A DNA stretch of 64,000 nt from Candidatus Freyarchaeum deiterrae. Its GTDB lineage: Archaea > Asgardarchaeota > Jordiarchaeia > Jordiarchaeales > Jordiarchaeaceae. Shown here piece after piece: positions 1-64,000 of this stretch. A program made the position numbers and the translations under genes. Location of the stretch: the NCBI GenBank assembly GCA_037305845.1, contig CP147778.1, forward strand, positions 1-64,000, written 5' to 3'. How positions within the stretch are numbered: position 1 is the stretch's first letter; every line of letters starts with the position of its first letter. Below the pieces are notes generated by a model. The model worked only from the letters and a program-made list of their open reading frames with translations, had not been told where the DNA came from and made no database searches.

Positions 1-126
1 CCAAAATTTTATCGTACTAAAAATATTCTAATGAAACAATTTTCATTACTGATGACAAAACCAAGTTGACAATACTAATATAATTTCCAACCTATAATGG
101 CCATAATTAAAAATGGGTAGGTAAAA

Positions 127-990
127 TTAGGATTGCCCCTTTATCTTCTTATTTTTGTTAATGAACTCTAGGAGTTTTTGTTCCGCTGAGCCAATCGTTG
201 TGGGGAGCGTAGTATCCAACGATAGTTTGTGGTCTGTTTCCAGATCGTGGAATAGTTGTCCAACTATGGGTAGTTTAAGATCATACTTTTCTAGAATTTT
301 GTTATCTGAAAGAACCTCACTGGTCGAGCCAACTGCCCTAATTTTTCCACCGTACATTATGACTGTTCTCTCCGTGATTTGGGGTAGAGTGTTTACATCA
401 TGCGTGGCTATAATGATGGTTTTTCCCTTCGATGATAGGCTCTTTAGAATTTTTATGATGCTCTCTATGTTTTTGGGATCCAGGTTTGCTGTGGGTTCGT
501 CCAGTAAGAGTATGTCTGGTTCCATGGATAGAATGGTGGCGAAGGCTGCTCTTCTCTTCTCGCCGAAGCTGAGATGGTAGGGAGCTTTCTCCGCGCGGTC
601 TGTTAATCCTACGAGTTTTAAAGCCTTCTTAACTCGTTTTTCTACTTCTTCTGGTGGGAAGCCGAGATTCGTGGGGCCGAATGCTACATCGTCCCAGAGA
701 GTGGGGCAGAAGAGTTGGTTTTCAGGGTTTTGAAAAACGTACCCGATTCTTCTTCTTATTTCCTTAAGGTTTTTCTCTATTACCTTTTTTCCGAAAATGT
801 GTATCGTACCCTTGGTTGGTGTAAGGATGCCGTTAATGTTCATGAGCAGGGTTGACTTCCCCACTCCACTAGTTCCAAGGAGTAGAACGGACTCTCCAGC
901 GGATACATCTAGGCTTACATCCATTAGAGACCATGTACCGTCTGGATACTTATAATCCAGATTCTTTACGCTAACCGCTAGCTCAGACAA
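127..990 (-). CDS. cbiO: ECF-type (cobalt/nickel) transporter ATP-binding protein
   Basis: Walker A GTSGVGKST, Q-loop FQNPENQ, LSFGEKRR signature and LLLDEPT Walker B; overlaps cbiQ. Confidence 0.9.
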   Translation of the reverse strand: MSELAVSVKNLDYKYPDGTWSLMDVSLDVSAGESVLLLGTSGVGKSTLLMNINGILTPTKGTIHIFGKKVIEKNLKEIRRRIGYVFQNPENQLFCPTLWDDVAFGPTNLGFPPEEVEKRVKKALKLVGLTDRAEKAPYHLSFGEKRRAAFATILSMEPDILLLDEPTANLDPKNIESIIKILKSLSSKGKTIIIATHDVNTLPQITERTVIMYGGKIRAVGSTSEVLSDNKILEKYDLKLPIVGQLFHDLETDHKLSLDTTLPTTIGSAEQKLLEFINKNKKIKGQS

Positions 991-1924
991 TTAATACCCC
1001 CCAAAATTTTCTTGTAAAATCGGTTATAATATACACCTTTTTTATTACCGAATCTATCACTAAGTAGGAGAAGTAATAGTTGTTCAAAACCGTGAAACGG
1101 AAGGCTAAAAAGTTCATAGCTATTAAGCCGGAAACGAGTGCCAACACGAGAATAAGGAAAGCGACGTCTCTCTTCCTAGTTTTCTGCTGCCTATAGCTTT
1201 CCAGTTTACCAATGTACCCTCTCGAGAGCATGGCATAGTAAACGTTTTCTCCTCTTTCGTATGCTCTTATGAAGAGAGATCCTATCATTTGTCCGACGAC
1301 TTTAATCCTTTTTAGGAAACCCTCCTTTCCGTAGCTCCTCAGGTTTCTCGCCTGAATCATGGAAAGAGCCTCATCGGCAAAGAGGAAGATGTAACGATAG
1401 GTAATTAGAAGGAGCGTTGTGAAGAGTTCAGGCGCACCCAATTTTCTCAGAGCCATAGCTATACTCGAAAACTTGGTGGTTGAAATGAGGAGAATCGCTG
1501 ACCCCGAGGCTATCCACACTCGTGAAACAAAAACTATTGTTCGGTACAGTCCCTCAAAGGAAACCGTTAGATAAGTGTAACCATAAACGTGAATAATGGC
1601 TAAAGGAGTCCCGGTAACTATGAAGGGAAGCGGTAACGCGATTATGAGCGAGAAGAGAGGAATGATAGATGTTCGCACCGCGTATAATTTCAGTGGAATT
1701 CTGGAAAACAAAACCAAAATTGAAAGAATTATAAAGAGAATTCCAGAGAATATTACATTCTCCAATAACACTGCACAGACAATTATTGATACTAGGGAAA
1801 TGAGCTTGACTCTTGGATCCAATCGGTGTATAACGGAGTTTATATCAGTGGTTCTTTCAGTAAGTAGGGTATCCCTGAAAAAAGTCAACAACTCCTCCAT
1901 ACCGATAGGATTCTTCAAAGACAA
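983..1924 (-). CDS. cbiQ: ECF transporter transmembrane (T) component
   Basis: HRLDPRVKL N-terminal motif, multiple TM helices, ARNLRS and AMLSRGY motifs. Confidence 0.9.
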   Translation of the reverse strand: MSLKNPIGMEELLTFFRDTLLTERTTDINSVIHRLDPRVKLISLVSIIVCAVLLENVIFSGILFIILSILVLFSRIPLKLYAVRTSIIPLFSLIIALPLPFIVTGTPLAIIHVYGYTYLTVSFEGLYRTIVFVSRVWIASGSAILLISTTKFSSIAMALRKLGAPELFTTLLLITYRYIFLFADEALSMIQARNLRSYGKEGFLKRIKVVGQMIGSLFIRAYERGENVYYAMLSRGYIGKLESYRQQKTRKRDVAFLILVLALVSGLIAMNFLAFRFTVLNNYYFSYLVIDSVIKKVYIITDFTRKFWGVLIV

Positions 1925-2204
1925 ACCTCCGGGCCTTGAGTCAAAACAACTGCTTTTTTAACTAGATAATTGCCGCAGGAACTCCGTGAAAATGGTACGC
2001 TTTTTGAGTAATAAATTTTTCCTAAAAAGTAATACTGCAAACAAATCATAGCCTGTTAAATACTTTGCAAAATCTAAATATCTCACTTGAAGTCAGCAGT
2101 AAATCTACGCTTATCACAATAAAGACCTAAGATATATTTTAAAACATAGAAGAACATAACCCTAGAACGAGCATTATCAAGATGATTATTAGTGGTGCAG
2201 AACC

Positions 2205-2525
2205 GTGATAATAAAATCATTACAAGCAAAAACTGTTGAAATGTTTGAAGGAGTCCGGCGCAAGACCCTAGCTGTGGGAGAAAAAATGATGCTCGTCGAA
2301 TTCACCTTCCGTAAAGATTCAATAATACCTACTCACACTCACCCTAACGAGCAAGTGGGATACGTAGCAAAGGGAAAAATCAAATTAAAGATAGGAGAAA
2401 AAGAACACCAGCTTGGAACGGGAGACAGTTACTACATACCACCAAATATTGAACACGGCGCAACACTAATCGAAGAATCAATAATTATAGACGTTTTCAG
2501 CCCACCGAGAGAAGACTACAAGTGA
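2205..2525 (+). CDS. Cupin domain protein
   Basis: HTHPNEQ and IPPNIEHG metal-binding cupin motifs. Confidence 0.85.
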   Translation: MIIKSLQAKTVEMFEGVRRKTLAVGEKMMLVEFTFRKDSIIPTHTHPNEQVGYVAKGKIKLKIGEKEHQLGTGDSYYIPPNIEHGATLIEESIIIDVFSPPREDYK

Positions 2526-2616
2526 AAAACTGGGTTCAACTCCTCTTAAAACCGGTCACAGTTGGAGACGCTTTAGTTTTCCAATCATAAAAAAAGAGAA
2601 AAGGGAATGGTAGGGG

Positions 2617-3663
2617 TTAGCCTCTCCTTCTGTGGATGGCGATTGCTATACCAGCAATTACTATTACCGCCCCGATTCCGCCACCGATTAGTAGCAGTTT
2701 AGAGAAACTCTGCTGTTGCTGATAGTTGTCGAAGCTAAAGAATATCATAGTCTGCATAGTCTGAAGGGGGTTACTCGTAGAGATCAGCTCAGCTGTCCAA
2801 TTTCCACCGGAGCCGTAATCTAGGAAACACTTGACAAAGTTTTGAGCATCCAAGGAATAAGAGCACTGCGTTGAAGTCCAGAGCCATAGAGGTCCAAAGA
2901 TGTAAGCTAGAATGCCGAAGAGCAGAATTGGAGCGCCTGTATTATTGTTGATTTGGTAAGTATTATAAGTTCCAGCTGGCACCGTAACCGAAGTTGGACC
3001 AGAAACCGAGGCAGTAACATCAAAAGCTAAAGGGGATGGCCCGAATGTCTGATTATAACTTGTTGTGTTTACTGTCCATCCATCAATCCTTGCAGTCGCC
3101 GGATTATGCCATGATTGACCATTTGAGAGTGGAAACGCATAAAGGTTGACTGGTACATCAAACAACAAACGGTCAAATGTTTGGGAACTTGTGTGGTTAT
3201 TGTATCCAAAAACCTGTAGTATGTCCATTCGGGGGATGGAGTAATCTGTTGTACTTAGGTATAGACATGTTATTTGGGTATCGCTTGTAATATTTTGGGT
3301 ATCGTTTAGATATGAAGGATAGCCATAGGCGGTATATAATTGAATTACATCAATTGTTGTTGTGAGATTATAGCACTGCTGTACACTATAGTTATAGTCT
3401 GCTATGTATTCTACGCCGCTGTTTTGTTGAGTATAGGTAAAGGATCCGTTATAGGAGGAGTTACGGTACGTGAATTGATAGGTCCAAGTTTTCCCTGTGG
3501 ATATGCTTCCTGGGGTTTGGGCTGCCGAAACCGTTGTGGGGAAAAGGCTTGCGTTGTTAGGTTGCGCGAGGACATTACCTGCGAGAGAGGCTACCACAAG
3601 CAGTGAGAGGCTAAAGAGTGTTAACAATAACAGAATTTTTCTGGCTTTTTGGTTATTGAACAT
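2617..3663 (-). CDS. Secreted, C-terminally membrane-anchored protein (paralog of 3980-5002)
   Basis: N-terminal signal peptide, N/T/Y-rich body, VTVPAGTY motif, C-terminal poly-Q, TM helix and HRRRG tail. Confidence 0.75.
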   Translation of the reverse strand: MFNNQKARKILLLLTLFSLSLLVVASLAGNVLAQPNNASLFPTTVSAAQTPGSISTGKTWTYQFTYRNSSYNGSFTYTQQNSGVEYIADYNYSVQQCYNLTTTIDVIQLYTAYGYPSYLNDTQNITSDTQITCLYLSTTDYSIPRMDILQVFGYNNHTSSQTFDRLLFDVPVNLYAFPLSNGQSWHNPATARIDGWTVNTTSYNQTFGPSPLAFDVTASVSGPTSVTVPAGTYNTYQINNNTGAPILLFGILAYIFGPLWLWTSTQCSYSLDAQNFVKCFLDYGSGGNWTAELISTSNPLQTMQTMIFFSFDNYQQQQSFSKLLLIGGGIGAVIVIAGIAIAIHRRRG

Positions 3664-3979
3664 CCTCCGCTTTCTCCAAAAAACGTTTTATGAGTTTAAA
3701 TGATGGTTTCTTTTGCGATTTATTTCTATCTTTATAATTAAAAATTTATCGTTTTGAGTCAATTTTCAGTTGGCAGAAGTTTTGATTGGCGGATTTAACG
3801 CTTGAATATATTGCTAATCTTTACCTATCAAAAATTCACCGTCAAGTATTTTTGCGACGCATAGTCCACAAGGTTAAGCGTCGAGTAGCATGGTTTCCTA
3901 TATTTTATTTTTAAGTTTAAAAGGATGCTTTGGGTAAGCTCTAGTTTTTCAATCATAAAAAAAAAGGGAGGGGGAAGGG

Positions 3980-5002
3980 TTAACCAGCTCTTCTGTGGAG
4001 AACGATTGCAATTACTGCAATTGCTATTGCCGCCGTGATACCTCCGCCGACCAGAAGCAGTCTAAAGCTACCCTGTTGCTGTTGCCAAGAGTTGTAGAAG
4101 GTGGAGAACAGCATTATCTGAATGGGGTTATAAATAGAGAGTAGCTCAATTGTGACGTTACTAGAGGAACCTAAATCCATGAAGTACTTTACGAAGTTTT
4201 GAGCCGCCAGAGAGTACCAGACCTGCATTGAACCCAAATACGGCGCTACGAGCGTGCCTAAAATCCCGAAGAATAGATATGCAACATTATTGTTCGTGTA
4301 GTTGATTTGGTAAGCCTGATAGCTTCCAGCTGGCACAGTAACCGAGGTCAAACCAAGAACAGAGGCAGAAATGTTCCCAACAATCCACGATGAGCTTGAA
4401 TAATTGTTACCTAACGCGTCTATCGCCCATCCAGTAAGACTTGCATTCGCTATATTTTGCCATGAACCAGATAGTGGGAACTTATAGAGGTAGACTGTTA
4501 TGTTAAACAATGCGCTACCAAAAATTTTGGCGCTTGTGCCGTTTGAGAATCCCACATTCAGTAGTGTGTCTGCTCGGGGGATAGAATAATTCGTCGTGTT
4601 TATATATGAATATAATAGTTGAGTAGCACTCGTGACATCGTTACTTAAATTCAGGTCTGATAAGTCTACGCCCAATGATCGGGCCATTTGAATTATGTCA
4701 ACTGTTGTTATGAAATCATAGCATTGCTGGGTGCTACCGTTCCAATCCACTATGGGTATTATGCCACTGTTCTGCTGAGTATAAGTGAATGATCCAGTGT
4801 AGGGAGTGGAGTTACGATATGTGGCTTGATAGGCCCAGGTTTGCATTGTGGGTATACTCTCTGGGGTTTGAGCTGCTGAAATTGCGGTGGGTAAGAGGTT
4901 TGCACTGTTGGAATATGCAAGGGCGCTGCCTGCTAAGGGGGTTATTACGAGTAGTGAGAGGCTGGAGAGTGTTAAAAGTAGCAGAATTTGTCGTTTGGTC
5001 AT
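3980..5002 (-). CDS. Secreted, C-terminally membrane-anchored protein (paralog of 2617-3663)
   Basis: Shares GSFTYTQQNSG, YSIPR, VTVPAG and AQNFVK blocks and the anchor with the adjacent gene. Confidence 0.75.
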   Translation of the reverse strand: MTKRQILLLLTLSSLSLLVITPLAGSALAYSNSANLLPTAISAAQTPESIPTMQTWAYQATYRNSTPYTGSFTYTQQNSGIIPIVDWNGSTQQCYDFITTVDIIQMARSLGVDLSDLNLSNDVTSATQLLYSYINTTNYSIPRADTLLNVGFSNGTSAKIFGSALFNITVYLYKFPLSGSWQNIANASLTGWAIDALGNNYSSSSWIVGNISASVLGLTSVTVPAGSYQAYQINYTNNNVAYLFFGILGTLVAPYLGSMQVWYSLAAQNFVKYFMDLGSSSNVTIELLSIYNPIQIMLFSTFYNSWQQQQGSFRLLLVGGGITAAIAIAVIAIVLHRRAG

Positions 5003-5271
5003 CTTTCGCTTTCTCCTAAAACCTACTCTAATATTGAAATGGGTTTTTTTATAATTTATGTTTTTCCTACAAAATTAGAAATTAATGTTTTTAATTGATT
5101 TTTAGTTGATGGAAGCTTTGGTTGACGAAGTTAATGCTTGGACTTTATGGGAATTCTTGTGGGGTCAAAATTTTAGGGAGTGATGTGTAATAATGAGTTC
5201 CGAGAATTATTGTATTTTCTTCGATGTTTTTATTTTTGAATCCCAAAAGTTAATTAGAAGGATGCAAAAAG

Positions 5272-5898
5272 ATGCTTTCAGAGACTCTTAATCAGGATGG
5301 TCGCGGAATGAATTCGCAAAAGATAGGGTTGGAGGAGAGAGCTGCCGAAATTTTGTACGCAGCGGGAGTAAAACTTTTATCGGAAGGCAATGGTGAGAAA
5401 GCTCTTCAAAGATTTGAAAAAGCCTCAGAAATTTACACCAATAAAGGATTGAAACTGAAGAGTGCAAAATGCTTCAAGCAGATGGGAAATGTTTACGCGT
5501 TTTACGAGGAATGGGATAAAGCCGAAGAGTGCTACAAGAAGGCTATCGAACTTGAGAAAGAGTTGAAAAATTGGCCGAGTCTATTGGAGAACTTGTTCCT
5601 CATCTCCAATCTTTTAATGGACAAAAATGAATTGGACAGATCCTTAGAATACGTAGAGGAAGCTGAAAGGATTTCAAAAAAAGTGGGTGACGAAAGAAAC
5701 CAATTCCAATCCCATAAACAAATGGGTCTGATATACGAGAGAAAAGGGAATTTAAAAAAGGCAAAAGAGAGTTTTGAAAAAGCCATAAAGATTGGAGAAA
5801 AGTTTGAGCTTCCAGAAACCGGAATGATAACCAGAGAGATACTATGGATATTACAGAGGGAGGAAGACAAAGAAATCAAAAAACAGAAGAAAAGATAA
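5272..5898 (+). CDS. Tetratricopeptide repeat protein
   Basis: Repeated helical motifs (MGNVY..A.ECYKKA, MGLIY..A.ESFEKA). The start may be 5308. Confidence 0.8.
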   Translation: MLSETLNQDGRGMNSQKIGLEERAAEILYAAGVKLLSEGNGEKALQRFEKASEIYTNKGLKLKSAKCFKQMGNVYAFYEEWDKAEECYKKAIELEKELKNWPSLLENLFLISNLLMDKNELDRSLEYVEEAERISKKVGDERNQFQSHKQMGLIYERKGNLKKAKESFEKAIKIGEKFELPETGMITREILWILQREEDKEIKKQKKR

Positions 5899-5960
5899 TA
5901 TTCTAGTTAGTGTGGAATTGTCAAAAATTGTTAGAGTGTAGCGCCCCTTGCTTTTAGGGG

Positions 5961-6005
5961 GTAGTCTCCTCACGGTCATGGGTTTACCCGTGAGTTTCAT
6001 TCTAC
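5961..6005 (-). promoter_or_regulatory. Candidate eukaryote-type SECIS element overlapping the hdrA-mvhD stop codon
   Basis: Minus strand reads GUAG-A-AUGA-AACUCACGGGU-AAA-CCCAUG-ACCGUGAGGA-GA-CUAC: AUGA/GA core, AAA 11 nt after AUGA, CUCACGG/CCGUGAG helix and GUAG/CUAC basal helix. Confidence 0.7.
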
Positions 6006-8375
6006 AACGCTTGGAACTATTCTTAGTGGGTTGGGGCCGAGCTTGGAAATTTTTTCGGTCATTTCTTTAACCATGTTGGCGAATTTTGTGCCTTCCGCTG
6101 CGGAGCAGTACTCTATTTGAAGTCGCTCTTCTTCTAGTCCAACGGTTTTCATTACCTGCTTTAGGTACTCAACCTGGTTGGCGGCGGCGTAGTTTCCGAT
6201 TTCGTAGTTGCATTCTCCTTTTTGTCATCCTACGATTAGTACTCCGTCTGCGCCTCTGTAGAATGCTCTGAGTATTAGGTCGGGGTGTATCATTCCTGCG
6301 CATCTTACTTTAACGGTTCTTATTGATGGGGGGTATTGGGTTCTTATTGTTCCCGCCATGTCTGCGGCTCCGTAGCCTCATTTCCAGCAGAGAAACGCCA
6401 CTATTTTTGGGAATGATTCTGTCTCCGCGCCGGCTTCTACTTCTAGGAGTGAGTCGAGGTAAGCTTCGAATTGTTGGGGTCGGTAGTATCTTACTGTTAT
6501 GGCTTGAGTGGGGCATACTGAGAAGCATAAACCGCATCCTCTGCAGTGTATGTCTTCGACTTCAGCTTTGCCGTCCTTTTCAACGATGGCACCGTAGGGA
6601 CAGATTGACATGCATTGTCCGCAGCCGCTGCAGAGTTCTTTGTCGACTTGCGCTGAGATAACCTCTATGACGTACATACCTGCGATCATTGGTGAAGCTG
6701 CTGATGAGGCTGCTCCTTTCGCTTGGTAAACTGCTTCCGCTATAGACTTCGGTCCCTGGGATACTCCTGCTAGGTAGATTCCGGGGATTTTTGTTTCTAC
6801 GGGGTTTAGCCTTGAGTGGAACTCTTTAAAGAAGCCGTCGGGGCCTCTCTCCAGTCGTAACATGTTGGCGAGCATATTAGTGGTCTTTGATGGGATTACC
6901 GCCGTGGAGAGGACAACTAGGTCTGCTTCTGTGCTTGTAAGTTCACTGGTGAGGCTGTTTTCGCCTTCAACCACTAGGTTTTTTCCGTTGGAGTAGACTT
7001 CTGTCGGTCTTCCTCGGATGAACTTTATTCCGAACTCTCTGGCTCTTCGGTAGTAGTCTTCGTACTCTTTTCCCGCGCATCTTAGGTCCATGAACCAGAT
7101 TGTGACTTCGATGTCTGGATACTCCTGTTTTATGAGTTTGGCGTTTTTTAAGGCTACCATGCAGCAAACCTCTGAGCAGTAGCTGTTCGTTCTAATGTCT
7201 CTGGACCCGACGCACTGAATCATGACCACGCTCTTGGGTTTTTCACCGTCGGATACTTTTACCAGTTCACCGTTGGTGGGACCGTTGGGTGCGAGAAGTC
7301 TCTCAAGTGTGAGTTGTGTTATCACGTCCGGGTATTTCCCGTAGCCGTATTCGCCTCTCTCTGGAGTGTACACATCGTAGCCGGTTGCAACAATGATTGT
7401 TCCGACTTCTAGTTCTATTTCTTCTTCCTTCTGGTTAAAGTCTATGGCTTCTTCCTCGCAAGCCTTTACGCAGAGTCTGCACTTCACGCAGCTTTTCATG
7501 TCGATAAGAGCTTTTTTCGGAACAGCTTGAGCGAAGGGAACGTAAATTGCTTTCCGTGCACTGAGTCCAGAGTTGAACTCGTTCGGCCTGAAGATTGGGC
7601 AGGCTTCCTCGCAGGCTCCGCAACCCGTGCACTTATCCTCTATCACGTATCTGGGCTTCTTTACGACTTGGACGTGGAAGTTGCCTATGTTTCCCTCGAT
7701 TCTCTGTACCTCGGCGTTCGTTATCAGCTTCACCTTTTTGTTGTTTGCAACCTCAAACATTTTTGGGCCCAATATTCATATTGAGCAATCGTCTGTGGGG
7801 AAGGTTCTGTCTAGCTGCGCCATTTTTCCACCTATAGTGGGGCTCTTCTCCACCAGGTAGACTTCGAATCCGTCGTTCGCAAGGTCGAGGGACGCTTGGA
7901 TTCCGGCGACCCCTCCACCGATAATGAGAGCCTTCTTTTCAACGGGGATAACCATGGTGGCTATTGTTTCAAGGAAGGCGGCTCTGGATACAGCGGCTCT
8001 CACTAGGTCCTTTGCCTGTTCGAGGGCTTTTTCTGGTTGATTCATGTGGACGAATGAGACGTGTTCGCGGATGTTTACGAACTCCAGCATTCCCGGGTTT
8101 AGTCCAGCTCCCTCAAGTATGGTTTTGAAAACCGGCTCGTGAGTCTTGGGGGTGCAGGCTGCGACAATCACTCTGTTGAGATTGTTCTCATCTATTTTCT
8201 CTTTGATGAACTTTGCACTAGCCTCGGTGCACATCGAACCCTGAGTCTCTGAAACAACCACATTCTTCAGTTTAGATGCGTACTCTTTCAGTGCCTCAAT
8301 GTTTATTGTCCCTGCTATGTTAATGCCTCAACCGCACACAAAAACGCCTATGCGAATATCTTGTTGCTCTGTAAT
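5997..8375 (-). CDS. hdrA: Heterodisulfide reductase subunit A fused to MvhD/VhuD; selenoprotein with 4 in-frame UGA (Sec) codons
   Basis: One frame from ATT 8375 (SD GGAGGT upstream) to TGA 5997. In-frame TGAs at 8328-8330 (RIGVFVCG-U-G), 7776-7778 (TDDCSI-U-ILGPKM), 6378-6380 (FLCWK-U-GYGAAD) and 6225-6227 (GVLIVG-U-QKGECNY), all at conserved Cys positions. Also GGGVAG FAD motif and ferredoxin motifs. Confidence 0.9.
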
Positions 8376-8750
8376 TTTTTGGGCACCTCCTTTTTTCTTT
8401 AATAAGTGCCTAAGTTCTTTAATAACTAACTATAAAGGTTCTAAAACACACAGAACTAATGCTTATAAATAAGCTTTCCTACCGCTCTTTTCATTTCTCT
8501 AAAACGAAAAAACTTTAATGACTAATATCCAAGCTCTGAAATTGATGGAGGTGCCACTAAGTAGAGAGGCACATTTGCATCAATTTTACTTTACTAGTAT
8601 TCCTTTTTCTCCCAGCTAAAAATTAGTCCAAAGGGATTTACTTTCCTTACTGAATAAATGTTTACCTTTTTTGTTTTCACAGAGTGTAAACGCTTATCTG
8701 TCTTTAAAGAAAAAGAAGGAGTGTTTGAATGAATGTCGCATGAGCTGAGT

Positions 8751-9263
8751 TTATTTTCTCAAGTAGCCGCCTAGTAGGGCGAAAAAGATAATCACTATTA
8801 CGAAAGCTGAGAAACAAGTGATTATGGGACCTAAGGGTATTTGCAATGTGCTTAGATACACTGGGATATTATTGAACATAATTGAGTACTGCCATTGTCC
8901 TTGATAATAGTAGTAATAATAGACGGAGGGAACGTTTAATATTTGAAGATTAGTGGTACCTCCGATTCTCCTTATCAGGAAGAGGAATGAGGTGACTAAG
9001 GCTGTGGTCGACCCAAAAATGGTTAATCCTTCTGCGATTGCGTACTCGCTCGCTGAGAAAGATAGGAAAACACCGAGTATAGTGACAATAAAAGCGACAA
9101 TGCAGATGATACCTTCTAATGTAGAAAACCAGAAAGATGAGTCAACAATAGTGCCGAAGAGGGTTGTCTGAATTGTTAAAACGGGGAAGATTATTCCAAA
9201 GAACAATAGTATGGCAAAGATTACACTTAGGGCAAAAGCACTAATACGAACAGTTGTAGGCAT
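8751..9263 (-). CDS. Hypothetical membrane protein (about 4 TM)
   Basis: Four hydrophobic segments; SD-like GGTGA upstream. Confidence 0.6.
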   Translation of the reverse strand: MPTTVRISAFALSVIFAILLFFGIIFPVLTIQTTLFGTIVDSSFWFSTLEGIICIVAFIVTILGVFLSFSASEYAIAEGLTIFGSTTALVTSFLFLIRRIGGTTNLQILNVPSVYYYYYYQGQWQYSIMFNNIPVYLSTLQIPLGPIITCFSAFVIVIIFFALLGGYLRK

Positions 9264-9477
9264 TTCTTCTCACCAATAGTCCAATTTTCGATTAAACATA
9301 TCCTACGGACGTAATATAAAAAAATTACTAAACACTTTTGAAAGAAAACCCATTTTTGCTAGATTTACTAATTCTCTTGCCATAAAAGTATTTTAGCTCC
9401 CAATTTTTGTTGTCACACTTTTGGGTGGGTTAAGTCTTTAAGTTTGGAGGACGGATAGGTGGTTTAAGGGTGATGTT

Positions 9478-10668
9478 TTGAGCTGGATTTGGAGTTTAAT
9501 TCCCGAAAAATGCTCCATTTGCGGTAAAAAGCTTAACAAGCCTGTGAAATCCGGCCGCATTGCTTTCGCTCAGCATAAGGAGTGCTACTTCAATTTTTGG
9601 AGGAGCAAGGGTAGGATACCCGCCGCCCCATCATATAGGAGGTTGAAGAGCCCCGCGCTCAAGACTGCAAATATGGACTGCCTGAGAAGCCGATTCTCAC
9701 TAAACCTTTCCGACGGCTGCCCCCACGAGTGCGCTTACTGCTACGCTCGGGCCATGTGGCCCAGTCCACCTCACGGCTCATACTTCGTCCGTTTAGGAAT
9801 GGTTGACCGGGTTAAATCCTTCATAAATCGTTCAAGAGTGGTCAAACCCGTATACGCCTCGCCGGTAAGCGATCCCCTCGCGTCACCCGAATTGGCCGGG
9901 ATGATGACTGAACTCTCCCAATTCTTCGTGGATAAAGGCATCCCATTTTATCTAGTAACAAAGGGCGAAATCCCCGACAAGATATTTGAGATAACTCAAG
10001 ATTATCCCTATTTCGCGGTGCAGGTTTCTCTAACCACCCTCGACGAGGATCTCGCCCGTTTAATTGAGCCCAACGCTCCTACACCAGTGGTTAGATTGAA
10101 TAATATTCGAAGGGCGAAGGATCATGGTGTGTTCACCGTGCTGCGAGAAGATCCATTCCTTCCCTTTTTAACAGACGGCGACCGGAATATTACCGAACTC
10201 ACAGAAGCAGCTCTGGACGCAGGAGTAGACCACATCATCGGCAGCTTTATGGGCCTCAAGGTCTCTTCACCCAGCCACTTCGAATACCTTCAACTATGGT
10301 TCAGAGAAAATGAACTATTAGATATGGAGAACAAGTACAGGGAGCTTTTCTTCAAAAAGGGGAGGGTGTTTCACGGATATCGGATAAGCTGGGACAAGTA
10401 CCGTTACCCCAAACTCAAGCTCCTTCGTAACCGCATCCTAGAATCGAAAAAGAAAACAACATACGGGCTGTGTATGGAAGACATGGACGAGTTGTGGATA
10501 GGGGAAAAATGTGAAGGATTCGGATTCCCTCCAGTTAAGCGGAAAGATGATCAAAAATTTGTACCAATAGAAGGATGCGAGGGTAACTGTCGAACCTGCC
10601 TTATTCAATGCACAAGCAAAACCAGACAACTAAAACTGGTAGACACCACTAATCAGACCAACTTGTAG
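9478..10668 (+). CDS. Radical SAM protein, spore photoproduct lyase-like family
   Basis: CPHECAYC (CxxxCxxC), SDP, LVTKG and IEPNAPTP..RL motifs; extra Cys clusters at both termini. Confidence 0.8.
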   Translation: MSWIWSLIPEKCSICGKKLNKPVKSGRIAFAQHKECYFNFWRSKGRIPAAPSYRRLKSPALKTANMDCLRSRFSLNLSDGCPHECAYCYARAMWPSPPHGSYFVRLGMVDRVKSFINRSRVVKPVYASPVSDPLASPELAGMMTELSQFFVDKGIPFYLVTKGEIPDKIFEITQDYPYFAVQVSLTTLDEDLARLIEPNAPTPVVRLNNIRRAKDHGVFTVLREDPFLPFLTDGDRNITELTEAALDAGVDHIIGSFMGLKVSSPSHFEYLQLWFRENELLDMENKYRELFFKKGRVFHGYRISWDKYRYPKLKLLRNRILESKKKTTYGLCMEDMDELWIGEKCEGFGFPPVKRKDDQKFVPIEGCEGNCRTCLIQCTSKTRQLKLVDTTNQTNL

Positions 10669-10820
10669 ATTCAGTTGACTAACCATACGCTGAGCAGAAA
10701 TTTTTGTTTCGAGTGTGTTCTTAAATTTTAGTTAATTAATCCCCGAAAAATATTAAGAAAACAAAAATAAATCGGAAGAATACTCACATTAATTATACAA
10801 CGCTTTAGCAGCAGTATTGA

Positions 10821-11876
10821 GTGTGGTTTATAATGAACTCTTACGACCGAATTATGTCGGCTTTGAAGGGCGACAAGGCGGAATTGGATTACATTCCCTG
10901 TATAAATCCTGCCTCAAGCGGCACCCTGGAGTTAATGGAGCAATTTGATGTTTGGTGGCCCGATGTGCACAGGAATCCCGAAAAGATGGCTAAGCTGGGC
11001 TCTGCTGCACACCGAGTCTGCGGATTGGAAATGATAACCATTCCCTTTGACATGGTGGTAGAGGCGGAGGTGTTCGGCGTCAGCATCGACTATCATGAGG
11101 ATAAAGGAAAATCTAAATACGATTTTTGGCCCTCCAGGAGGAAACCTCTAAGCAAGCTAATCGTGCCCCTTATTGTCCCTGACAACATTCAGAATCAGGG
11201 AAGAGTGAACGTTATTGTAAAGGCGATTAAACTGCTAAAAGAAGAATTCGGCGGCAAGGTGCCGATAAATGTCCAAATAATTCCACCCTTCACGAGTCTC
11301 AGCTACTATATTTTAGACACCGTAAGCTTCTTTCTATCTCTGGTGAGAAAACCCGACGAAGTAAAAACAGTTCTAGAAGAGGCTTTACCTGTGTACCTTG
11401 AACTGTCTAAGATATACAGTGAAGCAGGCGCAGATATCATTACCCTTCACGATATGGGAGCTCACGCAAAAATGATAAACGAAATACAGTTCGAACAGCT
11501 CGTTAAACCCTATCTAAAACGCATGACTGAAAGTCTGGAAACAACCATACTAAACATCTGCGGGCCGACCATACCCTTCCTGAAAAAAATGGTTGAATGT
11601 GGAGCAACAGCCATAACCATAGACGAAACAAACCCCATGAGAGACGCCAGAAGCATAGTCGATAAGATAAAACCCGGCTACTCCATAATAGGAAACCTTT
11701 CCCCAAGAGACCTACTGGCAGAAGGAACACCCGAACAGATTAACGAATCAGTAAAAAACCTGATCCGAGAAGGAGTAAGCCTTGTAGCGCCGGGATGCGA
11801 CCTCTTATTAGAAACACCCACCGAGAACGTATGCACCATGGTGGAAGCGACAAGAAAAAATGGAAAAATCCGATAG
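10821..11876 (+). CDS. MtaA/CmuA methyltransferase / uroporphyrinogen decarboxylase family protein
   Basis: PFDMVVEAEVFG, GADIITLHD, ILNICG, GNLSP and APGCD motifs. Start possibly 10833. Confidence 0.8.
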   Translation: MWFIMNSYDRIMSALKGDKAELDYIPCINPASSGTLELMEQFDVWWPDVHRNPEKMAKLGSAAHRVCGLEMITIPFDMVVEAEVFGVSIDYHEDKGKSKYDFWPSRRKPLSKLIVPLIVPDNIQNQGRVNVIVKAIKLLKEEFGGKVPINVQIIPPFTSLSYYILDTVSFFLSLVRKPDEVKTVLEEALPVYLELSKIYSEAGADIITLHDMGAHAKMINEIQFEQLVKPYLKRMTESLETTILNICGPTIPFLKKMVECGATAITIDETNPMRDARSIVDKIKPGYSIIGNLSPRDLLAEGTPEQINESVKNLIREGVSLVAPGCDLLLETPTENVCTMVEATRKNGKIR

Positions 11877-12074
11877 AAATAAAGACGGAAATACATACGG
11901 AACCTTTTCCTAGTGCTTATTCTCATATTTTACAATTCTACTAAAAGGGATGTCAAACTAAATATCATAAAATATAATATAATAAAGCAAACTAAATTAA
12001 AAAAATTTATATTTTCAATTGTGTTGTATTAATACAGAATATACTGAAGTAAATACTACAACGACAACAAAGTA

Positions 12075-12815
12075 ATGTATATTGGAGTTGGGAAAGTGAA
12101 AGCAGCAAAACAAAAGCTATCAGATTTTATAATGTTTGAGAAAGCCCCATACGAAAAACCGGATCTGAGGAATATCATGGAAATACATACGGGAGGGGCA
12201 AAGGAAAGAGAAAAAGTTTACGGACCCGCATTCACCGCAGAATTCATAAAATACACTTTACGGACTGCAGAAAAACAAACCGGAGAAAACCCACCCCAAG
12301 ATATCAAAACCCTGGACCAGCTGAAGGAGTATCTAATCTCAATATCGGAAAAACTATCTTCGCCCCCCTATCTCATATTGATTGGGGCGGAGTATGTTAT
12401 TGATAAAAAGTTCGAAGGTTCGCAGGCAGCTGGAACTCAACTCATGTTTAGAGGTGTTACAAAAAGGGTAGTAGAATCGGATAGCAACATGAAACAATTT
12501 CCAAGAGCCGATGTAGACCAGACCCTTACAAAGCTTCGCCAGCTCGCGGTTGGAATGAAGATTGCTCCCCTCGAATTCGGATACAAGATGAATGAAGATA
12601 ATAGCGTAGACGTATTTCACGGAGGCTGTTTCTATCTTAAGGGATGCCAAACGTCTTTGGAGCATGGCTTGTTAAAACGAAAAGACGGAAGAATGGCATG
12701 CGGCGCCTCTTCGTTTGTATGCCAGTTCCTTAAAATGGGAACCAAGTATGAATGGGATTACACCATCTTAGAATTTAGCGAAACACACTGTATAGTGAAT
12801 TGTTTTATGATCTAA
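12075..12815 (+). CDS. Cys-rich hypothetical protein, tandem paralog 1 (V4R-like C-terminus possible)
   Basis: Shares FEKAPY, EDIKTLDQL, APLEFGYK, HxGC, MACG and EWDY blocks with the next two genes. Confidence 0.7.
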   Translation: MYIGVGKVKAAKQKLSDFIMFEKAPYEKPDLRNIMEIHTGGAKEREKVYGPAFTAEFIKYTLRTAEKQTGENPPQDIKTLDQLKEYLISISEKLSSPPYLILIGAEYVIDKKFEGSQAAGTQLMFRGVTKRVVESDSNMKQFPRADVDQTLTKLRQLAVGMKIAPLEFGYKMNEDNSVDVFHGGCFYLKGCQTSLEHGLLKRKDGRMACGASSFVCQFLKMGTKYEWDYTILEFSETHCIVNCFMI

Positions 12816-13108
12816 TAGTCCATGCGAGTAAGAGACTTTCAGAGATTTCAACGCTGAAACTCGGGGCGATATTACCTTAAATTATATTTTTTTCTTTTTT
12901 TATAATTCATTTAGACCACGTGGGGCTTATTTCTCTCCTTGAATTGTTGGGGATTCTGCACTTGATTTGAGGTATCAAATTGAGTATTTTAATGTATGAT
13001 ACGAGGAAATATTTTCACAAATAAACTTATATCTCTAATTTTGTTATATTACTACAGAAAAGAGTTGGAAATAACGCGAATAACATAATATAAAAGGGAT
13101 GTTGGAAA

Positions 13109-13822
13109 GTGTCGGAACTAAAGTTCTCAGACTTTATAACCTTTGAGAAGGCTCCATATGAAAAACTCGATACTAAGAGTAACATAGAGGTATACATGAG
13201 GGGGGCGAAGGAGAAAGAAAAAGTGTACGGCTCCAAGTTTACCACCATGTTCATAAAGTACGCTTTGATGGCGGTATCTAACCAAATCGGAAGAAAAACG
13301 CCCGAAGATATCAAAACCCTGGATCAGTTGAAAGAGTATCTAATCTCAATATCGGATAAATTAAGGATTCCAGCCTATTCTCTAGTGATTTGGGCCCAAT
13401 TGGTAACTGATAAAAAGTTGGAGGGCTCTCTGGAGCGGGGAACTCAACTTATGTATAGAGGTATTGCCAAAAGTTTATTGGAATCGGAGGATGAGAGCGA
13501 ATCACCTCTAAAAGAGAATGCAGACCAGATCCTAGCAAAGCAGCGCAAGCTCGCGATTGACATAAAGATTGCTCCCCTTGAATTCGGATACAAGAAGAAT
13601 GTAGATGGAAGCGTAGACATATTACACAGAGGTTGCTTCTTTTTTGAAGGATGCCAAATGTCTTGGGAGCAGGGCTTGTTAAGAAGGTTAGACAGCAGAA
13701 TTATGTGTGGTGCCTCTATGTTTATATGCGAGTTTCTCAAAATGGGTACAGGTTACGAATGGGACCATGCTATCTTAGAATTTGATAAGTCATATTGTCT
13801 AGTGACATGTTTTCCAATCTAA
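13109..13822 (+). CDS. Cys-rich hypothetical protein, tandem paralog 2
   Basis: Same conserved blocks as 12075-12815. Confidence 0.7.
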   Translation: MSELKFSDFITFEKAPYEKLDTKSNIEVYMRGAKEKEKVYGSKFTTMFIKYALMAVSNQIGRKTPEDIKTLDQLKEYLISISDKLRIPAYSLVIWAQLVTDKKLEGSLERGTQLMYRGIAKSLLESEDESESPLKENADQILAKQRKLAIDIKIAPLEFGYKKNVDGSVDILHRGCFFFEGCQMSWEQGLLRRLDSRIMCGASMFICEFLKMGTGYEWDHAILEFDKSYCLVTCFPI

Positions 13823-14309
13823 TAGTTCATGCAAATGAAGGCCCTAAAAAGAAATTTAAACGGGGAAGCAAAACGGTAATCCGTTAGATTGCCTTAGTTA
13901 TAATTTCTTTTTTTTATAAACCATTTTGACTAATTTGTAAAAAAGCTTATTTGAAAAAGCTTGACGACACCTAGAGTCAAGCATTACTCCCTTTACCTGA
14001 ATTGTAGCAACGGTTTCTTCACAGGGTTTTCTAGACTTTTCTAGGCTGAGAGACTTTGAATACTGAAAGAGAGTTTTCCTGAGATGGCGTTTAAACCCTG
14101 AATTGTTTAATTCAACTCTCTAGAGAGATTGAGGTTTTCTCAAAAAATAAGTATACTCTAAAAAGTCTAATTATTTTTATATAAATTTAATAAAAGAGGT
14201 TATTTCTTGCGAAATATTCATTAAATATTAAGAAATATTGCTAAAAATATTTTTATATTGCGAAAACTAGAATATATAATACCGATTTAATAAAGTTAGG
14301 TGCGGGAAA

Positions 14310-15020
14310 GTGTCAGAATTAACTTCCGGTTTTAAAATGTTTGAAAGGGCTCCATATAAAGTGCCTGATTCCAGAGCCTTTACAGAAGCGATTATTGATG
14401 GAATAAGAGGAGAAGAAAAAATATACGGCCCCTTTTTCACCACCACACTCATAAAATACTGTTTAAAGGCGGTGGCTAAAACAACGGGAGAGAACCAATC
14501 CGAGGATATCAAAACATTGAACCAGTTGACAGATTATTTACTCACAAAATCAAATAAACTAACAATGCCTCCTTACTTCTTACTTCTGTGGGCTCAGTTT
14601 GTAACTGACCAAAAGTTCGAAGGCTTTCAGGCAGTTGGAACTCAACTCATGTATAAAGGTCTTACCCAAAGAGCGGCGAAATCTGAAGATTTCGAGGCAC
14701 TACTCAAAAATGTTAATGTAGACCTGCTACTAGCCAAGCTTCGCCAGCTTGCCGTTAATATTAAAGTCGCTCCACTTGAATTCGGATACAAGAAAAATGA
14801 GGATAGAACGATAGATATAATTCACGGTGGATGCCACTTTTTTGAGGGATGCCAGAAATCTTCGGAGCAGGACTTGTTAACACGACCGGACGGAAGAATG
14901 GCGTGCGGGGCCACCGTGATTGTATGCCAGTTCCTTAAAATGGGAACTAATCATGAGTGGGATTATACTATCTTAGAATTCAGTGAACCGCACTGTGTAG
15001 TGAAGTGTTTTATGATCTAA
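14310..15020 (+). CDS. Cys-rich hypothetical protein, tandem paralog 3
   Basis: Same conserved blocks as 12075-12815. Confidence 0.7.
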   Translation: MSELTSGFKMFERAPYKVPDSRAFTEAIIDGIRGEEKIYGPFFTTTLIKYCLKAVAKTTGENQSEDIKTLNQLTDYLLTKSNKLTMPPYFLLLWAQFVTDQKFEGFQAVGTQLMYKGLTQRAAKSEDFEALLKNVNVDLLLAKLRQLAVNIKVAPLEFGYKKNEDRTIDIIHGGCHFFEGCQKSSEQDLLTRPDGRMACGATVIVCQFLKMGTNHEWDYTILEFSEPHCVVKCFMI

Positions 15021-15158
15021 TATAGAACATGTGAGTGAGAGATTTTCAGAGAAATTCCCACACGGAAGCAAAATATTATTCCCTTAAATTGTCCTTGATT
15101 TAAGACCTTTTTTTAAAACTATTTTGACCCGTATTGCAAAAACCGATTGTTGAAAAAT

Positions 15159-15233
15159 CTTGTAACACCGGGGTGTGACCTCGTGTTAGAACTACCCACC
15201 AATAACATGTTCACCGTGGTAGAAGCTGCATGA
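15159..15233 (+). pseudogene. Remnant of the 3' end of an MtaA/UroD-family gene
   Basis: Translates to LVTPGCDLVLELPTNNMFTVVEAA*, versus LVAPGCDLLLETPTENVCTMVEATR at 11781-11855. Confidence 0.75.
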
Positions 15234-15646
15234 AAAATCGAAAAATTATGTGTTAGTTTAAAAATCCATAAAAATTTTTAGAAATAAGCGGAGTTTTAAT
15301 TGTGGGGGAGTACACCTCTTCAACATCCTCTGGAACTCGGTCTTTTACCAGAATTTTCTGCGGGGCTTGGGAGGAACTGCCCGAGAGAGAAAATCCTTGG
15401 ATAATCGGAGGACGGAAAGTATAACATCCCTCATTCAGAGATGTTTGAAAACCACATCAAACAAAAATCTTACCGAGACGAGCAAGTTCCCACCGATAAA
15501 AACCCACTTGCACAAACTTTTATATACACACTTTTTATTATATTTTCTTAGCACATTTTTTCTACCGAAAAAGTGAAGGGCAGACTAAGTGGAAAGCGAA
15601 GCACACTCTACCCGATAAAATGTAGGGTATATGAGTTATCCGAGCA

Positions 15647-18424
15647 ATGCGAATCAGCCCTTTCACGGAGGTATTGAATAGAATGTGGAAAGTGAAAAGA
15701 AACGCTGCCAGATACCTGCCCCTGATTGTAATACTTCTCCTCATGCTGACACTGCTCACCGCACTCACAACACAAACTGCAAAACCACAACAAGTCCCCC
15801 TCACAGTCCCACTCCTAACACAGTACACAACAGAGAAACAAACCAACGTAACCGGATGGCCAGTAAAAATTGGAGGAATCACAGGTAATGTGTTTTCTTC
15901 TCCGGCTCTGGGAGACATAAACGACGACGGCCAACTAGAAATAGTAGTAGGAACAGGAGAAGACTATGTTTGGGCTCTTAACGGCGACGGCACCAACGTA
16001 ACCGGATGGCCCAGAAAAACCGGGGGTGCTGTGTTTTCTTCTCCGGCTCTAGGAGACATTGACAACGACGGCAAACTAGAAGTAGTAGTAGGATCATACG
16101 ACACCTACGTTTGGGCTTTTAACCACGATGGCACCAACGTGACCGGATGGCCAGTAAAAACCGGAGGTAAGGTGCTTTCTTCTCCAGCTCTAGGCGACAT
16201 TGACAACGACGGACAACTAGAAATAGTAGTAGGATCGGACGACGACTATGTTTGGGCATTTAACGGCAACGGCACCAACGTAACCGGATGGCCAGTAAAA
16301 ACCGGAGGTGATGTGGGATCTTCTCCGGCTCTAGGAGACATTGACGAAGACGGACAACTAGAAATAGTAGTAGGATCGGTTGATACCTATGTTTGGGCTT
16401 TTAACCAAGACGGCACCAACGTGACCGGATGGCCCAGAAAAACAGGAGATATAGTGGGATCTTCTCCGGCTCTGGGAGACATAAACGACGACGGCAAACT
16501 AGAAGTAGTAGTAGGATCATACGACACCTACGTTTGGGCTTTTAACCACGATGGCACCAACGTGACCGGATGGCCAGTAAAAACCGGGGATAGGGTGTTT
16601 TCTTCTCCGGCTCTGGGAGACATTGACGAGGACAGAAGACTGGAAATAGTAGTAGGATCATGGGACGACTATGTTTGGGCTTTTAACCACGATGGTACCA
16701 ACGTGACCGGATGGCCAGTAAAAACCGGAGACAGGGTGGATTCTTCTCCAGCTCTGGGAGACATTGACAACGACGGACAATTAGAAATAGTAATAGGATC
16801 ATACGATGACTACGTTTGGGCATTTAACAGCAACGGCACCAACGCAACTGGATGGCCAGTAAAAACCGGAGGTGATGTGATTTCTTCTCCGGCTCTGGGG
16901 GACATTGACGGCGATGTCTTGGCGGAAATAGTGGTAGGATCGTGGGACGACTATGTTTGGGCTTTTAACTGTCCTAGTGCTTACAGTGTTTCCAGATTCC
17001 CCTGGCCTGAGTTTCACCATGATGCGCATAACGCCGGTCTCTACACCCCACCTCCCTACTGGCCCGTAAAAACGGGAGGCTATGTGTATTCTTCTCCAGC
17101 TCTGGGAGACATTGACAACGACGGACAACTAGAAATAGTAATAGGATCAGGTGACAACTGTACTTGGGCTTTTAATGGTGACGGATCCATCGTGACCGGA
17201 TGGCCCAGAAAAACCGGGGGTGCTGTGTTTTCTTCTCCGGCTCTAGGGGACATTGACAACGACGGACAACTAGAAATAGTAGTAGGATCAGGTGACGGCT
17301 ACGTTTGGGCTTTTAACCACGACGGCACCAATTTGAGCGGATGGCCCAGGAAAACCGGAGCTTTGGTGGTTTCTTCTCCAGCTCTGGGCGACATTGACAA
17401 CGACGGAAGGCTGGAAATAGTAGTAGGATCATATGATAGCTATGTTTGGGCTTTTAATAACGACGGTACTAACGTAACCGGATGGCCCAGACAAACGGGA
17501 GGCTATGTGTATTCTTCTCCGGCTCTGGGAGACATAGACAACGACGGACAACTAGAAATAGTAATAGGATCAAATGACAACTGTACTTGGGCTTTTTACG
17601 GCGACGGCACCAACATGAGCGGCTGGCCCATACAAACTGGAGGTGAGGTGGCTTCTTCTCCAGCTCTGGGTGACATTAATGGCGACGGAAGGCTGGAAAT
17701 AGTAGTAGGGTCGAATGACGGCTATGTTTGGGCTTTTAACAGCAACGGTACCAACGTAACCGGATGGCCCAGACAAATAGGAGATTATGTGGAGTCTTCT
17801 CCGGCTCTGGGAGACATAGACAACGACGGACAACTGGAAATAGTAGTAGGATCATACGATGACTATGTTTGGGCTTTTAACCAAGACGGCACCAACGTAA
17901 CCGGATGGCCAGTAAAAACCGGAGATGATGTGTTTTCTTCTCCGGCTCTGGGAGACATAGACGGTGACGGACAACTGGAAATAGTAGTAGGATCATACGA
18001 TGACTATGTTTGGGCTTTTAACCAAGACGGCACCAACGTAACCGGATGGCCCAGAAAAACAGGAGATTATGTGGAGTCTTCTCCAGCTCTGGGGGACATT
18101 GACGGCGATGCCTTAGCGGAAGTGGTGGTAGGATCGGATGACAGCTATGTTTGGGTTTTTAATTGTCCTGGTGCTTACAGTGTTTCCGGATTCTCGTGGC
18201 CTGAGTTTCACCATGATGCGCGCAACACCGGTCTCTACATCCCTTATACCCCACCACCTAGTTCTAGTGTTCCGCTGTTTCTGTTTGCTTCCCTTTTGGC
18301 TATGCAGCAGTCGCAGACCAGCCAGCTTGTACTCTTTGCCGGAGTTGGGGTCATGGTGGTCTCTGCCGTGGCTCTGGGTTTCGTGCTGGGGTTTGTGCTG
18401 GGAAGGAGAGAGCTTTGGTCATAG
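15647..18424 (+). CDS. FG-GAP/VCBS-like repeat surface protein, 2 x 8 repeats, C-terminal membrane anchor
   Basis: 16 copies of a ~47-aa unit (TNVTGWP.KTG..V.SSPALGDIDNDG.LEIVVGS.D.YVWAFN.DG) with DxDxDG Ca-binding loops; signal peptide and C-terminal TM. Start possibly 15683. Confidence 0.9.
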   Translation: MRISPFTEVLNRMWKVKRNAARYLPLIVILLLMLTLLTALTTQTAKPQQVPLTVPLLTQYTTEKQTNVTGWPVKIGGITGNVFSSPALGDINDDGQLEIVVGTGEDYVWALNGDGTNVTGWPRKTGGAVFSSPALGDIDNDGKLEVVVGSYDTYVWAFNHDGTNVTGWPVKTGGKVLSSPALGDIDNDGQLEIVVGSDDDYVWAFNGNGTNVTGWPVKTGGDVGSSPALGDIDEDGQLEIVVGSVDTYVWAFNQDGTNVTGWPRKTGDIVGSSPALGDINDDGKLEVVVGSYDTYVWAFNHDGTNVTGWPVKTGDRVFSSPALGDIDEDRRLEIVVGSWDDYVWAFNHDGTNVTGWPVKTGDRVDSSPALGDIDNDGQLEIVIGSYDDYVWAFNSNGTNATGWPVKTGGDVISSPALGDIDGDVLAEIVVGSWDDYVWAFNCPSAYSVSRFPWPEFHHDAHNAGLYTPPPYWPVKTGGYVYSSPALGDIDNDGQLEIVIGSGDNCTWAFNGDGSIVTGWPRKTGGAVFSSPALGDIDNDGQLEIVVGSGDGYVWAFNHDGTNLSGWPRKTGALVVSSPALGDIDNDGRLEIVVGSYDSYVWAFNNDGTNVTGWPRQTGGYVYSSPALGDIDNDGQLEIVIGSNDNCTWAFYGDGTNMSGWPIQTGGEVASSPALGDINGDGRLEIVVGSNDGYVWAFNSNGTNVTGWPRQIGDYVESSPALGDIDNDGQLEIVVGSYDDYVWAFNQDGTNVTGWPVKTGDDVFSSPALGDIDGDGQLEIVVGSYDDYVWAFNQDGTNVTGWPRKTGDYVESSPALGDIDGDALAEVVVGSDDSYVWVFNCPGAYSVSGFSWPEFHHDARNTGLYIPYTPPPSSSVPLFLFASLLAMQQSQTSQLVLFAGVGVMVVSAVALGFVLGFVLGRRELWS
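15842..18170 (+). repeat. ~141-bp intragenic tandem repeat (two blocks of 8)
   Basis: TTCTTCTCC(G/A)GCTCT(G/A)GG..GACAT recurs at ~141-nt spacing. Confidence 0.9.
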
Positions 18425-18551
18425 CGACGGCAGGGTAGCCTTCTCTCATTTGCTTTGTTCCTACCTTTTTTCCTTCTTTTTTTCTTTTTTTGCTTTGGTT
18501 TTGTAAACCAGTCATGCCTTTTTTCTTTTTCTTTTAAGCAATAAGGAGAGG

Positions 18552-19457
18552 GTGGTATCTCTTGCCCTGTTTGTAGCTTTTTCAGTAGCAGAACTTATTT
18601 TTATTCTAAAGTCTATTTTTGCATGTGACCTAAAGTGTGAGGAGCTTCAGATGATTGAGATTAACCACTTTGAAGAAGTTACGCAAATAAAGTTGAGCCA
18701 AGAAATGAACGGTAAACCACTTTATTGGGCTGCAGTATACCTTGTTGATGGACTTCAGATTGATACTGGTCCTGAGCACACCGCAGAGGAACTGGTCAAT
18801 TTTCTGAAGGGGCAAAATGTTAAGTTCGCGGTAAACACACACCACCATGAGGATTATATCGGAGCTAACCATCTTCTGCAGCAAAGATTGGGCATCCAAA
18901 TATACGCGCATCCCAAGGCAGTTCCACTAATTAATCAGGTTCCCAAGTTACTCCAATATCAGGAAATGGTTTGGGGTTATCCCGAGCCGACTAAAGTTTT
19001 ACCCTCGCCTGATAAAATAGACACTGAACATTTCCATTTTAATATAGTTGAAACCCCTGGCCATAGTGCGGGTCACATAGCGGTAGTGGAACAAGAAAAG
19101 GGTTGGTGCTTTACGGGGGACCTTTTTGTCACTGAGAAACCAAAGGCCTTCCGACCGCAGGAGGATATCTTGGAAATCATAAGGTCGATGAGAAAACTAG
19201 TGGAGCTCCCGACAGATAGACTTATTCTATTCACTGGAATAGGTAGAATCGTTGATAATGGAAGAGCAGCTCTTCGAAGCTGTGCGGATTACCTAGAAGA
19301 TTTATCACGAAAGATAAAGAATCTTGCGAAGAAGGGTCTTTCAGTAACTGCTATTCGGGAGCAGCTTATTGGTGAGGACAGTTCTTTGGCTCCATTAACG
19401 GAGGGAGATTTTTCCGCAGAGAACTTGATTAGATCTGTTCTGCGTTCAAAGAAATAA
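18552..19457 (+). CDS. Metallo-beta-lactamase fold hydrolase
   Basis: IDTG, THHHEDY (HxHxDH variant), TPGHSAGH and FTGD motifs. Start probably 18651. Confidence 0.8.
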   Translation: MVSLALFVAFSVAELIFILKSIFACDLKCEELQMIEINHFEEVTQIKLSQEMNGKPLYWAAVYLVDGLQIDTGPEHTAEELVNFLKGQNVKFAVNTHHHEDYIGANHLLQQRLGIQIYAHPKAVPLINQVPKLLQYQEMVWGYPEPTKVLPSPDKIDTEHFHFNIVETPGHSAGHIAVVEQEKGWCFTGDLFVTEKPKAFRPQEDILEIIRSMRKLVELPTDRLILFTGIGRIVDNGRAALRSCADYLEDLSRKIKNLAKKGLSVTAIREQLIGEDSSLAPLTEGDFSAENLIRSVLRSKK

Positions 19458-19839
19458 AGCGGAAACCAACCACAAATCACAGTAGCCACACAAAAATTCA
19501 CAAAAAATTTTTAATACAAAAATACACCCAGCCCAGTAGAAAAAACGCTCAGAGGAAAATAGGAGAAAGGGGAAGAGGAGGGGAGGAGAGGGGGGAGGAG
19601 GAAAGAAAGTGTTGATTCGAATGTTGAGAATCACTTTAAAATTCGAGAAAAATTTCGTGGAGGATTGGATTCTTTCTGAAACGGGATGAGGGAAATTCTA
19701 GAAACTTAAAATAGCTGTTCATGACTTTTCAGGTGATATGATTGATTTGTTTATCTGTTTTTTGTTATTGAGGTTCATTTTTGGGACTTTAAGAAAATCT
19801 TAAAAGAAGGCTTTTCTCTTATTTTTAGGATGATTTAGG

Positions 19840-21324
19840 ATGCCAGCTGATGCTCATAGAGAAATGCGTGTTGTTGCACTGAGTTCAGTGCTAGCCGCGG
19901 TTTTTCTGGTAACTTTTAAATTTTTGGTGGGGGTGCTCTCCAACAGCTTGGGCATTTTATCGGAGGCACTGCATTCTGGTCTGGATTTGGTGGCAGCGGC
20001 TATAACTTTATTAGCGGTGAGAGCCTCCGTCAAACCCGCGGATATTGACCATCAGTTTGGCCATGGAAAAATTGAGAATCTATCAGCACTTACCGAAACA
20101 ATACTTTTGTTTGTTACCTGTGCTTGGATTATTTGGGAGGCGGTAAATAGGCTATTGTGGACGAAGGCGGTTGTTGAGGTGAGCATATGGACATTTTTAA
20201 TCATGGGTGTATCCATTGTGATTGATTTTACACGTTCACGAGCATTATATCGCGTGGCTAGAAAACACAACAGTCAAGCTTTAGAAGCGGACGCTTTGCA
20301 CTTCAGCACAGACATCTGGAGCTCATCAGTAGTAATTGTTGGATTAGCTCTGGTCTGGGTTTCTGAAAACATAGGTTTAACCCCCTTGCTCCCGCAGCTC
20401 CAATACGTTTCTACCGAATTTTACGAACTCATCTATTTATACAATAATTTTCACGTTAATTATCTGCTTTACGCGGACTCTTTGGCGGCTCTAGTTGTAG
20501 CCGGTATTGTGCTTTTCGTAAGTTATAGGTTGGGAAGAAGAGCTGTGGACGCTCTTCTGGATAGAGCTCCTAAGGGAGTCTCCGAACGGGTGAAAAAAAT
20601 AGCAAGCGAAACAGAGGGGGTGCAGGAATGCACACTGGTACGAGTGAGACCCTCAGGACCTAGGTACTGGGTGGTAGTCAACTGCTCAATAAACGAGGCG
20701 GATTCTCTTAAAAAAGCTCACGACATCGCTCTAAATGTGGAGGAGAGAATTAAAGGAATCCTGCCCACCGCGGAGGTTGTAGTGCATACGGATCCCGCTG
20801 AAATAGACGGAGAACCGATAACTCTTAAAGTTAGAGACATAGCGGCGATAAACGAATTAAAGGTTCATGACGTCCACGTCCACGAGGTAGATAAGAAGAA
20901 TTACATCGATCTCCACCTTGAAGCTCCAGCTCGACTTTCGCTAAGAAAAACACACCAGTTGGCGGATAGTCTTGAAAAGGAAATCATGAAAAAGATACCC
21001 AAGGTTGAAGAGGTAAATATACATTTAGAGCCAGCGGAAAAACCACCACTAGAATATAGAGACGTTACCCAAGAATCAAAGGAGATGAGACAAGAAATCC
21101 AAAAACTGGTGGATGAAATGATTGGAGACGGCAAGTGTCACGAAATCCGAATTAGAGAAATAAAAAATAAATTCTATGTTTACATACATCTTACACTTGA
21201 CGAAAAAATGACCTTAAGAAAAGCACATAACATAACATCGAGAATGGAAGCAAAAATAAAAAAGAAAATCTCAGAAATAGAAGAAGTAAACATTCACGCG
21301 GAGCCTCCCACCTGGAAAATTTAG
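19840..21324 (+). CDS. Cation diffusion facilitator (FieF-like) with three C-terminal dimerisation domains
   Basis: EALHSGLD, HQFGHGKIE and DALHFSTD motifs; three repeats of L.KAH..A..E..I....EV.VH.(D/E)P. Confidence 0.85.
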   Translation: MPADAHREMRVVALSSVLAAVFLVTFKFLVGVLSNSLGILSEALHSGLDLVAAAITLLAVRASVKPADIDHQFGHGKIENLSALTETILLFVTCAWIIWEAVNRLLWTKAVVEVSIWTFLIMGVSIVIDFTRSRALYRVARKHNSQALEADALHFSTDIWSSSVVIVGLALVWVSENIGLTPLLPQLQYVSTEFYELIYLYNNFHVNYLLYADSLAALVVAGIVLFVSYRLGRRAVDALLDRAPKGVSERVKKIASETEGVQECTLVRVRPSGPRYWVVVNCSINEADSLKKAHDIALNVEERIKGILPTAEVVVHTDPAEIDGEPITLKVRDIAAINELKVHDVHVHEVDKKNYIDLHLEAPARLSLRKTHQLADSLEKEIMKKIPKVEEVNIHLEPAEKPPLEYRDVTQESKEMRQEIQKLVDEMIGDGKCHEIRIREIKNKFYVYIHLTLDEKMTLRKAHNITSRMEAKIKKKISEIEEVNIHAEPPTWKI

Positions 21325-21331
21325 AGCCACC

Positions 21332-21871
21332 TCACGCTCTATCAAACGCTGTTTTTACATCTCCCCTTTTTAAATACCCGACAATCAGCGCCCCGAATAT
21401 GATAGCAATTAATCCCACGAGATATATTGGCGATGTTGTATTCATCGTTTGATAAATTACTGTAATTGACAAGGGTATAAATATTATACCGCCGAATATT
21501 AAGAGTACTCCACTCAGTAACCCGAGCCACCTTCCCAATCTCCTCATATAGAGTAGACCGACACCAGCGATGATGGATAATCCTGAAGAAATCTCGCTAA
21601 TAAAAATCGCCAGAGGCATAATGCTGGTTAATTCTAAATCAGAAGACATAGAAGGAGATAAAAATAATATATCTAAAGATATTAGGAGTCGATTCAAATC
21701 CGTATTGGCATATGTTTTCAGAGTTTGGAGTAAGAAACTATAGTAGAGAATCTTAGAATAATACCCCGGGTCGTATGCAATCGTCCCTATTTCAATTAAA
21801 AAACCTAATGACGAAATAATTATAAAGAAAATAGCTATCACCAATACTCCACCCGGACGGTGAACGCTCAT
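21332..21871 (-). CDS. Hypothetical membrane protein (about 4 TM)
   Basis: RPGGV N-terminus, GLLYMRRLG and hydrophobic helices. Confidence 0.6.
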   Translation of the reverse strand: MSVHRPGGVLVIAIFFIIISSLGFLIEIGTIAYDPGYYSKILYYSFLLQTLKTYANTDLNRLLISLDILFLSPSMSSDLELTSIMPLAIFISEISSGLSIIAGVGLLYMRRLGRWLGLLSGVLLIFGGIIFIPLSITVIYQTMNTTSPIYLVGLIAIIFGALIVGYLKRGDVKTAFDRA

Positions 21872-22078
21872 ACGATTTCCCTACGCATGTACTATGAAAA
21901 GAAATAGGCATTGTTAAAATATTAAAGTATTTCGAAAGCGGTATGGGCACCTTACCTTTTATTCAAACTCATATCTGCGCCATCCATCAAATACCAAAAA
22001 TTCACAATTGCAAATAGGATAACAAGGAGTCTGGGTAAAAGTTCTGCTATGAGGAAGCCCAAAATATTGGGCAATAGA

Positions 22079-23410
22079 CTACTCTAGATCTTTGGCTCTG
22101 ACCTCGTGAAATTTCCTTTCCCCTTTCCACTCATCCACTATTGTTTGCGGCCAATCAATTTTCTCAAGTTTTTTGGCGGTATCCTTTGAAATAACACCGT
22201 TTTTCGCTTTTTCATCGACTACTTCTATGGGAACGTAAAAAGGTCTTTCTAGTTGTTCGTCCCATCCGATGAACAGCTCATCGTCGCCGTCAATATAAAG
22301 ACTGACATCGGTAAGTAACCCCCAGCCCATCTTTGTATAGTCTTTAACCCAGGCGGGAATATTGACCGCGGTGATATTTACTTTCTTTCCCTGCCCCTTA
22401 GCTTTGCTGAGTTCATCTTGGTCAATAACATCGATAAGATGGGTATGACCATAAACTATCCTCAAATCTTTGCTCTTCACAACTTTGTTTTTGGAGAATC
22501 TATCCCACCAATTGAGTACTCCTTTGACGGAGGCCCTATGATTATATCTTGTGCCAGCAAATTTGTTCCAGATGTCCCTTGCGTAAAGATAGAAAATACG
22601 TGGAAAACTTAAAACCAGCCAGATAATGACCAGACTCACATTGCCTAAAAGTGAAAAATTGGCAATCCAATAATCCCAATCATCCTGATTCAAACCAAGA
22701 AAACCAGGCAAATACTGCAAAAAGGGAAACTTAAAATTCAAGAAACTTGGGATACCCGTAAAATAATGTATAAGAAGAAAATTAATAACCGTAATTACTG
22801 AACTGATAACGAGCAAACCGACGAAAAGATTTCCATAGCTGCCAAACGCGAGAGCCCCATTTCGAATGTTTGGAAAAAGCTTCCAGGGTTGATACGTGAA
22901 AATTCTGTCGAACTGGTAACCATGAATAAACAAGTAATCTTTATCCCCTATTTTGAGAGTTGAAACCTTTCTCTTTTCACCCGTTAAAGGATAATCCTGA
23001 TCCTGAGTAGGATAAAGCTCTTCAACAATCCTCAGTTTAGTCTTTCCCGATGGATATGTTCCAATATAAGGCTTCAAGTCGTAATCATGATTACCCAGAA
23101 TGTAAATCTTCTCGCAATTTAATTTTTCAAGTATATTGAAAATCGGTCTACTACAGAGTTCAACTCCACGGTCGGTAGAGTCCCAAAGCTCCATAACATC
23201 CCCGAGCATAATCAGCTTTTCCGAAGGCTTCAAAACCTTCTCTTTACGCTCTTTTCCCCAATGGCCTAACTTAATTTTAACCTTCTCGCCTTCCCTTAAG
23301 CGAATAAGCCAATTAATAAAACTCCCCAACTTCTCTGGATTACTATATTGATTCTTTCTCCGGCTCCCTAAATGAATATCCGAAACCGCGAAAATACTAC
23401 CTTCACCCAA
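22079..23410 (-). CDS. Calcineurin-like metallophosphoesterase with inserted TM segments
   Basis: SDIHLG, LGDVME, GNHD, HGYQFD and GHTH motifs; two hydrophobic helices in the middle. Confidence 0.8.
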   Translation of the reverse strand: MGEGSIFAVSDIHLGSRRKNQYSNPEKLGSFINWLIRLREGEKVKIKLGHWGKERKEKVLKPSEKLIMLGDVMELWDSTDRGVELCSRPIFNILEKLNCEKIYILGNHDYDLKPYIGTYPSGKTKLRIVEELYPTQDQDYPLTGEKRKVSTLKIGDKDYLFIHGYQFDRIFTYQPWKLFPNIRNGALAFGSYGNLFVGLLVISSVITVINFLLIHYFTGIPSFLNFKFPFLQYLPGFLGLNQDDWDYWIANFSLLGNVSLVIIWLVLSFPRIFYLYARDIWNKFAGTRYNHRASVKGVLNWWDRFSKNKVVKSKDLRIVYGHTHLIDVIDQDELSKAKGQGKKVNITAVNIPAWVKDYTKMGWGLLTDVSLYIDGDDELFIGWDEQLERPFYVPIEVVDEKAKNGVISKDTAKKLEKIDWPQTIVDEWKGERKFHEVRAKDLE

Positions 23411-23562
23411 TCAAAAGCGCCTCCTAAACAACCAACCATTCAACAAACAAACAGGGAAGACAACAAAAATTTATTTACAGATGCTACACAGCCCTATTAA
23501 ACTTTTACAACCAGTTACGGATACCTTAAACTTAAGGGTTTTGTCACCCAAGTTAAGTTTTC

Positions 23563-24357
23563 TCACAAGTCTAAACCTGTCTTCCTTTTTGGCCAACCGA
23601 CAGTAGTCATGTAAATGGCGGTTTCGCTTATTCCATCCACACCTATCAACCCATTAACCTGCTCATCGAAAAATGCGCCAATCGAGCATACACCTAGTCC
23701 AGATGCTTCTCCTGCCAAGTAAAGGTTCTGAGCAATATGTCCCGCATCAAGGTAAATGTATCGGTATGCCCTCTGACTATATTTCCACTTTGACCGCTCA
23801 ACCACCGCAGAATATACAAAAGTTACCTGAGCGTTCCTAACCATATCCTGCCCTAAAGCCGCCTCAGCCAGTTCCTTGGAGAAATCACCCTTCTTTAAAA
23901 ATTCAAGGTCAAAGTTCTGCGGTCTAAAATGATAAATACCAGGTTCAAGACCGTCTACCAGTCTAACATTAAGATACACCTCTACGGGATACAATCCACC
24001 CGCGGATGGTGCAGTTTTAAAAAAAGTATCTCCGTATATCGCAGTTACTCCCTGAGCAGCCCACAGAAGAACTGAAAGTAATTCAAGCTTAAGGGACCGC
24101 TCCGCATCATACGCCCTCCTCGATCTCCGGGTATTCAGGACAGTCCAGAGATTTGGACCTCCGGTGATTTCGGGCTCTGGGAGTGAAATTATTGCGATAG
24201 GAGACTCATGGTTTTTGAAAGGTTGGGGACGACGGCTCCAATCTAGGGAGCGTCCCCCTAAGTTCTCAGGCGTATACTTGGTTTCCTGCTGGAAGCGGTC
24301 TCCCGCTCCCATCCTTTCATCACTCGTATCTTTAGAGGTTCTACGCATTTTCAACAC
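23563..24357 (-). CDS. SagB/ThcOx-family nitroreductase-like dehydrogenase
   Basis: [28 protein letters not shown] and IGAFFD motifs. Confidence 0.85.
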
Positions 24358-24919
24358 TTATTGGCTTTTTACCCGTTTTAAGGTAGTTTATTACTTCGTC
24401 TATGGGGGGCAGCTCATGTAGAGGATAAACCTTAATGAATTCCACTTTTCCGTTCTCGTCGATAATTATGTTCGCCCTTCCTGAAATGCCCGGCTTGTCC
24501 AAAAAGACACCGTACCGTTTGGCAACGTCTCCGTGCGGCCAGAAATCGGATAGTAACCTAGTGTCCTTTATGCCCAAAGACTCTGCCCACGCATTCTTTG
24601 TTGGCGTGGCATCAACGCTTAGTCCAACGGCAACCGTGTTTAAATCATCGAATACTGCTTTGTTGCTCTCCAGCGATTTCATCTGATCCGCGCAAACCGA
24701 TGTCCACGCAAGTGGGTGGAACGACAGCAGAACCTTCTTACCCCTGAAATCGGACAACTTGAACTCCTTATCACGATGATCCCTCAAAGCAAAATCTGGA
24801 GCCTTATCCCCAACTTTCAATACTTTAGATCCAATTTTCCTTTCCATTATCACACCTCCACCACAATATTGCAACAATTGGCAAGGAGTAATAATTAATA
24901 AACTTAACCCACCCACCAA
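24341..24919 (-). CDS. Peroxiredoxin (AhpE/AhpC-TSA family)
   Basis: [18 protein letters not shown] (PxxxTxxC) and LLSDFWPHG motifs. Start probably 24847. Confidence 0.85.
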
Positions 24920-25001
24920 AAAAGCAACCCCCTAAATATACTTAAACACAAAAAAAGATAAGAAAAATCAAAAAACCACACCCATCCCGCAAACAAGAAC
25001 A

Positions 25002-25059
25002 GGGTAGAGGGTTGGGGGATTGGGGGGCAGGGGGAAGGGGGTTGGGGGGTAAAGGGGGG
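25002..25059 (+). repeat. G-tract cluster (potential G-quadruplex)
   Basis: GGG-TT-GGGGG-ATT-GGGGGG-CA-GGGGG-AA-GGGGG-TT-GGGGGG-TAAA-GGGGGG, directly after the Lrp stop codon. Confidence 0.6.
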
Positions 25060-25518
25060 TTACTGCTTTAATTTTATACCAGCCAGTTTTATTGTTTCAA
25101 GAACCACGTGGCTCTCCACCTTCTCGATTCCCTGAACTCCGGATATCTTCGAAATTAGGTCGAGGGCTTCCTGCCGGTTTTTACACATTCCCAGAACTAA
25201 CAGGTCGCAGTCTCCGGAGACTCTCAGAACTACGTAGACCCGGTCCAGAACCGCTATCTCTCTTCCAACGGCGGAGAGATCCGCCCCAGTCTTGGCGGAA
25301 ATACGGATGCACAAGGGGTACATGTCCGTGTATTCGGGGTCCAGGATGGTAGTGTATCCTCTTATTACTTTGTCTTCTTCCAGCTTTTTTATCCTGCTCG
25401 CTACGTTCGCGTGGCTTACACCCAGTTCCTTCGCTATGTCACGGTAGGAGAGCCGGGAATCACGGGAAAGCAACTGCAATATCTTATTATCAAGTTCGTC
25501 CAAATGCATCACTCTCAA
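25060..25518 (-). CDS. Lrp/AsnC family transcriptional regulator
   Basis: LDELDNKIL..L..DSR.SY.DIAKELGVS HTH and C-terminal RAM domain (SGDCDL). Confidence 0.9.
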   Translation of the reverse strand: MRVMHLDELDNKILQLLSRDSRLSYRDIAKELGVSHANVASRIKKLEEDKVIRGYTTILDPEYTDMYPLCIRISAKTGADLSAVGREIAVLDRVYVVLRVSGDCDLLVLGMCKNRQEALDLISKISGVQGIEKVESHVVLETIKLAGIKLKQ

Positions 25519-25529
25519 CCAAACTAGAC

Positions 25530-25838
25530 CTAAAGGTTGATTACCCTCTGATCCTCACTAAACAATAAATCGATGAGCCGGTCGTAATCTATCAATTCCA
25601 CATCGGATATCAGGTAATCCTGAACGCCCCGCTTCTCCAGATCTTTCGCTAAGGCATGGAAACTGACACCCTTACCCAACAAATCTTTCACCGCTCCGGA
25701 ATGCTCATTGTTTCCCAGAGCAAGGTAAACCGCGTCCTGAATTAGAACAACACCAACATCCTTTCCCTTCTCTTTCAATTTCTCAACAAGAGTCAGGGAG
25801 TCGAATTCCTTCTTGTTTAGAAAAATCAAAGTTCGCAT
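25530..25838 (-). CDS. dsrH: DsrH/TusB family sulfur relay protein
   Basis: LIQDAVYLA, DLEKRGV and IDYD.LIDL motifs; follows dsrE/dsrF. Confidence 0.8.
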   Translation of the reverse strand: MRTLIFLNKKEFDSLTLVEKLKEKGKDVGVVLIQDAVYLALGNNEHSGAVKDLLGKGVSFHALAKDLEKRGVQDYLISDVELIDYDRLIDLLFSEDQRVINL

Positions 25839-25862
25839 GATTTCACCACACCACCTTTTTTT

Positions 25863-26204
25863 TCAGAAGACCATTGAGGCTTGTGCAGCTAAGAGAAGCT
25901 CCGAAATTTTTTCTCTATCCACGACTTCGGCTTCAGAAATAACGTCCCCTTTAAGAAAACCCCTTTCCTTCAACGCCTCCTCTTCCACGTAGAGCTTTAT
26001 CTCCATGCCCTGAAATATTTCAAAGAACTGACTGGTCAAAGTTTTGTCCGCGTTCTTCAGAGCCGCGTAGACCCCGTCACCCATCCAAAACAGTATCACC
26101 CGATGCTGCGACAAAAGACCAGAAGCCGTACGAAGAGCCTCATAATAGTTCAAACTGGAATAAGGCTTCGACTTCACAACAACCATAACCGTCTTCTCAG
26201 ACAT
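25863..26204 (-). CDS. dsrF: DsrF/TusC family protein
   Basis: KPYSS...EALR, GDGVY and EALKERG motifs. Confidence 0.75.
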   Translation of the reverse strand: MSEKTVMVVVKSKPYSSLNYYEALRTASGLLSQHRVILFWMGDGVYAALKNADKTLTSQFFEIFQGMEIKLYVEEEALKERGFLKGDVISEAEVVDREKISELLLAAQASMVF

Positions 26205-26205
26205 C

Positions 26206-26580
26206 TCAATTCCTCTCCACGAAATTAATCACCACATCAGACTCAGCAACCATATCCGCCAAATCGTAAATACCCCCAATCTCCACACCCTCAGGCACCA
26301 TGTCCTGTTTCACACCGCGCAACTCCGAGCAAACTCTGCAAGCAACAATACGAACCCCCTTACCGAGCAGCTCCGCCAGCTTCTCCGAAACCGAACGCAT
26401 GTGGAAAGGCTCACCGCTCTGCGAAGTGAGGGAATTATAAACCCCGTCCATCATCAGAAAAATGTTCACCTTAAGACCCTTCCTAAGGGCAGCTTGAGCA
26501 ATCTCGTACACTTGGTCAGCACTATCATGTTCAAAAGGAGGGTCGAACAAGAGAATCGAAAGAGCCGGCAACCAACTCAC
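26206..26580 (-). CDS. dsrE: DsrE/TusD family sulfur transfer protein
   Basis: FLMMDGVY and ACRVCSELRG active-site region. Confidence 0.8.
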   Translation of the reverse strand: MSWLPALSILLFDPPFEHDSADQVYEIAQAALRKGLKVNIFLMMDGVYNSLTSQSGEPFHMRSVSEKLAELLGKGVRIVACRVCSELRGVKQDMVPEGVEIGGIYDLADMVAESDVVINFVERN

Positions 26581-26819
26581 GCCCCCTTCCTTACGATGTA
26601 GGTGAAGACCCCGTCGCTCTCATACTGTTCCAAAAGTTTGTTCCCAGTCTTTCTGCACCAGGATTCAAAGTCCCTTTTGCTTCCAGGATCTGTGCAGAGC
26701 ACTTTGAGAACCTCTCCTGGCTTCATTTCGTCCATTTCCTTTTTCATCTTCACAATAGGCACGGGACAGTTCATTCCTCGGCAATCAAGAACTTTATTAA
26801 CCGATTGGTCACTAACCAT
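26577..26819 (-). CDS. tusA: Sulfurtransferase TusA
   Basis: LDCRGMNCPVP (CPxP), TDPGS..DF..WC..TGN motifs. Confidence 0.9.
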   Translation of the reverse strand: MVSDQSVNKVLDCRGMNCPVPIVKMKKEMDEMKPGEVLKVLCTDPGSKRDFESWCRKTGNKLLEQYESDGVFTYIVRKGA

Positions 26820-26971
26820 ATCAAATCACAACCAATTGAATGTTATTAAGAAAGAAAAGTTACCAAGTGTATTTAAATCTTTATACAACTTTAATAACCA
26901 CTTTATAGAAAAAATAAGCATATATTAGTAGAAAAGAATTACTCCAACCCGGATTATCTCGCATTAACCCT

Positions 26972-27571
26972 CTAATTTTTCTTCATCTTCCTCAGCTTTT
27001 GCATTGCCAGACCCAACTGGTTCTCCTTCAACCCTGAAACAACCAAAATATGCGGATCCTCCACCCTGACCAATGTGTAACCGTTCTCCCCGTGCACGAC
27101 GTATTCCTCAATCTTTCCCGTAGAGAAGGTCTCCGAAATCTTTCCAGTTTTTTCAAGAGCCTCAACGATTATTCCACCAATCTCATGCGCCTTACTATAC
27201 CTTAGTTTGCTAGCTTTAACTTTCCCATCCATGTCCACAACTGCGATATCTAATCCACTCGAAAATTGCAACCTCTCAATAATTTCATTAAGAAACGATT
27301 GTCCCTCCTCCAATTCAGCTAACTCGGCCTCCGCACCCTTCCTTATGATGTAGATGGAGACCTCGCCCTCCTTACGCTCTTCCAAAATCTGGCTTTCAAC
27401 CTCTTTGAACAGAGATTCAAAGTCACCCTTGATACTGGGATTCATGGTAAGCACTTTGAGGGTTTCACCCGAGTTCAATTCGCCTAATTCTTTCTTGGTC
27501 TTCGCAGTGCACACTACAGTGTTCAGTTCCCCACAATAAAGAACCCTATTAACCGACTGGTCATCTTTCAT
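26972..27571 (-). CDS. Degenerate TusA-like domain fused to a Roadblock/LC7 domain
   Basis: N-terminal ~80 aa align to the adjacent TusA (DQSVN.VL, GE.LKVL, YI.RKGA) but lack CPxP. C-terminus has AVVDMDG.V.AS, V.GENGY and NQLGL, as in Roadblock domains. Confidence 0.7.
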   Translation of the reverse strand: MKDDQSVNRVLYCGELNTVVCTAKTKKELGELNSGETLKVLTMNPSIKGDFESLFKEVESQILEERKEGEVSIYIIRKGAEAELAELEEGQSFLNEIIERLQFSSGLDIAVVDMDGKVKASKLRYSKAHEIGGIIVEALEKTGKISETFSTGKIEEYVVHGENGYTLVRVEDPHILVVSGLKENQLGLAMQKLRKMKKN

Positions 27572-27968
27572 AACAATTCACAACCAATTGCCATTTTTCA
27601 TATAAAGAAAATAACCAGATGTATATAAACTTATCACAAATTTTTGTTAACTATTTAATAGAATAAATAAAACCTGAACACCACAACACCTCCACCAGAA
27701 ATTTAGGAGAACCGAAAACAGCAAAAAGCACACATAACACCCAGAAAGATGAAAAAGCACCAAAAAAAACCCGAAAAACCCACTTTCCAGAACAAATCTC
27801 CCACAAAATACAAAAAAGAATTATCATGATTCGAAACACTAGAAACAGGTTCCCCAACGTCGAACAGACACAAAGAAAACATAAGATACAACCAAAGAAG
27901 CAAAAGCGAACACAAAAAACCCTCCCCACTACTCGAACACATTTAAAAAGAACATGCATTTTTTCCAG

Positions 27969-28040
27969 TGTTCGAGTAAACCCTCCCAAAAGAAGCCTTT
28001 ATAAGATTCTAAATCTAAAAATAAGTAATATAATATAACC
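27969..28040 (+). promoter_or_regulatory. CRISPR leader (array 1)
   Basis: AT-rich, with AGAAGCCTTTATAA BRE/TATA-like box, abutting the first repeat; homologous to 40055-40126. Confidence 0.8.
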
Positions 28041-31000
28041 CTTGCAAAAGCAGTTCCTCAGTAACGAGGATTGAAAGCTTCGACTCCTGGAGAATCTTAA
28101 TGATAAGACCAGAACTGTACTTGCAAAAGCAGTTCCTCAGTAACGAGGATTGAAAGACGTTCTTGCCCATGTGGCCCACATCGTGGAGGCTCTTCTTGCA
28201 AAAGCAGTTCCTCAGTAACGAGGATTGAAAGTCCACCAGATTCAAGAAACCATCAATTAAAAGCTGCTGGTCTTGCAAAAGCAGTTCCTCAGTAACGAGG
28301 ATTGAAAGGTTTGAACTTTCCTGGTCATGCGCGAATCTGCAGTTGCTTGCAAAAGCAGTTCCTCAGTAACGAGGATTGAAAGAAATTCCTGAATGCAGTG
28401 ACTGAGACGAAGAAAGAGGACTTGCAAAAGCAGTTCCTCAGTAACGAGGATTGAAAGAACCTTTGAGTGAGCATTCTCAATCAGTTTGAAGTCAACTTGC
28501 AAAAGCAGTTCCTCAGTAACGAGGATTGAAAGTCCAAGATGTTTTCTTCGGAACCGCAACACTCTTGGTGACTTGCAAAAGCAGTTCCTCAGTAACGAGG
28601 ATTGAAAGACAATCACAGTCTTCCCCTCAAGGATCTTGCCGATAATCTTGCAAAAGCAGTTCCTCAGTAACGAGGATTGAAAGGGGTCTGTGTGTTTTTG
28701 GTGTATTACTATTGGTATATTACTTGCAAAAGCAGTTCCTCAGTAACGAGGATTGAAAGTCAGAAGCAGGGAGATGTGGAACCCAAGCCGCATCGACTTG
28801 CAAAAGCAGTTCCTCAGTAACGAGGATTGAAAGTTTTTTACTTGTGTGAGGTTTGGTTCCTTTTTTTGGTTCTTGCAAAAGCAGTTCCTCAGTAACGAGG
28901 ATTGAAAGTCAAACAATCCGACATCGAAGAACTGGGCCTCTATTTCCTTGCAAAAGCAGTTCCTCAGTAACGAGGATTGAAAGAACCAGGAGTATTAACC
29001 ACCAGTATAAAGGCGATATCCGCTTGCAAAAGCAGTTCCTCAGTAACGAGGATTGAAAGTTTCTTTTAGAACTCGTTGGCATTGAATAATTTTCTTTCCT
29101 TGCAAAAGCAGTTCCTCAGTAACGAGGATTGAAAGAAATGTAACTGATGCGATTTTCCAGATTTTTTATTTATTCCTTGCAAAAGCAGTTCCTCAGTAAC
29201 GAGGATTGAAAGTCAATTTGGCTCGCGAACCAAGAGCAAGTGATGTTTTCTTGCAAAAGCAGTTCCTCAGTAACGAGGATTGAAAGAAACGATAGCTTGT
29301 ATGGTTTAAGCTACGTCTACAACACTTGCAAAAGCAGTTCCTCAGTAACGAGGATTGAAAGACGTAACCCTCCCCGCGATCTGCGGCATCGGCAGCATTA
29401 CTTGCAAAAGCAGTTCCTCAGTAACGAGGATTGAAAGCAGTCATCGCACTTGTAGACCGCAACAAATGGCTGCCTTGCAAAAGCAGTTCCTCAGTAACGA
29501 GGATTGAAAGACTTTGATTTTCTGAATGAAGGTCTTCATTTTATCGCTCCTTGCAAAAGCAGTTCCTCAGTAACGAGGATTGAAAGTAAATATAGGTGAT
29601 CAAATTCCCGACTTTATCGTAACTTGCAAAAGCAGTTCCTCAGTAACGAGGATTGAAAGATTCAAAAGTACAGAGATTGAAAAAAATTTAGAGGAACTTG
29701 CAAAAGCAGTTCCTCAGTAACGAGGATTGAAAGAGACAGATAATGTGAAGAAAGGAAACAGGTTCACTATGGCTTGCAAAAGCAGTTCCTCAGTAACGAG
29801 GATTGAAAGTTGAAGAATCTCACTGAGGTTATCTTCGCGTATCCTACCTTGCAAAAGCAGTTCCTCAGTAACGAGGATTGAAAGTCTTTATATTCGGAGG
29901 CTGTGAGTCGTGTTTTTAAGACTTGCAAAAGCAGTTCCTCAGTAACGAGGATTGAAAGCTTCCTGTTTTGTGTTGTTGGTTGTAACTTGTTTCGACTTGC
30001 AAAAGCAGTTCCTCAGTAACGAGGATTGAAAGAACTCTACCGATTATTTTCCAAAGCAACTCACTAAACACTTGCAAAAGCAGTTCCTCAGTAACGAGGA
30101 TTGAAAGGCGATCGCTGGGTCGAGCTCAAACGGTATATTATAGCTTGCAAAAGCAGTTCCTCAGTAACGAGGATTGAAAGCGAGATTCCCCATCCAGCAC
30201 CAGCTCGAGACACAATGAACTTGCAAAAGCAGTTCCTCAGTAACGAGGATTGAAAGATAGATAATTTTGCAGATAAAGAGTGTGATTTGTTTTTCTTGCA
30301 AAAGCAGTTCCTCAGTAACGAGGATTGAAAGCGTTCCCTGCACACGACCACTCATACGTAGGAAAACCACTTGCAAAAGCAGTTCCTCAGTAACGAGGAT
30401 TGAAAGGAGAGTGGGGAAAGATATGATGAGTTTGGAGGAGACTAGCTTGCAAAAGCAGTTCCTCAGTAACGAGGATTGAAAGTTCTTATCTATATCAACC
30501 ACAAACCCTAAACCTAATCTTGCAAAAGCAGTTCCTCAGTAACGAGGATTGAAAGTCGAAACGTGACTAAAGCCTTCCTCGATGTCTTCAATACTTGCAA
30601 AAGCAGTTCCTCAGTAACGAGGATTGAAAGTAAACCGAGTCACTGTAAGGCTGAAGAACCCAAGTACCGGCTTGCAAAAGCAGTTCCTCAGTAACGAGGA
30701 TTGAAAGTTAACCCAACTAAGGATTCTCTTAGTCGCTGCATCGCAACTTGCAAAAGCAGTTCCTCAGTAACGAGGATTGAAAGGAGTTTGCAGAGCTTCA
30801 CGGACACCACATCTTTGGTTCTGCTTGCAAAAGCAGTTCCTCAGTAACGAGGATTGAAAGTCAGTATTTTAAGCAACTCTTTAACATTGTATAGTGACTT
30901 GCAAAAGCAGTTCCTCAGTAACGAGGATTGAAAGTGGAATGGTTCTGCTTTTCATAGCAATAATTGTTGGACTTGCAAAAGCAGTTCCTCAGTAACGAGG

Positions 31001-32866
31001 ATTGAAAGTTACTTCTTTCTCAAAATCATGTCCTTTCTTTGTTGCGCTTGCAAAAGCAGTTCCTCAGTAACGAGGATTGAAAGATTAGAACCGAGCCAAC
31101 CATTAGAAGGCCACCCATAACTTGCAAAAGCAGTTCCTCAGTAACGAGGATTGAAAGCCCTCACAAGCAGCATCCAAGATTCTATCGCTCGACTTGCAAA
31201 AGCAGTTCCTCAGTAACGAGGATTGAAAGTAATATAGGAGCTATATTCCCTTAATCTTTCTCTTTTCTTGCAAAAGCAGTTCCTCAGTAACGAGGATTGA
31301 AAGGAACATTGTCAACCAAATAGAGATCAGCCACGAAGACTCTTGCAAAAGCAGTTCCTCAGTAACGAGGATTGAAAGAATGCTTTCGTGGGGGTATTTT
31401 CTGTCTGAAAGCAGCGTCTTGCAAAAGCAGTTCCTCAGTAACGAGGATTGAAAGTTTTATTCCCTATTTTCCAATCATTTTATTTATTTACTTGCAAAAG
31501 CAGTTCCTCAGTAACGAGGATTGAAAGCCCCACAGAAAACTATGAGGTTAGGCCGTCTCCTAGTCTCTTGCAAAAGCAGTTCCTCAGTAACGAGGATTGA
31601 AAGAATCAGCCTCTTATGTGGCGGCTAAAAAAACAGCAGGACTTGCAAAAGCAGTTCCTCAGTAACGAGGATTGAAAGATAACGCTATCACCGGCGTACA
31701 GCCGACCTACGGTTACTTGCAAAAGCAGTTCCTCAGTAACGAGGATTGAAAGTCTGCTAATTTGGTGAGTCCAAACCCAAATTAACCCGACTTGCAAAAG
31801 CAGTTCCTCAGTAACGAGGATTGAAAGTTCTACGACTTCTTGTTTGTTGGCATAAAAAGAACATTCTTGCAAAAGCAGTTCCTCAGTAACGAGGATTGAA
31901 AGTCAGGGGAGATGCAAACACTGAAATGGTGGTTACCGGTACTTGCAAAAGCAGTTCCTCAGTAACGAGGATTGAAAGCTTATCTGTGAAAGAGGAGCTT
32001 GTGAAGTTACTTGTTCTTGCAAAAGCAGTTCCTCAGTAACGAGGATTGAAAGATACTAAAACTGTAAATAAAACAACCATATTCCTAGTATCTTGCAAAA
32101 GCAGTTCCTCAGTAACGAGGATTGAAAGAAATCAGGTACGCCGCCTTAACCACTTCCCAGGATCTTGCAAAAGCAGTTCCTCAGTAACGAGGATTGAAAG
32201 CATCAGTGGATCCACTGAACAAGTCGTTGGTTATAGCTTGCAAAAGCAGTTCCTCAGTAACGAGGATTGAAAGCTACAGAAAATACTGGAGTACTTCCCC
32301 GAGATCATGAACTTGCAAAAGCAGTTCCTCAGTAACGAGGATTGAAAGAGTATCACCAGAACTCTAAGCGTTACTGCGAAGTGGCTTGCAAAAGCAGTTC
32401 CTCAGTAACGAGGATTGAAAGTTTCATAAGGGTGAGGTTTTCGATGCTTTGTACATTTCTTGCAAAAGCAGTTCCTCAGTAACGAGGATTGAAAGCGAAC
32501 TCCAAGGCGTTTGATGTCGGCTCAAGCCTCGGACTTGCAAAAGCAGTTCCTCAGTAACGAGGATTGAAAGCAAGAATCCGCAGAATCAAGCCAAACATCC
32601 CTCGGAACTTGCAAAAGCAGTTCCTCAGTAACGAGGATTGAAAGTTAATATCATCAATCTTATCAACAATTTTAATTTTACTTGCAAAAGCAGTTCCTCA
32701 GTAACGAGGATTGAAAGAAATAATTAATACTAGGTATAGGATTATTATTTAATGCTTGCAAAAGCAGTTCCTCAGTAACGAGGATTGAAAGGTACTGCAC
32801 CACTGTAATTCCATGCCGATGTAGTAGACCTTGCAAAAGCAGTTCCGCAGTAACGAGGATTGAAAG
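28041..32866 (+). CRISPR. CRISPR array 1: 65 repeats and 64 spacers; repeat CTTGCAAAAGCAGTTCCTCAGTAACGAGGATTGAAAG (37 nt)
   Basis: Identical 37-nt repeats with ~35-42-nt unique spacers (manual count), TCCTC/GAGGA hairpin and ATTGAAAG 3' handle. Last repeat carries T>G. Confidence 0.98.
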
Positions 32867-33154
32867 TCGAATCAAATAACCACTTTATATCAGCTTTGTA
32901 CAAGTCTACTAATTGAAAATAAAATAAATAATGTGAAAATTATATTAAATGTGAAATAAAATTGTCTTTATATCTGAGAATAATTCTTTTAGTATATGCT
33001 TTTGAAGTCTCAACTTTACAAAAAGGATTATTGCGATGAGATTATGTTCATGCTACGTTTGAATCCTCGAATCAACCTAATACAGCTTGTATTACTGTTT
33101 TGGTCTTTTGTGGATTATGTTTGTACCTGTGGATGAATCTTTGGAGAAAGTTAA

Positions 33155-35179
33155 ATGCAATCCAGCATCACCCCTGAACACATAATTCTTGGTGCTTTCC
33201 TTCATGATTTAGGCAAGGTAATCACTAATTACCTTAATGAGCATCCTCATTTTAAAGAGATTATAAATAGGTATAGTGGGGTAAAATATAAGCACGCGCT
33301 CATAGGTGCAGACCTTTTAAGAGAGTATGGTTTTCCAGATTCCGTAATTTCTGTTGTAGTTAATCATCATGAAATTATTGATCAGCATTTAGCTTTACCT
33401 AATGAAATATGCAACGTTATTAAAGCAGCAGATCATCTTGATGCTAGTCACAGAGAGAGAATTGAATCTGATACTATTAAGGGGCGACTAATAAGTAGCG
33501 CTGAAGCAATAAATATGAGTATAGTGACTGTGCATAACCGCGATGTTATGGAGTTTTTAGATAAGATGCTTAGGGAATTAGGAGAAGTTTTAAAGAGTAA
33601 TTTCGATAAAAGCATTAGCCTTGTTGATGCTATGATGAGAGAGATAGCTATTCATCTAAGATCTGATCAATCTGATCCATACATATCACTTTATGCTCAT
33701 TCAAAATTTGTAGCAGCTTTAACGAGCTTAAAAATCCAAGACTCGAACTGTGTTCCGTATTTGGTACTGGTGAAAACTAGAATAGAAGATATGGTTAATT
33801 ATGCTACAATCGATGTCTTTGAATATCTTGCTGGACTTTCTTTATATTCCTATTTTGGATTACTTGGAGTCATGTCTTTAATTCTAAGAAGGAACCATTT
33901 GCATCCTGATATTCATATAGTTTCAGAGTCTTCCACAGAGCTTATGGCTATTATTCCAAAAAATATTTTAAAAGAATTTTTAGAAGAATTACAAAAATTA
34001 GCGAACGATTTAAACTGTAATATAGATATAGAAATGGGAGCTATAGATCAGGGTAAATACAAGTCAGAAATTGTGGATACTCTTAAACCACAATACAAGG
34101 TGATGTTACTAGCAAATACTTCTACATGCAATATTTGTCACACTCCGATAAGCGATACAAGATTAATTACTGAATTAAAACGAGGTTTTAAAAAACTAAT
34201 AGTATGCGAATATTGCATTCGAATAATTAACATAAATAGATTGTTAGCGAAAGGTAAAATGTATAGTCTAGTTGAAGGCTGTGAAGGGCTAATACTATAT
34301 CCCAAATTAAACATATGCGTTATAAATCACAATAATCAGGGGTACGCTTTAGTTACAAGAACATTCAATCCTAATTTGGTAGACACTTTAGATGCGCCTA
34401 TAATTGATATATATGTTAACGATTTTAGAAAAGATATTAGATTAATTGGTGCGATCTCTTTTGCAAAGTGTGTGAATAGTATTAAAGAGCAGGAGAAATT
34501 ACATGAACTTTTATCATTCTATCAATTTGCGCCATACTTTCTTTCTAAGATTTTAAATGAATCAGATACGCATTCATTAGAAGTAACTTCAAGTTATGGA
34601 GTTTTCCAGACTAAGTATCTTAGTGAAGTATCTAAGTTACTTAGTAAAATCTATACCGATGAACTAAATCAAACAACATTAAGTATAGTTAAAATGGGAA
34701 CCCCAGGACTTTCTTATCAAAAATTGAAAACACTTGTCTCCAAGGTTGATAGAATTCCAAACGCGGTTTTGGCTATTCATAATGATCTTAATGTATTAAC
34801 ATTAGGCGATATAGAGGTTATCTCTATGGTAAAGTCTAGGTTGGGTTATTATGATGTGAAAGAACTTTGTAGAAGGCTATTACGAACAAGAGAATTTATT
34901 GAAGGCTATCTTAACGCAATTGAAACCGGAGATATCGTTGAAAAATATTATTTAAAATCAGAGATACTTCTTAAAATTAGTGAGATGTGTGTTGAAGAAA
35001 AAGAAGGCTCAAAGGAGAACATGGATTGGATATTTGATATCAAAGTATATCCTGCAGAAGAGGTCAATGGTTCTATAAATATGGATACTCTCTCTGAGTT
35101 ATTCGAAGATGTAACTGTCATTAAAGCCATAGTTAAAATGTTATATCTTGAAGATTTTATAATGGGTGTCCTAGCATGA
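33155..35179 (+). CDS. cas10: Cas10 large subunit with HD nuclease and degenerate Palm (no GGDD)
   Basis: GAFLHDLGK, HALIG, NHHE and ADHLDASHRE HD motifs; ISLYAHSK; CNIC..CEYC Zn finger; no GGDD in 674 aa. Confidence 0.8.
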   Translation: MQSSITPEHIILGAFLHDLGKVITNYLNEHPHFKEIINRYSGVKYKHALIGADLLREYGFPDSVISVVVNHHEIIDQHLALPNEICNVIKAADHLDASHRERIESDTIKGRLISSAEAINMSIVTVHNRDVMEFLDKMLRELGEVLKSNFDKSISLVDAMMREIAIHLRSDQSDPYISLYAHSKFVAALTSLKIQDSNCVPYLVLVKTRIEDMVNYATIDVFEYLAGLSLYSYFGLLGVMSLILRRNHLHPDIHIVSESSTELMAIIPKNILKEFLEELQKLANDLNCNIDIEMGAIDQGKYKSEIVDTLKPQYKVMLLANTSTCNICHTPISDTRLITELKRGFKKLIVCEYCIRIININRLLAKGKMYSLVEGCEGLILYPKLNICVINHNNQGYALVTRTFNPNLVDTLDAPIIDIYVNDFRKDIRLIGAISFAKCVNSIKEQEKLHELLSFYQFAPYFLSKILNESDTHSLEVTSSYGVFQTKYLSEVSKLLSKIYTDELNQTTLSIVKMGTPGLSYQKLKTLVSKVDRIPNAVLAIHNDLNVLTLGDIEVISMVKSRLGYYDVKELCRRLLRTREFIEGYLNAIETGDIVEKYYLKSEILLKISEMCVEEKEGSKENMDWIFDIKVYPAEEVNGSINMDTLSELFEDVTVIKAIVKMLYLEDFIMGVLA

Positions 35180-35538
35180 ACCAGAATTTTCCCTCTTTAG
35201 TTAATTTTTGCGAATTCGTAAGAAAGTTGGAACTTGATAAAGCAGCTGAAATTGTTGAAAAGGCAGCAAAAGAACTAAACAGAATCCAAGGTGTAACTCC
35301 CGCATCGTTATCGAAATTAGGAGTATTAATGAACAGAGAGGTACATGATAAAGTAGATATTGCTTTATTAAAAAGCGAGATAATGGACTTGAACCTATCT
35401 ATGATCTCAAAGGCTCTTGCTGAGGCAATGGAACAAGCTGGCTTTGAACCACAACTTATAAATAAACTTAGGAGGCTTGTTCAAGCCTTAGTAAACTTTT
35501 ATAAATATTATATTGGAGATAAAGAAGGGGTGATATGA
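35176..35538 (+). CDS. csm2: Putative small subunit (Csm2/Cas11-like)
   Basis: 120-aa alpha-helical protein ending ALVNFYKYY, lying between cas10 and csm3. Confidence 0.65.
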   Translation: MNQNFPSLVNFCEFVRKLELDKAAEIVEKAAKELNRIQGVTPASLSKLGVLMNREVHDKVDIALLKSEIMDLNLSMISKALAEAMEQAGFEPQLINKLRRLVQALVNFYKYYIGDKEGVI

Positions 35539-36465
35539 ATGGGATTTCTCTTATTAGTAGTATCGGGGAAAACCAATGTTGATGGAATAACGATAGGATC
35601 TACAAGAGGAGATCCTCAGGCTCGCTTAGATTTAAAGACAGCGTTTAAGCCACATCCGAAAGTTCAGGGGATTCGCAAGGAAATACCTTACATCCCTGCA
35701 TCTTCATGGATCGGTGTTATGAGACATTTACTCGAAAAATATTATAATTTACCAGCGCAAACGCCACGAATCAGTAGAAGGCCAAACGATACAATCGTTG
35801 CACCAATTCATGAATGTGAAACTAAAGATGAGGTTTTAAAATGTCCTGTCTGTAAAATCTTTGTGAGACGTGAAGTTGTTGCATGGTTTGGTGATATGGA
35901 ACCCTTTGGTTCCTCATATATGGTTAACAAAGGAGCTATGGGCGGCGAGTACATAATAGACTCTGAAACCAACAAAGAAATCGTAAAGGTATTCATTAAA
36001 GATGAGGTAATTATACCACGAGATGCTGAAAGCGTCAGTATACCTAAGCAAATCGCAAAATCTAAACTAGCGTTAACTAGCAGTGGCAATGAAGTAAAAG
36101 GAGAAGAACTTGTGAAAAAAGGTTTCAAATTAGAGCCGATACCCCGACAGGTTCAAGTTGTAAGTGGTATATTCAAGTTTGATACAAAATTTGCTATGGA
36201 TAAACTTCTCTTCGATGATCTTAAGACCTTCTTCATAGGATTAGGTCTCGTAGAGGATCGTTTTGTGGGTCGCAGAGGATCCCGTGGATATGGAAGGATA
36301 GAGTTTGATGATCTTACATTTAAGTTGCGAACAAAAGAATTCTATGAGGGCAAAGGAGAAGAAATAACAATAAAAATACCTCACAAGAAACCTAGGGATA
36401 TAATCGCTAACTGGAAAAATATTGGGGAAACCTATGAGCAAGCTATTCCTAGTGCCTCAGAGTGA
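35539..36465 (+). CDS. csm3: Cas7-group RAMP (Csm3-like)
   Basis: GITIG, PYIPASSW.G..R.LLE, CPVCKIF and G-rich loop VGRRGSRGYGRIEF. Confidence 0.85.
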   Translation: MGFLLLVVSGKTNVDGITIGSTRGDPQARLDLKTAFKPHPKVQGIRKEIPYIPASSWIGVMRHLLEKYYNLPAQTPRISRRPNDTIVAPIHECETKDEVLKCPVCKIFVRREVVAWFGDMEPFGSSYMVNKGAMGGEYIIDSETNKEIVKVFIKDEVIIPRDAESVSIPKQIAKSKLALTSSGNEVKGEELVKKGFKLEPIPRQVQVVSGIFKFDTKFAMDKLLFDDLKTFFIGLGLVEDRFVGRRGSRGYGRIEFDDLTFKLRTKEFYEGKGEEITIKIPHKKPRDIIANWKNIGETYEQAIPSASE

Positions 36466-36484
36466 AGTAAATAATATAAAATGA

Positions 36485-37306
36485 GTGGTAATAGATATGT
36501 CGGTACCTCAAAATGTACTAGTAGAACTTGAGTTTACTTCACCGGTGTTTTTTCAAAGAAGTTGGCATGAAAGACCTTGGCGTATTCCTAGTGACTATAT
36601 TGTAAGAGCATTAGTATATTCATATGCATTATTACATAATGAGCCCAAGGAATTTTTGGATACCATTAATAAAGATTTAATTAGAATATCCTCTCTTTTA
36701 ATATTTCATAAGAACAACTTGTATGTTCCAATTTCTGGAATACGTGGATACAGACCGATTGATGGTAGTGATGTTATAGATTCGATGGATATTATGGGAA
36801 CTATCTCTAAAGTTCGTATCCCAAGAATTGAAGAAGCTGAACCTACTCCCTACGAAGAATATGTACTAGAAACATCAAAATACAAATGGGGTTTAATAAT
36901 TTCTTCCATGGATAACAAGCTTACAGAAAAGATTCTTCCAACTCTTAAAGTACTTGGAGACCTAGGAATTGGTGCAAAAAAGACCAAGGGAGGAGGAAGA
37001 TTTGACTTGCTATCTGTCCGACCACTTAAAGATTTTAATTTAGATGTCCACTGGAATGGATCAGGCATACTTATCTCGAGATACATACCATCAGTAAGTA
37101 AGAACTTACCCACTAAAATAAAAACCTTATATCAAGAAAGAGTTCAAATACGTTACAGTGAAAAAATTGTATATGAGTTCATGTCTATAGCCGAAGGCTC
37201 TGAATTAGAAATAGCAGACACAGGAAAGGTAGAGATCGTAAAAAATGACTTGGAATATGATACTCCATTATATTTCAGACCCTTATTATTGAGTTATGAG
37301 ACTTAA
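36485..37306 (+). CDS. csm4: Cas5-group RAMP (Csm4-like)
   Basis: LEFTSP, IPSD.I..AL, KVRIPR and G-loop GIGAKKTKGGGRF. Confidence 0.75.
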   Translation: MVIDMSVPQNVLVELEFTSPVFFQRSWHERPWRIPSDYIVRALVYSYALLHNEPKEFLDTINKDLIRISSLLIFHKNNLYVPISGIRGYRPIDGSDVIDSMDIMGTISKVRIPRIEEAEPTPYEEYVLETSKYKWGLIISSMDNKLTEKILPTLKVLGDLGIGAKKTKGGGRFDLLSVRPLKDFNLDVHWNGSGILISRYIPSVSKNLPTKIKTLYQERVQIRYSEKIVYEFMSIAEGSELEIADTGKVEIVKNDLEYDTPLYFRPLLLSYET

Positions 37307-37321
37307 TTACACATTGAATGT

Positions 37322-37511
37322 TTTTGGAAAGAATCTCATCAGTAAGAGTACTGAAAGATATCGGAAATGTAGGTAGTGTAGCTTACTGAAACGTTTCTTG
37401 TAAAAGCAGTTCTCCAGTAACGAGGATTGAAAGTAATGAAATACTAAGATCGTGAAACCTAAATCCCAAAAAATCTTGCAAAAGAAGTTCCGCAGTAACG
37501 CGGATTGAAAG
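37322..37511 (+). CRISPR. Degenerate mini-array (3 repeats at 37322, 37397 and 37475; 2 spacers)
   Basis: TTTTGGAAAGAATCTCATCAGTAAGAGTACTGAAAG; CTTGTAAAAGCAGTTCTCCAGTAACGAGGATTGAAAG; CTTGCAAAAGAAGTTCCGCAGTAACGCGGATTGAAAG; separated by 39- and 41-nt spacers. Confidence 0.8.
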
Positions 37512-37654
37512 TTAATTTTTTTGTCTGTTTTTGGAGTCACCTTAATGAAGTGTTAGCTTAAGTAGTCCTTAGCGGTAGGAATGTAACGACTAAGCTTTTT
37601 TAGAAATTATAGTAAGAGGAGATTTTTGTGTGGTTGGGCTTAGGTGGCTTTGAG

Positions 37655-38092
37655 TTACTGGTCGGTTTTTTCGTAGAATTTTTTTATGAATCTTTGGCTT
37701 GGGTTGTGGACGCTTTTCGCGTTTTCTAGGGCTTCTTTGGCGTCTTTTTCGTCGAAGAGTTCGCTTGCCGGTTTTCCGTCTTTTTCGATGCCGTAGACGC
37801 TGGGTATTCTTTTTAGTGAGAGTTCTCTTGAAATCTGCCTTATTTTTGGTATCTCTTTTTTGAACCATTCGGGGAAACTGTTGCTATAGTATTCCAGGAT
37901 GTCGCCTACGTCGTGTACTTTGGGATATTCCACTCCTAGTACTCTTAGACACGCTTTTAGGGATAGTTCCACACATTCTTGGGAGTATCTTACAGTGTCG
38001 GGGTAGTCGCCTCTTCCGAGTGCGGACTCGGCATCAGTGAGTCTGCTTTTCGCCCGCCGGAGGAAGTCTATGGCTATGCTGTCGGTTCTCAG
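37655..38092 (-). CDS. HEPN domain protein (partner of wHTH-MNT)
   Basis: Frame extends upstream of the called GTG to CTG 38092, overlapping the MNT stop. Motifs SQECVELSLKA.L, PKVHDV and R.PSVYG. Confidence 0.8.
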   Translation of the reverse strand: MRTDSIAIDFLRRAKSRLTDAESALGRGDYPDTVRYSQECVELSLKACLRVLGVEYPKVHDVGDILEYYSNSFPEWFKKEIPKIRQISRELSLKRIPSVYGIEKDGKPASELFDEKDAKEALENAKSVHNPSQRFIKKFYEKTDQ

Positions 38093-38829
38093 AGCTCGAT
38101 CACCTCACCTTCTTTCACATGGTCTTTGAGCTGCCAGTACCAGTCTCCTTTTGGGGTGATGCTTTTTTTGGCCCCCATCTCCTCCAGTTTTTTCTTTAGC
38201 TCTGAGAGCACGTTTTTCATAAAATTGTTTCTGTCGAATATTATCAAGGAGTCTGTGACCATGTCGAGGTAGAATGGTTGGTTCACACGGGCTTCCTCGG
38301 GCGTTAGTAAAACTGTATTTACGTTGGGGAACGCCCCGCTACTTTTCCATAGGGAGAGCTTAGTGGCGGTCAGCTCCTCGAAGAGGCATGAGGCATCTCT
38401 GACTCGTTCACTGTAGCTTTCGGGTAAGCCTTTTACCACTGTAAGGAAGTCTAGGTCGCTGTTCTTTCCGGCTTCACCGCGCGCAACCGAGCCGAAGAGC
38501 ACAACGGAGAAGACCCGACCATTGTACTTCTTGAAAAACTCGCTTACGAATCGCCGAATAAGGGGAATATACTCCCTCTGCCTTATCCGGCTCATCCAAC
38601 TATCGTCCACTACGCCGAGAACAATCATCATAGGATCCAACGCGCTGTATACCCCTCTGCCCCTCCTTTCGATATAACCTGCCTTGTGGAGTCGGGAGAG
38701 TAGAACTCTCAAATTTTGCCCCTCAAGGTTTAGCTCCTCTTTGAGCTTCTCTATAGTAAAGGGTTCGCTGCCGTAGTTGAGATATATCTTCGAGTAAAAC
38801 TGGCCGAGCCACGCAGGAACCCACATCAT
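38089..38829 (-). CDS. wHTH-fused minimal nucleotidyltransferase (MNT) antitoxin
   Basis: N-terminal wHTH (LSRLHKAGYIERRGRGVY) and LFGSVARG..SDLD MNT motif. Confidence 0.85.
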   Translation of the reverse strand: MMWVPAWLGQFYSKIYLNYGSEPFTIEKLKEELNLEGQNLRVLLSRLHKAGYIERRGRGVYSALDPMMIVLGVVDDSWMSRIRQREYIPLIRRFVSEFFKKYNGRVFSVVLFGSVARGEAGKNSDLDFLTVVKGLPESYSERVRDASCLFEELTATKLSLWKSSGAFPNVNTVLLTPEEARVNQPFYLDMVTDSLIIFDRNNFMKNVLSELKKKLEEMGAKKSITPKGDWYWQLKDHVKEGEVIEL

Positions 38830-39174
38830 ATAATCACCTACTTATTAATAATTACCAAATAGTACACTAATTTAAAAGCCTTGCTCCAAAGTGACAAAAT
38901 AACGTAAAGTAGAATGATTCAACCAAGAAACACATGGCTATCTCTAAGCCCGGCCAGCTTAGTTACATCTAGTTAATTTCAACGTTTGTGGTTCAACATA
39001 TTTATCACAATCGAGCAGTTTTAAGGATACGCGTCTAATACTCTGGAATTTTAAGGGATAAACAAGAAAAAATAAAAACAAGAACGATGCCAAAATAAGA
39101 GAGAAGATATTCCTACAACTAGTTTTACGATACATTATGGAGGGAGAAGGAACATAATCGACCTCTGGATAGAA

Positions 39175-39987
39175 ATGGTCGCCACAGACTCCGGAAGAGT
39201 GAACCCCTTCACCGGACACCTCGTAAGAGGAGCCCTGCTGAACCTAATCAAAAACGCCGACCCCGACCTAGCCCAAAAACTCCACGAACCCCACCAGCAG
39301 AGACCCTACAGCGTCACACCCGCCGCACCCGTAGCCCACCAAAGAAACATACGCGAAAACCTCTGGTGGATACAGCCCGGAGAACACGTAAGATTCCACG
39401 CCGGATTCCTACAAGACCACATAGGAGAAAAAGCCTTCCAAAAAATCCTAGAAGGCAGGCCGGAAATAAAACTCGCAGAAACCCCCTTCACACCCGTGAG
39501 AATAGAACTCAAGAGGACAACGTACGAAGAACTGATGAAAACCGCCCAACCAGAACCCGTAATAACCATTAGGTTCCACTCACCCACCCAGCTCCCAATA
39601 ATAGGAAGAGACTTCCCCCTATTATTCCCAGACCCAAGATACGTGTACGGAAACCTAGCCCGACTATGGAACCAAAACGCACCACCACAAGTACAGGTAG
39701 ACACCCAGCAGCTACACGACTGGATAGAAAAAAACGTCTACATACGCAAATACCAACTACAAACCAGAGAGATAGACGTAGGAAAACAGGTAAAACTCGC
39801 AGGATTCACAGGAACCCTAGAATACCACCTAAACAGCACAGATGAATACGCACCTTGGATAAACATACTCACACGGTACGCAACCACAGCCAACACCGGA
39901 GCCAAAAGAACCACCGGAATGGGAGCCACACAAAAAATAGAACACACCAAACAAAACCAAAAACAAACACCAAAAGAAAATTCCTAA
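39175..39987 (+). CDS. cas6: CRISPR endoribonuclease Cas6
   Basis: LHE..QRPYSV, F.SPT, GF.G...Y and C-terminal GAKRTTGMG G-loop. Start may be ATA 39154. Confidence 0.9.
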   Translation: MVATDSGRVNPFTGHLVRGALLNLIKNADPDLAQKLHEPHQQRPYSVTPAAPVAHQRNIRENLWWIQPGEHVRFHAGFLQDHIGEKAFQKILEGRPEIKLAETPFTPVRIELKRTTYEELMKTAQPEPVITIRFHSPTQLPIIGRDFPLLFPDPRYVYGNLARLWNQNAPPQVQVDTQQLHDWIEKNVYIRKYQLQTREIDVGKQVKLAGFTGTLEYHLNSTDEYAPWINILTRYATTANTGAKRTTGMGATQKIEHTKQNQKQTPKENS

Positions 39988-40054
39988 ACGTCAAACCAAA
40001 CTACAAAGAGACCAGAACAAAATGGCCAAGCAAAACAAGAAGAACTATTTAAAA

Positions 40055-40126
40055 TGTTCGAGTGAACCCTCTCAAAAGAAGCCTTTATGAGACTCCAAAA
40101 CAAAAAATAGATAATAAAATATAACC
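40055..40126 (+). promoter_or_regulatory. Second CRISPR leader, homologous to 27969-28040
   Basis: TGTTCGAGT.AACCCT..CAAAAGAAGCCTTTAT...AATATAACC, the same 72-nt distance to the first repeat. Confidence 0.8.
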
Positions 40127-40238
40127 CTTGCAAAAGAAGTTCCTCAGTAACGAGGATTGAAAGTAGCGTATTGCTCAGTTGTCGGGATCCAAATTGTCGA
40201 ACTTGCAAAAGAAGTTCCTCAGTAACGAGGATTGAAAG
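40127..40238 (+). CRISPR. Mini-array, 2 repeats and 1 spacer, with its own leader
   Basis: Two identical CTTGCAAAAGAAGTTCCTCAGTAACGAGGATTGAAAG repeats (C>A variant) flank a 38-nt spacer. Confidence 0.9.
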
Positions 40239-40312
40239 TGTAAATATGCGACAAATCCATGATGTAATTATATTATAATTTAATAATATTATAAAATTTT
40301 GGATTGAGTCAT

Positions 40313-40750
40313 TTATTCTAAAAATTCTTGAGGAGTAGAAAGATTGAGTTCTGGTATTCTTTCAAAGTGTTTTTTATTTTTAGTTATTAAAATAAGTTTT
40401 GTTATTCTCGCCTGTGCACCTATGAAAACATCTCTTATCTCTAAGGGCGACCCTTTCTTTTCCAACTGTACGTAAATCTCTGATGCCTCAATTGCTGTTT
40501 GTTCATCAAAAGAAAGTATTTGTGTGTGACTGAAAAGAGTGTTTGCTTCGCTCATCGCTTTTTCGGGTTGAGGGCTTAACCTAGTTCCGCGATAAATCTC
40601 AAAAACCGTTACAGCACTCACGTAAGCCGCATATTGTCGTTCATCTATCTTGTTGAATATTTTAACGGCTTCGGGTTGGGGTTTGCGCTTAAGATAATCA
40701 ATAATAACATCTGTATCAAGCATTATTTTTTGGGTTTCCATGTTTTCCAC
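40313..40750 (-). CDS. vapC: PIN domain toxin (VapC)
   Basis: LDTDVIID, VTVFEI, RDVFIG and T.N.KHFERIPEL motifs. Confidence 0.9.
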   Translation of the reverse strand: MENMETQKIMLDTDVIIDYLKRKPQPEAVKIFNKIDERQYAAYVSAVTVFEIYRGTRLSPQPEKAMSEANTLFSHTQILSFDEQTAIEASEIYVQLEKKGSPLEIRDVFIGAQARITKLILITKNKKHFERIPELNLSTPQEFLE

Positions 40751-40959
40751 ATCCGTCTAGCATCATCCATAAAGTCCTCTGTACTTTCTATATGCTCCCA
40801 TGCTCCAGCAAGCTCCTTGAGGGAGGGGGATTTGATAAAAACAATTTTACCCTCCTCTTCCTTAACTATCAATTCGTCACCAATTTTCACATCTATCTTT
40901 TTTCGAATCTCTAGAGGAATAGTGATCTGAAATTTTCTTGTTACTTTAACCTTCAACAC
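40723..40959 (-). CDS. AbrB/MazE/SpoVT family antitoxin
   Basis: KVTRKFQITIP.EIR....GD.L motif; overlaps vapC. Confidence 0.9.
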   Translation of the reverse strand: MLKVKVTRKFQITIPLEIRKKIDVKIGDELIVKEEEGKIVFIKSPSLKELAGAWEHIESTEDFMDDARRMWKTWKPKK

Positions 40960-41192
40960 GAGACCTCCGTACTACATATAGTAGTACGAATATATAAAAA
41001 CCTGCTTATCAACCCCTACCTAGAAGTCTTAACCATATCTAGCACCCCCAATAAGCTTCAACTTGTAACTACTTTTTCAGTATGAATTTCTTACACTTTG
41101 TTTTCGTTTATTTTGAAAATTTTTGAGCCAGTGTTTAGAGTTATTGCTGTTTTCCATTTATTCATAACTGAACACCACCATTTTTTATTTTA

Positions 41193-41299
41193 TCTGCAAA
41201 AGAAGTTCCTCAGTAACGAGGATTGAGAGAGCGTGAGGAACAAAAATCATGTTAAATATGGCATTCTCAGACTTGTAAAAGTAGTTTCTCAGTAAGAGG
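41193..41299 (+). CRISPR. Degenerate repeat-spacer-repeat unit
   Basis: TCTGCAAAAGAAGTTCCTCAGTAACGAGGATTGAGAG, a 42-nt spacer, then truncated CTTGTAAAAGTAGTTTCTCAGTAAGAGG. Confidence 0.8.
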
Positions 41300-41432
41300 T
41301 GGCCATGTTATATTTGAGAGTGGAGTTAGATACTCTCGTGTTCTTCCAAAGCTCACTGAACAGAATCTTACCACCTGCATGAGCCAAACATTCCAAAACA
41401 GACCTCCTACTCCTCCTTCTAAGAACGAGTCT
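41293..41432 (-). pseudogene. wHTH fragment homologous to the N-terminus of 48538-49239, cut off by a CRISPR repeat
   Basis: RRSVLECLAHAGGKILFSELWKNTRVSNSTLKYNM versus LRAVLGELALAGGETRFSELWKSTEIS(K)STLDYNL. Confidence 0.65.
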
Positions 41433-41478
41433 AAAGAGTATACAGAACGCTTTTTGAAGTGGTTGTGCAGTTCGTGAT

Positions 41479-41856
41479 ATGGAAGCTTATCTATATTTTT
41501 ATATGTCTTTGATATATCTTAATATTGGTGTTAGTATGGATGTTACGATAAATCAGATTATGGAAATTCTTTCTGAAGGACCGAAAACTCCTGACGAAAT
41601 TGCTAAAAGGTTAGGGGTTTCATGGGCTACTGCAAATGGTAAGCTTCACCGATTGGTCGGAAGTGGAAAGGCCGACTATATCAGAAAAGGTAGGGTAAAT
41701 GTTTTTTATCTCAAATCGCCTCAGAGCATTAGATTCAATGTACCTCCATGGGTTAACCCCAAAAGCCTTAGCGAATTGGCAGAAGAGCTTGAGGAGTATT
41801 TTGAGGAAGGGATAACCGCAGAAGAAGCTGTTAGAAGGGAGCGTAGAAAATATTGA
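41479..41856 (+). CDS. wHTH putative antitoxin
   Basis: LSEGPKT..EIAKRLGVSWATA HTH and acidic C-terminus; overlaps the PIN gene. Start probably 41536. Confidence 0.75.
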   Translation: MEAYLYFYMSLIYLNIGVSMDVTINQIMEILSEGPKTPDEIAKRLGVSWATANGKLHRLVGSGKADYIRKGRVNVFYLKSPQSIRFNVPPWVNPKSLSELAEELEEYFEEGITAEEAVRRERRKY

Positions 41857-42332
41857 AAATCGCGCTTGATACGGGAGTGCTTGTTGTCTCCATTAAGAGG
41901 ATAGGCGAGAAATATCATCAAGAAGCTGTTCAAATCGCAGACCGCATTAAAAATTTTAAAAGCAACTGCGTATCTTCCTCTCTCGTACTTATCGAACTTC
42001 CCGGTGCTCTGGCTTCCTCCACCACAATGCCAATTGAGAAAATATACACAGCAGAAGCCTCAATACAGGAAAACTTTAATCTAGTAATCCTGCCCTTCCA
42101 CCCATATGTTGACACGACTGTGAACCTGATACTTGAATTCCGCGAATTAAAGCGAAGACTAGGTATCGAAGCAGCGGACTTTCACCACTTAGCCACAGCT
42201 ATAGATGAAAGGTGCGAAGCCTTTGTAACGGTGGATGACCACCACCTACTAAAAGGAGAGACAAAAGAAGCCCTAAACAAATACATCAAAATACTAAACC
42301 CGAAGGAAGCCCTCGAAATTTTCAAACAATAA
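41853..42332 (+). CDS. vapC: PIN domain toxin
   Basis: LDTGVLV, LIEL, ADFHHLATA and FVT.D motifs. Confidence 0.85.
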   Translation: MKIALDTGVLVVSIKRIGEKYHQEAVQIADRIKNFKSNCVSSSLVLIELPGALASSTTMPIEKIYTAEASIQENFNLVILPFHPYVDTTVNLILEFRELKRRLGIEAADFHHLATAIDERCEAFVTVDDHHLLKGETKEALNKYIKILNPKEALEIFKQ

Positions 42333-42540
42333 TCCTTCCGTTCTCCCGAATCATAACCCAAAAATGTTTAAAGATTATTCAGCATGTTGAATTTTTACAC
42401 TTGAGATAGGGAGAAAACTGGATCACAGAGACAGAGCCAAAACAAGTTGACAGAGAGCGAGGATTTTCTGTCCAACACCGTTAAACACAGCAAAGCAACC
42501 ATCTTTATCCAAGAAGCGAATCTAAAGTTTTTATGGTAGG

Positions 42541-42763
42541 GAGGACATTCAAAGCTTATGCATGCCAAGAAGAGATTATGAACCAGTAAACTTTGACGGA
42601 GAAACGCTCACGCTCAAGGCTAAAAACGAAAACGCCCTTACCACCAGGTACGCTCTAGCCAATATACTAAGCAGACTGCTGTACAGCAAGGGAGTGCTCG
42701 TCCTGAAGTTCAAACCACTGAAAGGCCAGAACGAAACCCTAACCAACGAGATAGAGCTCCTCA
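42541..42763 (+). pseudogene. Truncated copy of the unknown gene at 46688-47086, fused to a CRISPR repeat
   Basis: FDGETLTLKAK..A.TTRYALANIL.RLLYSKGVLVLKFKPL.G.NETLTNEIE is shared; the sequence switches to repeat at GAGCTCCTCA. Confidence 0.75.
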
Positions 42764-42849
42764 GCAACGAGGATTGAAAGCCTAATACTTGGTTCAAGTT
42801 CTAATTGTTGTCTTGCAAAAGCGGGTCCTCAAATAACGAGGATTGAAAG
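42756..42849 (+). CRISPR. Degenerate repeat-spacer-repeat unit
   Basis: 3' half repeat GCTCCTCAGCAACGAGGATTGAAAG, a 31-nt spacer, then CTTGCAAAAGCGGGTCCTCAAATAACGAGGATTGAAAG. Confidence 0.8.
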
Positions 42850-42904
42850 TCAGCAACAATAAATACTTAACTACATAAAGGATGTGTGTAGAGAAGGGGG
42901 TAGA

Positions 42905-43327
42905 ATGAGCTATCACTCGAAAAAAACAAAGCAGTAGCGCAAAAGCCCACTGAGATTCTTCATGGAGGAGATATGGATAAACTCCATGAGCTTTTCTTCA
43001 CCGGATTTTGTTTCACATTTTTCGGGAATCTCTCCTATGAACCATGAGCAGTATATTGAGTTCAACAGAGCGGTTATGGCAGCGTTTCCCGATTTTAGGC
43101 AAACGGTTAAGGATATGATTGTTGAGAGAGATAAAGTTATGCTTTGCATGGTAGGTAGGGATACGCGTACAGGAAATTTTCAGGATATTCCGCCTACTGG
43201 GAAACGGTTTGAAATTACGGGGATGGCTATACGCCGAATAGTAGGTGGCAAAATCATTGAAGAGTGGGCGAATCCTGATCAACTAGGTTTGATGCAGCAA
43301 ATTGGAGCAATTCCGAAACGGCGATAG
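42905..43327 (+). pseudogene. SnoaL-like ester cyclase, 5' end frameshifted
   Basis: AFPD, E.DKV, PPTGK.F, GKI.EEW and D.LGLMQQIG motifs. The typical N-terminus SLEKNKAVA lies out of frame after ATG 42905. Confidence 0.65.
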
Positions 43328-43526
43328 AATATTTAGAGCTTGGTGTTGAAAGGTAGGGTGTTTATTTTTTATTTTTTTAATCTTTGAGGAAATAAGTGTG
43401 TATTCCGATTCGTCTGTTTTGGGGAGAAGTTTTTATACTTCTTTGTGTAACTTTTAGTATGTTTTTAGTGTCTGGCAGGCAAGCTGCGATTCGGGTTAGC
43501 TGTTTCGACTGTTTTAGGGTTTAGTA

Positions 43527-43955
43527 GTGTCGGCTTCTGTTTTTGGAGCAGTGGTCGTGTTGATGAATATTATTGATAGTGTCAAAGAGCGTTTGGAAAA
43601 GAATGATAATGTTGTCTTCGCCTATGTGTATGGATCCTACGCTAGGGGAAAAGCTACTAGGTTTAGCGACTTGGATATTGCTGTTTTTTTAAGGGACACT
43701 GGTCATGAGGGGTTTAGGGAGCTGCTAGCCGAGTTGCCTGTGGATGCGGATGTTGAGTTCGATGTTAGAGTGTTGAATGATGCTCCTCCGCTCTTCAGAT
43801 ACAATGTTGTCAGGGAGGGAAAACTGTTGTTCGTCAAGGATAAAGGGATTCACGAGACCTTTGTTTACGACACTCTTGTCTCGGCGCTAGAGTTGAGAGA
43901 GGCTCTAACCAGCATGAGGGAGGAGAGGTTGAGGAGGGTTCTTGATGCTCTTTGA
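43527..43955 (+). CDS. Minimal nucleotidyltransferase (MntA-like antitoxin)
   Basis: AYVYGSYARG...SDLDIAV and LNDAPP motifs. Start probably 43563. Confidence 0.9.
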   Translation: MSASVFGAVVVLMNIIDSVKERLEKNDNVVFAYVYGSYARGKATRFSDLDIAVFLRDTGHEGFRELLAELPVDADVEFDVRVLNDAPPLFRYNVVREGKLLFVKDKGIHETFVYDTLVSALELREALTSMREERLRRVLDAL

Positions 43956-44364
43956 AACTGTTGCCGACGCTGTTAAGGTCTTGGAAGAACTCAGGGAGAA
44001 GAGCCTAGAGGAGATAGCTGGAGACACCGTTTTGCTCGGAAGCGTTCTGTGGTATCTTTACGTGACTGTGCAGGGCTGCATAGACATAGCCCTCAAAACA
44101 ATCTCAAAGCTTACTCTCAGAGCACCTGAAAGTTACGGTGACGCGTTCAAAGTTCTCAGAGAAGGAGAACTGATATCGGAAGAGCTAGCCAAAAGCCTTA
44201 TCGCAATGGCCCGTTTTAGACACGTTTTAGCTCATGTATACACCAAGCTTGACTTGGATCTGATATACGATATGTTGCACCACGACATTGAAGAGGTCAA
44301 AGAATTCTTGAAGACTTTAGCCGCGAATCTCCGAGAAAGAAACATAGAGTTAAGCGAATTCTAA
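43942..44364 (+). CDS. HEPN/DUF86 RNase toxin (HepT-like)
   Basis: PESYGDAF and FRHVLAHVY (Rx4H) motifs; overlaps the MNT gene. Confidence 0.9.
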   Translation: MMLFETVADAVKVLEELREKSLEEIAGDTVLLGSVLWYLYVTVQGCIDIALKTISKLTLRAPESYGDAFKVLREGELISEELAKSLIAMARFRHVLAHVYTKLDLDLIYDMLHHDIEEVKEFLKTLAANLRERNIELSEF

Positions 44365-44456
44365 CCAGCCAAAACACAGCCGTATATCTTGATCTAAACT
44401 TATTACCGCGATCTAAAAACATAATTATTATGTTTGCGCTGTTTTCGATATCATTG

Positions 44457-44568
44457 TCTGCAAAAGAAGTTCCTAAGCAGCGAGGATTGAAAGTCCAGAA
44501 TCTCGGCTACGCTGCAACTGCGGATCGTTTACTTGTAAAAGAAGTTCCTCAGTAAAGAGAATTGCATC
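44457..44568 (+). CRISPR. Degenerate repeat-spacer-repeat unit
   Basis: TCTGCAAAAGAAGTTCCTAAGCAGCGAGGATTGAAAG, a 38-nt spacer, then CTTGTAAAAGAAGTTCCTCAGTAAAGAGAATTGCATC. Confidence 0.8.
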
Positions 44569-44674
44569 AGTATGGTTTACGCGTCCATCGTGCGGATACA
44601 TGAATTCTACCTGATAATATTTTTATGCAGATATGATGTTATTTACTCAGATGCGATTTTGGAGCGTGGTGTAA

Positions 44675-44911
44675 GTGCAGAAACTTGTTTTTACCGTGGT
44701 TGTTGAGAGGGATGAGGACGGCTACCTCGTAGCTTCAGTTCCAGAGTTGCCCGGTTGCCATACCCAAGCAAGAACCCTAGACGAATTAATGCTGAGAGCA
44801 AAAGAGGCCATAGAACTCTACATTGAGGTAGAAAGTAAAATAGTTGAGGAAATTAAAAAGAGAGAACTGGTTGGAATCCAGTTTGTCGTGGTTACTGAAA
44901 ATGAGCCTTAA
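44675..44911 (+). CDS. hicB: HicB family antitoxin
   Basis: VVERDEDG..VASVPELPGCHTQ..TLDE motif. Confidence 0.9.
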   Translation: MQKLVFTVVVERDEDGYLVASVPELPGCHTQARTLDELMLRAKEAIELYIEVESKIVEEIKKRELVGIQFVVVTENEP

Positions 44912-45128
44912 ACCCCTACCCGCCGAAAAGATAATCCGCGTCCTTAAAAAAGTGGGATTCGAAATCGTAAGGCAGAAGGGAAGCCATGTTATTCTCAAAA
45001 ACCCAGAAGGAAGAATCACTGTTGTCCCCCTCCACAAGGGTGAAGAAATAGGCAGAGGACTCCTACTTAAAATTATTAAAGACGCTGGCTTAAAAAAAGA
45101 AGAATTCCTAGACCTCATCAGAAAATAG
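44901..45128 (+). CDS. hicA: HicA family toxin
   Basis: L.K.GF..VRQKGSH and VVPLH..EI..GLL..I motifs; ATG at 44901 overlaps hicB. Confidence 0.9.
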   Translation: MSLKPLPAEKIIRVLKKVGFEIVRQKGSHVILKNPEGRITVVPLHKGEEIGRGLLLKIIKDAGLKKEEFLDLIRK

Positions 45129-45237
45129 CTACCACACTTCTACTAACAAAGAGAAGAAGCAAAAAAAGATAAAAATTTGGAAACTAAACAAAAGGGTGCA
45201 TAGAATTGATAATTGACCTCATCTTTTTCAAATAATT

Positions 45238-45387
45238 TTAATTCGGACTAATCGATTTAGTTTTCTTCATTGGTGTGGTTTTGGGACTTTCGATTTTATT
45301 AGTCAGGTCTGTTAATTTAATGCTACCTCTTTCAGCTAGTATTTTAAGTATATCCAAATTTAACCTGTCAAGGTCCATCGGGAGCAT
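45238..45387 (-). pseudogene. Short HTH-regulator remnant
   Basis: MLPMDLDRLNLDILKILAERGSIKLTDLTNKIESPKTT resembles the first helices of a wHTH, then stops. Confidence 0.4.
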
Positions 45388-45673
45388 GATATCTAAAGAG
45401 GTTCTATTATGACTAAGGGCAGAAAACTAGCGGAAGCGATATCACATCACACGATTATTATCTGAACGCATTTTTCTTTCACGAAAGGCAATACGGGATA
45501 TTCCAGCAATGCCTTTAAAAGAAGCAATAATAGGGCTTCTTTCTCCTAAGAAAAGGCCCCAAAAAATAGGCAAAAACCGAGCAATTCTGCACCGCCCAAT
45601 CAACTGCAAAAATCTTATTTAGGAACGCTGCCTTTATCTCTTTTTCAAAATAGAACCCGGAACCCCGTTGGAG

Positions 45674-46096
45674 CTATGGAATTGGTTTATATTTCTCCAG
45701 AAACTCTTCTGGTGTGAGTACTTCTATTTCGTTCTCTACCGTTCTGAAATCCCTCTTATTTCTCGTTACAAGCACTTCGTACGAGGGTTTCGCGGAGTAA
45801 AACTGTATTGAATCCTCAAAATCTCTCATTCTTTTTTCATCAAATGAGCGTGAAACTATTTCCTCGGAGAGCGGCACAATTTGGAATCCCTCTATGATCT
45901 TTTTCGCATCTTTCTTTGCTTCCTCTTCGCTGGAAATTCTGGCTCTTAAAAAATACAGAATCGGAGGAGTCAGGGCGGAAATGTAGCCTTCAGCCCTACC
46001 CGCCCTCACAAGCCGTACCATAGCAATAGAGGCCTTCCAACCATCTCTTCTCTCCAGTACATCAACAAAAATATTTACGTCCAAAAAAACCTTCAT
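45674..46096 (-). CDS. PIN domain toxin
   Basis: FLDVNIFVDV, DFEDSIQ and VTRNKRDF motifs. Confidence 0.85.
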   Translation of the reverse strand: MKVFLDVNIFVDVLERRDGWKASIAMVRLVRAGRAEGYISALTPPILYFLRARISSEEEAKKDAKKIIEGFQIVPLSEEIVSRSFDEKRMRDFEDSIQFYSAKPSYEVLVTRNKRDFRTVENEIEVLTPEEFLEKYKPIP

Positions 46097-46356
46097 TTAA
46101 TCAACCATTCCACGGCCTCTCTGATAACTTCCCGATCCTCCTCGAAGGGATTGTACGGAAGCTTACCCACAAGCTCAAGCAACTCGTCGTCAAAATCCAG
46201 CGAAGGAAACTCCTGCTTCAGCTCATTCCTAATTTCCTCAACCTTAGAATACACTGAAAATTGCCTCTCAATCCTTCTAAGTCTTTGCTCAACTCTAACA
46301 AGCTCTCTTCTAAGCTCTAGAATCTCATTCCTTATATTCTCCATCGGCGCTTCCAT
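46093..46356 (-). CDS. Putative antitoxin
   Basis: Small acidic coiled-coil protein overlapping the PIN start (ATGA). Confidence 0.65.
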   Translation of the reverse strand: MEAPMENIRNEILELRRELVRVEQRLRRIERQFSVYSKVEEIRNELKQEFPSLDFDDELLELVGKLPYNPFEEDREVIREAVEWLIK

Positions 46357-46687
46357 ACCCTTTAATTTGCATTTCCAACTTAAATATTTTTATACAACCG
46401 TTCCATCCCATACCCAAAAACCGCGAGAACAATTCACTTCAACCAAAAAACCCTCAATAACCTCCTAAAACCCACCCTACGATAATATTTCCTGAGAAAA
46501 TTTTTTAGAGAATCCTAGTAATAGTTTAGTAAAGAATTCTTTTGAGGTTAAAACAGATAAGCGGAAATTCTTAAGAAAAAACAACATTCACGGATTAATT
46601 GCAAAACAAGTCAAAACTTCCACTCAATTATTGTGAAGACAAAAATGTACCCGGTATCCCTCAACTAAGGACATGTAATAGAAGCGG

Positions 46688-47086
46688 TTGAATGATATGA
46701 CCAGAAAGCATTTTAAAAAAATGGAGGAAGCACAATTTTCTAGCACAACAACGCTGGACTCCCTTGAATCAGTGTTCCAGAGAGAGAAAAATTGGAAACC
46801 GGTGCAAGAGGATATTCAGAGTCTATGCATACCAAGCAGCGACTACGAAATCGAAAGCTTCGACGGAGAAACCCTCACACTAAAAGCTAAAACCGAACAA
46901 GCTATCACCACCAGGTACGCCCTAGCCAATATTCTCGGCAGACTGTTGTACAGCAAGGGAGTGCTTGTCCTGAAGTTCAAACCTCTGGAAGGACTAAACG
47001 AAACCCTAACCAACGAGATAGAGTTCCTCATAAAGTATCCCAGCGAAATCGCCTCCGGAAAAATAAAAATAATAAAAGGCTGGTAA
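46688..47086 (+). CDS. Hypothetical protein (possibly a 3' gene fragment), present in three copies in the island
   Basis: Homologous to 42541-42763 and 57296-57493; no recognisable family. Confidence 0.5.
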   Translation: MNDMTRKHFKKMEEAQFSSTTTLDSLESVFQREKNWKPVQEDIQSLCIPSSDYEIESFDGETLTLKAKTEQAITTRYALANILGRLLYSKGVLVLKFKPLEGLNETLTNEIEFLIKYPSEIASGKIKIIKGW

Positions 47087-47315
47087 ACGATCCCCCTTTA
47101 GAATTGAGAAGATGATTCTAAAATAGTGAAGAGGGGCTTTTTAGTAACGCTTTTCTTTTTCTACGTTCTTGCTAGGTGATACTCACCAATCTTAATTAAC
47201 AAGAAGCGTTTTTAGAAAATTAGACGCTAAGCATTCAATAGCGCAGCTTTTCTATTTTTTTATTGCCTAGGAAAACCCAATGAGTTTATACTTTCACTTA
47301 CCTATGTGGATCGGT

Positions 47316-47352
47316 GTTTCGATTCCTGTCGCCGAGGAACTGCTTTTGCAAT
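47316..47352 (-). CRISPR. Solo diverged CRISPR repeat in inverted orientation
   Basis: Reverse complement is ATTGCAAAAGCAGTTCCTCGGCGACAGGAATCGAAAC (37 nt), with a TTCCT/AGGAA hairpin. Confidence 0.75.
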
Positions 47353-47470
47353 TTGGAATCTGATTAACGGAACCCGAGTGAAAATTTCAAATTCTTTCCC
47401 ACAGTAGGTTACTTAAACATCAACAAAATCGGTACTGATTCAATTTTACGTATAGTTGTTTGTCTGTGAG

Positions 47471-47866
47471 CTATAGGTTTTCAGTATCCACATCTACGAG
47501 TTTGAGGCCTAATCCTTCAAGTCTCTTGAAATGTTTTTTGTTCAACGTCCAGAGTGGTGCAGCTTTTGAAATACAGATGGCTCCTGTCAGTAGGTCTCTT
47601 TCTTCTAAGAGTTCTCCTCTGCCGCTTAGCTCAGCCCAAATCTTGCTTGCTGTGCTTATACTCTCGTTACCTAGGGGTAGCACTTCGAATGCGTTCTCAA
47701 CAGTTCTTTTAGACTCTTCCGGGTTTACCCCTGCCCTAATTTCTCCTCTGACGTACTCGTACTCGGTTATTGCGGTTATGCAGGCATCGTAGACTTCAAC
47801 AAACTTTTCAAGTTTCCCGATTTTCTCCAAAGTAATTAAGGCATCCGTCTCAACCACAATCCTCAT
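47471..47866 (-). CDS. vapC: PIN domain toxin (VapC)
   Basis: VETDALI, ITEYEY..G, RDLLTGAI and WTLNKKHF motifs. Confidence 0.85.
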   Translation of the reverse strand: MRIVVETDALITLEKIGKLEKFVEVYDACITAITEYEYVRGEIRAGVNPEESKRTVENAFEVLPLGNESISTASKIWAELSGRGELLEERDLLTGAICISKAAPLWTLNKKHFKRLEGLGLKLVDVDTENL

Positions 47867-47888
47867 GGGGCACCCTCCAGTGGCTCTG

Positions 47889-48155
47889 CTAGAGTGTTTC
47901 TTCTTTTTCTGAATCTTTTAGCTTGAGGTTTTTTCTGAGGGTGCTGTGGGACTCTGAAACGTGGCTCTCAACAGTGTTAAATCTCTTCTGTAGGCTTCTC
48001 GCGGCCAACTTTCTTCGCAACCTTCTGTTTTCTTCCACAAGCTCGGCTAGAAACTTACTCCACTCTTTTCCTCCTCTTATCTTATCAAGATCTTCCTTAA
48101 CCTTAACTAAAACTGGGATTGTAGTGTATTTTCTGTCAGAACTCAAGCGGGTCAC
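47889..48155 (-). CDS. Putative VapB-type (RHH-like) antitoxin
   Basis: YTTIPV..VKE.L...G...WS.FL..L pattern, directly upstream of the PIN gene. Confidence 0.7.
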   Translation of the reverse strand: MTRLSSDRKYTTIPVLVKVKEDLDKIRGGKEWSKFLAELVEENRRLRRKLAARSLQKRFNTVESHVSESHSTLRKNLKLKDSEKEETL

Positions 48156-48375
48156 CGTCTAAAAATAAATTTCCATAATGATGTAATTATATTATAACTT
48201 AACAATATTATAAAATTTTGGATTGAATTTGATGTAGGACCTTTTACTTTAATACTTGGTTCCTTAACCATTTTTAGCTATCTGCGAGCATCCCACGTAA
48301 ACTTGTGCTGAACTTGAAGCGCCAAAGATTCGAAGACCAGATGTTCTCCGTGGGAAGCCTTCAAAGATCTATGAA

Positions 48376-48411
48376 CTTGCAAAAGAAGCCCCTCAGCAAC
48401 GAGATTGAAAG
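48376..48411 (+). CRISPR. Solo degenerate CRISPR repeat
   Basis: CTTGCAAAAGAAGCCCCTCAGCAACGAGATTGAAAG. Confidence 0.75.
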
Positions 48412-48537
48412 CTCTCAGAATTCAAACTCATTCCTTAGGATAGCATCATCCCGCATAAACAATTCTTTAGTGCCCGAAGATTCACCAATGGACATTAATT
48501 AACACAAATGGTAAAAATTGAAAGCAACTACTTACCC

Positions 48538-49239
48538 TTAGATATCTCCCATTAATTTTTTAAGCAGATCTTCTTTTGATACGATCCACGTGAGTTCCCT
48601 CTTCTTCTCGTACACGTAAACCAAGGGAACATGGTAGTTAACTGCTAATTTGTAGTAAGCTATGGTTGCAGGTTTGGTCGCAGAGGTACAATCCATTACT
48701 AAAACATAATTCCTTATCAGGTCAAAGAGATTCGCTTCGACTCTCGATTCTATGATTTCAACACTGCTTATCTCCTCATCCTCAAGCAAGCACCAACTAA
48801 CATTACTAGGAGCTACACCCTTCCATTCCGCAGCACATCCGTATGTCGTAACAACTGTAACACTACTGAACGAGAAGCCCGCCCCTGCAAGAAGGTTTAA
48901 AGCGGTTCCAGTTTCAGACTCACTCCTACCACCCCTCTCACCCAAAAGACCGAGATAAGCGTAAGAAATTCTAGGAGAATCAAAAACATAACACAAAGGA
49001 GTCTTATACTCCAACCTAATCAATCCCCCCCTCACGAGAAACAATACCTTTACCTGCAAGAACGGTCAAATTGTAATCTAGAGTAGACTTGATATTTCAG
49101 TGCTTTTCCAAAGCTCGCTGAAACGGGTCTCTCCACCAGCAAGTGCTAACTCTCCTAAAACCGCCCTCAAATTTTTTCTCTCAAGAGCAGATTTATAATC
49201 TGTATATCTTACAGCTTGTATCCCTCTAATTCTTTTAAT
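48538..49239 (-). pseudogene. wHTH-CARF regulator, frameshifted
   Basis: C-terminal VMDCTSATKPATIA...PLVYVYE is a CARF-type motif. The N-terminal wHTH is broken by a 1-nt deletion near 49090 and a 1-nt gain in a G7 run (49025-49031), with stop codons between them. Confidence 0.7.
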
Positions 49240-49670
49240 TTAAACCCTCCATAAATGTAAAACCTTTACTAAGTTCCAAAAAATGGATATTTTTTAAACT
49301 TTGTTCGAAACCGCTTAATATATTCTACCGTGCGGTTTCCTCTTAAACAAGACTAAATGTTTACGTGTGGAATTGGTTTCAATTTTTGGGGCTCTGAAAA
49401 CTCTAATTTCATCTCACAACTTCTTTAAAACATTTAACTTTATAAGGATGAAGAACAAATTAAGAATATATTTTCCAATGCGAAACGGGATTGTATCTCA
49501 AGAGTAGTATAACCCGCTTATACAAAATAAAAAGCCAAGAGGTCAAGGAAACAAAAGTTAGGCGGGTTTTTCAGGAATGAGCAAAATACTATTTCCTATT
49601 CGAATTCGGTTGTGGAGGAAAATAAGTTTAGTATGCTCATAGGAAACAAGCGAACACAAAAGAAAAGTGT

Positions 49671-50939
49671 TTGAGGCTGGATGAAGTGATTCTTGATATT
49701 AAAACTCCAATATGGACTGGTGACATTGACTCAAAAAGCAATTCGCTTAAATCTACAGGGATTATGGGTTCTATTCGCTGGTGGGTTGAAGCAATCTTGA
49801 GAGGAATGTATAATTTTGCTTGCGATCCCATAGATGACAATCCCCAAAGCCTAACAAAACGTTGCCCAACAACAAAAGAAAATAATCGAGAAATTTCTCA
49901 GTATTGTTCCGCTTGCCTCATTTTCGGAGCAACGGGAATGAGAAAGCTGTTTAGATTGCATATTGAGGGAGGACATGAGATATTTAATGACAGACCAATC
50001 AAGATAATGCCAAAAGGTAGAACTGGAGGATGGTACTTGGGAAGTGGACTTGGTGGAGAAATAAACCTAGATATTATTTCCTTAGACAAGGATTTCGATA
50101 AAAGTCTAATTTCTGTTCCTCTAACTATTACAGCCAAATTGGGTGCAATAGGGGCGAGAACCCAAAATGGCTATGGTATAGTAGAACTCAAGGAATTTCC
50201 AGAAATAAAAATTGAGGATTTCAAAAATTCGGTGGGTAAAATTACAGATACCACAAGACTTGCTAAATTGAAGATTGATGTAAGAAAAGAAGTAAGACAA
50301 GAAAACTGTATATCTTTACCGAATATAAAAGAGATGTTTTTTGCCAAAATCCAATTTGAGGCAGATAATGATTGGTGGAAGGAAGTAGATGGAATAGAGG
50401 AAAGAGGGCAAACGGGAGATAGAGATTATTATGAAGGGTGCGCTAATGATGCAAGAATGCATAAGTGGATAGATTCTGGTTCCGTTCCTATTGTTCCGGC
50501 GATAAAGAATTGGTTAAGGTATGGTTATGGAAAAAGCCTCTGGCAAACGGGAGATCGAAATAAAGACAGAATAATAGATAAATGGCTATTTGGAACTATT
50601 AGAAATGATAAAACCGCCTCTAAAGTCATCATCTCCTGCGCGTACCTTGTGAGTAATAACATATGGGAATTTCGTATCTGGGGATGGATTCCTGAAAATA
50701 GCTTACCAGATGAATTTGATAGAGAAAATTTTTTGGACAGCTTGAATAAAAGTTTAGACGGAAAGGGTTCAGCAAAACTTCCGTGGAAAAATATTTTTGG
50801 TAACGGTACCAAAGAACATAGACTTTCAGTTTGGCGAGAATATAATTCATCGAGAGATACTGTTAAGTCAGGTGAGGAAGGTATTGATAACTATCTTGGA
50901 AGCCTTTTAAGTGGCGGGAGGAAATTCAATGAATCATAA
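49671..50939 (+). CDS. cmr1: Type III RAMP Cmr1
   Basis: TPIWTG, GIMGSIRWW.EAI.RG, C..C.IFGATG and GAIGARTQNGYG motifs. Confidence 0.9.
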   Translation: MRLDEVILDIKTPIWTGDIDSKSNSLKSTGIMGSIRWWVEAILRGMYNFACDPIDDNPQSLTKRCPTTKENNREISQYCSACLIFGATGMRKLFRLHIEGGHEIFNDRPIKIMPKGRTGGWYLGSGLGGEINLDIISLDKDFDKSLISVPLTITAKLGAIGARTQNGYGIVELKEFPEIKIEDFKNSVGKITDTTRLAKLKIDVRKEVRQENCISLPNIKEMFFAKIQFEADNDWWKEVDGIEERGQTGDRDYYEGCANDARMHKWIDSGSVPIVPAIKNWLRYGYGKSLWQTGDRNKDRIIDKWLFGTIRNDKTASKVIISCAYLVSNNIWEFRIWGWIPENSLPDEFDRENFLDSLNKSLDGKGSAKLPWKNIFGNGTKEHRLSVWREYNSSRDTVKSGEEGIDNYLGSLLSGGRKFNES

Positions 50940-52074
50940 ATACGACTTTTATGCAGCTTTTTATATCAAGGAAAAAGAGGATGTCGATAATCTAACTAAC
51001 GGTTCTGGAAGGTATGATGAACTACGTGATATTTTATCAAGAATAATGATTTTGAGTACAGCGCTAGGGGTAAAAGAAAAGTTCGATGACCGTAAGGGTA
51101 GACCAAACGAAATTAATCCTAAAGATTATGCGAGGGTAGGTGAGGGTAATCATGTCTCAGGTTTAAAGGCTCTTACCCATACTAATGGAAACTTCAATGA
51201 GTATATAGCTTGCAAATTATCTGAACTTGCTCTTTTAGGTATTAATGCACCAATTAACGTTTCTATTCTGCCAATAGGAAGTTGGGTTTTAGAGTTTCCA
51301 ATTACTCTTACTAAGCCTTTCATTTCAAAGGATGACGTTCCATTATATATCATAGATAATCCTATAAAGAAAGACAAGGTCTTTGGTGTACCCTTTACCT
51401 CAGCGATGGCATGGAAGGGGAACCTAAGATGGACTATGATGAAATTTCATTTAGAATCTCATATAAACGAGCCTAATAAATTTGCTGAAATACGCCTCAA
51501 GCATACACTTTTGTTCGGAACAGAAAAAGGAACAGAAGATGTACCAAAGGGATGGGCGAAATATCTAGATAAACTTTGTCCCAATGCAAGGGAAAACTAT
51601 CAAGATAAACTCAAGAAAAAATTTGGAAGGGACGATATACCCAATCTTGCAGGAATGCTTCACTTTTATCCTACTTTTTGGGACAGAATTGATATGGAAG
51701 TTATTAATCCACATGATAGAAAAACCAAAACTGGCAAGAACCCTATATACTTTGAAGCCGTGCCAGAGGGTTCAAAAGGCCTCTTTAGGCTTCTCTATAT
51801 TCCTTTACACTGGACTAATCTGCGAGATGACGAGTTTAAGAAAATGATTTTACAGGATTTAAGAGATGTCGTAGCTGGGCTTAAAGAGATGTTACTTTTC
51901 TATGGCTTTTCAGCAAAGAAGTCCATAGGATATGGAGTAATTGAAGACAGCTTTGACAAAGAGGTAAGTACGCTTGCGTTGAAGGATTTTATCAGAGGTA
52001 CTGAAAAATTTGGGAACCTTGAAGAATTGGAGAACAAAATTGAGAGCTTCGTTAGAGGAAGAGACTATGAGTGA
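50911..52074 (+). CDS. cmr6: Type III RAMP Cmr6
   Basis: L.KPFISKDD, WKGNLR, EVINPHDR, PIYFE.VP and GFSAKKSIGYG motifs. Confidence 0.85.
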   Translation: MAGGNSMNHKYDFYAAFYIKEKEDVDNLTNGSGRYDELRDILSRIMILSTALGVKEKFDDRKGRPNEINPKDYARVGEGNHVSGLKALTHTNGNFNEYIACKLSELALLGINAPINVSILPIGSWVLEFPITLTKPFISKDDVPLYIIDNPIKKDKVFGVPFTSAMAWKGNLRWTMMKFHLESHINEPNKFAEIRLKHTLLFGTEKGTEDVPKGWAKYLDKLCPNARENYQDKLKKKFGRDDIPNLAGMLHFYPTFWDRIDMEVINPHDRKTKTGKNPIYFEAVPEGSKGLFRLLYIPLHWTNLRDDEFKKMILQDLRDVVAGLKEMLLFYGFSAKKSIGYGVIEDSFDKEVSTLALKDFIRGTEKFGNLEELENKIESFVRGRDYE

Positions 52075-54817
52075 AGAAGAACTTCTTAAAAAGTTGGAAG
52101 ATGGCAGGCCTTTTATCTTATTAGCTGAGATTGGTGCATACTTACATGATTTAGGTAAGGTAAGAAAGGAGTTTGTTATCGAGGGCAAAAGTAAGGGTCA
52201 TAACTTTCGTTCTGTACTTCCACAAGACCTACAGGATACTCTGATTAAAATTGAGGTAGATGTTTGTGGAGAACGTACAACTCTAATGGATTTTATAGAA
52301 AAGCACCATCCAGAACAGGAAATCGGCGGAAAACAAAACGATTGTGATATTCCTCCCATTATAAGACTTTTATATGCTGGATGGAACGGCTACGATGGAA
52401 TAGATTCAGGATTAGATAAGGGAGCTACAGAAAAACAAAATGAAAATAATGTTTACATCGCTACGGCCTTTGGTTATGAGCCCGATGAAAATAAAGTGGA
52501 AGATGTTGCTGCATTAAAAAAAGAGTTATACAATATTGTGAAAGGGGCACTAAGTAGTTACGAAACTGACAATGATGTTGTAAAACTTAGGAAGGCAATT
52601 ATAAAGGACACTAAAAATTATTATCTTAAACTTTTAGGTGAGACTCGTCGTCCTGCAAATGACGTTACGCTTTGGGATCATTCATATTCTGTGGCCACTC
52701 TTTTTAAATGTGTAGTTGCAAAGAATGTCGTTGATTGTTCTAGCGCTTCGTTCGATCCTTTGGATTTTAACTGGAGAATTCTATCTATTAATATGGATAT
52801 ATTGGGTATACTCGCCAAAGGCATTAAAGTAGGTGATATGTTAGGCTATAAAGCAGAGATAGATAATGTATTGGATAGTGTCAAGATACTTATTGAAGAG
52901 ATATATCCTCTTGGGAACGAGTTATATAGGGATGCAAGTGGTATTTATTTTTTAATTCCCGACATAAATTTTAAAACAGTAATTTTAAATTGGTTAAAAG
53001 ATATTGAACCTGAACTTATGCCAGCAATTATTGTTGAAGAAATGCCCGTAACCAATTTACCATCTTCTAACTATCGATTTGATTGCCCAAATCAGCAAGG
53101 GAATATCCCTCAAAACATACAGTTTATTAGAGAGCATATAGAAAAAAATAAAAAAGAGTTTATAAAAAAACTCCTTCCTGAAGCAAGACGAGCGGCTATC
53201 CAAGAAATGTCTTATCCTACATCATCTGATAGATTTTTCTCAGATAAATTTGAAGGAGACTGGAACACTAAAGAGATTTGCTCTATTTGTATGCTTAGAC
53301 CCGTGGAGGAGAATTCAGAAGGATGCGAACATTGTCTAAAAAGAAGGAGAAGCACAGCGATAAATTGGATCAAGAATCCAGAGAGAACAATCTGGCTTGA
53401 TGAAGTTTCCGACCATAATGATAGAGCTGCACTTCTAGTAGGATGCTTTGTTATGGATGATTGGTTAGATGGGCTATTTATCAAAACAATGACTTTAAAA
53501 ACGAATCCACATACTACAAAAAACGCGTCTCCTGCTCGCATTAGGCGAGTTTGGGAAACTACTCTAAAATTTATAAAAGAATCTATTTTTGCTAATATAT
53601 TAGCAAAGTTTTCTTATTCGGAAATAATAAACGATTTAGAACTTAGAAGAAAAAGGATTAATTTTAGAATTATACCAAACCCCGATATACCCCAACTTGC
53701 AACTTTAGATTTGAATTTAAAGGGTGTCACATTTAGTCCAGTATGCGTAGATAAAAACAATGATACTTTTGTTACTACTATAAACCTCCAAATTTTAGGA
53801 AGATGGGGTAAAACACCAGAAGAGATTGCGTCTTATATGAATGATAAAAAGATAAAGATTAAAGTAGATGGATCTCGGAAGGATGCAAAAATATCAGAAT
53901 GCAAGGTTTGCGATGATAAGTTTCAGAACTATGCACCTTTTATTCAAATATATGATTCTCCCGATCAGTTTATGGCGCTTGTGCCCGCCTACCATGCGCT
54001 GGACATTGCAGAGAAAATAGTTGAAGAGTATAAGATCCAGTTCTCAAAGGTTAGAGATAGACTACCATTTCATATTGGAATAATAGCATTTCACAGAAAA
54101 ACACCTCTTTATGTGACAATGGATGCAGGAAGGAGACTTGTTGAAGCCTTTAAAAGAGAAGGTAAGACGATAAACGCAAGGATTGACTATATTCAGGATG
54201 TTATGGATCAGAGATTTGGATACAAAGTAAAAGAACTGACACTTCAAGTTGATCCTTCTTTCTCTTATGTTCCCTATAAGCGGAAGATCTCTTACTCTAC
54301 AGGAGACCCAAATCAGGAGGATGAATGGTACACCTATTTTAGGATTAAGGGTGCCAACCCTAATAGAGGAAATTACTCTTTTGATTATACTGGCAATGGT
54401 AATTATGTTGTTCATGTGAAGGGATTACTTGTTAATGATTGTGTAAACATTGAAAGCTCGCATTTCAATTTATTTTACATTGAGAATGCCGCGGATCGGT
54501 TTAAAGTTGATGAAAATTTGAGACCACTAGATGATATACACCGATTAAATGAAATATGGGAAAAAATCAAGGAAAAGATGAGTTCAAAAAAATGGAGCAT
54601 CTCCCAAGTTTTCTCATTCTGGCAAGAGGTAAAAAAACGATATGAGGAATATGGTAGTGATGCAGTTTGGGAGAGTTTCACTAAATCCGCCTTGAGAAAT
54701 ATACTAAAAATTGTTCCAGAATCAGACGAAGAAAAGGAATTACTCCAAGCAGCAAAGGATGGTATATTATACCTTTGTTTAAACTGGCATCTGCAAGTCA
54801 GAAAAATCAAACCATAA
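52010..54817 (+). CDS. cas10: Type III-C Cas10 (Csx11/MTH326-like) with HD domain, no GGDD
   Basis: LAEIGAYLHDLGK, ETRRPANDVTLWDHS, YPLGNELYRD, CSIC..CEHC, WLDEV.D.N.R and SPARIRRVWET motifs. Start probably 52067. Confidence 0.85.
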   Translation: MGTLKNWRTKLRASLEEETMSEEELLKKLEDGRPFILLAEIGAYLHDLGKVRKEFVIEGKSKGHNFRSVLPQDLQDTLIKIEVDVCGERTTLMDFIEKHHPEQEIGGKQNDCDIPPIIRLLYAGWNGYDGIDSGLDKGATEKQNENNVYIATAFGYEPDENKVEDVAALKKELYNIVKGALSSYETDNDVVKLRKAIIKDTKNYYLKLLGETRRPANDVTLWDHSYSVATLFKCVVAKNVVDCSSASFDPLDFNWRILSINMDILGILAKGIKVGDMLGYKAEIDNVLDSVKILIEEIYPLGNELYRDASGIYFLIPDINFKTVILNWLKDIEPELMPAIIVEEMPVTNLPSSNYRFDCPNQQGNIPQNIQFIREHIEKNKKEFIKKLLPEARRAAIQEMSYPTSSDRFFSDKFEGDWNTKEICSICMLRPVEENSEGCEHCLKRRRSTAINWIKNPERTIWLDEVSDHNDRAALLVGCFVMDDWLDGLFIKTMTLKTNPHTTKNASPARIRRVWETTLKFIKESIFANILAKFSYSEIINDLELRRKRINFRIIPNPDIPQLATLDLNLKGVTFSPVCVDKNNDTFVTTINLQILGRWGKTPEEIASYMNDKKIKIKVDGSRKDAKISECKVCDDKFQNYAPFIQIYDSPDQFMALVPAYHALDIAEKIVEEYKIQFSKVRDRLPFHIGIIAFHRKTPLYVTMDAGRRLVEAFKREGKTINARIDYIQDVMDQRFGYKVKELTLQVDPSFSYVPYKRKISYSTGDPNQEDEWYTYFRIKGANPNRGNYSFDYTGNGNYVVHVKGLLVNDCVNIESSHFNLFYIENAADRFKVDENLRPLDDIHRLNEIWEKIKEKMSSKKWSISQVFSFWQEVKKRYEEYGSDAVWESFTKSALRNILKIVPESDEEKELLQAAKDGILYLCLNWHLQVRKIKP

Positions 54818-55806
54818 AAGTTGGGGGTGAAAATATGAATGAAAATATGCCTAAAACAAAAACCTATTATTTGTTAACCCTTGATCCAGTCCATATTGGA
54901 ATTGGAGGGGCAAGATTAGGAAGGGTAGATTTACCTATAGTTAGAGAACCAGGAACAAATCTGCCAAAAATTCCTGGTACAAGCTTAAGCGGGCCCGCAA
55001 GAGCATATACTGCCATGGCAAGAAATAAATACAAGTGGAAAGATGAAAATGGTGAAGAGTATTACTGCGCAGGTCGTGGTGGTGAGGGAGGCGAAAACCA
55101 CTGTGGCAAAACTAATCCAGCTTGCCCTGTTTGTATTCCTTATGGTTTCTCAAAAGGCTCTGGAAACAGTATGCAGGGATTGGCTCAGCTCTTCGATGCA
55201 CTAATTCTTTTCTTTCCAGTAGCGTCAATGATCGGACCAGTGTGGGTGACCTCGCCTATGGCAATGGGAGGCCTTCTAAATGACAAATTTCAGGCACCTG
55301 AAGACGGTTTCTACCCTTTAGATGAAAATCTCAAAATCAAAAGCAGTTTAAACTTTGGATGGATTATGTTAAAAAAAGTAGAGAGGAATGTGAATAATCC
55401 TACTTTCGAGCTGGACAGCAAAATTCCTGAGATGGTTAGACAGCGTTCCGTTCTAGTTTCTGATAAACTTTTTTCATTTATTGTAAATAGCAACCTTGAG
55501 GTCAGGACTTCTGTAAGTATTGACCCAGCTACTGGAGCTGCAGAAAGCGGAGCACTTTTTACTTATGAGGCGATTCCGAGAGGCGCTATCTTGCGATTTG
55601 AAATAATTTACAGTTCAGGAAAAATTTTCAAAATTGGAGAGCAGGAACTAAAAACAGAGGAGAATGGTGATGTTGACCCTGCGTGGGTTAGAACACAAGT
55701 GGAAAAGGGATTGGCCCTTTTTGAAACATTAGGGATAGGCGGAATGAACACTCGTGGTATGGGAAGAATAAAAGTGCTTAATCTCGAAGAACAAGGAGGT
55801 GCTTAA
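54775..55806 (+). CDS. cmr4: Type III RAMP Cmr4
   Basis: DPVHIG, VDLPIVREP.TNLPKIPGTSL.G, GALFTYEAIP and GIGGMNTRGMG motifs. Start probably 54835. Confidence 0.9.
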   Translation: MFKLASASQKNQTIKVGGENMNENMPKTKTYYLLTLDPVHIGIGGARLGRVDLPIVREPGTNLPKIPGTSLSGPARAYTAMARNKYKWKDENGEEYYCAGRGGEGGENHCGKTNPACPVCIPYGFSKGSGNSMQGLAQLFDALILFFPVASMIGPVWVTSPMAMGGLLNDKFQAPEDGFYPLDENLKIKSSLNFGWIMLKKVERNVNNPTFELDSKIPEMVRQRSVLVSDKLFSFIVNSNLEVRTSVSIDPATGAAESGALFTYEAIPRGAILRFEIIYSSGKIFKIGEQELKTEENGDVDPAWVRTQVEKGLALFETLGIGGMNTRGMGRIKVLNLEEQGGA

Positions 55807-56221
55807 TATGGGAAAAAATTTGGACAAGCTTTGCGCAGACTTCGGGAATAAGTTAGCTTGTGGGGTTTTCAAAGCATTTAACAATGACGCAGATAAGGCT
55901 GAAAATTTAATTTTAAAAGCATTAGATGTGCTTCAGGAGCAGGGAATTTATGCATTTACACTCTTTTGTGAATCTAGAGGAGACTCCGAAAAGAAAGGGG
56001 CGCAAATATTGGAATCAATTGCAGAAGAACTCCTTAGAGATAAGCTCTCATTTATCGGTAATGGTGATTTGTTGGAAGAAATCAGAAAAGATGGTGGTTT
56101 AGCTTCAGACATTGAAAATATTATTTTTGCTATTCAAGTGTTGGAGAAAACTCTTGTTTATGGTCGTTATCATGCAAAGGCAATGAAAAAACCTAAAATT
56201 ATTGGAGAAAAAACGATATGA
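55799..56221 (+). CDS. cmr5: Small subunit Cmr5 (Cas11)
   Basis: Helical; AL.VLQEQGIYA and LEKTLVY.RYHAKA motifs; lies after cmr4. Confidence 0.75.
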   Translation: MLNMGKNLDKLCADFGNKLACGVFKAFNNDADKAENLILKALDVLQEQGIYAFTLFCESRGDSEKKGAQILESIAEELLRDKLSFIGNGDLLEEIRKDGGLASDIENIIFAIQVLEKTLVYGRYHAKAMKKPKIIGEKTI

Positions 56222-57114
56222 TTTGGCACTTTTATTCGTGGACATTCCAATTAAAATCACCTCTTCATATTGGCTACCATAAAATAATGCATTTATTTAG
56301 AACAAGACCTTATGTTCCTGGAAGACTCCTCTGGGGCGCTCTAACATCAAAACTAACACCCATACTTGAACTGGATAGTTACCAAAAGATAGGAAACTTT
56401 TTGAAAAAAACGATGCGATTTGGCTATCTTTATATCTATGCCGATAATCAGCTTTTCTTACCCTTTTATAGCGAAAGTGGGCTAAAGTTCGGCAATCTAT
56501 CTAAGAACGAATTTGATAAACGCTTTATTAGTTCTATAGCGTCTGCTCCTATAGATTCAGAATCATTAACTGCCGAAGAAGGTATGCTCCATGAAGTTGA
56601 ATTTATAAATCGGTATACAATCGACAGCGGAAATCCTGTTTTTTTGAAGGGAGTATTCTGGGTAAGAGAGTATCAAGATGGTAATTTGAGTATCACCAAA
56701 GAGGGCGATAGTCTGTTTGTTAGATACAACAGTACCAAGATCGATTTGGATATGCTGGCAAACAGTTTTCAAGTTGGTGGCGAAAGAAAATACGGATTTG
56801 GGTTATTAGAATTAAAGAAACCTGACGAATCTAAAGAAAAAGAATTAAAGAATTTCCCAGGGGAATGGAGCGAAAAAGCTGCAGAGCTATATTTAAAGTT
56901 GAAGAAAAACGATCCAGTTTGGTCTCATGTTTTATACACAAACAACATTGATATTAAAGGTAATATAGAACCGTTGGTAGGCAGAGATTGGGATACAAAA
57001 AAGGGCCCCGGCAAACAGTTAAATACATTCGGCCTATTTTGGTCTCCTGGTTCTATTCTTAACGAAGATAAAATTTTTAAAATCGATGAATCCGGCTTAT
57101 GGGAAGCAATATAG
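56218..57114 (+). CDS. cmr3: Cas5-group RAMP (Cmr3-like)
   Basis: LKSPLHIG, TRPYVPGR.LWGALT, AEEG.LHEVEFI and VGGERKYGFG motifs. Confidence 0.75.
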   Translation: MIWHFYSWTFQLKSPLHIGYHKIMHLFRTRPYVPGRLLWGALTSKLTPILELDSYQKIGNFLKKTMRFGYLYIYADNQLFLPFYSESGLKFGNLSKNEFDKRFISSIASAPIDSESLTAEEGMLHEVEFINRYTIDSGNPVFLKGVFWVREYQDGNLSITKEGDSLFVRYNSTKIDLDMLANSFQVGGERKYGFGLLELKKPDESKEKELKNFPGEWSEKAAELYLKLKKNDPVWSHVLYTNNIDIKGNIEPLVGRDWDTKKGPGKQLNTFGLFWSPGSILNEDKIFKIDESGLWEAI

Positions 57115-57295
57115 GTATAATCTTCTCCTTTTCGCGGATAACTACCTTAACCACGTATTGGTAAAAAGATCCGAGTTAAGCAAAAATTTGAACACATTTT
57201 CTAAATTTTATTAATGGGAACAACAATATGAAAATTCCAGAGATGCAAGTGGTATAGAATTGTGCGGCCTTCTCAGAAATTACGGCTACCAGATT

Positions 57296-57493
57296 TACAC
57301 TCAAAGCTAAAAACAAGCACTCAACACCAGACACGCACTAGCCAATATACTCAGCAGACTGCTGTACAGCAAGGGAGTGCTCGCCCTGAAGTTCAAACCA
57401 TTGGAAGGACTAAACGAAACCCTAACCAACAGAATAGAGTTCATCATAAAGTACCCCAGTGAAACCGCCTCAGGAAAAATAATAAAAGATTGA
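57296..57493 (+). pseudogene. Third, degraded copy of the 46688-47086 gene 3' end
   Basis: Nucleotide similarity (GCCAATATACTCAGCAGACTGCTGTACAGCAAGGGAGTGCTCG...) with indels. Confidence 0.7.
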
Positions 57494-57739
57494 TAATTCT
57501 CTCTACTTTTAGGTGAACACATCTCAGCCATTGGCTCTGGTAACGATATAAAACTCCTTGTGTTTTTACTCCTTTTTCCATCAGGTTAAAATGCTTAAGA
57601 ATTTTTAATATTGGATTGAGGGTGTTTGTTTGGTTTGAGTATGTTTGTTGAGAGGGGTTATAAGATTCGTAGATTCAAAACAAGGAGAAAAATGGTATTT
57701 CAAGATAGTAATTCGGTATACCTTCTTTATTTGAATTAG

Positions 57740-58648
57740 TCAAATTACTAGTTTTTTTAATTGTGCATTAATATAGGGGTGTTCAACATTGATTTTCCAC
57801 AAATTTTTCCTTACACTTGGTGCACCCGGACCCTTATATTCCTTGAAGTACACCAGCTTGGTGGCGTACAGCCTGTTCAAGGAATAATCTATTTCCTCGT
57901 ACCTTCTTGCTTTCGCTTTTTCGCTCAATTTCTTTTGTATCTTATTTCTAGTCAAATAACCCGTGCTTTCTGATCCTTTACCAAGAATTGATTCTCTACT
58001 TTCTTTTGCGTATTCCTCTATCAGTAATTCTAAAATTTCTATGTCGCAATCGTTTAGATTTGCGATTTCATCGATACCTTCAATGGGAGCTATTCTTGTT
58101 TTCTTCAAGTGTTGTCTCATAAAGGAGGAGATAGTGGGTATCTGTCTTGTTGTGAACTCTTTCACTAGTTTAGTCCAAATGTTCACGGGAAGCTTTGGCA
58201 TTTCTTCTTCCAGTAGTAGGGCGGTTTCTTTGAATTTTTCCTCGATTTTGAGTAGGCTTGAAAAATGTTTGAACCAGGTTTGAAGCCCTTTTCGGGGAAG
58301 CAATGCATCTGAATAACCTTGTGTGGCTATAATTTTTGGATTCATGGTAATCAATACCGCTCGGAAGAATTTTTGAATCGACTCTGAATCATGGTCACTG
58401 AGCTTGTTAATTAAGTGTTTGAAGTTTGTCAGTAGATGGCTAAGTCCGAATGTTAAATCCGTCACAAATGAAATATTATTTCTCAAATATTTTCTTGAGA
58501 TGCGGTACTTTCGTTCTTGAAGTTTGGGTGTTAACGCTACGGTTCCTTTCTTGGTAAAAGCTATCATGTCGCTTTTTTCGCGTCCGAAAATTCTGATGAA
58601 ACACCAAAGGAGGGGAGCAGTGACACTGTCAAAGGTATTTTTCTCCAC
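57740..58648 (-). CDS. Hypothetical protein with probable C-terminal winged helix, downstream of cas3
   Basis: 302-aa ORF starting 20 nt after the cas3 stop; C-terminal LT...I.KKL....EEI..SL.RL....LV...W.IN pattern. Confidence 0.5.
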   Translation of the reverse strand: MEKNTFDSVTAPLLWCFIRIFGREKSDMIAFTKKGTVALTPKLQERKYRISRKYLRNNISFVTDLTFGLSHLLTNFKHLINKLSDHDSESIQKFFRAVLITMNPKIIATQGYSDALLPRKGLQTWFKHFSSLLKIEEKFKETALLLEEEMPKLPVNIWTKLVKEFTTRQIPTISSFMRQHLKKTRIAPIEGIDEIANLNDCDIEILELLIEEYAKESRESILGKGSESTGYLTRNKIQKKLSEKAKARRYEEIDYSLNRLYATKLVYFKEYKGPGAPSVRKNLWKINVEHPYINAQLKKLVI

Positions 58649-58667
58649 AAAAATTTACATATTGACA

Positions 58668-61142
58668 TCACTTTTGATCCACTTCAAATCCTGTATCGGG
58701 CTGATACCACTTGGATATTTCTTCCTTAGGAATATATGTGAAAGCTCCTATTTTTTTAAAAGTTGGAGAATGGATTATTTTTTCTTTCATCTTATTGCTT
58801 TCTATTGAAAGAGTATATTGGTTTATATCCTTTTTTATTTTCATTAAGTTTCTTCTTTTTTCGTATCCTTTACTTTGTTCTACTGTTTTTTCAATTTCTT
58901 TTATAGTACGCTCTGCCTCTTCATCAATTTCAACAAATATAGATATGGAGTCTGATTTTTCTTTTATTAACTTGAATTCGTTTATATCATAAAAATTTAA
59001 ATTTCTTAGACATTCTACAATTCGTCTAGAGTCTTCTTCGCTTGTTCTTTCTGAAATTAGTTTATAATATTCATCTGCTGATTTTAAAACAAAATCTTTT
59101 TCCGATACTTTGTTTCCGAATTTTTTGATTATTTCTTTTGTAGCATCTACTAGTACCGAATCGTATATATATGAAAGAAAAGGCCTTTTATGTTTTTCAT
59201 CCTTTAACAATATTATATTGACCAAACCTTTTTTTTCTTTATTTTCCCTATTACATCTCCCCGCAGTCTGAATTAAGCAATCTAGTGGAGCCATATCTCT
59301 ATAAATAATATCTACACTTATATCTACACCAGCTTCAATTAATTGTGTACTCACAATAATCTTTCTTTTATTATCTAATTTTATTTTTTCGATCCTATTT
59401 AAACGGTATTTTGGCAAAATATGAGTTGACAAATTGATAAGTTCTAAGTCAGGAAAAATACAAATCCCATCTTTATCAAGACATTTTTTGGAATCCACGT
59501 GATAGTGGTCAGAAAATTTATTTTTTAGATAAGTATACAGCTCCTTGCAAGAGTTGATAGTATTCAATACTATCATAAAATCCTTATCTTTATTATTTAA
59601 AAGTTCATTAAAGATCTCGTCTTTAAATTTGTTGAAATCTTTTTCATTGAGATCGAAGTTATACTCAACTCTATCGAATAATCTGAAATATTCTTCTCTA
59701 TTTTTTGCAAGTTCTCTTGTCTCTCTCTCTCCTTCAAAAATAAGTGGTTTTGTGGCTGTCATTAATATAATCCAACAATTGAAATTATCTGCCATATACT
59801 TTAATGCTTCTTTAACCAGAAGCCAATAACAATGAGGTATAGACTGTATTTCATCTAAAATTATTATCGAGTTTGTCATATTGTGAAATTTTCTCGCCGC
59901 TCTATTTTTATTTGTAATTAGGCTGTGAAAAAGTTGGACAAATGTTGTGATTATTATTTCAGAATGCCAACCTTCTGTAAGTAACAAAGAGTTATTTATG
60001 TCTTCAATGATATTTAACTCGTTATCTTCTGTCTTTTTTTCTCTGTATTCTACATCCGCCAGATGATGATGCTTTAATAATAGATTGGAGGGAATTTCCT
60101 TATACTCCTCGCTCTCTCTAAAAACTTTCTCGATTACTTCACTATTTTGGTCTATAATGCTTAAAAATGGTAGGGCGTATATTATTTTAGGAGTAAATCC
60201 AAAGTTTGCTGCAATTCTTTCTCTTAGATTTAATGCTAAAGAAAAACCTGTTAATGTTTTTCCCATTCCAGTTGGAAGATTTATGGATAAAATTCGTTCA
60301 CTGGTTATATCCAAACTTTGTAAGGAATTATTCACCTCGTTATACGCCCTTTCCCTAATGCTATCGATAAAGGTTTTACTTGCACCGAATTTAATTACTT
60401 TGTAATCGTTTACTATATTACTTCTAATCGTCTTAATTCTATCAGGAATCCTTGTTTCTGAAGCATCCAGTTTATCTGAATCCAAAAGGACAGAATAGAA
60501 AAAAAGAATAGAATAATAGTAGTCCATATTTTTTTCTTTACATAGTTTCTTTGCTTGAGTACGTATTTCTTCTGTAAATTTGGTAAGACTTTCACAATTA
60601 ACAAATATATTAAAAAACCCTTGAATTTCGAAATCTTCTAGAAGTTCACTATATATCCTCTTTATTTCATCCATATTATTATTAACAATATCGTCTATTT
60701 GTTTTTTAGCAGTTTTTATTTCACCTTCATCTTTTAACTTGTCAATTTCTCCATCTGTTCCTCTTATATTTCCAAGACTTCCATGATGCTTGTTTATAAT
60801 AATCCATGCTATTATCGGCATATACCAAAATTTTTCCAACTCGTTAATTTTGTTAAGATAAATTTTTGTGGTATAATATCCAAATAACGAAGACAAAAAA
60901 CCATGTTTGGCATATTTAGTTCTTTCTTTAGTGATCAAGTAATCTTGAAAGGCCTTGGTTGCCTTGCCAAAGTCGTGAGAAATTCCAATTATATAAGCTA
61001 CCTTAGAAAAAATTTCTTTATTTTGTATTCGTTTTGAACTCACTATATCTTCAGATAATTTACCAACATTTTTAAGATGGTTTCTTAACAATTTATCTGG
61101 ATGCGATTTTAGATTAAAGGAAAACAATATTTTCTTCTCCAA
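58668..61142 (-). CDS. cas3: Cas3 HD nuclease-helicase
   Basis: SHP...L..HL, HDFGKAT, KHHG, LPTGMGKT, LDEIQ, MTAT and QTAGRCNR motifs. Confidence 0.95.
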   Translation of the reverse strand: MEKKILFSFNLKSHPDKLLRNHLKNVGKLSEDIVSSKRIQNKEIFSKVAYIIGISHDFGKATKAFQDYLITKERTKYAKHGFLSSLFGYYTTKIYLNKINELEKFWYMPIIAWIIINKHHGSLGNIRGTDGEIDKLKDEGEIKTAKKQIDDIVNNNMDEIKRIYSELLEDFEIQGFFNIFVNCESLTKFTEEIRTQAKKLCKEKNMDYYYSILFFYSVLLDSDKLDASETRIPDRIKTIRSNIVNDYKVIKFGASKTFIDSIRERAYNEVNNSLQSLDITSERILSINLPTGMGKTLTGFSLALNLRERIAANFGFTPKIIYALPFLSIIDQNSEVIEKVFRESEEYKEIPSNLLLKHHHLADVEYREKKTEDNELNIIEDINNSLLLTEGWHSEIIITTFVQLFHSLITNKNRAARKFHNMTNSIIILDEIQSIPHCYWLLVKEALKYMADNFNCWIILMTATKPLIFEGERETRELAKNREEYFRLFDRVEYNFDLNEKDFNKFKDEIFNELLNNKDKDFMIVLNTINSCKELYTYLKNKFSDHYHVDSKKCLDKDGICIFPDLELINLSTHILPKYRLNRIEKIKLDNKRKIIVSTQLIEAGVDISVDIIYRDMAPLDCLIQTAGRCNRENKEKKGLVNIILLKDEKHKRPFLSYIYDSVLVDATKEIIKKFGNKVSEKDFVLKSADEYYKLISERTSEEDSRRIVECLRNLNFYDINEFKLIKEKSDSISIFVEIDEEAERTIKEIEKTVEQSKGYEKRRNLMKIKKDINQYTLSIESNKMKEKIIHSPTFKKIGAFTYIPKEEISKWYQPDTGFEVDQK

Positions 61143-61839
61143 CTTTGTAGAATTCTCCTTCTTTGATTTTCAATTCCCTTGCATTCATTTCGTACAGAAT
61201 ATCAACATATTCTTGAACTACCCTATCTTTGTTCATGACCATGGGTATTCTTTCTAGTCCATATATACCATCTTCTACCACTATTTCCATCCTGTCTCTT
61301 CTTATAACAGAATGAATTTTTTCCTCTTTACTAGTCTTTTTTAAAACAATATTCTTAAATTCTCCAATAAAACTAAAATTGGCTATTAATCCACTAATGC
61401 CTAAATAAGGTGTATAGAAAGTTTTGTGATTCTCCAAGAATTCTTTTAATTCATCATAAAGTTTTCCGTTTTTTAACCAAACATATATCCTATATTCGGG
61501 ATTTTTCACAAATTCAAATGGTATAAGTGTACGTGGATTTTCTTTAATGTCCCAAAGATAAAATCCTCGGCTGGTGTCTATTAAGCTTAAATTTATTCTT
61601 ACCTTTTTAATTGGTTGTAAGATTCTTATTGCAAATTTAGCATTCTCTTTAGAAAAAAATTCATAATACGAATCCCTCTCTAGTCCAACCACTGCCGATA
61701 CTATTCCTGATAATGCTGTTACTGTGGGTATTGAGTAGGTTAATGGAGATGTTGTTGTTTCAATTCTTCTGAAATGTGCATAATCTCCCCAAATGTCAAA
61801 TACTAATACTTTATTTACTTGCGGCATAGTTGTCATCAA
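61114..61839 (-). CDS. cas5: Type I-B Cas5 (Hmari-type)
   Basis: VFDIWGDYAHFR, SPLTYSIPT.TAL.G and YTPYLG motifs. Confidence 0.92.
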   Translation of the reverse strand: MMTTMPQVNKVLVFDIWGDYAHFRRIETTTSPLTYSIPTVTALSGIVSAVVGLERDSYYEFFSKENAKFAIRILQPIKKVRINLSLIDTSRGFYLWDIKENPRTLIPFEFVKNPEYRIYVWLKNGKLYDELKEFLENHKTFYTPYLGISGLIANFSFIGEFKNIVLKKTSKEEKIHSVIRRDRMEIVVEDGIYGLERIPMVMNKDRVVQEYVDILYEMNARELKIKEGEFYKVGEENIVFL

Positions 61840-61857
61840 ACTTTTTGTGTTTGTAGA

Positions 61858-62868
61858 TTACATATTTAGGTTCAGAGGACTCGCTTGAAATCCCTCTTTT
61901 TTCAGATTTTCTTCTATTTCAGAACCTTTTATCTCAACGCCTTCCACAAAAAATACGACATCTTCGTTTACCTCGTATTCTATTTTCTCAATTTTTTCCT
62001 TATTTATTTTAAGTGTGTTTATAAGATCTGTAATGTCCAACTTTACTTCTGAAATATCTCTAATTTCTTTTTCATCTTTATCAGTTATTAGTCTGATTTT
62101 TTTGTCTATATAACCGATATGATAATTTTTTTCTTTGTAAATAACTCTTAAGAGTAATCTTGGAAGTTGACCTATTTTAGATCTTGTAATAAGATTTTTG
62201 GTCCCGTTCCAAATTCCATCCAAAAGTAAATTTACATCGTCTTCGGTGAGTTCGGTTGTTTTTGCAGCATTTTCATTTATTATTCCATAAAAACATATTA
62301 AGGAATATGGAAGAATATATTCGTCCCTAAAAGTCTTTTGCGCCTTTTCCTTTTCCGAAGCAAAAGCACCTGTACCTTTTATGTGGACTACTTCTACTTT
62401 ATGCAAAGACCTTCCGAACCTAAACTGTACAGGTCCAATCAAAGTTATGGAAGACTTTTCTTTTTCTGTTTTCTCGACTGGAATTGTTGCACCAAATAGT
62501 CTTACATCAATACAATTTTTTATTACATTTTCTCTCATCGTTTTCTTCATTTCTCCTAGAGGAAGATCTTTTTTGTCTTTTTTTTCTCCTTTCTCGTCTA
62601 CTAAGAAGTCTTCGATTCTCATTTTAGCATCTTGGATTTTTCCAGGCTCATACTCAATTGTTCTTACAAAAATTTCCTTCTCTTTAAAATTATGTAGATA
62701 GTCTCTAATTGTCCTTTTCAATCTAACATCGGTCACAATATTTATTTCTGTTTCTTCGTCTATTCTGGGTTTGTTTTCATCCATAGGGTCTCCATTTGGA
62801 TTTGCGTCTTTTATGTCGTACAGAAATACAATTTCAGATCTATTTTTTATTTCACTCATTTTCTTCAC
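61858..62868 (-). CDS. cas7: Type I-B Cas7 (Csh2)
   Basis: NRSEIVFLYD...ANPNGDP..NKPRID, VTDVRLKRTIRDY and DVRLFGAT motifs. Confidence 0.95.
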   Translation of the reverse strand: MKKMSEIKNRSEIVFLYDIKDANPNGDPMDENKPRIDEETEINIVTDVRLKRTIRDYLHNFKEKEIFVRTIEYEPGKIQDAKMRIEDFLVDEKGEKKDKKDLPLGEMKKTMRENVIKNCIDVRLFGATIPVEKTEKEKSSITLIGPVQFRFGRSLHKVEVVHIKGTGAFASEKEKAQKTFRDEYILPYSLICFYGIINENAAKTTELTEDDVNLLLDGIWNGTKNLITRSKIGQLPRLLLRVIYKEKNYHIGYIDKKIRLITDKDEKEIRDISEVKLDITDLINTLKINKEKIEKIEYEVNEDVVFFVEGVEIKGSEIEENLKKEGFQASPLNLNM

Positions 62869-64000
62869 CTTCTCTCTCCTTGAAAATTCTTCCTAAATTT
62901 AAACCTAAAGCAAAATAATAACTTATTTCATCCTTTGATAAACTCCAACCATTATTCTCTGTTTCCATCAAATATTTAGAAATTGATTCTGCTAACCAGG
63001 AATATCCAACCTTATATTCCCTAAGTTTTTCTATAATTTCTGGAAACAATTTTTTAATTTTCTTCTCATCAAGCTTTAATCCATACAATCTCGATCTAAA
63101 TGGCGTCGAACCACGACTTGCGAATTGAACATCCAGAAGAAATTTTGCTAAAACACCTGTTAAAAATACGGCTTTTTTATCTGGAACGTTAAAAGCATTC
63201 GCAAAATCCGCAAAAAACTTTTCCATTTCTTCACTCTCTTTAGCCGTCTTTAAATTTAATTCTTTCTTCTCAGCTCTTTCACCCATTTTATAACCTCCTT
63301 TAATCAATCCCAACTCGTTAATAAAGGTGAACAAGAATAAAGATTTCAATGAATATAAAGCCTCGTTCCAGTCTTGGTTAACATGTTTATTCCTAATTTC
63401 TCGTATAAAAGCATTGACAATAAAATTCTTGCTGATAGGCCTTTGCGCCAAAATGTCTCCAACCACATCTATGAAATATTTATCATAAATTCCAGTTATT
63501 TTTGAGCCGGGGAAAAAAACCCTAATCATTCCTGCCATATCTCTATTCTTCAATTTCTTACCATCCCAGCTAGCTTTTATAAAGTCTTCAGACCATTTCT
63601 TTCCAAACAATTTTTTCAAATATTCTTCCTTAAAAATAGATTTACTGTTGTTAATTTTTTCAAAGGCATCAAACAATTTCTTTATCCAAGTAGGAGGCAC
63701 ATCTTCAACATACCGAACTATGTCAAAATAATCTCCTTGTTTGGGTTCAAAAAATACGAAAATTAAATTTAGTATATTCCCCTTTTCTTTCACCAGATAA
63801 CAAATGTCGTCCTCTACGCCCAACAAACTTTCCCTATACTTCATCTTATTTTGGTCTATAATGTCTTCTATGACCCCTTCTTGAATTTCTCCAAAAGTGA
63901 AATTAGGTATCACATAAAACAGATACCCATAAAACTTTTTTTTGAGATAATTATCTAAAAACTCTTTACCTGCAACTAAATGAATTGCACAGTGTTCACA
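62852..64000 (-). CDS. cas8b: Type I-B large subunit Cas8b (Csh1-like), 5' part outside the window
   Basis: Frame open to the window edge (CEHC..). C-terminal Cas11-like part has FLTGVL..LL..Q and YYFALG, with an internal SD+ATG (GGAGGTTATAAAATG). Confidence 0.85.
   Translation of the reverse strand, partial: CEHCAIHLVAGKEFLDNYLKKKFYGYLFYVIPNFTFGEIQEGVIEDIIDQNKMKYRESLLGVEDDICYLVKEKGNILNLIFVFFEPKQGDYFDIVRYVEDVPPTWIKKLFDAFEKINNSKSIFKEEYLKKLFGKKWSEDFIKASWDGKKLKNRDMAGMIRVFFPGSKITGIYDKYFIDVVGDILAQRPISKNFIVNAFIREIRNKHVNQDWNEALYSLKSLFLFTFINELGLIKGGYKMGERAEKKELNLKTAKESEEMEKFFADFANAFNVPDKKAVFLTGVLAKFLLDVQFASRGSTPFRSRLYGLKLDEKKIKKLFPEIIEKLREYKVGYSWLAESISKYLMETENNGWSLSKDEISYYFALGLNLGRIFKEREGEENE

Follow-up and report, generated by a model that had tools for sequence, protein, structure and literature searches.

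Introduction

Tandem genes for a multi-Sec HdrA and a two-Sec VhuD, with four to six UGA codons, one SECIS element and stop codons lying inside its AUGA core, were described in 2016 (PMC4989117), and a 2021 paper reports the same multi-Sec, one-SECIS arrangement in Jordarchaeia (PMC9723677). Two selenoproteome papers state that hdrA and vhuD/frhD are "always" neighbours and leave fusion of the two unmentioned (PMC4989117, PMC11227280). Repeated origins of HdrA-MvhD fusions have been reported (PMC12054007, PMC2702500); no report of a Sec-bearing type Ia HdrA fusion was found in the literature. In HdrA of M. maripaludis, Sec197 has been described between the FAD and the N-terminal cluster, with density linked to a cysteine (PMC13518236), and Cys197 of the solved HdrA takes part in binding the other protomer's N-terminal [4Fe-4S] cluster (PMC9012536).

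The DNA analysed here (the window) comprises the first 64,000 nucleotides of contig CP147778.1 of Candidatus Freyarchaeum deiterrae, a curated and complete Freyarchaeia genome for which Sec machinery, tRNA-Sec, eukaryote-like SECIS elements and HdrA among the selenoproteins have been reported (PMC11291895). Judged from its sequence and that of its relatives, the locus described below is very probably a real and intact gene of this Asgard archaeon, with four UGA codons for selenocysteine.

Results

Frame, Domains and Cofactor Motifs

An earlier note on this DNA had proposed a hidden HdrA-MvhD fusion in a frame interrupted only by TGA. Translation with TGA read as U bore this out, and revealed one frame of 792 codons (5997-8375, minus strand) with neither TAA nor TAG, with in-frame TGA at codons 16, 200, 666 and 717 and with a terminal TGA at codon 793 (5997-5999; Table 1). 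The standard ORF list splits the same frame into 7776..8261, 6378..7772 and two short C-terminal pieces, 6310..6537 and 5997..6152. In the translation, the four internal TGA codons are read within the motifs CGU, DCSIU, CWKU and GUQKGEC.

Alignment with the HdrA and MvhD families revealed full-length likeness in both parts. Residues 6-636 of the HdrA part aligned with residues 3-642 of 5odc_A (739 bits, E 5e-221), with similar alignments to 9sfi_A, 8rvu_a and 7bkb_A, and the likeness spans the N-terminal, FAD, inserted-ferredoxin and C-terminal ferredoxin domains of these characterised structures. The assignment of the FAD domain and the inserted ferredoxin is based on Pyr_redox_2 and Fer4 Pfam matches. 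The MvhD part aligned with 5odc_D (139 bits), and PF02662 matched in full (profile positions 1-123, total length 123) at residues 658-780 (E 7e-46). The HdrA cofactor motifs are intact, including the GxGxxG FAD site, CVGSRD...CSxVCC and four CxxCxxCxxxCP-type motifs, and the positions of the four N-domain cysteines and of Cys197 are kept, with Sec at 16 and 200. By sequence and domains the protein is an HdrA homologue, which is not the same as a proven heterodisulfide reductase.

Table 1. Features of the locus, listed in the direction of transcription (positions in the window).
Feature	Positions	Strand	Basis
Shine-Dalgarno-like GGAGGTG	8384..8390	-	Read from sequence; same motif and place in genus-level orthologues
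Putative non-canonical start ATT (AUU), 8 nt after the SD	8373..8375	-	Conserved position
Fused HdrA-MvhD selenoprotein CDS, 792 codons + TGA stop	5997..8375	-	Frame, Pfam, structure alignments, dN/dS
HdrA N-terminal iron-sulfur domain, residues 1-135; Cys14, Sec16, Cys49, Cys74	7971..8375	-	5odc_A alignment
UGA = Sec16, N-terminal CxU; aligns to Cys13 of 5odc_A	8328..8330	-	Column invariant Cys/Sec in 36 relatives
Thioredoxin-reductase-like FAD domain with FeS motif CVGSRD...CSEVCC and inserted 2x[4Fe-4S] ferredoxin	6681..7943	-	Pfam, 5odc_A
UGA = Sec200 in DCSIU, canonical HdrA site; column of Cys197 in 5odc_A and of X in 9sfi_A	7776..7778	-	
C-terminal 2x[4Fe-4S] ferredoxin domain of HdrA	6456..6662	-	Fer4 family matches, residues 575-627
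Linker in place of the hdrA stop codon and spacer of tandem relatives	6405..6455	-	Junction comparison across loci
MvhD/VhuD (FlpD, PF02662) domain	6036..6404	-	Pfam, structure-chain alignment
UGA = Sec666, first VhuD-type Sec, CWKU	6378..6380	-	Aligns to X in 9sfi_K
UGA = Sec717, second VhuD-type Sec, GUQKGEC	6225..6227	-	X in 9sfi_K; column invariant Cys/Sec in 37 relatives
Loki/eukaryote-type SECIS	5961..6005	-	Stem/core reading, locus comparison, covariation
Second hairpin CCCCU / AGGGG, adjoining the SECIS 3' end	5944..5960	-	Conserved, RNAalifold
Oligo-T run, candidate archaeal terminator	5923..5927	-	Read from sequence, inference only

The Four UGA Codons

All four TGA codons fall on invariant cysteine columns, far beyond chance; the earlier note had placed each of them at a conserved cysteine. 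Columns 14, 16, 49 and 74 of the HdrA N-domain are invariant Cys/Sec across the relatives, columns 666, 692, 717 and 722 of the MvhD part are near-invariant Cys/Sec, and Cys-type relatives and in-genome paralogues carry cysteine at all four TGA columns. This is the expected Sec/Cys alternation; the relatives have neither non-Cys residues nor other stop codons at these sites. In the M. maripaludis chains 9sfi_A and 9sfi_K, X (Sec) stands at three of the four sites. Sec666 and Sec717 are spaced by 51 codons. The suggestion that four Sec in one fused chain, the N-terminal site included, are unusual held for the fusion, which is lineage-specific, and not for the N-terminal CxU: the U/U/U/U pattern that includes it occurs in about 17 of the tabulated Asgard loci, from several families.

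A profile comparison of the HdrA N-domain with MvhD by hhalign gave a weak match (E 0.004, probability 8%), and pairwise BLASTP and Pfam revealed no homology between the two. As a lead only, the weak match suggests that the domains may be homologous, with Sec16 corresponding to Sec666 and Cys74 to Sec717.

The SECIS Element

The element at the 3' end of the gene is built in the order AUGA, AACUCACGG, GUAAACCCAUGA, CCGUGAGGA and GA, where helix 1 is GUAG/CUAC, helix 2 is CUCACGG/CCGUGAG and GUAAACCCAUGA is the 12-nt apical loop that precedes the GA. The AUGA core (6000-5997) holds the gene's own stop codon. The Asgard loki type I class is defined by AUGA, a stem of about 9 nt, a loop of 11-12 nt that carries adenines close to the 5' end, and GA (or AA); the window element has the AUGA, the stem, an A-containing loop and the GA, and lies just 3' of the coding sequence. 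Such an element was present in 18 of 20 Sec-type loci, in none of 10 Cys-type loci and in 0.35% of shuffles. In the orthologues, compensatory G>A and C>U changes turn CUCACGG/CCGUGAG into CUCACAG/CUGUGAG, and other lineages keep 7-9 of 9 pairs with wholly different stem sequences. The RNAalifold consensus recovered helix 1, helix 2 and the second hairpin, which also covaries (UCCCU / AGGGA in orthologues). An Rfam scan of the window returned no family at or above its gathering score, over the SECIS element as elsewhere.

These observations are consistent with a single kink-turn-type SECIS at the mRNA 3' end that would direct all four Sec insertions, the first at a UGA up to about 2.3 kb upstream. 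The fifth UGA, within the AUGA core, would be a real stop, because the SECIS cannot stay folded under a ribosome.

Sec Machinery of the Genome

Profile searches of the genome for the Sec genes named in the earlier note detected SepSecS (437.8 bits), EFSec/SelB (295 bits, above the cut-off), SelD (219.6 bits, itself with an in-frame TGA) and PSTK (216 bits, E 7e-64, below the NCBIfam curated cut-off of 290.5). SepSecS, EFSec/SelB and PSTK are clustered at 0.80-0.81 Mb, and a tRNA-Sec candidate adjoins this cluster (genome positions 810418-810533, minus strand). The candidate has a CUUCAAA anticodon loop (UCA anticodon) and a long variable arm, with imperfect acceptor and T arms; in a local permissive scan it scored 27 bits against the Rfam gathering score of 47, owing to a D-arm insertion, and ARAGORN called it as tRNA-SeC(tca) only once a 28-nt D-loop insertion was removed. 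A whole-genome scan with RF01852 gave no tRNA-Sec among the 150 scored of 290 candidates. The ARAGORN run on the whole genome found only 9-17 tRNAs and is thus uninformative for this genome, which is rich in introns. Genome-wide recoding of TGA was rejected, as TGA ends 20.6% of the ORFs of at least 300 aa.

The gene set points to UGA decoding by the archaeal/eukaryotic route, with PSTK, SepSecS, SelD, EFSec and tRNA-Sec. Reading of the UGAs, always or at times, as cysteine or another residue by a near-cognate or mis-acylated tRNA, for example under selenium scarcity, is improbable. It draws on the sub-threshold score of the tRNA-Sec candidate, on the Cys-type paralogues, which show that the family works with Cys, and on Sec incorporation at these UGAs being a prediction from sequence; it is opposed by a complete and clustered Sec pathway whose SelD is itself UGA-containing, by the restriction of the SECIS to TGA-bearing loci and by the Sec modelled at three of the sites in solved methanococcal chains.

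Orthologues and Selection

Two orthologues with 79-80% amino-acid identity keep all four internal TGA codons and the terminal TGA, and are free of frameshifts and of other stop codons. Overall dN/dS was about 0.08 at a synonymous difference of 0.6-0.7, which is nearly saturated; per segment it ranged from 0.06 to 0.27 from codon 17 on, codons 1-15 being too few to score. Purifying selection extends past the last TGA and over the linker segment. Synteny is limited: six neighbouring proteins had no match on the orthologous contigs, the CbiQ/CbiO transporter pair is the only neighbour that recurs downstream of the orthologues, and gene order is kept only loosely.

Selection of this kind effectively refutes a decaying pseudogene of a fused HdrA-MvhD with four nonsense mutations. 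Gene callers do return only fragments (the ORF list; Freya_8 of the published annotation), and five other HdrA paralogues could cover the function, but every interruption is a TGA on an invariant cysteine codon, the four TGA survive in orthologues under constraint that continues after the last of them, and a covarying SECIS lies 3' of the gene.

Start Codon and Upstream Signals

The frame has no ATG, GTG or TTG from the upstream stop to the conserved RIGVF strand. The ATT at the start position is conserved in six genus-level loci, with ATA in one relative, and initiation thus appears to occur at AUU.

With the first UGA only 16 codons from this putative start and 2.3 kb from the SECIS, translation might instead stop there and yield downstream pieces by re-initiation, for example at the ATG at 7760, from which Prodigal calls an ORF (6378-7760). 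This is very unlikely: the pieces would split the FAD and MvhD domains into incomplete folds, protein-level conservation covers both the first 15 codons and the domain that UGA16 and UGA200 enclose, and about 17 Asgard loci likewise have a UGA at this first site.

Distribution and Origin of the Fusion

The Sec-type HdrA-VhuD fusion was found in only four genomes, all of one genus, and its junction is uninterrupted in these independently assembled genomes, with a conserved linker peptide. In the HdrA tree, the fused-Sec clade has 100% support and is sister (99%) to tandem pairs of the same genus, and both nest within a tandem-Sec clade of 99% support. The closest relatives outside the genus are tandem pairs with 53-55% identity, and all other Asgard lineages inspected have the Sec-type hdrA and vhuD as two genes. 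Apparent "fused" forms with one to three TGA in other Asgard families were rejected, as they are Cys-type tandem pairs in which the TGA is the hdrA stop at the junction.

The place of the fusion in the tree indicates that it is recent and arose within one genus from a tandem hdrA-vhuD selenoprotein pair, through loss of the hdrA stop and spacer. That a lost base or stop joined separate hdrA and vhuD genes artificially during assembly or sequencing, as their separation in the other Asgard lineages and the "always" of the two selenoproteome papers might suggest, can be dismissed in view of the shared junction and linker in four assemblies, the curated and complete genome and the purifying selection on the linker.

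Neighbourhood and Paralogues

Inspection of the window neighbourhood bore out the earlier note, in that neither hdrB/hdrC nor a hydrogenase gene adjoins the locus, and revealed no other partner gene beside it. The neighbourhood also contains no CCG-domain gene, the nearest among the matches listed being about 492 kb away. The genome holds five other HdrA paralogues, three of them further fused forms, and two of these three Cys-type fusions have a CCG-domain (HdrB-like) gene directly upstream.

Discussion

By its domain order the product is an HdrA of type Ia, the HdrA2-1 architecture, in which an N-terminal FeS domain, a thioredoxin-reductase-like FAD domain and two ferredoxin domains are followed by a C-terminal MvhD/VhuD. 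Judged by homology, it is most likely a core for flavin-based electron bifurcation (or confurcation) that contains its own electron-entry module, MvhD, and its partners would be unlinked HdrBC/HdrD-like and donor modules.

More speculatively, and on present evidence rather unlikely, Sec16 of one protomer and Sec200 of the other may come together and form a two-selenium site in the low-potential branch, by analogy with the solved enzymes. This would hold if the residue linked to Sec197 is the cysteine of the CxC motif. Were it true, Asgard enzymes, the fused form included, could use this site as a diselenide relay or as a cluster ligated by two selenolates, and, given the two Sec of the MvhD module, the bifurcating flavin would be selenium-tuned at both entry and exit.

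The locus illustrates how gene callers, misled by four UGA codons and an apparent AUU start, can leave a 792-residue redox enzyme scattered over fragments, and the same fragment annotation is to be expected in every related genome. It would also indicate that one eukaryote-like SECIS can serve four UGAs over 2.3 kb in one frame while a fifth UGA still terminates, and that, on a dated branch in one genus, a type Ia HdrA arose from tandem hdrA-vhuD. Being a single chain, the protein could be a simpler construct for expressing and studying the Sec-ligated Fe-S sites of electron bifurcation. The gene leaves the current understanding of Sec decoding and of Hdr unchanged and adds one clean case.

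Comparison With Known Systems

The published annotation of the genome (Valentin-Alvarado et al. 2024, PMC11291895) holds SRVP-Freya_8 (6378-7760, minus strand), whose coordinates match the middle fragment of the frame. The gene table of that paper gives this fragment only, under the name hdrA2. HdrA is named among the selenoproteins in the paper itself, and metatranscriptome reads on Freya_8 are listed in its supplement.

The HdrA/VhuD of Methanococcales (9sfi, 5odc; PMC13518236) resembles the window protein over its full length (HdrA, 738-739 bits; D subunit, 134-139 bits), and 9sfi_A and 9sfi_K carry Sec at the same three columns. In contrast, methanococcal HdrA, whose host is a methanogen, has cysteine at the N-terminal CxC where the window gene has Sec16. 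Each subunit there is a polypeptide of its own, encoded together with hdrBC/vhu partners, and the SECIS is an archaeal GAA_A element (PMC4989117), unlike that of the window gene.

HdrA2-type HdrA-MvhD fusions of type Ia, for example those of Methanosarcina and Archaeoglobus (PMC12054007, PMC2702500), have the same domain order as the window gene, with MvhD at the C-terminal end of HdrA. In the type Ia fusions that were inspected, namely four relatives and the three paralogues of this genome, all four positions are cysteine, and in the HdrA tree the window gene falls inside the Sec-type tandem clade, apart from the Cys-type fusions. Compared with two of the in-genome Cys-type fused paralogues, it also lacks the CCG-domain gene directly upstream.

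The tandem HdrA/VhuD of Lokiarchaeota (PMC4989117, PMC11227280) belongs to the same families, with one SECIS 3' of VhuD and UGAs about 2 kb upstream. The Asgard tandem loci have the same Sec columns as the window gene, namely CxU, the site near 200 and the two VhuD sites 51 codons apart, and the Lokiarchaeota genes share the AUGA...GA core, the 9-nt stem, an A-rich loop of 11-12 nt and a UGA stop beside or inside the SECIS. The window gene differs in lacking the hdrA stop and spacer, so that four Sec lie in one 792-residue chain, in a SECIS loop that starts with GUAAA instead of AAAAA, and in having no canonical start codon. The locus is not a new kind of system; only the one-chain fusion of the Sec-type pair is lineage-specific.

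Reading frame, domain organization and start codon

Translation of the gene with TGA read as selenocysteine (Sec, U) gave an uninterrupted chain of 792 residues devoid of TAA and TAG, and the four in-frame TGA codons fell exactly at the positions given by the earlier note. The standard ORF list splits the gene into 7776..8261, 6378..7772 and short C-terminal fragments. Pfam searches revealed HdrA-type FAD and ferredoxin domains over residues 148-627 and a complete FlpD/MvhD domain at residues 658-780 (E 7e-46). Alignment to solved structures was end to end, residues 6-636 matching HdrA of Methanothermococcus thermolithotrophicus (5odc_A) with 739 bits and the last 140 residues matching MvhD (5odc_D) with 139 bits, thus bearing out the proposed HdrA-MvhD homology. 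Translation and the 5odc_A alignment also showed that the cofactor motifs of bifurcating HdrA are all intact.

The stretch from the preceding stop codon to the conserved RIGVF strand has no in-frame ATG, GTG or TTG. An ATT lies 8 nt downstream of a strong GGAGGTG (GGAGGUG in the mRNA); the triplet is kept at this spot in six loci of the genus, with ATA in one of them, and in one genus relative a stop codon immediately precedes AAA-ATT. AUU initiation would be the simplest reading. Codons 1-15 (window 8331-8375 (-)) showed a pS of 0.05-0.15 against orthologues, compared to 0.6-0.7 elsewhere, which suggests nucleotide-level constraint near the start and first UGA, with weak statistics given only 15 codons.

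Features of the fused gene and related loci (the genome is a single 3.58-Mb contig, of which the window is bases 1-64000)
Feature	Position	Strand	Remark
Fused hdrA-mvhD gene	5997-8375	-	TGA read as U
Shine-Dalgarno-like GGAGGTG	8384-8390	-
Putative ATT start	8373-8375	-
TGA codon 16 (Sec16)	8328-8330	-	translation; HdrA part
TGA codon 200 (Sec200)	7776-7778	-	translation; HdrA part
TGA codon 666 (Sec666)	6378-6380	-	translation; MvhD part
TGA codon 717 (Sec717)	6225-6227	-	translation; MvhD part
TGA codon 793	5997-5999	-	translation; the gene's own stop
SECIS	5961-6005	-	3' end of gene
Second hairpin	5944-5960	-	directly 3' of SECIS
CbiQ/ABC-ATPase pair	127-1924	-	downstream, same strand
PSTK	801874		216 bits, E 7e-64, below the curated cut-off
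EFSec/SelB	806658		295 bits
SepSecS	808225		438 bits
tRNA-Sec candidate	810418-810533	-	CUUCAAA anticodon loop, long variable arm
Tandem Sec pair	1247498-1249944	+	hdrA 2 UGA, mvhD 1 UGA
SelD	2457962		in-frame TGA of its own
MvhD-like fragment	2752991-2753248	-	broken by TGA, TAG and TAA

UGA as a sense codon

Position, solved structures, selection and genome-wide usage together argue that the four UGAs are sense codons. Among 36-37 relatives, every TGA coincides with an invariant or almost invariant Cys column, and the predicted TGA/Cys alternation was observed: Cys-type homologues from Borrarchaeum, Culexmicrobium and the genome itself have Cys in each of the four columns. Deposited Methanococcus maripaludis chains show X (Sec) at three of the four sites (DDCAMX in 9sfi_A; CYQX and GX in 9sfi_K). 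Two orthologues, from the MAGs Freyarchaeota SQRJ_82 and Jordarchaeia RPF2, share 79-80% protein identity with the gene and retain all five TGA; from codon 17 onward the synonymous difference is 0.55-0.79 per segment and dN/dS, where computable, 0.06-0.27, including after the last UGA. A pseudogene is excluded, because retained TGA codons combined with low dN/dS at such high synonymous difference cannot come from one. A variant genetic code was likewise rejected: TGA is an ordinary stop genome-wide, terminating 20.6% of ORFs with 300 aa or more, and the recoding is local.

The genome also holds the Sec genes that the earlier note proposed to look for, namely EFSec/SelB, SepSecS, SelD and, below its curated cut-off, PSTK. 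A tRNA-Sec candidate adjoins the PSTK-EFSec-SepSecS cluster; a D-arm insertion of ~28-34 nt holds its score down to 27 bits, and ARAGORN calls it tRNA-SeC(tca) only with 28 nt taken out. Across the whole genome ARAGORN detects just 9-17 tRNA genes, which is consistent with widespread unusual tRNA introns. According to the publication of this genome, a tRNA-Sec and the Sec pathway are present, together with numerous tRNA introns and SECIS elements of the eukaryote-like type (PMC11291895).

SECIS element and second hairpin

The SECIS begins with helix 1 (GUAG/CUAC), recovered by consensus fold, followed by an AAU bulge and GA (together the AUGA core), a 9-nt stem with CUCACGG/CCGUGAG in Watson-Crick pairing, a 12-nt apical loop starting GUAAA, and GA. 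The orthologues carry a compensatory stem change (CUCACAG/CUGUGAG), and in more distant lineages the stem retains 7-9 of its 9 pairs although its sequence is unrelated. Under one fixed definition for all loci and shuffles, the element followed 18 of 20 Sec-type loci, none of 10 Cys-type loci and 0.35% of shuffled sequences.

The gene's stop codon is the UGA inside the AUGA core, an arrangement found also in the second Sec-type pair of the genome and in two other lineages. A 2016 study describes the same for a Loki VhuU gene and ascribes UGA termination near the SECIS to a minimal-distance rule (PMC4989117), which was inferred there and may also apply here.

Directly 3' of the SECIS comes a second short hairpin, which many Asgard lineages share and whose stems covary (CCCCU/AGGGG, UCCCU/AGGGA and CCAU.../...AUGG types); the SECIS passages of the 2016 and 2024 papers (PMC4989117, PMC11227280) contain no mention of it that we found.

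Distribution and origin of the fusion

The N-terminal Sec had been regarded as unusual, but it is common in Asgard archaea: in a search of 301 genomes, with the four Sec columns tabulated for the best loci, ~17 tabulated loci from at least five families have U/U/U/U including the N-terminal CxU, and matches with 4-6 TGA were frequent. What sets the gene apart among the Sec-type loci compared is its uninterrupted junction with a conserved linker, found in only four genomes, all of the same genus. The other Sec-type loci have a TAA or TAG stop of hdrA and a vhuD start a few codons on, often in the same frame. Loci with 1-3 TGA that looked fused in other families turned out to be tandem pairs of the Cys type, in which TGA ends hdrA.

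A tree of the HdrA part (a quick maximum-likelihood search with SH-aLRT support only, in which some long branches are unreliable; partial or duplicate rows L043, L044 and L078 left out) grouped the four fused Sec genes in one clade (support 100), sister (99) to tandem Sec pairs from two other genomes of the genus. These genes together lie inside a tandem Sec-type clade (99), apart from the Cys-type fusions. Judged from this placement and from the restriction of the junction to four genomes, the fusion is a recent, lineage-specific event. In many Loki-type tandem loci (L059-L072) the vhuD start lies in frame with the hdrA TAA/TAG, only 5-8 codons away, so that a single stop-codon substitution would fuse them.

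The genome encodes six HdrA paralogues, the fused four-Sec gene included. The tandem Sec pair has mvhD in a different frame from hdrA, Cys at the second VhuD site, and its own SECIS with the stop codon inside AUGA. One Cys HdrA has no fused MvhD domain and a separate MvhD gene ~2 kb downstream, and three paralogues are Cys-type fusions. The short MvhD-like fragment is probably a gene remnant. Outside Asgard archaea, Deltaproteobacteria/Thermodesulfobacteriota contigs carry double-HdrA genes whose first HdrA module has Sec at the canonical site (DCAIU/DCSIU).

Genomic context and predicted function

The neighbours of the gene are a TPR protein, ORFs without an assigned family, a radical-SAM protein, a URO-D-family protein and a CbiQ/CbiO pair; as the earlier note had stated, none is hdrB/hdrC or a hydrogenase gene, nor is a formate dehydrogenase gene adjacent. 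The CbiQ/ABC-ATPase pair looks like an ECF-type Co/Ni transporter, and is the only neighbourhood feature that recurs; in an orthologous contig (L024:4044-6774, with CbiM) it is likewise encoded downstream of the gene and on its strand. Among the matches listed, the closest CCG-domain protein is ~490 kb away; a CCG-domain gene lies directly upstream of two Cys-type fused paralogues, and the ~19 CCG-domain proteins of the genome could be partners of the fused protein. With no partner genes adjacent and so many candidates, the reaction can be proposed in general terms only: the protein would perform flavin-based electron bifurcation or confurcation, with MvhD as a built-in entry module.

One protomer contributes its Cys197 (here Sec200) to the binding of its partner's N-terminal [4Fe-4S] cluster, on the route to ferredoxin (PMC9012536). 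In M. maripaludis, density at Sec197 connects it to a Cys, in a position between FAD and the N-terminal cluster (PMC13518236). Sec16 lies in the CxC motif of the N-terminal domain and occupies one of its four invariant Cys columns. A weak profile-profile match of this domain to MvhD (E 0.004, probability 8%) pairs Sec16 with Sec666 and Cys74 with Sec717; pairwise tests were negative, and possible homology of the two is only a lead.

Comparison with known selenoproteins

The middle fragment of the fused gene corresponds to SRVP-Freya_8 at 6378-7760 (-), annotated hdrA2/arCOG02236 with metatranscriptome reads in a supplementary table of the genome publication, which names HdrA among the selenoproteins (PMC11291895); this match places the window in the published complete Freyarchaeia genome. 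Sec-containing HdrA and MvhD were reported from Jordarchaeia in 2021 (PMC9723677). The 2016 study describes HdrA with as many as four Sec, for which five positions are possible, and VhuD with two, encoded in tandem with one shared SECIS for up to six UGAs across ~2 kb (PMC4989117). The value of the finding is mainly that it corrects the gene model and neatly illustrates how a single SECIS can serve four UGAs within one frame. The kink-turn layout of the element is that of the eukaryote-like Lokiarchaeota SECIS, in which AUGA precedes a stem of 9 bp with an A-rich loop of 11 nt, and GA follows the stem (PMC4989117); for some Asgard hdrA/frhD genes a GUAAA-type loop is described (PMC11227280). 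Type Ia HdrA is reported to have formed repeatedly by fusion with MvhD (PMC12054007), in agreement with the present case. The gene is a fused version of the multi-Sec HdrA/VhuD selenoprotein known from Asgard archaea, with a SECIS of the Loki type.

Follow-up and report, generated by a model that had tools for sequence, protein, structure and literature searches.

A probable cyclase-dead, HD-intact type III effector operon at the end of a CRISPR array in Candidatus Freyarchaeum deiterrae

Introduction

The Cas10 of CRISPR-Cas subtype III-F is said to carry an HD domain together with an inactivated cyclase. The reference locus of this subtype, Tlet_0097–Tlet_0100 of Thermotoga lettingae, consists of four genes (Makarova et al. 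2020, via PMC8036902); its Cas11 is of the Csm2 type (PMC11127173), and the listed prediction for III-F is that it targets only DNA (PMC8036902, PMC11127173). Subtype III-H, which is rare and found mostly in archaeal MAGs, combines an active HD domain with an inactivated Palm domain, has one Cas7 and one Cas5, and possesses neither a cyclic oligoadenylate (cOA) pathway nor adaptation genes; a diverged Cas11 replaces the Cas10 C-terminal domain, and the Cas7 has no conserved catalytic Asp (Altae-Tran et al. 2023, PMC10910872; Makarova et al. 2025, PMC12669027). The 2025 classification places no III-H locus in a complete genome (PMC12669027). Type IV-C is distributed among archaea, shows the order Cas10-Cas11-Cas7-Cas5 and has a conserved HD domain and a Zn finger but lacks GGDD; its large subunit carries a conserved FTD motif between the Zn-finger Cys pairs (PMC13676074).

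Reduced type III forms are mostly known from metagenome fragments alone. The locus described here is intact and belongs to a closed genome of 3.58 Mb (completeness rating 100%), in which its array, cas6 and three competing effector systems can be seen as well. It lies in the first 64,000 nucleotides of contig CP147778.1 (the whole stretch of DNA analyzed, called the window below), where the relevant features are as follows:

28041–32866, + strand: CRISPR array 1, 65 repeats of 37 nt, spacers of 34–42 nt, leader on the 28040 side
32830–32866, + strand: terminal repeat of array 1, with T18G, which disrupts the canonical 5-bp hairpin
32867–33154, + strand: AT-rich region upstream of cas10 (27.8% GC), presumed to hold the promoter
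33155–35179, + strand: cas10 (674 aa), with HD residues, a Zn finger and SSYG for GGDD
35176–35538, + strand: probable cas11/csm2-like small-subunit gene (120 aa, all helical; a weak match)
35539–36465, + strand: csm3 (Cas7, 308 aa), with a Zn-knuckle insertion and an invariant D31
36485–37306, + strand: csm4 (Cas5, 273 aa), matched by TIGR01903 and PADLOC Csm4
about 37321–37357, + strand: strongly decayed repeat, its 3′ 23 nt recognizable, tag ACTGAAAG
37397–37433, + strand: decayed repeat, 3 mismatches, intact ATTGAAAG tag
37475–37511, + strand: decayed repeat, 3 mismatches (A11, G18, C27)
37512–37534, + strand: T-rich tract (T7, T5) directly after the last repeat, possibly an archaeal terminator for a transcript of operon and mini-array
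39175–39987, + strand: cas6, likely the processing enzyme in trans, with a leader copy and a two-repeat array (40127–40238) behind it

Results

A four-gene operon bounded by repeats

Four contiguous genes tile 33155–37306, with no further ORF of at least 50 aa on the + strand and no ORF 3′ of csm4; tiling and family matches thus bear out the content originally proposed, including one Csm3 and one Csm4. All four ORFs are intact in the present assembly. A GGAG stands 9 nt ahead of the cas10 ATG, the start of the small-subunit gene overlaps the cas10 stop, and the gene order is that of III-A operons minus csm5. The borders also hold as described: the terminal repeat of array 1 ends at 32866 on one side, and on the other the first of three decayed repeats follows the csm4 stop by about 15 nt. 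A sigma-70 and terminator scan, unsuited to an archaeon, gave only shuffle-level scores, and an Rfam scan of 27500–41000 gave no match.

Cas10 has an intact HD site and no GGDD

Family models match Cas10 in the HD domain and the Csm1 N-terminus, the remainder being unrecognizable to family profiles. A profile built from nine Cas10 relatives matches PDB Csm1 across the HD domain, the DISLYxHS linker and the Zn finger (C325, C328, C351 and C354). The AF2 model (pLDDT 80.5, pTM 0.81) superimposes on Csm1 chains of III-A with Z up to 23.7 over 576–599 residues, model residues 5–670 lying on chain residues 3–754; the protein, noted as a short Cas10, is therefore not truncated in architecture. It has the HD domain, two Palm-like domains, Zn finger and helical C-terminal domain of a type III large subunit.

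Both halves of the prediction for the active sites, an intact HD motif and a missing GGDD, are upheld. Residues H17, D18, H47, H72, D93 and D96 of the HD site are invariant in all nine family members aligned, and neither GGDD nor GGDE occurs in this Cas10 or in 11 relatives (12 of 12 without GGDD), while the motif is present in all four canonical Cas10 controls. The GGDD site is occupied by SSYG (residues 478–481): hhalign with a template of four canonical Cas10 sequences aligned 603 columns at a probability of 98.8% and set EYLAGLSLY on SGIQxF and SSYG on GGDD, a single-sequence template having aligned the HD region only. The module is very probably a cyclase-dead, HD-intact type III effector operon.

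Csm3, Csm4 and the small subunit

Csm3 is matched by PF03787 (3.3e-10) and, over its full length, by PADLOC Csm3 (1.1e-20); the profile of its family matches PDB Csm3 at 6.6e-21, and its Zn-knuckle insertion resembles that of Thermococcus onnurineus Csm3. Csm4 scores 54.9 bits against TIGR01903 (cut-off 55) and 1.4e-17 against PADLOC Csm4. These Cas7 and Cas5 RAMP subunits, like the architecture of Cas10, place the module in type III. D31 of Csm3 is invariant in 19 of 19 relatives (45–64% identity). It pairs with D36 of T. onnurineus Csm3 in a profile alignment, in which a D36A mutant chain scores lower, and it also lines up with the Asp of GGID in Pseudanabaena Csm3. When single sequences were aligned, P38 and not D31 fell opposite the catalytic Asp of the T. 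onnurineus protein, so that the assignment of RNase function to Csm3 stands on the profile and MAFFT alignments. Judged from sequence, Cas7 RNase activity appears to be retained and signaling lost.

The 120-aa protein is a probable Cas11/Csm2-like small subunit. Its gene has cas10 on one side and csm3 on the other, the position of this subunit in III-A operons; PADLOC Csm2 matches it weakly (E 0.016), and every one of the nearest Atlas clusters is Csm2 (0.88). A single-sequence AF2 model reached pLDDT 54 and its fold search returned no match; BLASTP similarity to Halocatena Csm2 was not found.

Missing partners and genomic surroundings

A search of the whole genome with TIGR01899 at E 0.1 gave no match, and csm5 is thus absent not only from the module, as first noted, but also from elsewhere in the genome, where its presence would have argued against that prediction. 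The companion claim, absence of Csm6/Csx1, is valid for the module, since no such CARF effector is encoded within 32867–37511, but not for the genome, in which a separate III-D locus 2.6 Mb away encodes Csx1 and CARF-PIN proteins; these genes are confined to that locus. The genome contains three other complete effector systems (III-C, I-B and III-D), all using the same repeats, and nothing therefore ties particular crRNAs to this module.

The module was noted as more AT-rich than cas6 and the TA genes, which agrees with the measured values (GC of 34.3% in the module, 49.1% in cas6 and 47.6% in the TA pair); its GC content is within the lowest 1.1% of same-sized genome windows. Since the adjacent III-C and I-B operons are AT-rich as well (36.8% and 31.4% GC), low GC is a trait of the local cas effector operons and not of this block alone.

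A rare family with a probable horizontal origin

The high divergence anticipated for these proteins is evident in an exhaustive HMMER search, which, out of 1.84 billion representatives, found about ten full-length Cas10 relatives or clusters (23–35% identity). Where members of the family are named, they are MAGs of Bathyarchaeia and Thermoprotei. Searches of other genomes of the host phylum, 60 for Cas10 and 399 for Csm3, turned up no member; the failure to find the family in 399 other species of that phylum makes horizontal acquisition of the module likely. Linkage of Cas10 and Csm3 appears to be conserved, as indicated by five cases in which relatives of the two are carried on contigs of equal size and by one MAG in which they occupy the neighboring locus tags DRN53_01710 and DRN53_01700. 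Word-indexed searches with Cas10 and the family alignment recovered only Cas10 itself and generic HD proteins. Scans of genome contigs found no relative, a metagenome scan yielded only unrelated HD-domain loci with neither Csm3 nor Csm4, and viral contigs and plasmids held no close relative.

Repeats on both sides of the module

Array 1 is the likely main source of crRNAs. Its repeats are identical in 64 of 65 cases, the last differing by T18G alone; shuffles of the window gave zero repeat matches. The leader copy at 27946–28077 resembles 40032–40163 (85%). As had been pointed out, the repeats at 32830 and 37475 share one variant, both reading TTCCGCAG; in the latter C27 makes up for G18, and the hairpin is thereby regained in its canonical register. 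No spacer of three arrays targets the module.

Insertion of the module into the array trailer is plausible. The competing account, to which we give somewhat less than an even chance, is that no insertion took place and that the downstream repeats are what is left of a small array formed next to the operon through duplication or recombination, as with the other repeat pairs scattered among the neighboring TA cassettes. Such pairs or singletons occur at 40127, 41193, 42744, 44457, 47316 and 48376 and beyond the window, and the leader-plus-repeat unit is duplicated at 40032–40163. The G18 variant, moreover, is not limited to 32830 and 37475 but recurs at genome position 89804, where a third decayed repeat carries it; the two mini-array spacers and their flanking sequences have no copy elsewhere in the genome, and no spacer or trailer sequence is common to the mini-array and other arrays. 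Against this account, the downstream repeats have no leader, begin about 15 nt behind csm4, and are of the host type (one with C11 like array 1, one with the older A11) in an order that fits an array trailer; the repeat at 32830 carries G18 alone, that at 37475 G18 with its compensating C27. Same-genus genomes show no synteny at this locus; they carry the downstream HEPN/MNT cassette at 72–77% identity in unrelated contexts on short contigs.

Discussion

Comparison with described subtypes

The module is III-F-like by composition, a comparison made by description and not by sequence. The III-F-like architecture of the original prediction is supported to that extent: both are four-gene Csm-type effectors with Cas10, a Csm2-type Cas11, a single Cas7 and a Cas5, and the module has no adaptation genes. 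Unlike III-F, it adjoins arrays and cas6 and retains the catalytic Asp of Cas7. The PADLOC Cas7_IIIf model, which also finds matches in E. coli, did not match the module.

With III-H it shares rarity, occurrence in archaeal MAGs, an intact HD domain next to an inactivated Palm, one Cas7 and one Cas5, and the lack of a cOA pathway and adaptation module. It is set apart, on the description of III-H, by an Asp that is invariant here and not conserved in III-H Cas7. It also has a separate 120-aa small-subunit gene and a Cas10 aligned as far as residue 754 of a Csm1 chain, although the wording for III-H is ambiguous on this point. The closest likeness in individual proteins is to III-A (T. onnurineus, Streptococcus thermophilus), which provides the best structural match to Cas10 (Z 23.7) and the best sequence match to Csm3, Zn-knuckle included; the order cas10-csm2-csm3-csm4 and 8-nt-tag crRNAs from Cas6 are further common ground. 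GGDD, Csm5 and Csm6/Csx1, however, are missing from the module. The module represents a previously described grade of reduced type III system and no new kind of system.

Proposed mechanism

The reading that we consider reasonably likely is that of a functional-looking reduced type III (Csm-type) operon, cas10-cas11-csm3-csm4, from a rare archaeal family, probably acquired horizontally, located at the trailer end of an array and working as follows. Cas6, encoded 1.9 kb downstream, would cut transcripts of the host arrays into crRNAs with an 8-nt AUUGAAAG tag. Csm4 and Cas10 would bind the tag, and the guide would be held by a filament built from the one Csm3 together with the small subunit, assuming that the complex assembles in this manner and uses host crRNAs. 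Pairing with a complementary transcript would then activate the Cas10 HD nuclease, which would degrade single-stranded DNA, RNA being the presumed target and trigger, until Csm3 cut the bound RNA by means of D31 and so switched the complex off. Because the Palm2 GGDD hairpin reads SSYG, no cyclic oligoadenylate would be made, and the module has no CARF effector of its own to respond. The three downstream repeats may be co-transcribed with the operon.

Since Csm3 keeps its catalytic Asp, the module cannot simply be counted among the DNA-only reduced systems; Cas7 RNase activity retained with signaling lost would put it between III-A and the DNA-only reduced forms. The four-protein complex is a concrete target for expression and assay, and the genome offers a natural case in which to ask how several effector complexes share one crRNA pool.

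Other readings

A bolder extension, tentative and rather unlikely in our estimate, is that the family constitutes a distinct, unclassified type III subtype derived from III-A, having lost the cyclase, Csm5 and CARF partners, kept the HD DNase and Cas7 RNase, and moved between archaeal phyla; here it would draw on a crRNA pool that also serves three other effector systems, and the decayed repeats at its 3′ end would supply two co-transcribed, hard-wired guides.

It is improbable that the module is instead a non-functional, decaying III-A remnant that is headed for loss, having already shed csm5, csm6 and cyclase activity. The absence of accessory genes, the decayed repeats downstream and the presence of three other complete effector systems would suit such a remnant, as would other public assemblies of the same protein, where frameshifts split cas10 beyond codon 114 and around codon 346 (through faulty assembly or else through decay in sibling populations). 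The reading frames here are nevertheless unbroken, and the four-part design recurs in relatives up to 75% different in Cas10 with the HD, Zn-finger and Csm3 Asp residues invariant, which argues for purifying selection on a stable design and not for recent decay.

A type IV-C-like system, with PAM-dependent recognition of dsDNA followed by collateral cutting of ssDNA and RNA by the HD domain and no guide-directed RNA cleavage, is improbable even though the core four-gene order, the HD-only Cas10-like large subunit with its Zn finger, the loss of GGDD and the archaeal distribution are those of IV-C (PMC13676074), since Cas10 has a Csm1-like C-terminal domain that archaeal IV-C1 is reported to be without, no conserved FTD motif lies between C328 and C351 in a nine-sequence alignment, the module gives no match to Csf3, the invariant Asp speaks for a retained Cas7 RNase, and Cas7 and Cas5 are Csm-type rather than Csf-type, Cas5 matching Csm4 and a type IV Cas7 model reaching only E 2.3e-4 over 26 residues of Csm3 (42–67) against about 1e-20 over the full length for Csm3 models.

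Organization of the locus

The four-gene type III operon cas10-cas11-csm3-csm4 (33155-37306) is a real, intact and rare reduced type III module. This grade of system is already known, so the module holds little surprise for the specialist, and its interest is moderate, deriving from three features: a Cas7 RNase apparently kept while signalling was lost, a closed genome in which four effector systems share one repeat family, and the location of the module inside array material. Mapping of ORFs, repeats and neighboring genes in the window bears out the original prediction's description of the sequence (array 1, four genes and flanking decayed repeats):

28041-32866: CRISPR array 1, 65 repeats of 37 nt (CTTGCAAAAGCAGTTCCTCAGTAACGAGGATTGAAAG), 64 of 65 identical, the last with T18G
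Between array 1 and ORF1: stretch upstream of cas10, 288 bp, 27.8% GC
33155-35179, +: ORF1, 674 aa
35176-35538, +: ORF2, 120 aa
35539-36465, +: ORF3, 308 aa
36485-37306, +: ORF4, 273 aa
37321-37357: badly decayed repeat, ~15 nt past the ORF4 stop
37397 and 37475: two decayed repeats (3 mismatches each), then a T-rich tract
37655-38829, minus: HEPN/MNT toxin-antitoxin pair, convergent to the module
39175-39987: cas6, further downstream of the module
49671-57114: complete III-C operon (Cmr1, Cmr6, Cas10c, Cmr4, Cmr5, Cmr3)
57740-64000, minus: I-B operon (Cas3, Cas5b, Cas7b)

ORF1-ORF4 are contiguous, all on the plus strand. Beyond the HEPN/MNT pair and cas6 lies a leader copy with a two-repeat array, and the III-C and I-B operons adjoin the island. 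The protein directly upstream of the array 1 leader (26972-27571) is a fusion of TusA and Roadblock/LC7 domains.

No ORF follows csm4 in the module, and a genome-wide search with a Csm5 model gives no hit (completeness rated at 100%); the predicted lack of Csm5 thus holds at both levels, the check for a csm5 elsewhere being negative. The predicted lack of Csm6/Csx1 applies to the module but not to the genome, where a separate III-D locus at 2.681-2.693 Mb (in L043, the genome stretch 2674869-2693200) encodes Cas10d, a Csx10-like Cas5 fusion, Csx19, multi-RAMP Cas7s, Csx1, CARF-PIN and its own cas6. Signalling proteins are therefore present in the cell, as part of the III-D system and not of the module. 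The III-D Cas10 matches the Palm2 family, and the 79 repeats of the array at this locus belong to the same family as those of array 1; its CARF-PIN gene is split in two ORFs (L043 805-1620 and 1872-2372). The single cas1 of the genome (65951-66820) adjoins the I-B operon just past the window end.

Cas10 and the other subunits

ORF1 matches family profiles for the HD family and the Csm1 N-terminus, and a profile of nine relatives matches PDB Csm1 chains at the HD domain, the DISLYxHS linker and the Zn finger. The AlphaFold2 model built on the nine-relative alignment (pLDDT 80.5, pTM 0.81) superimposes on III-A Csm1 structures with Z up to 23.7 over 576-599 aligned residues (model 5-670, chain 3-754); by this model, ORF1 is an architecturally complete Cas10, only ~80 residues shorter than Csm1. 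The HD-site residues H17, D18, H47, H72, D93 and D96 are invariant in the nine relatives, which share only 23-35% identity, and no GGDD or GGDE occurs in the Palm2 region of any family member (the motif is present in four of four canonical Cas10s), as the prediction of an intact HD and a missing GGDD had it. Profile-profile alignment of the family with canonical Cas10s (probability 98.8%, 603 columns) pairs EYLAGLSLY with the SGIQxF motif and the Cys pairs with the Zn finger, and places S478-S479-Y480-G481 opposite GGDD, where the model has a beta-hairpin. From the missing motif and the SSYG at the hairpin, the cyclase is predicted to be dead across the whole family. In other public assemblies the same Cas10 appears as 100%-identical pieces (P0009, P0005, P0035, P0034), with one frameshift following codon 114 (GCG becomes TG) and another around codon 346, where the A6 run at 34190-34195 is reduced to A4. 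Either these assemblies are in error or sibling populations carry disrupted alleles.

ORF3 is Csm3 (PADLOC 1.1e-20), with Thermococcus onnurineus Csm3 as its closest solved relative, CxxC Zn-knuckle insertion included. Without exception, the 19 relatives (45-64% identity) keep D31. This residue lies opposite T. onnurineus D36 in the family-profile alignment, which scores lower against the D36A mutant chain, and in a MAFFT alignment opposite the Asp that ends the Pseudanabaena Csm3 motif GGID. Retention of the RNase Asp is likely, not certain, because a single-sequence alignment places the catalytic Asp differently. ORF4 is Csm4 (TIGR01903, 54.9 bits against a cut-off of 55; PADLOC 1.4e-17). 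ORF2 is the least secure identity of the module: it occupies the csm2 slot of canonical operons, is predicted to form five helices, matches PADLOC Csm2 weakly (E 0.016) and has only Csm2 among its nearest language-model clusters (at 0.88), and neither fold search nor pairwise comparison gave a confident match.

Classification, distribution and origin

The genes are arranged as in III-A, minus csm5. The composition equals that of III-F, whose four-gene, Csm-type locus has DNA as its predicted target (PMC8036902, PMC11127173), as originally proposed; placement inside or next to III-F, compared by published description, has slightly less than an even chance. An unclassified III-A-derived branch is possible but doubtful. 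Assignment to III-H, also by description, is unlikely: active HD, dead Palm and archaeal MAG distribution are shared, but neither Cas11 in place of the Cas10 C-terminal domain nor a Cas7 without the catalytic Asp (PMC12669027, PMC10910872) seems to fit the module. Type IV-C has the same core order, Cas10-Cas11-Cas7-Cas5, but its Csf-type subunits and Zn-finger FTD motif (PMC13676074) are both absent here.

Searched exhaustively with HMMER, 1.84 billion representatives gave 16 matches to Cas10, ~10 of them full-length relatives; names are available only for MAG proteins from Bathyarchaeia ('HD domain-containing protein') and Thermoprotei ('hypothetical protein'). Csm3 relatives are commoner (28 clusters, 43-64% identity). 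Relatives of both lie on equal-sized contigs in five cases and, in one MAG, have adjacent locus tags, evidence of a conserved operon. Cas10 was not found in the 60 host-related genomes searched, five of the same genus among them, nor Csm3 in 399 other species of the host phylum (E 1e-20). Module GC is 34.3%, below the genome mean of 40.7% and within the lowest 1.1% of windows; together with the lack of matches in host relatives, this suggests that the module was acquired horizontally, although the III-C and I-B operons are likewise AT-rich.

Repeats around the module

The repeats behind the module are of the host type, which places it inside host array material. Repeat position 11 is C across array 1, A across array 2 (genome 78785), and in array 3 (genome 2674869) T in 70 leader-side repeats and A in eight trailer-side ones; A is also the base in the majority of scattered decayed repeats, suggesting that it is the older variant. 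The original prediction that the module was inserted into the array 1 trailer, splitting it, stands at about even chances. C11 at 37397 followed by A11 at 37475 is the order expected toward the old trailer, and G18 at both 32830 (the terminal repeat; G18 alone, hairpin broken) and 37475 (G18 with C27, hairpin restored in canonical register) fits a split trailer; both points speak against the rival reading, that the decayed repeats arose by local duplication or recombination of repeats. However, a third decayed repeat, at genome position 89804, has G18 as well, spacers and flanks are not in common with other arrays, same-genus genomes have no synteny at the locus, and the whole island up to 48.4 kb consists of cassettes parted by repeat remnants; local duplication is therefore a serious contender, if short of even.

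The three downstream repeats lack a leader and are followed by a T-rich tract, and would thus be co-transcribed with the operon. Nine bases right after the terminal repeat (TCGAATCAA, 32867-32875) reappear on the same strand at 33067-33075, 80 bp upstream of cas10; a crRNA-like transcript carrying them would be identical, not complementary, to the cas10 mRNA strand, so that only the DNA bottom strand could pair with it. The first spacer of array 1 (28078-28119) matches an array 3 spacer (genome 2679600-2679637) at 22 of 23 bases, and one array 3 spacer is present twice (genome 2677292-2677328 and 2680640-2680677, 36 of 37 bases). The HEPN/MNT cassette (37655-38893) recurs at 72-77% nucleotide identity in four of five same-genus genomes (G002-G005; stretches L039, L040, L041, L036), each time in a different neighborhood, which suggests that it is mobile.

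Follow-up and report, generated by a model that had tools for sequence, protein, structure and literature searches.

Toxin-antitoxin cassettes and CRISPR repeats in an Asgard defence island: a region probably shuffled by recombination, with the repeat as preferred joint

In the interval 37322-48411 of the Candidatus Freyarchaeum deiterrae chromosome (GCA_037305845.1), pairs of toxin-antitoxin (TA) genes alternate with copies of the CRISPR repeat. The interval is probably part of a cassette region, within a CRISPR defence island, that recombination has shuffled, preferentially at the CRISPR repeat. The window analysed is the whole 64,000-nt stretch CP147778.1:1-64000. A comparison with related genomes carries this conclusion: cassette content varies between relatives, and junctions fall within repeats. 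This supports in part one model of a sequence-only reading, which had proposed the repeats as recombination or integration sites that collect TA cassettes.

Organization of the interval

The interval is preceded by a main CRISPR array of 65 repeats (28041-32866, plus strand) and a minimal type III module encoding HD-Cas10, a small subunit, Csm3 and Csm4 (33155-37306, plus strand); assignment of the latter to type IV-C was dropped, since the Csm3 and Csm4 profiles score far better. It is followed by a CARF-like gene at its right edge (48538-49059, minus strand; PADLOC CARF match), a type III-C module with Cas10c (49671-57114, plus strand) and the type I-B genes cas3, cas5b, cas7b and cas8b (58668-63913, minus strand).

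All repeat copies and all seven TA pairs are present where the sequence-only reading had placed them, and Pfam confirms the TA families (wHTH-MNT/HEPN, AbrB/PIN, wHTH/PIN, MNT/HepT, HicB/HicA and two further PIN genes). TA1, on the minus strand, consists of a HEPN toxin gene (37655-38068; PF05168), which has no in-frame ATG, GTG or TTG start near its 5' end, and an antitoxin gene combining wHTH and minimal nucleotidyltransferase domains (38089-38829; PF01909). TA2 (40313-40959, minus strand) pairs AbrB (40723-40959; PF04014) with PIN/VapC (40313-40750; PF01850). Three pairs lie on the plus strand: TA3, wHTH and PIN (41479-42332); TA4, MNT and HepT (43527-44364; PF18765, PF01934); and TA5, HicB and HicA (44675-45128; PF15919, PF07927). 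TA6 (45674-46356; PF13470) and TA7 (47471-48155; PF01850), both on the minus strand, are PIN genes with upstream candidate antitoxins of 87 and 88 aa, which have no Pfam or PADLOC match. The genes of every pair are adjacent and co-oriented, with Pfam matches on both genes in five pairs and on the toxin alone in two. Judged by their sequences, the pairs are ordinary protein-antitoxin modules, with toxicity and neutralisation predicted.

The interval also carries a cas6 gene (39175-39987, plus strand; PF10040) with a 95% identical paralog at G000:2695045-2695896 (G000 being this genome), a SnoaL-like gene broken by an early stop codon (42907-43327, plus strand; PF07366) and orfX, an uncharacterised gene of 129 aa (46697-47086, plus strand). 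At every place where its context was read, orfX lies in a CRISPR-cas locus; none was found in the metagenome contigs scanned, and an atlas search gave no match at 0.9 or above. A transposon made up of orfX and an inverted repeat was considered and set aside, its ends showing no conservation.

The repeat copies differ from the array repeat of the genome by 0-10 mismatches, and shuffled genomes yield no matches even when 11 mismatches are allowed. Repeat-like matches outside the three main arrays fall almost entirely in a CRISPR island at 37-90 kb, with about half of them all at 37-49 kb; a search of viral contigs for the repeat pattern found none. The first unit, a three-repeat mini-array whose first repeat is degenerate (37322-37511, plus strand), lies directly 3' of csm4. 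It had been placed within a former array starting at leader 40055; being upstream of both cas6 and that leader, it falls outside such an array. The leader copy (40032-40126, plus strand) is 85% identical to the main-array leader (array at 28041) over 132 nt including the repeat, and precedes a perfect repeat-spacer-repeat (40127-40238, plus strand), the sole unit with a leader. Three further plus-strand units follow: a repeat, a 42-nt spacer and a repeat lacking its final 8 nt (41193-41299); a half repeat, a 31-nt spacer and a repeat (42755-42849); and a repeat-spacer-repeat with both repeats degenerate (44457-44568). In the second of these, only a 26-nt half of the first repeat is present, joined to part of a gene; a truncated orfX copy (42539-42763, plus strand) joins the repeat core at a 9-nt microhomology. 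A solo, inverted and degenerate repeat (47316-47352, minus strand) and a repeat with a spacer-like segment (48376-48450, plus strand) complete the series. Of four units described earlier as exact repeat-spacer-repeats, that at 40127-40238 is clean, but those at 41193, 42755 and 44457 are not. The alternation itself holds at five of six TA boundaries, with no repeat between HicBA and the next PIN pair. Mini-array spacers measure 38-42 nt in five of six cases, within the array-like range of 35-42 nt, the exception being the 31-nt spacer at 42781.

In other runs, contigs span the units at 37322, 42755, 44457, 47316 and 48376 with at most two differences; among the pieces listed from those runs, none bridges 40127 or 41193. 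A contig of run X3 joins the cassette downstream of 41193 to other DNA inside the 41193 repeat. Run X3 has a variant at 41204. Depths differ between the contigs of this run, from 51 to 181 across the region, and were left out of account, contig depth not being equivalent to copy number. Most other joints in the run contigs map to paralogous sites of the same genome (array ends, the second cas6, other orfX copies).

Guide-RNA regulation as an alternative

Mini-arrays beside TA genes invite a different explanation, in which the units, as crRNA-like regulators of the CreA, CreR or CrePA type, guide the type I-B Cascade to TA or cas promoters that it then represses. The genome does encode a I-B Cascade (cas8b/7b/5b) and two cas6 genes, and composite archaeal I-B loci often have mini-arrays, for which targets in TA cargo have been reported (bioRxiv 10.1101/2023.03.03.530964). 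By a lenient measure, the 8-nt handle is kept in 29 of 36 first repeats, several of which retain the hairpin, and in 17 of 36 last repeats; the greater decay of last repeats also occurs in two of the three large arrays. The seed search against TA and cas promoters, run without a PAM and with CCN, TCN or TTC/TTA/ACT (the candidate PAM being based on one perfect and one weak protospacer), found no spacer above the null of 217 main-array spacers. The few low p-values at island promoters are in line with the number of tests, and only 1 of 64 spacers or flanks tested in relatives gives p < 0.03. At orthologous positions the spacers are unrelated, and the sole common one, the segment at 48376 found also in G002 and L070, has a variable seed. 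Furthermore, a leader is present at one unit only, and every toxin has an adjacent protein partner. Together these results make regulation by guide RNA improbable. The spacer at 44494 has one genome-wide match (G000:2792604), a weak lead, in which 13 seed positions agree behind a TTC; the site lies about 97 nt upstream of an unrelated gene of 662 aa. A 13-nt match of the 42781 spacer at 48250, which needs a 2-nt offset, and seed matches in T-rich flanks were put down to chance.

Cassette exchange at repeats

The evidence for exchange comes from relatives represented by fragmented MAGs or metagenome contigs. In G002:C271 (Candidatus Jordarchaeum madagascariense), a single repeat connects the left flank of 44457 (92%) with the right flank of 48376 (87%), so that a 3.9-kb block carrying HicBA, two PIN pairs, orfX and the inverted repeat (44494-48411) is absent and the junction falls within that repeat. 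Gain versus loss of this block is not polarisable from the genomes compared. The TA4 cassette has three different continuations and one spacer-less version among four sequences, all switching at the following repeat; in L071, the 44457-44568 unit of G000 is reduced to one hybrid repeat and its spacer is lost. Repeat 48376 likewise has three different upstream neighbours across the sequences compared. In L068, six repeat units occupy 8.8 kb, and four of the gaps hold MNT/HEPN or MNT/HepT pairs. A 1296-bp MNT/HEPN block is present twice at 99% identity, each copy starting at a repeat end, indicating that blocks are copied as well as lost.

Flanks are also found in new pairings at repeats across the relatives. 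When pairs of units were counted that had a common non-leader upstream flank or a common downstream flank, both flanks were common in 1 of 22; one further pair has the leader and the downstream flank in common. Within solo repeats, 5' variants go with the upstream flank and 3' variants with the downstream flank (L071, L062, G002:C324). Homology in intergenic DNA fades quickly between these species, which made a control based on per-base break rates too weak, and a mosaic-junction test was preferred. In that test ten of the 50 mosaic junctions are in contact with a repeat, compared with a mean of 1.35 in 2000 intergenic shifts (about 7-fold), and six are filled exactly by one repeat, compared with a mean of 0.14; the other 40 lie away from repeats, and the junction sites are not mutually independent.

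This enrichment bears on the proposal that insertions broke up the arrays and left the repeats as passive debris, with no role in cassette turnover. Several features fit that proposal: the stretch at 68-75 kb equals the repeat-rich interval in TA density with only two degenerate repeats; 14 of 21 PIN matches lie outside the island; the second cas6 is separated from its CARF gene by an AbrB gene and a PIN fragment, without a repeat; many genes are fragments; and four repeats at 84.6-89.8 kb have one loop variant in common, as for a broken array end. In addition, Shmakov et al. interpreted mini-arrays next to type III loci as degraded repeats (bioRxiv 10.1101/2023.03.03.530964). However, passive debris predicts neither the enrichment of junctions at repeats nor hybrid repeats that unite flanks belonging to different repeats elsewhere. 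The proposal is thus already weakened, and we regard it as unlikely.

Crossover between repeats leaves the first joining of a repeat to a gene block unexplained. One-sided junctions within 9 nt of a repeat edge number eight, against about 2.6 expected, an excess that could reflect a Cas1-linked step. A further proposal has Cas1-Cas2 insert kilobase gene blocks as giant spacers, the array actively capturing TA genes. A 2-kb pseudo-spacer of Sulfolobus islandicus, SiL-E1, is a precedent (PMC3718332), and repeats abut truncated genes within 0-8 nt in several cases (SnoaL in L071, cas6 in L068). An apparent off-target spacer integration was also found at G000:117642-117755, where a 37-38 bp duplication surrounds a 38-nt insert that matches chromosome positions 1640727-1640764 at 38 of 38 nt and whose excision restores a reading frame. 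Nevertheless, Cas1-Cas2 binds prespacers of fixed, short length, which argues against kilobase inserts. Moreover, integration duplicates the repeat, yet in none of the 26 intervals that contain genes are the repeats on the two sides identical, and the two repeats of an interval resemble each other no more than repeats re-paired at random (p = 0.58). Capture of blocks as giant spacers is therefore very unlikely, although the identical-flank signature of integration could have been lost through subsequent decay and shuffling. Another version, in which a promiscuous Cas1-Cas2-Cas4, apparently able to integrate outside arrays in this genome, also joins long DNA ends to repeats and so makes TA/defence cassettes that recombination later permutes, is itself unlikely. 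If true, it would turn the CRISPR locus into a platform for gene capture that has no integron integrase.

Recombination at repeats thus remains our preferred reading, but the term integron-like, used in the original proposal, overstated it: most junctions lie off repeats, identical flanks are wanting, the 68-75 kb stretch is TA-dense, and a search for tyrosine recombinases (PF00589) gave a single match, at 3.475 Mb, with none in the island.

Proposed mechanism and implications

These data have led us to propose a model in which type II TA pairs would gather in the island with or without repeats, as they are seen to do here. Gene blocks would then break arrays, and repeat-to-repeat deletion would shrink them to solo repeats and one-spacer stubs, stages that the present locus displays in part. 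Crossovers in the dispersed 37-bp repeats, as the genome comparison shows, delete, copy and re-pair the intervening blocks of 1-4 kb. Host homologous recombination and microhomology repair would presumably supply the enzymes, with no dedicated integrase. Finally, known TA biology suggests that deletion of a TA pair would be costly, so TA blocks would outlive spacers and other genes, and the end state would be TA, repeat, TA, repeat.

For the movement of small TA and defence modules, which carry no mobility genes themselves, within and among defence islands, the locus offers a concrete, testable route, since dispersed, genus-wide CRISPR repeats may serve as portable homology for cassette exchange. 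It also cautions against assuming that a mini-array next to TA genes is a regulatory guide. For an uncultured Asgard lineage, the spacer integration that seems to have occurred off target would provide a first PAM clue. A literature search of incomplete coverage found no paper describing repeat-bounded cassette exchange as a system.

Comparison with known systems

Sedentary chromosomal integrons consist of IntI, attI and attC cassette arrays, and TA cassettes stabilise superintegrons. The present region resembles them in its one- or two-gene, TA/defence-rich blocks with a repeated site between, permuted between strains, and exchange ending at the repeated site is enriched but not exclusive (10 of 50 junctions). 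It differs in that the separator is a CRISPR repeat rather than attC, the island has no integrase, the blocks lie in both orientations and are often truncated, and most junctions are off the site.

Stand-alone repeats and mini-arrays, with TA cargo in CRISPR-cas loci, were described by Shmakov et al. in 2023 (bioRxiv 10.1101/2023.03.03.530964). Two-repeat units, a degraded distal repeat, a composite archaeal I-B and III-C locus, TA enrichment and variable gene content are common to both. Their locus has one positionally conserved mini-array with a PAM-flanked promoter target, whereas in the present interval cargo alternates with many units, the breakpoints are the repeats and the searches gave no target. 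The crRNA-like regulators CreTA, CreR, CrePA and CRISIS (bioRxiv 10.1101/2024.01.05.574328; 10.1101/2024.12.27.630466) also combine repeat-like elements beside toxin genes with a type I effector; in contrast to them, the units here have no seed-and-PAM match to neighbouring promoters, their spacers are unconserved and the toxins have protein partners.

Repeat-to-repeat recombination has been reported in archaeal arrays (PMC4390879). Those cases and SiL-E1 (PMC3718332) share with the present region deletion, duplication and exchange via repeats and kilobase DNA between repeats. They take place at the scale of spacers or consist of one insertion flanked by perfect repeats, whereas here many gene blocks are reassorted genus-wide between non-identical repeats. 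Finally, vapBC and MNT-HEPN pairs interspersed in archaeal cas cassettes have been proposed to aid locus retention (PMC4390879, section 8). The same TA families cluster in CRISPR variable regions in both settings, but rearrangement was put down there to IS elements and is put down here to CRISPR repeats.

Organization of the repeat and toxin–antitoxin region

In the Candidatus Freyarchaeum deiterrae genome (G000), a 37-nt CRISPR repeat makes up three large arrays, of 65, 79 and 79 copies. Some two dozen further copies are scattered outside them, almost all at 37–90 kb; shuffled genomes contained none. A repeat search of the genome confirmed all seven stray positions named in the sequence-only reading (starting at 37322, 40127, 41193, 42755, 44457, 47316 and 48376), and Pfam matches back the seven toxin–antitoxin (TA) pairs named with them, with only the PIN toxin matched in two of the pairs. 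Of the four exact repeat-spacer-repeat units it described, only that at 40127, which is also the only unit with a leader, is perfect. Five of the seven are spanned by contigs from other sequencing runs. The region lies among cas6 and three modules (minimal type III, III-C and I-B), with the single copy of cas1 at 66 kb. A complete, manually curated Freyarchaeia genome of wetland-soil origin has been published (PMC11291895), and a companion genome paper gives CRISPR types with no mention of toxins in its main text (PMC11529989).

Several other features were recorded. The four genes of a type III module at 33155–37306 encode a short HD-Cas10 of 674 aa, Csm3, Csm4 and a small subunit. The candidate CRISPR-associated gene orfX (46697–47086; 129 aa, no family) was found within CRISPR-cas loci in all relatives for which its surroundings were read; its copies are often truncated, with fragments at 42539, 57311 and G000:69678. 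Directly after cas3 lies a 302-aa ORF (57740–58648) with no match in Pfam, NCBIfam or PADLOC, while positions 12075–15020 hold a tandem trio of paralogous ORFs of ~240 aa each and 15647–18424 a 925-aa ORF built of 141-bp tandem units. Inside the island, a HerA-like helicase gene and an unannotated 491-aa gene form a pair (L001:15230–18230) kept in Ca. Jordarchaeum madagascariense (G002) and in another related genome (G005). An AT-rich stretch of ~50 bp that precedes the partner gene of the PIN pair TA7 (48178–48228) has a second copy at 40259–40308, just past the 40127 unit, apparently a TA promoter orphaned there and pointing into the mini-array.

Further mini-array or solo repeats occur at G000:191966–192077, 3559147–3559183, 71480–71516 and 75116–75148; the counterparts of the 192-kb site are arrays of six (G004) and three (G005) repeats. 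At G000:84601–89916 gene blocks are interspersed with the old end of the second array, one loop variant being common to four repeats. Two copies of another CRISPR repeat, ~30 bp long, adjoin the second cas locus (G000:2683146–2683242), and L065 contains a longer array of this repeat. Repeat variants whose double changes preserve the hairpin (37475–37511) also form whole arrays in relatives (L050, L065), suggesting that the stray repeats may stem from different arrays.

TA genes do not need repeats to be present: some seven further TA-like modules occupy 68–75 kb, where there are only two degenerate repeats, 14 of 21 PIN matches fall outside the island, and at the second cas6 locus an AbrB gene and a PIN fragment occur without any repeat.

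Cassette exchange at repeats

Comparison with relatives showed that the CRISPR repeats are crossover points for cassette exchange. Contig C271 of G002 aligns to the window until repeat 44457 (92%) and picks up again at repeat 48376 (87%), with a single repeat between; homologs of HicB and of the PIN pair TA6 are found elsewhere in G002, on other contigs. Gain and loss of this 3.9-kb block are indistinguishable. The spacers at its two ends (44494–44508 and 48412–48428) have similar starts and the G002 version is intermediate, so flanking homology may reach ~15 nt past the repeat. A second G002 contig, C49, has the order leader, repeat, TA, orfX, repeat, PIN pair, repeat-spacer-repeat, PIN, with cassettes that differ from those of the window, and a relative in metagenome Ga0315314 (L068) has six repeat units in 8.8 kb, four of the gaps being filled by MNT/HEPN or MNT/HepT pairs.

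When 70 repeat units were clustered by their flanks, five non-leader upstream and nine downstream classes were shared, and on this count only one of 22 sharing pairs had both flanks in common; one additional pair shared leader and downstream flank. The 3' neighbor of the MNT/HepT pair TA4 is a spacer and HicBA in the window; in its place L071 has HicBA without a spacer, G002 a CARF gene and L068 a short array. The CARF unit has three kinds of upstream neighbor. Solo repeats are hybrid in makeup: that of L071 has a 5' variant that accompanies the TA4 flank and a degenerate 3' end that accompanies the HicBA flank. This degenerate repeat, together with its 60-nt flank, is seen again at 86555. A contig from run X3, identical to the window over 41204–42699 and preceded by 1954 different bases, hints at within-species variation at the 41193 repeat.

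Junctions were evaluated against 2000 shifts restricted to intergenic DNA. Ten of 50 mosaic junction sites, which are partly reciprocal and therefore represent fewer independent events, touched a repeat (mean expected 1.35, maximum 6), and six were filled exactly by one repeat (mean 0.14, maximum 3). The sequence-only reading had proposed, as one of two non-exclusive models, that the repeats collect TA cassettes as integron-like recombination or integration sites. Cassette content does change at repeats, but the integron-like part was not borne out, as 40 of the 50 junctions lie away from repeats and a profile search found no integrase-family recombinase in the island. None of 26 gene-bearing intervals had identical flanking repeats and the flanking pairs were no more alike than random pairs; thus, there is no sign of the duplication that spacer-type integration would leave. 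A 1296-bp duplicate, 99% identical, begins at repeat ends, showing that block copying occurs.

Origin of the joins

One-sided junctions within 9 nt of a repeat numbered eight, one of them doubtful, against ~2.6 expected. A 9-nt microhomology marks the point where an orfX fragment adjoins a repeat; in L071 the middle of a SnoaL gene abuts a repeat end, and in L068 the end of cas6 abuts a repeat start, each to within 3 nt. At G000:117642–117755, an exact 37–38 bp duplication flanks a 38-nt insert identical to chromosomal G000:1640727–1640764; the insert breaks the frame of its host gene, and its deletion restores an open frame. This is an apparent off-target spacer integration into a gene, for which Cas1–Cas2 would be the putative maker. 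Its 5' flank suggests a CCT PAM (TCA in the opposite reading), and a second, weak match yields CCA.

The data show that TA genes accumulate, that arrays become fragmented, that spacers are lost to leave hybrid solo repeats, and that cassettes reassort at repeats. The catalysts would be homologous recombination by the host and repair through microhomology, and addictive TA blocks would survive preferentially. In Sulfolobales, recombination has been reported both between short repeats and from array to array (PMC4390879).

Mini-array spacers as guides

A second proposal held that the units encode crRNA guides repressing TA or cas promoters. A validated regulator has a match of ~16 bp with a PAM, and predicted regulator targets lie 37–46 bp upstream of the start site (bioRxiv 10.1101/2024.12.27.630466). 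Measured against the 217 main-array spacers, no mini-array spacer stood out for its seed run in promoters of TA or cas genes, either without a PAM or with three PAM sets, and the search of relatives likewise gave no support (1 of 64 spacers or flanks below p = 0.03). In the one notable match, the 44494 spacer pairs with G000:2792604 (minus strand) at 13 seed positions after TTC, ~97 nt upstream of an unrelated 662-aa gene; this match, one among many tests and off the PAM clue, is compatible with chance. Spacers of the units are not conserved among relatives, and the 8-nt handle kept in first repeats fits guides and array ends equally. One or two units may still be regulatory guides.

Relation to known systems

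Mini-arrays with TA cargo and gene shuffling (bioRxiv 10.1101/2023.03.03.530964), TA pairs inside cas cassettes (PMC4390879), a 2-kb pseudo-spacer (PMC3718332) and CrePA (bioRxiv 10.1101/2024.01.05.574328; 10.1101/2024.12.27.630466) are already known; our literature search found no paper showing CRISPR repeats as cassette-exchange joints. The architecture is real and recurrent, and is best read as emergent rather than as a dedicated system. The locus differs from crRNA-like regulators in those of their features tested, and it resembles an integron in pattern but falls outside that class.
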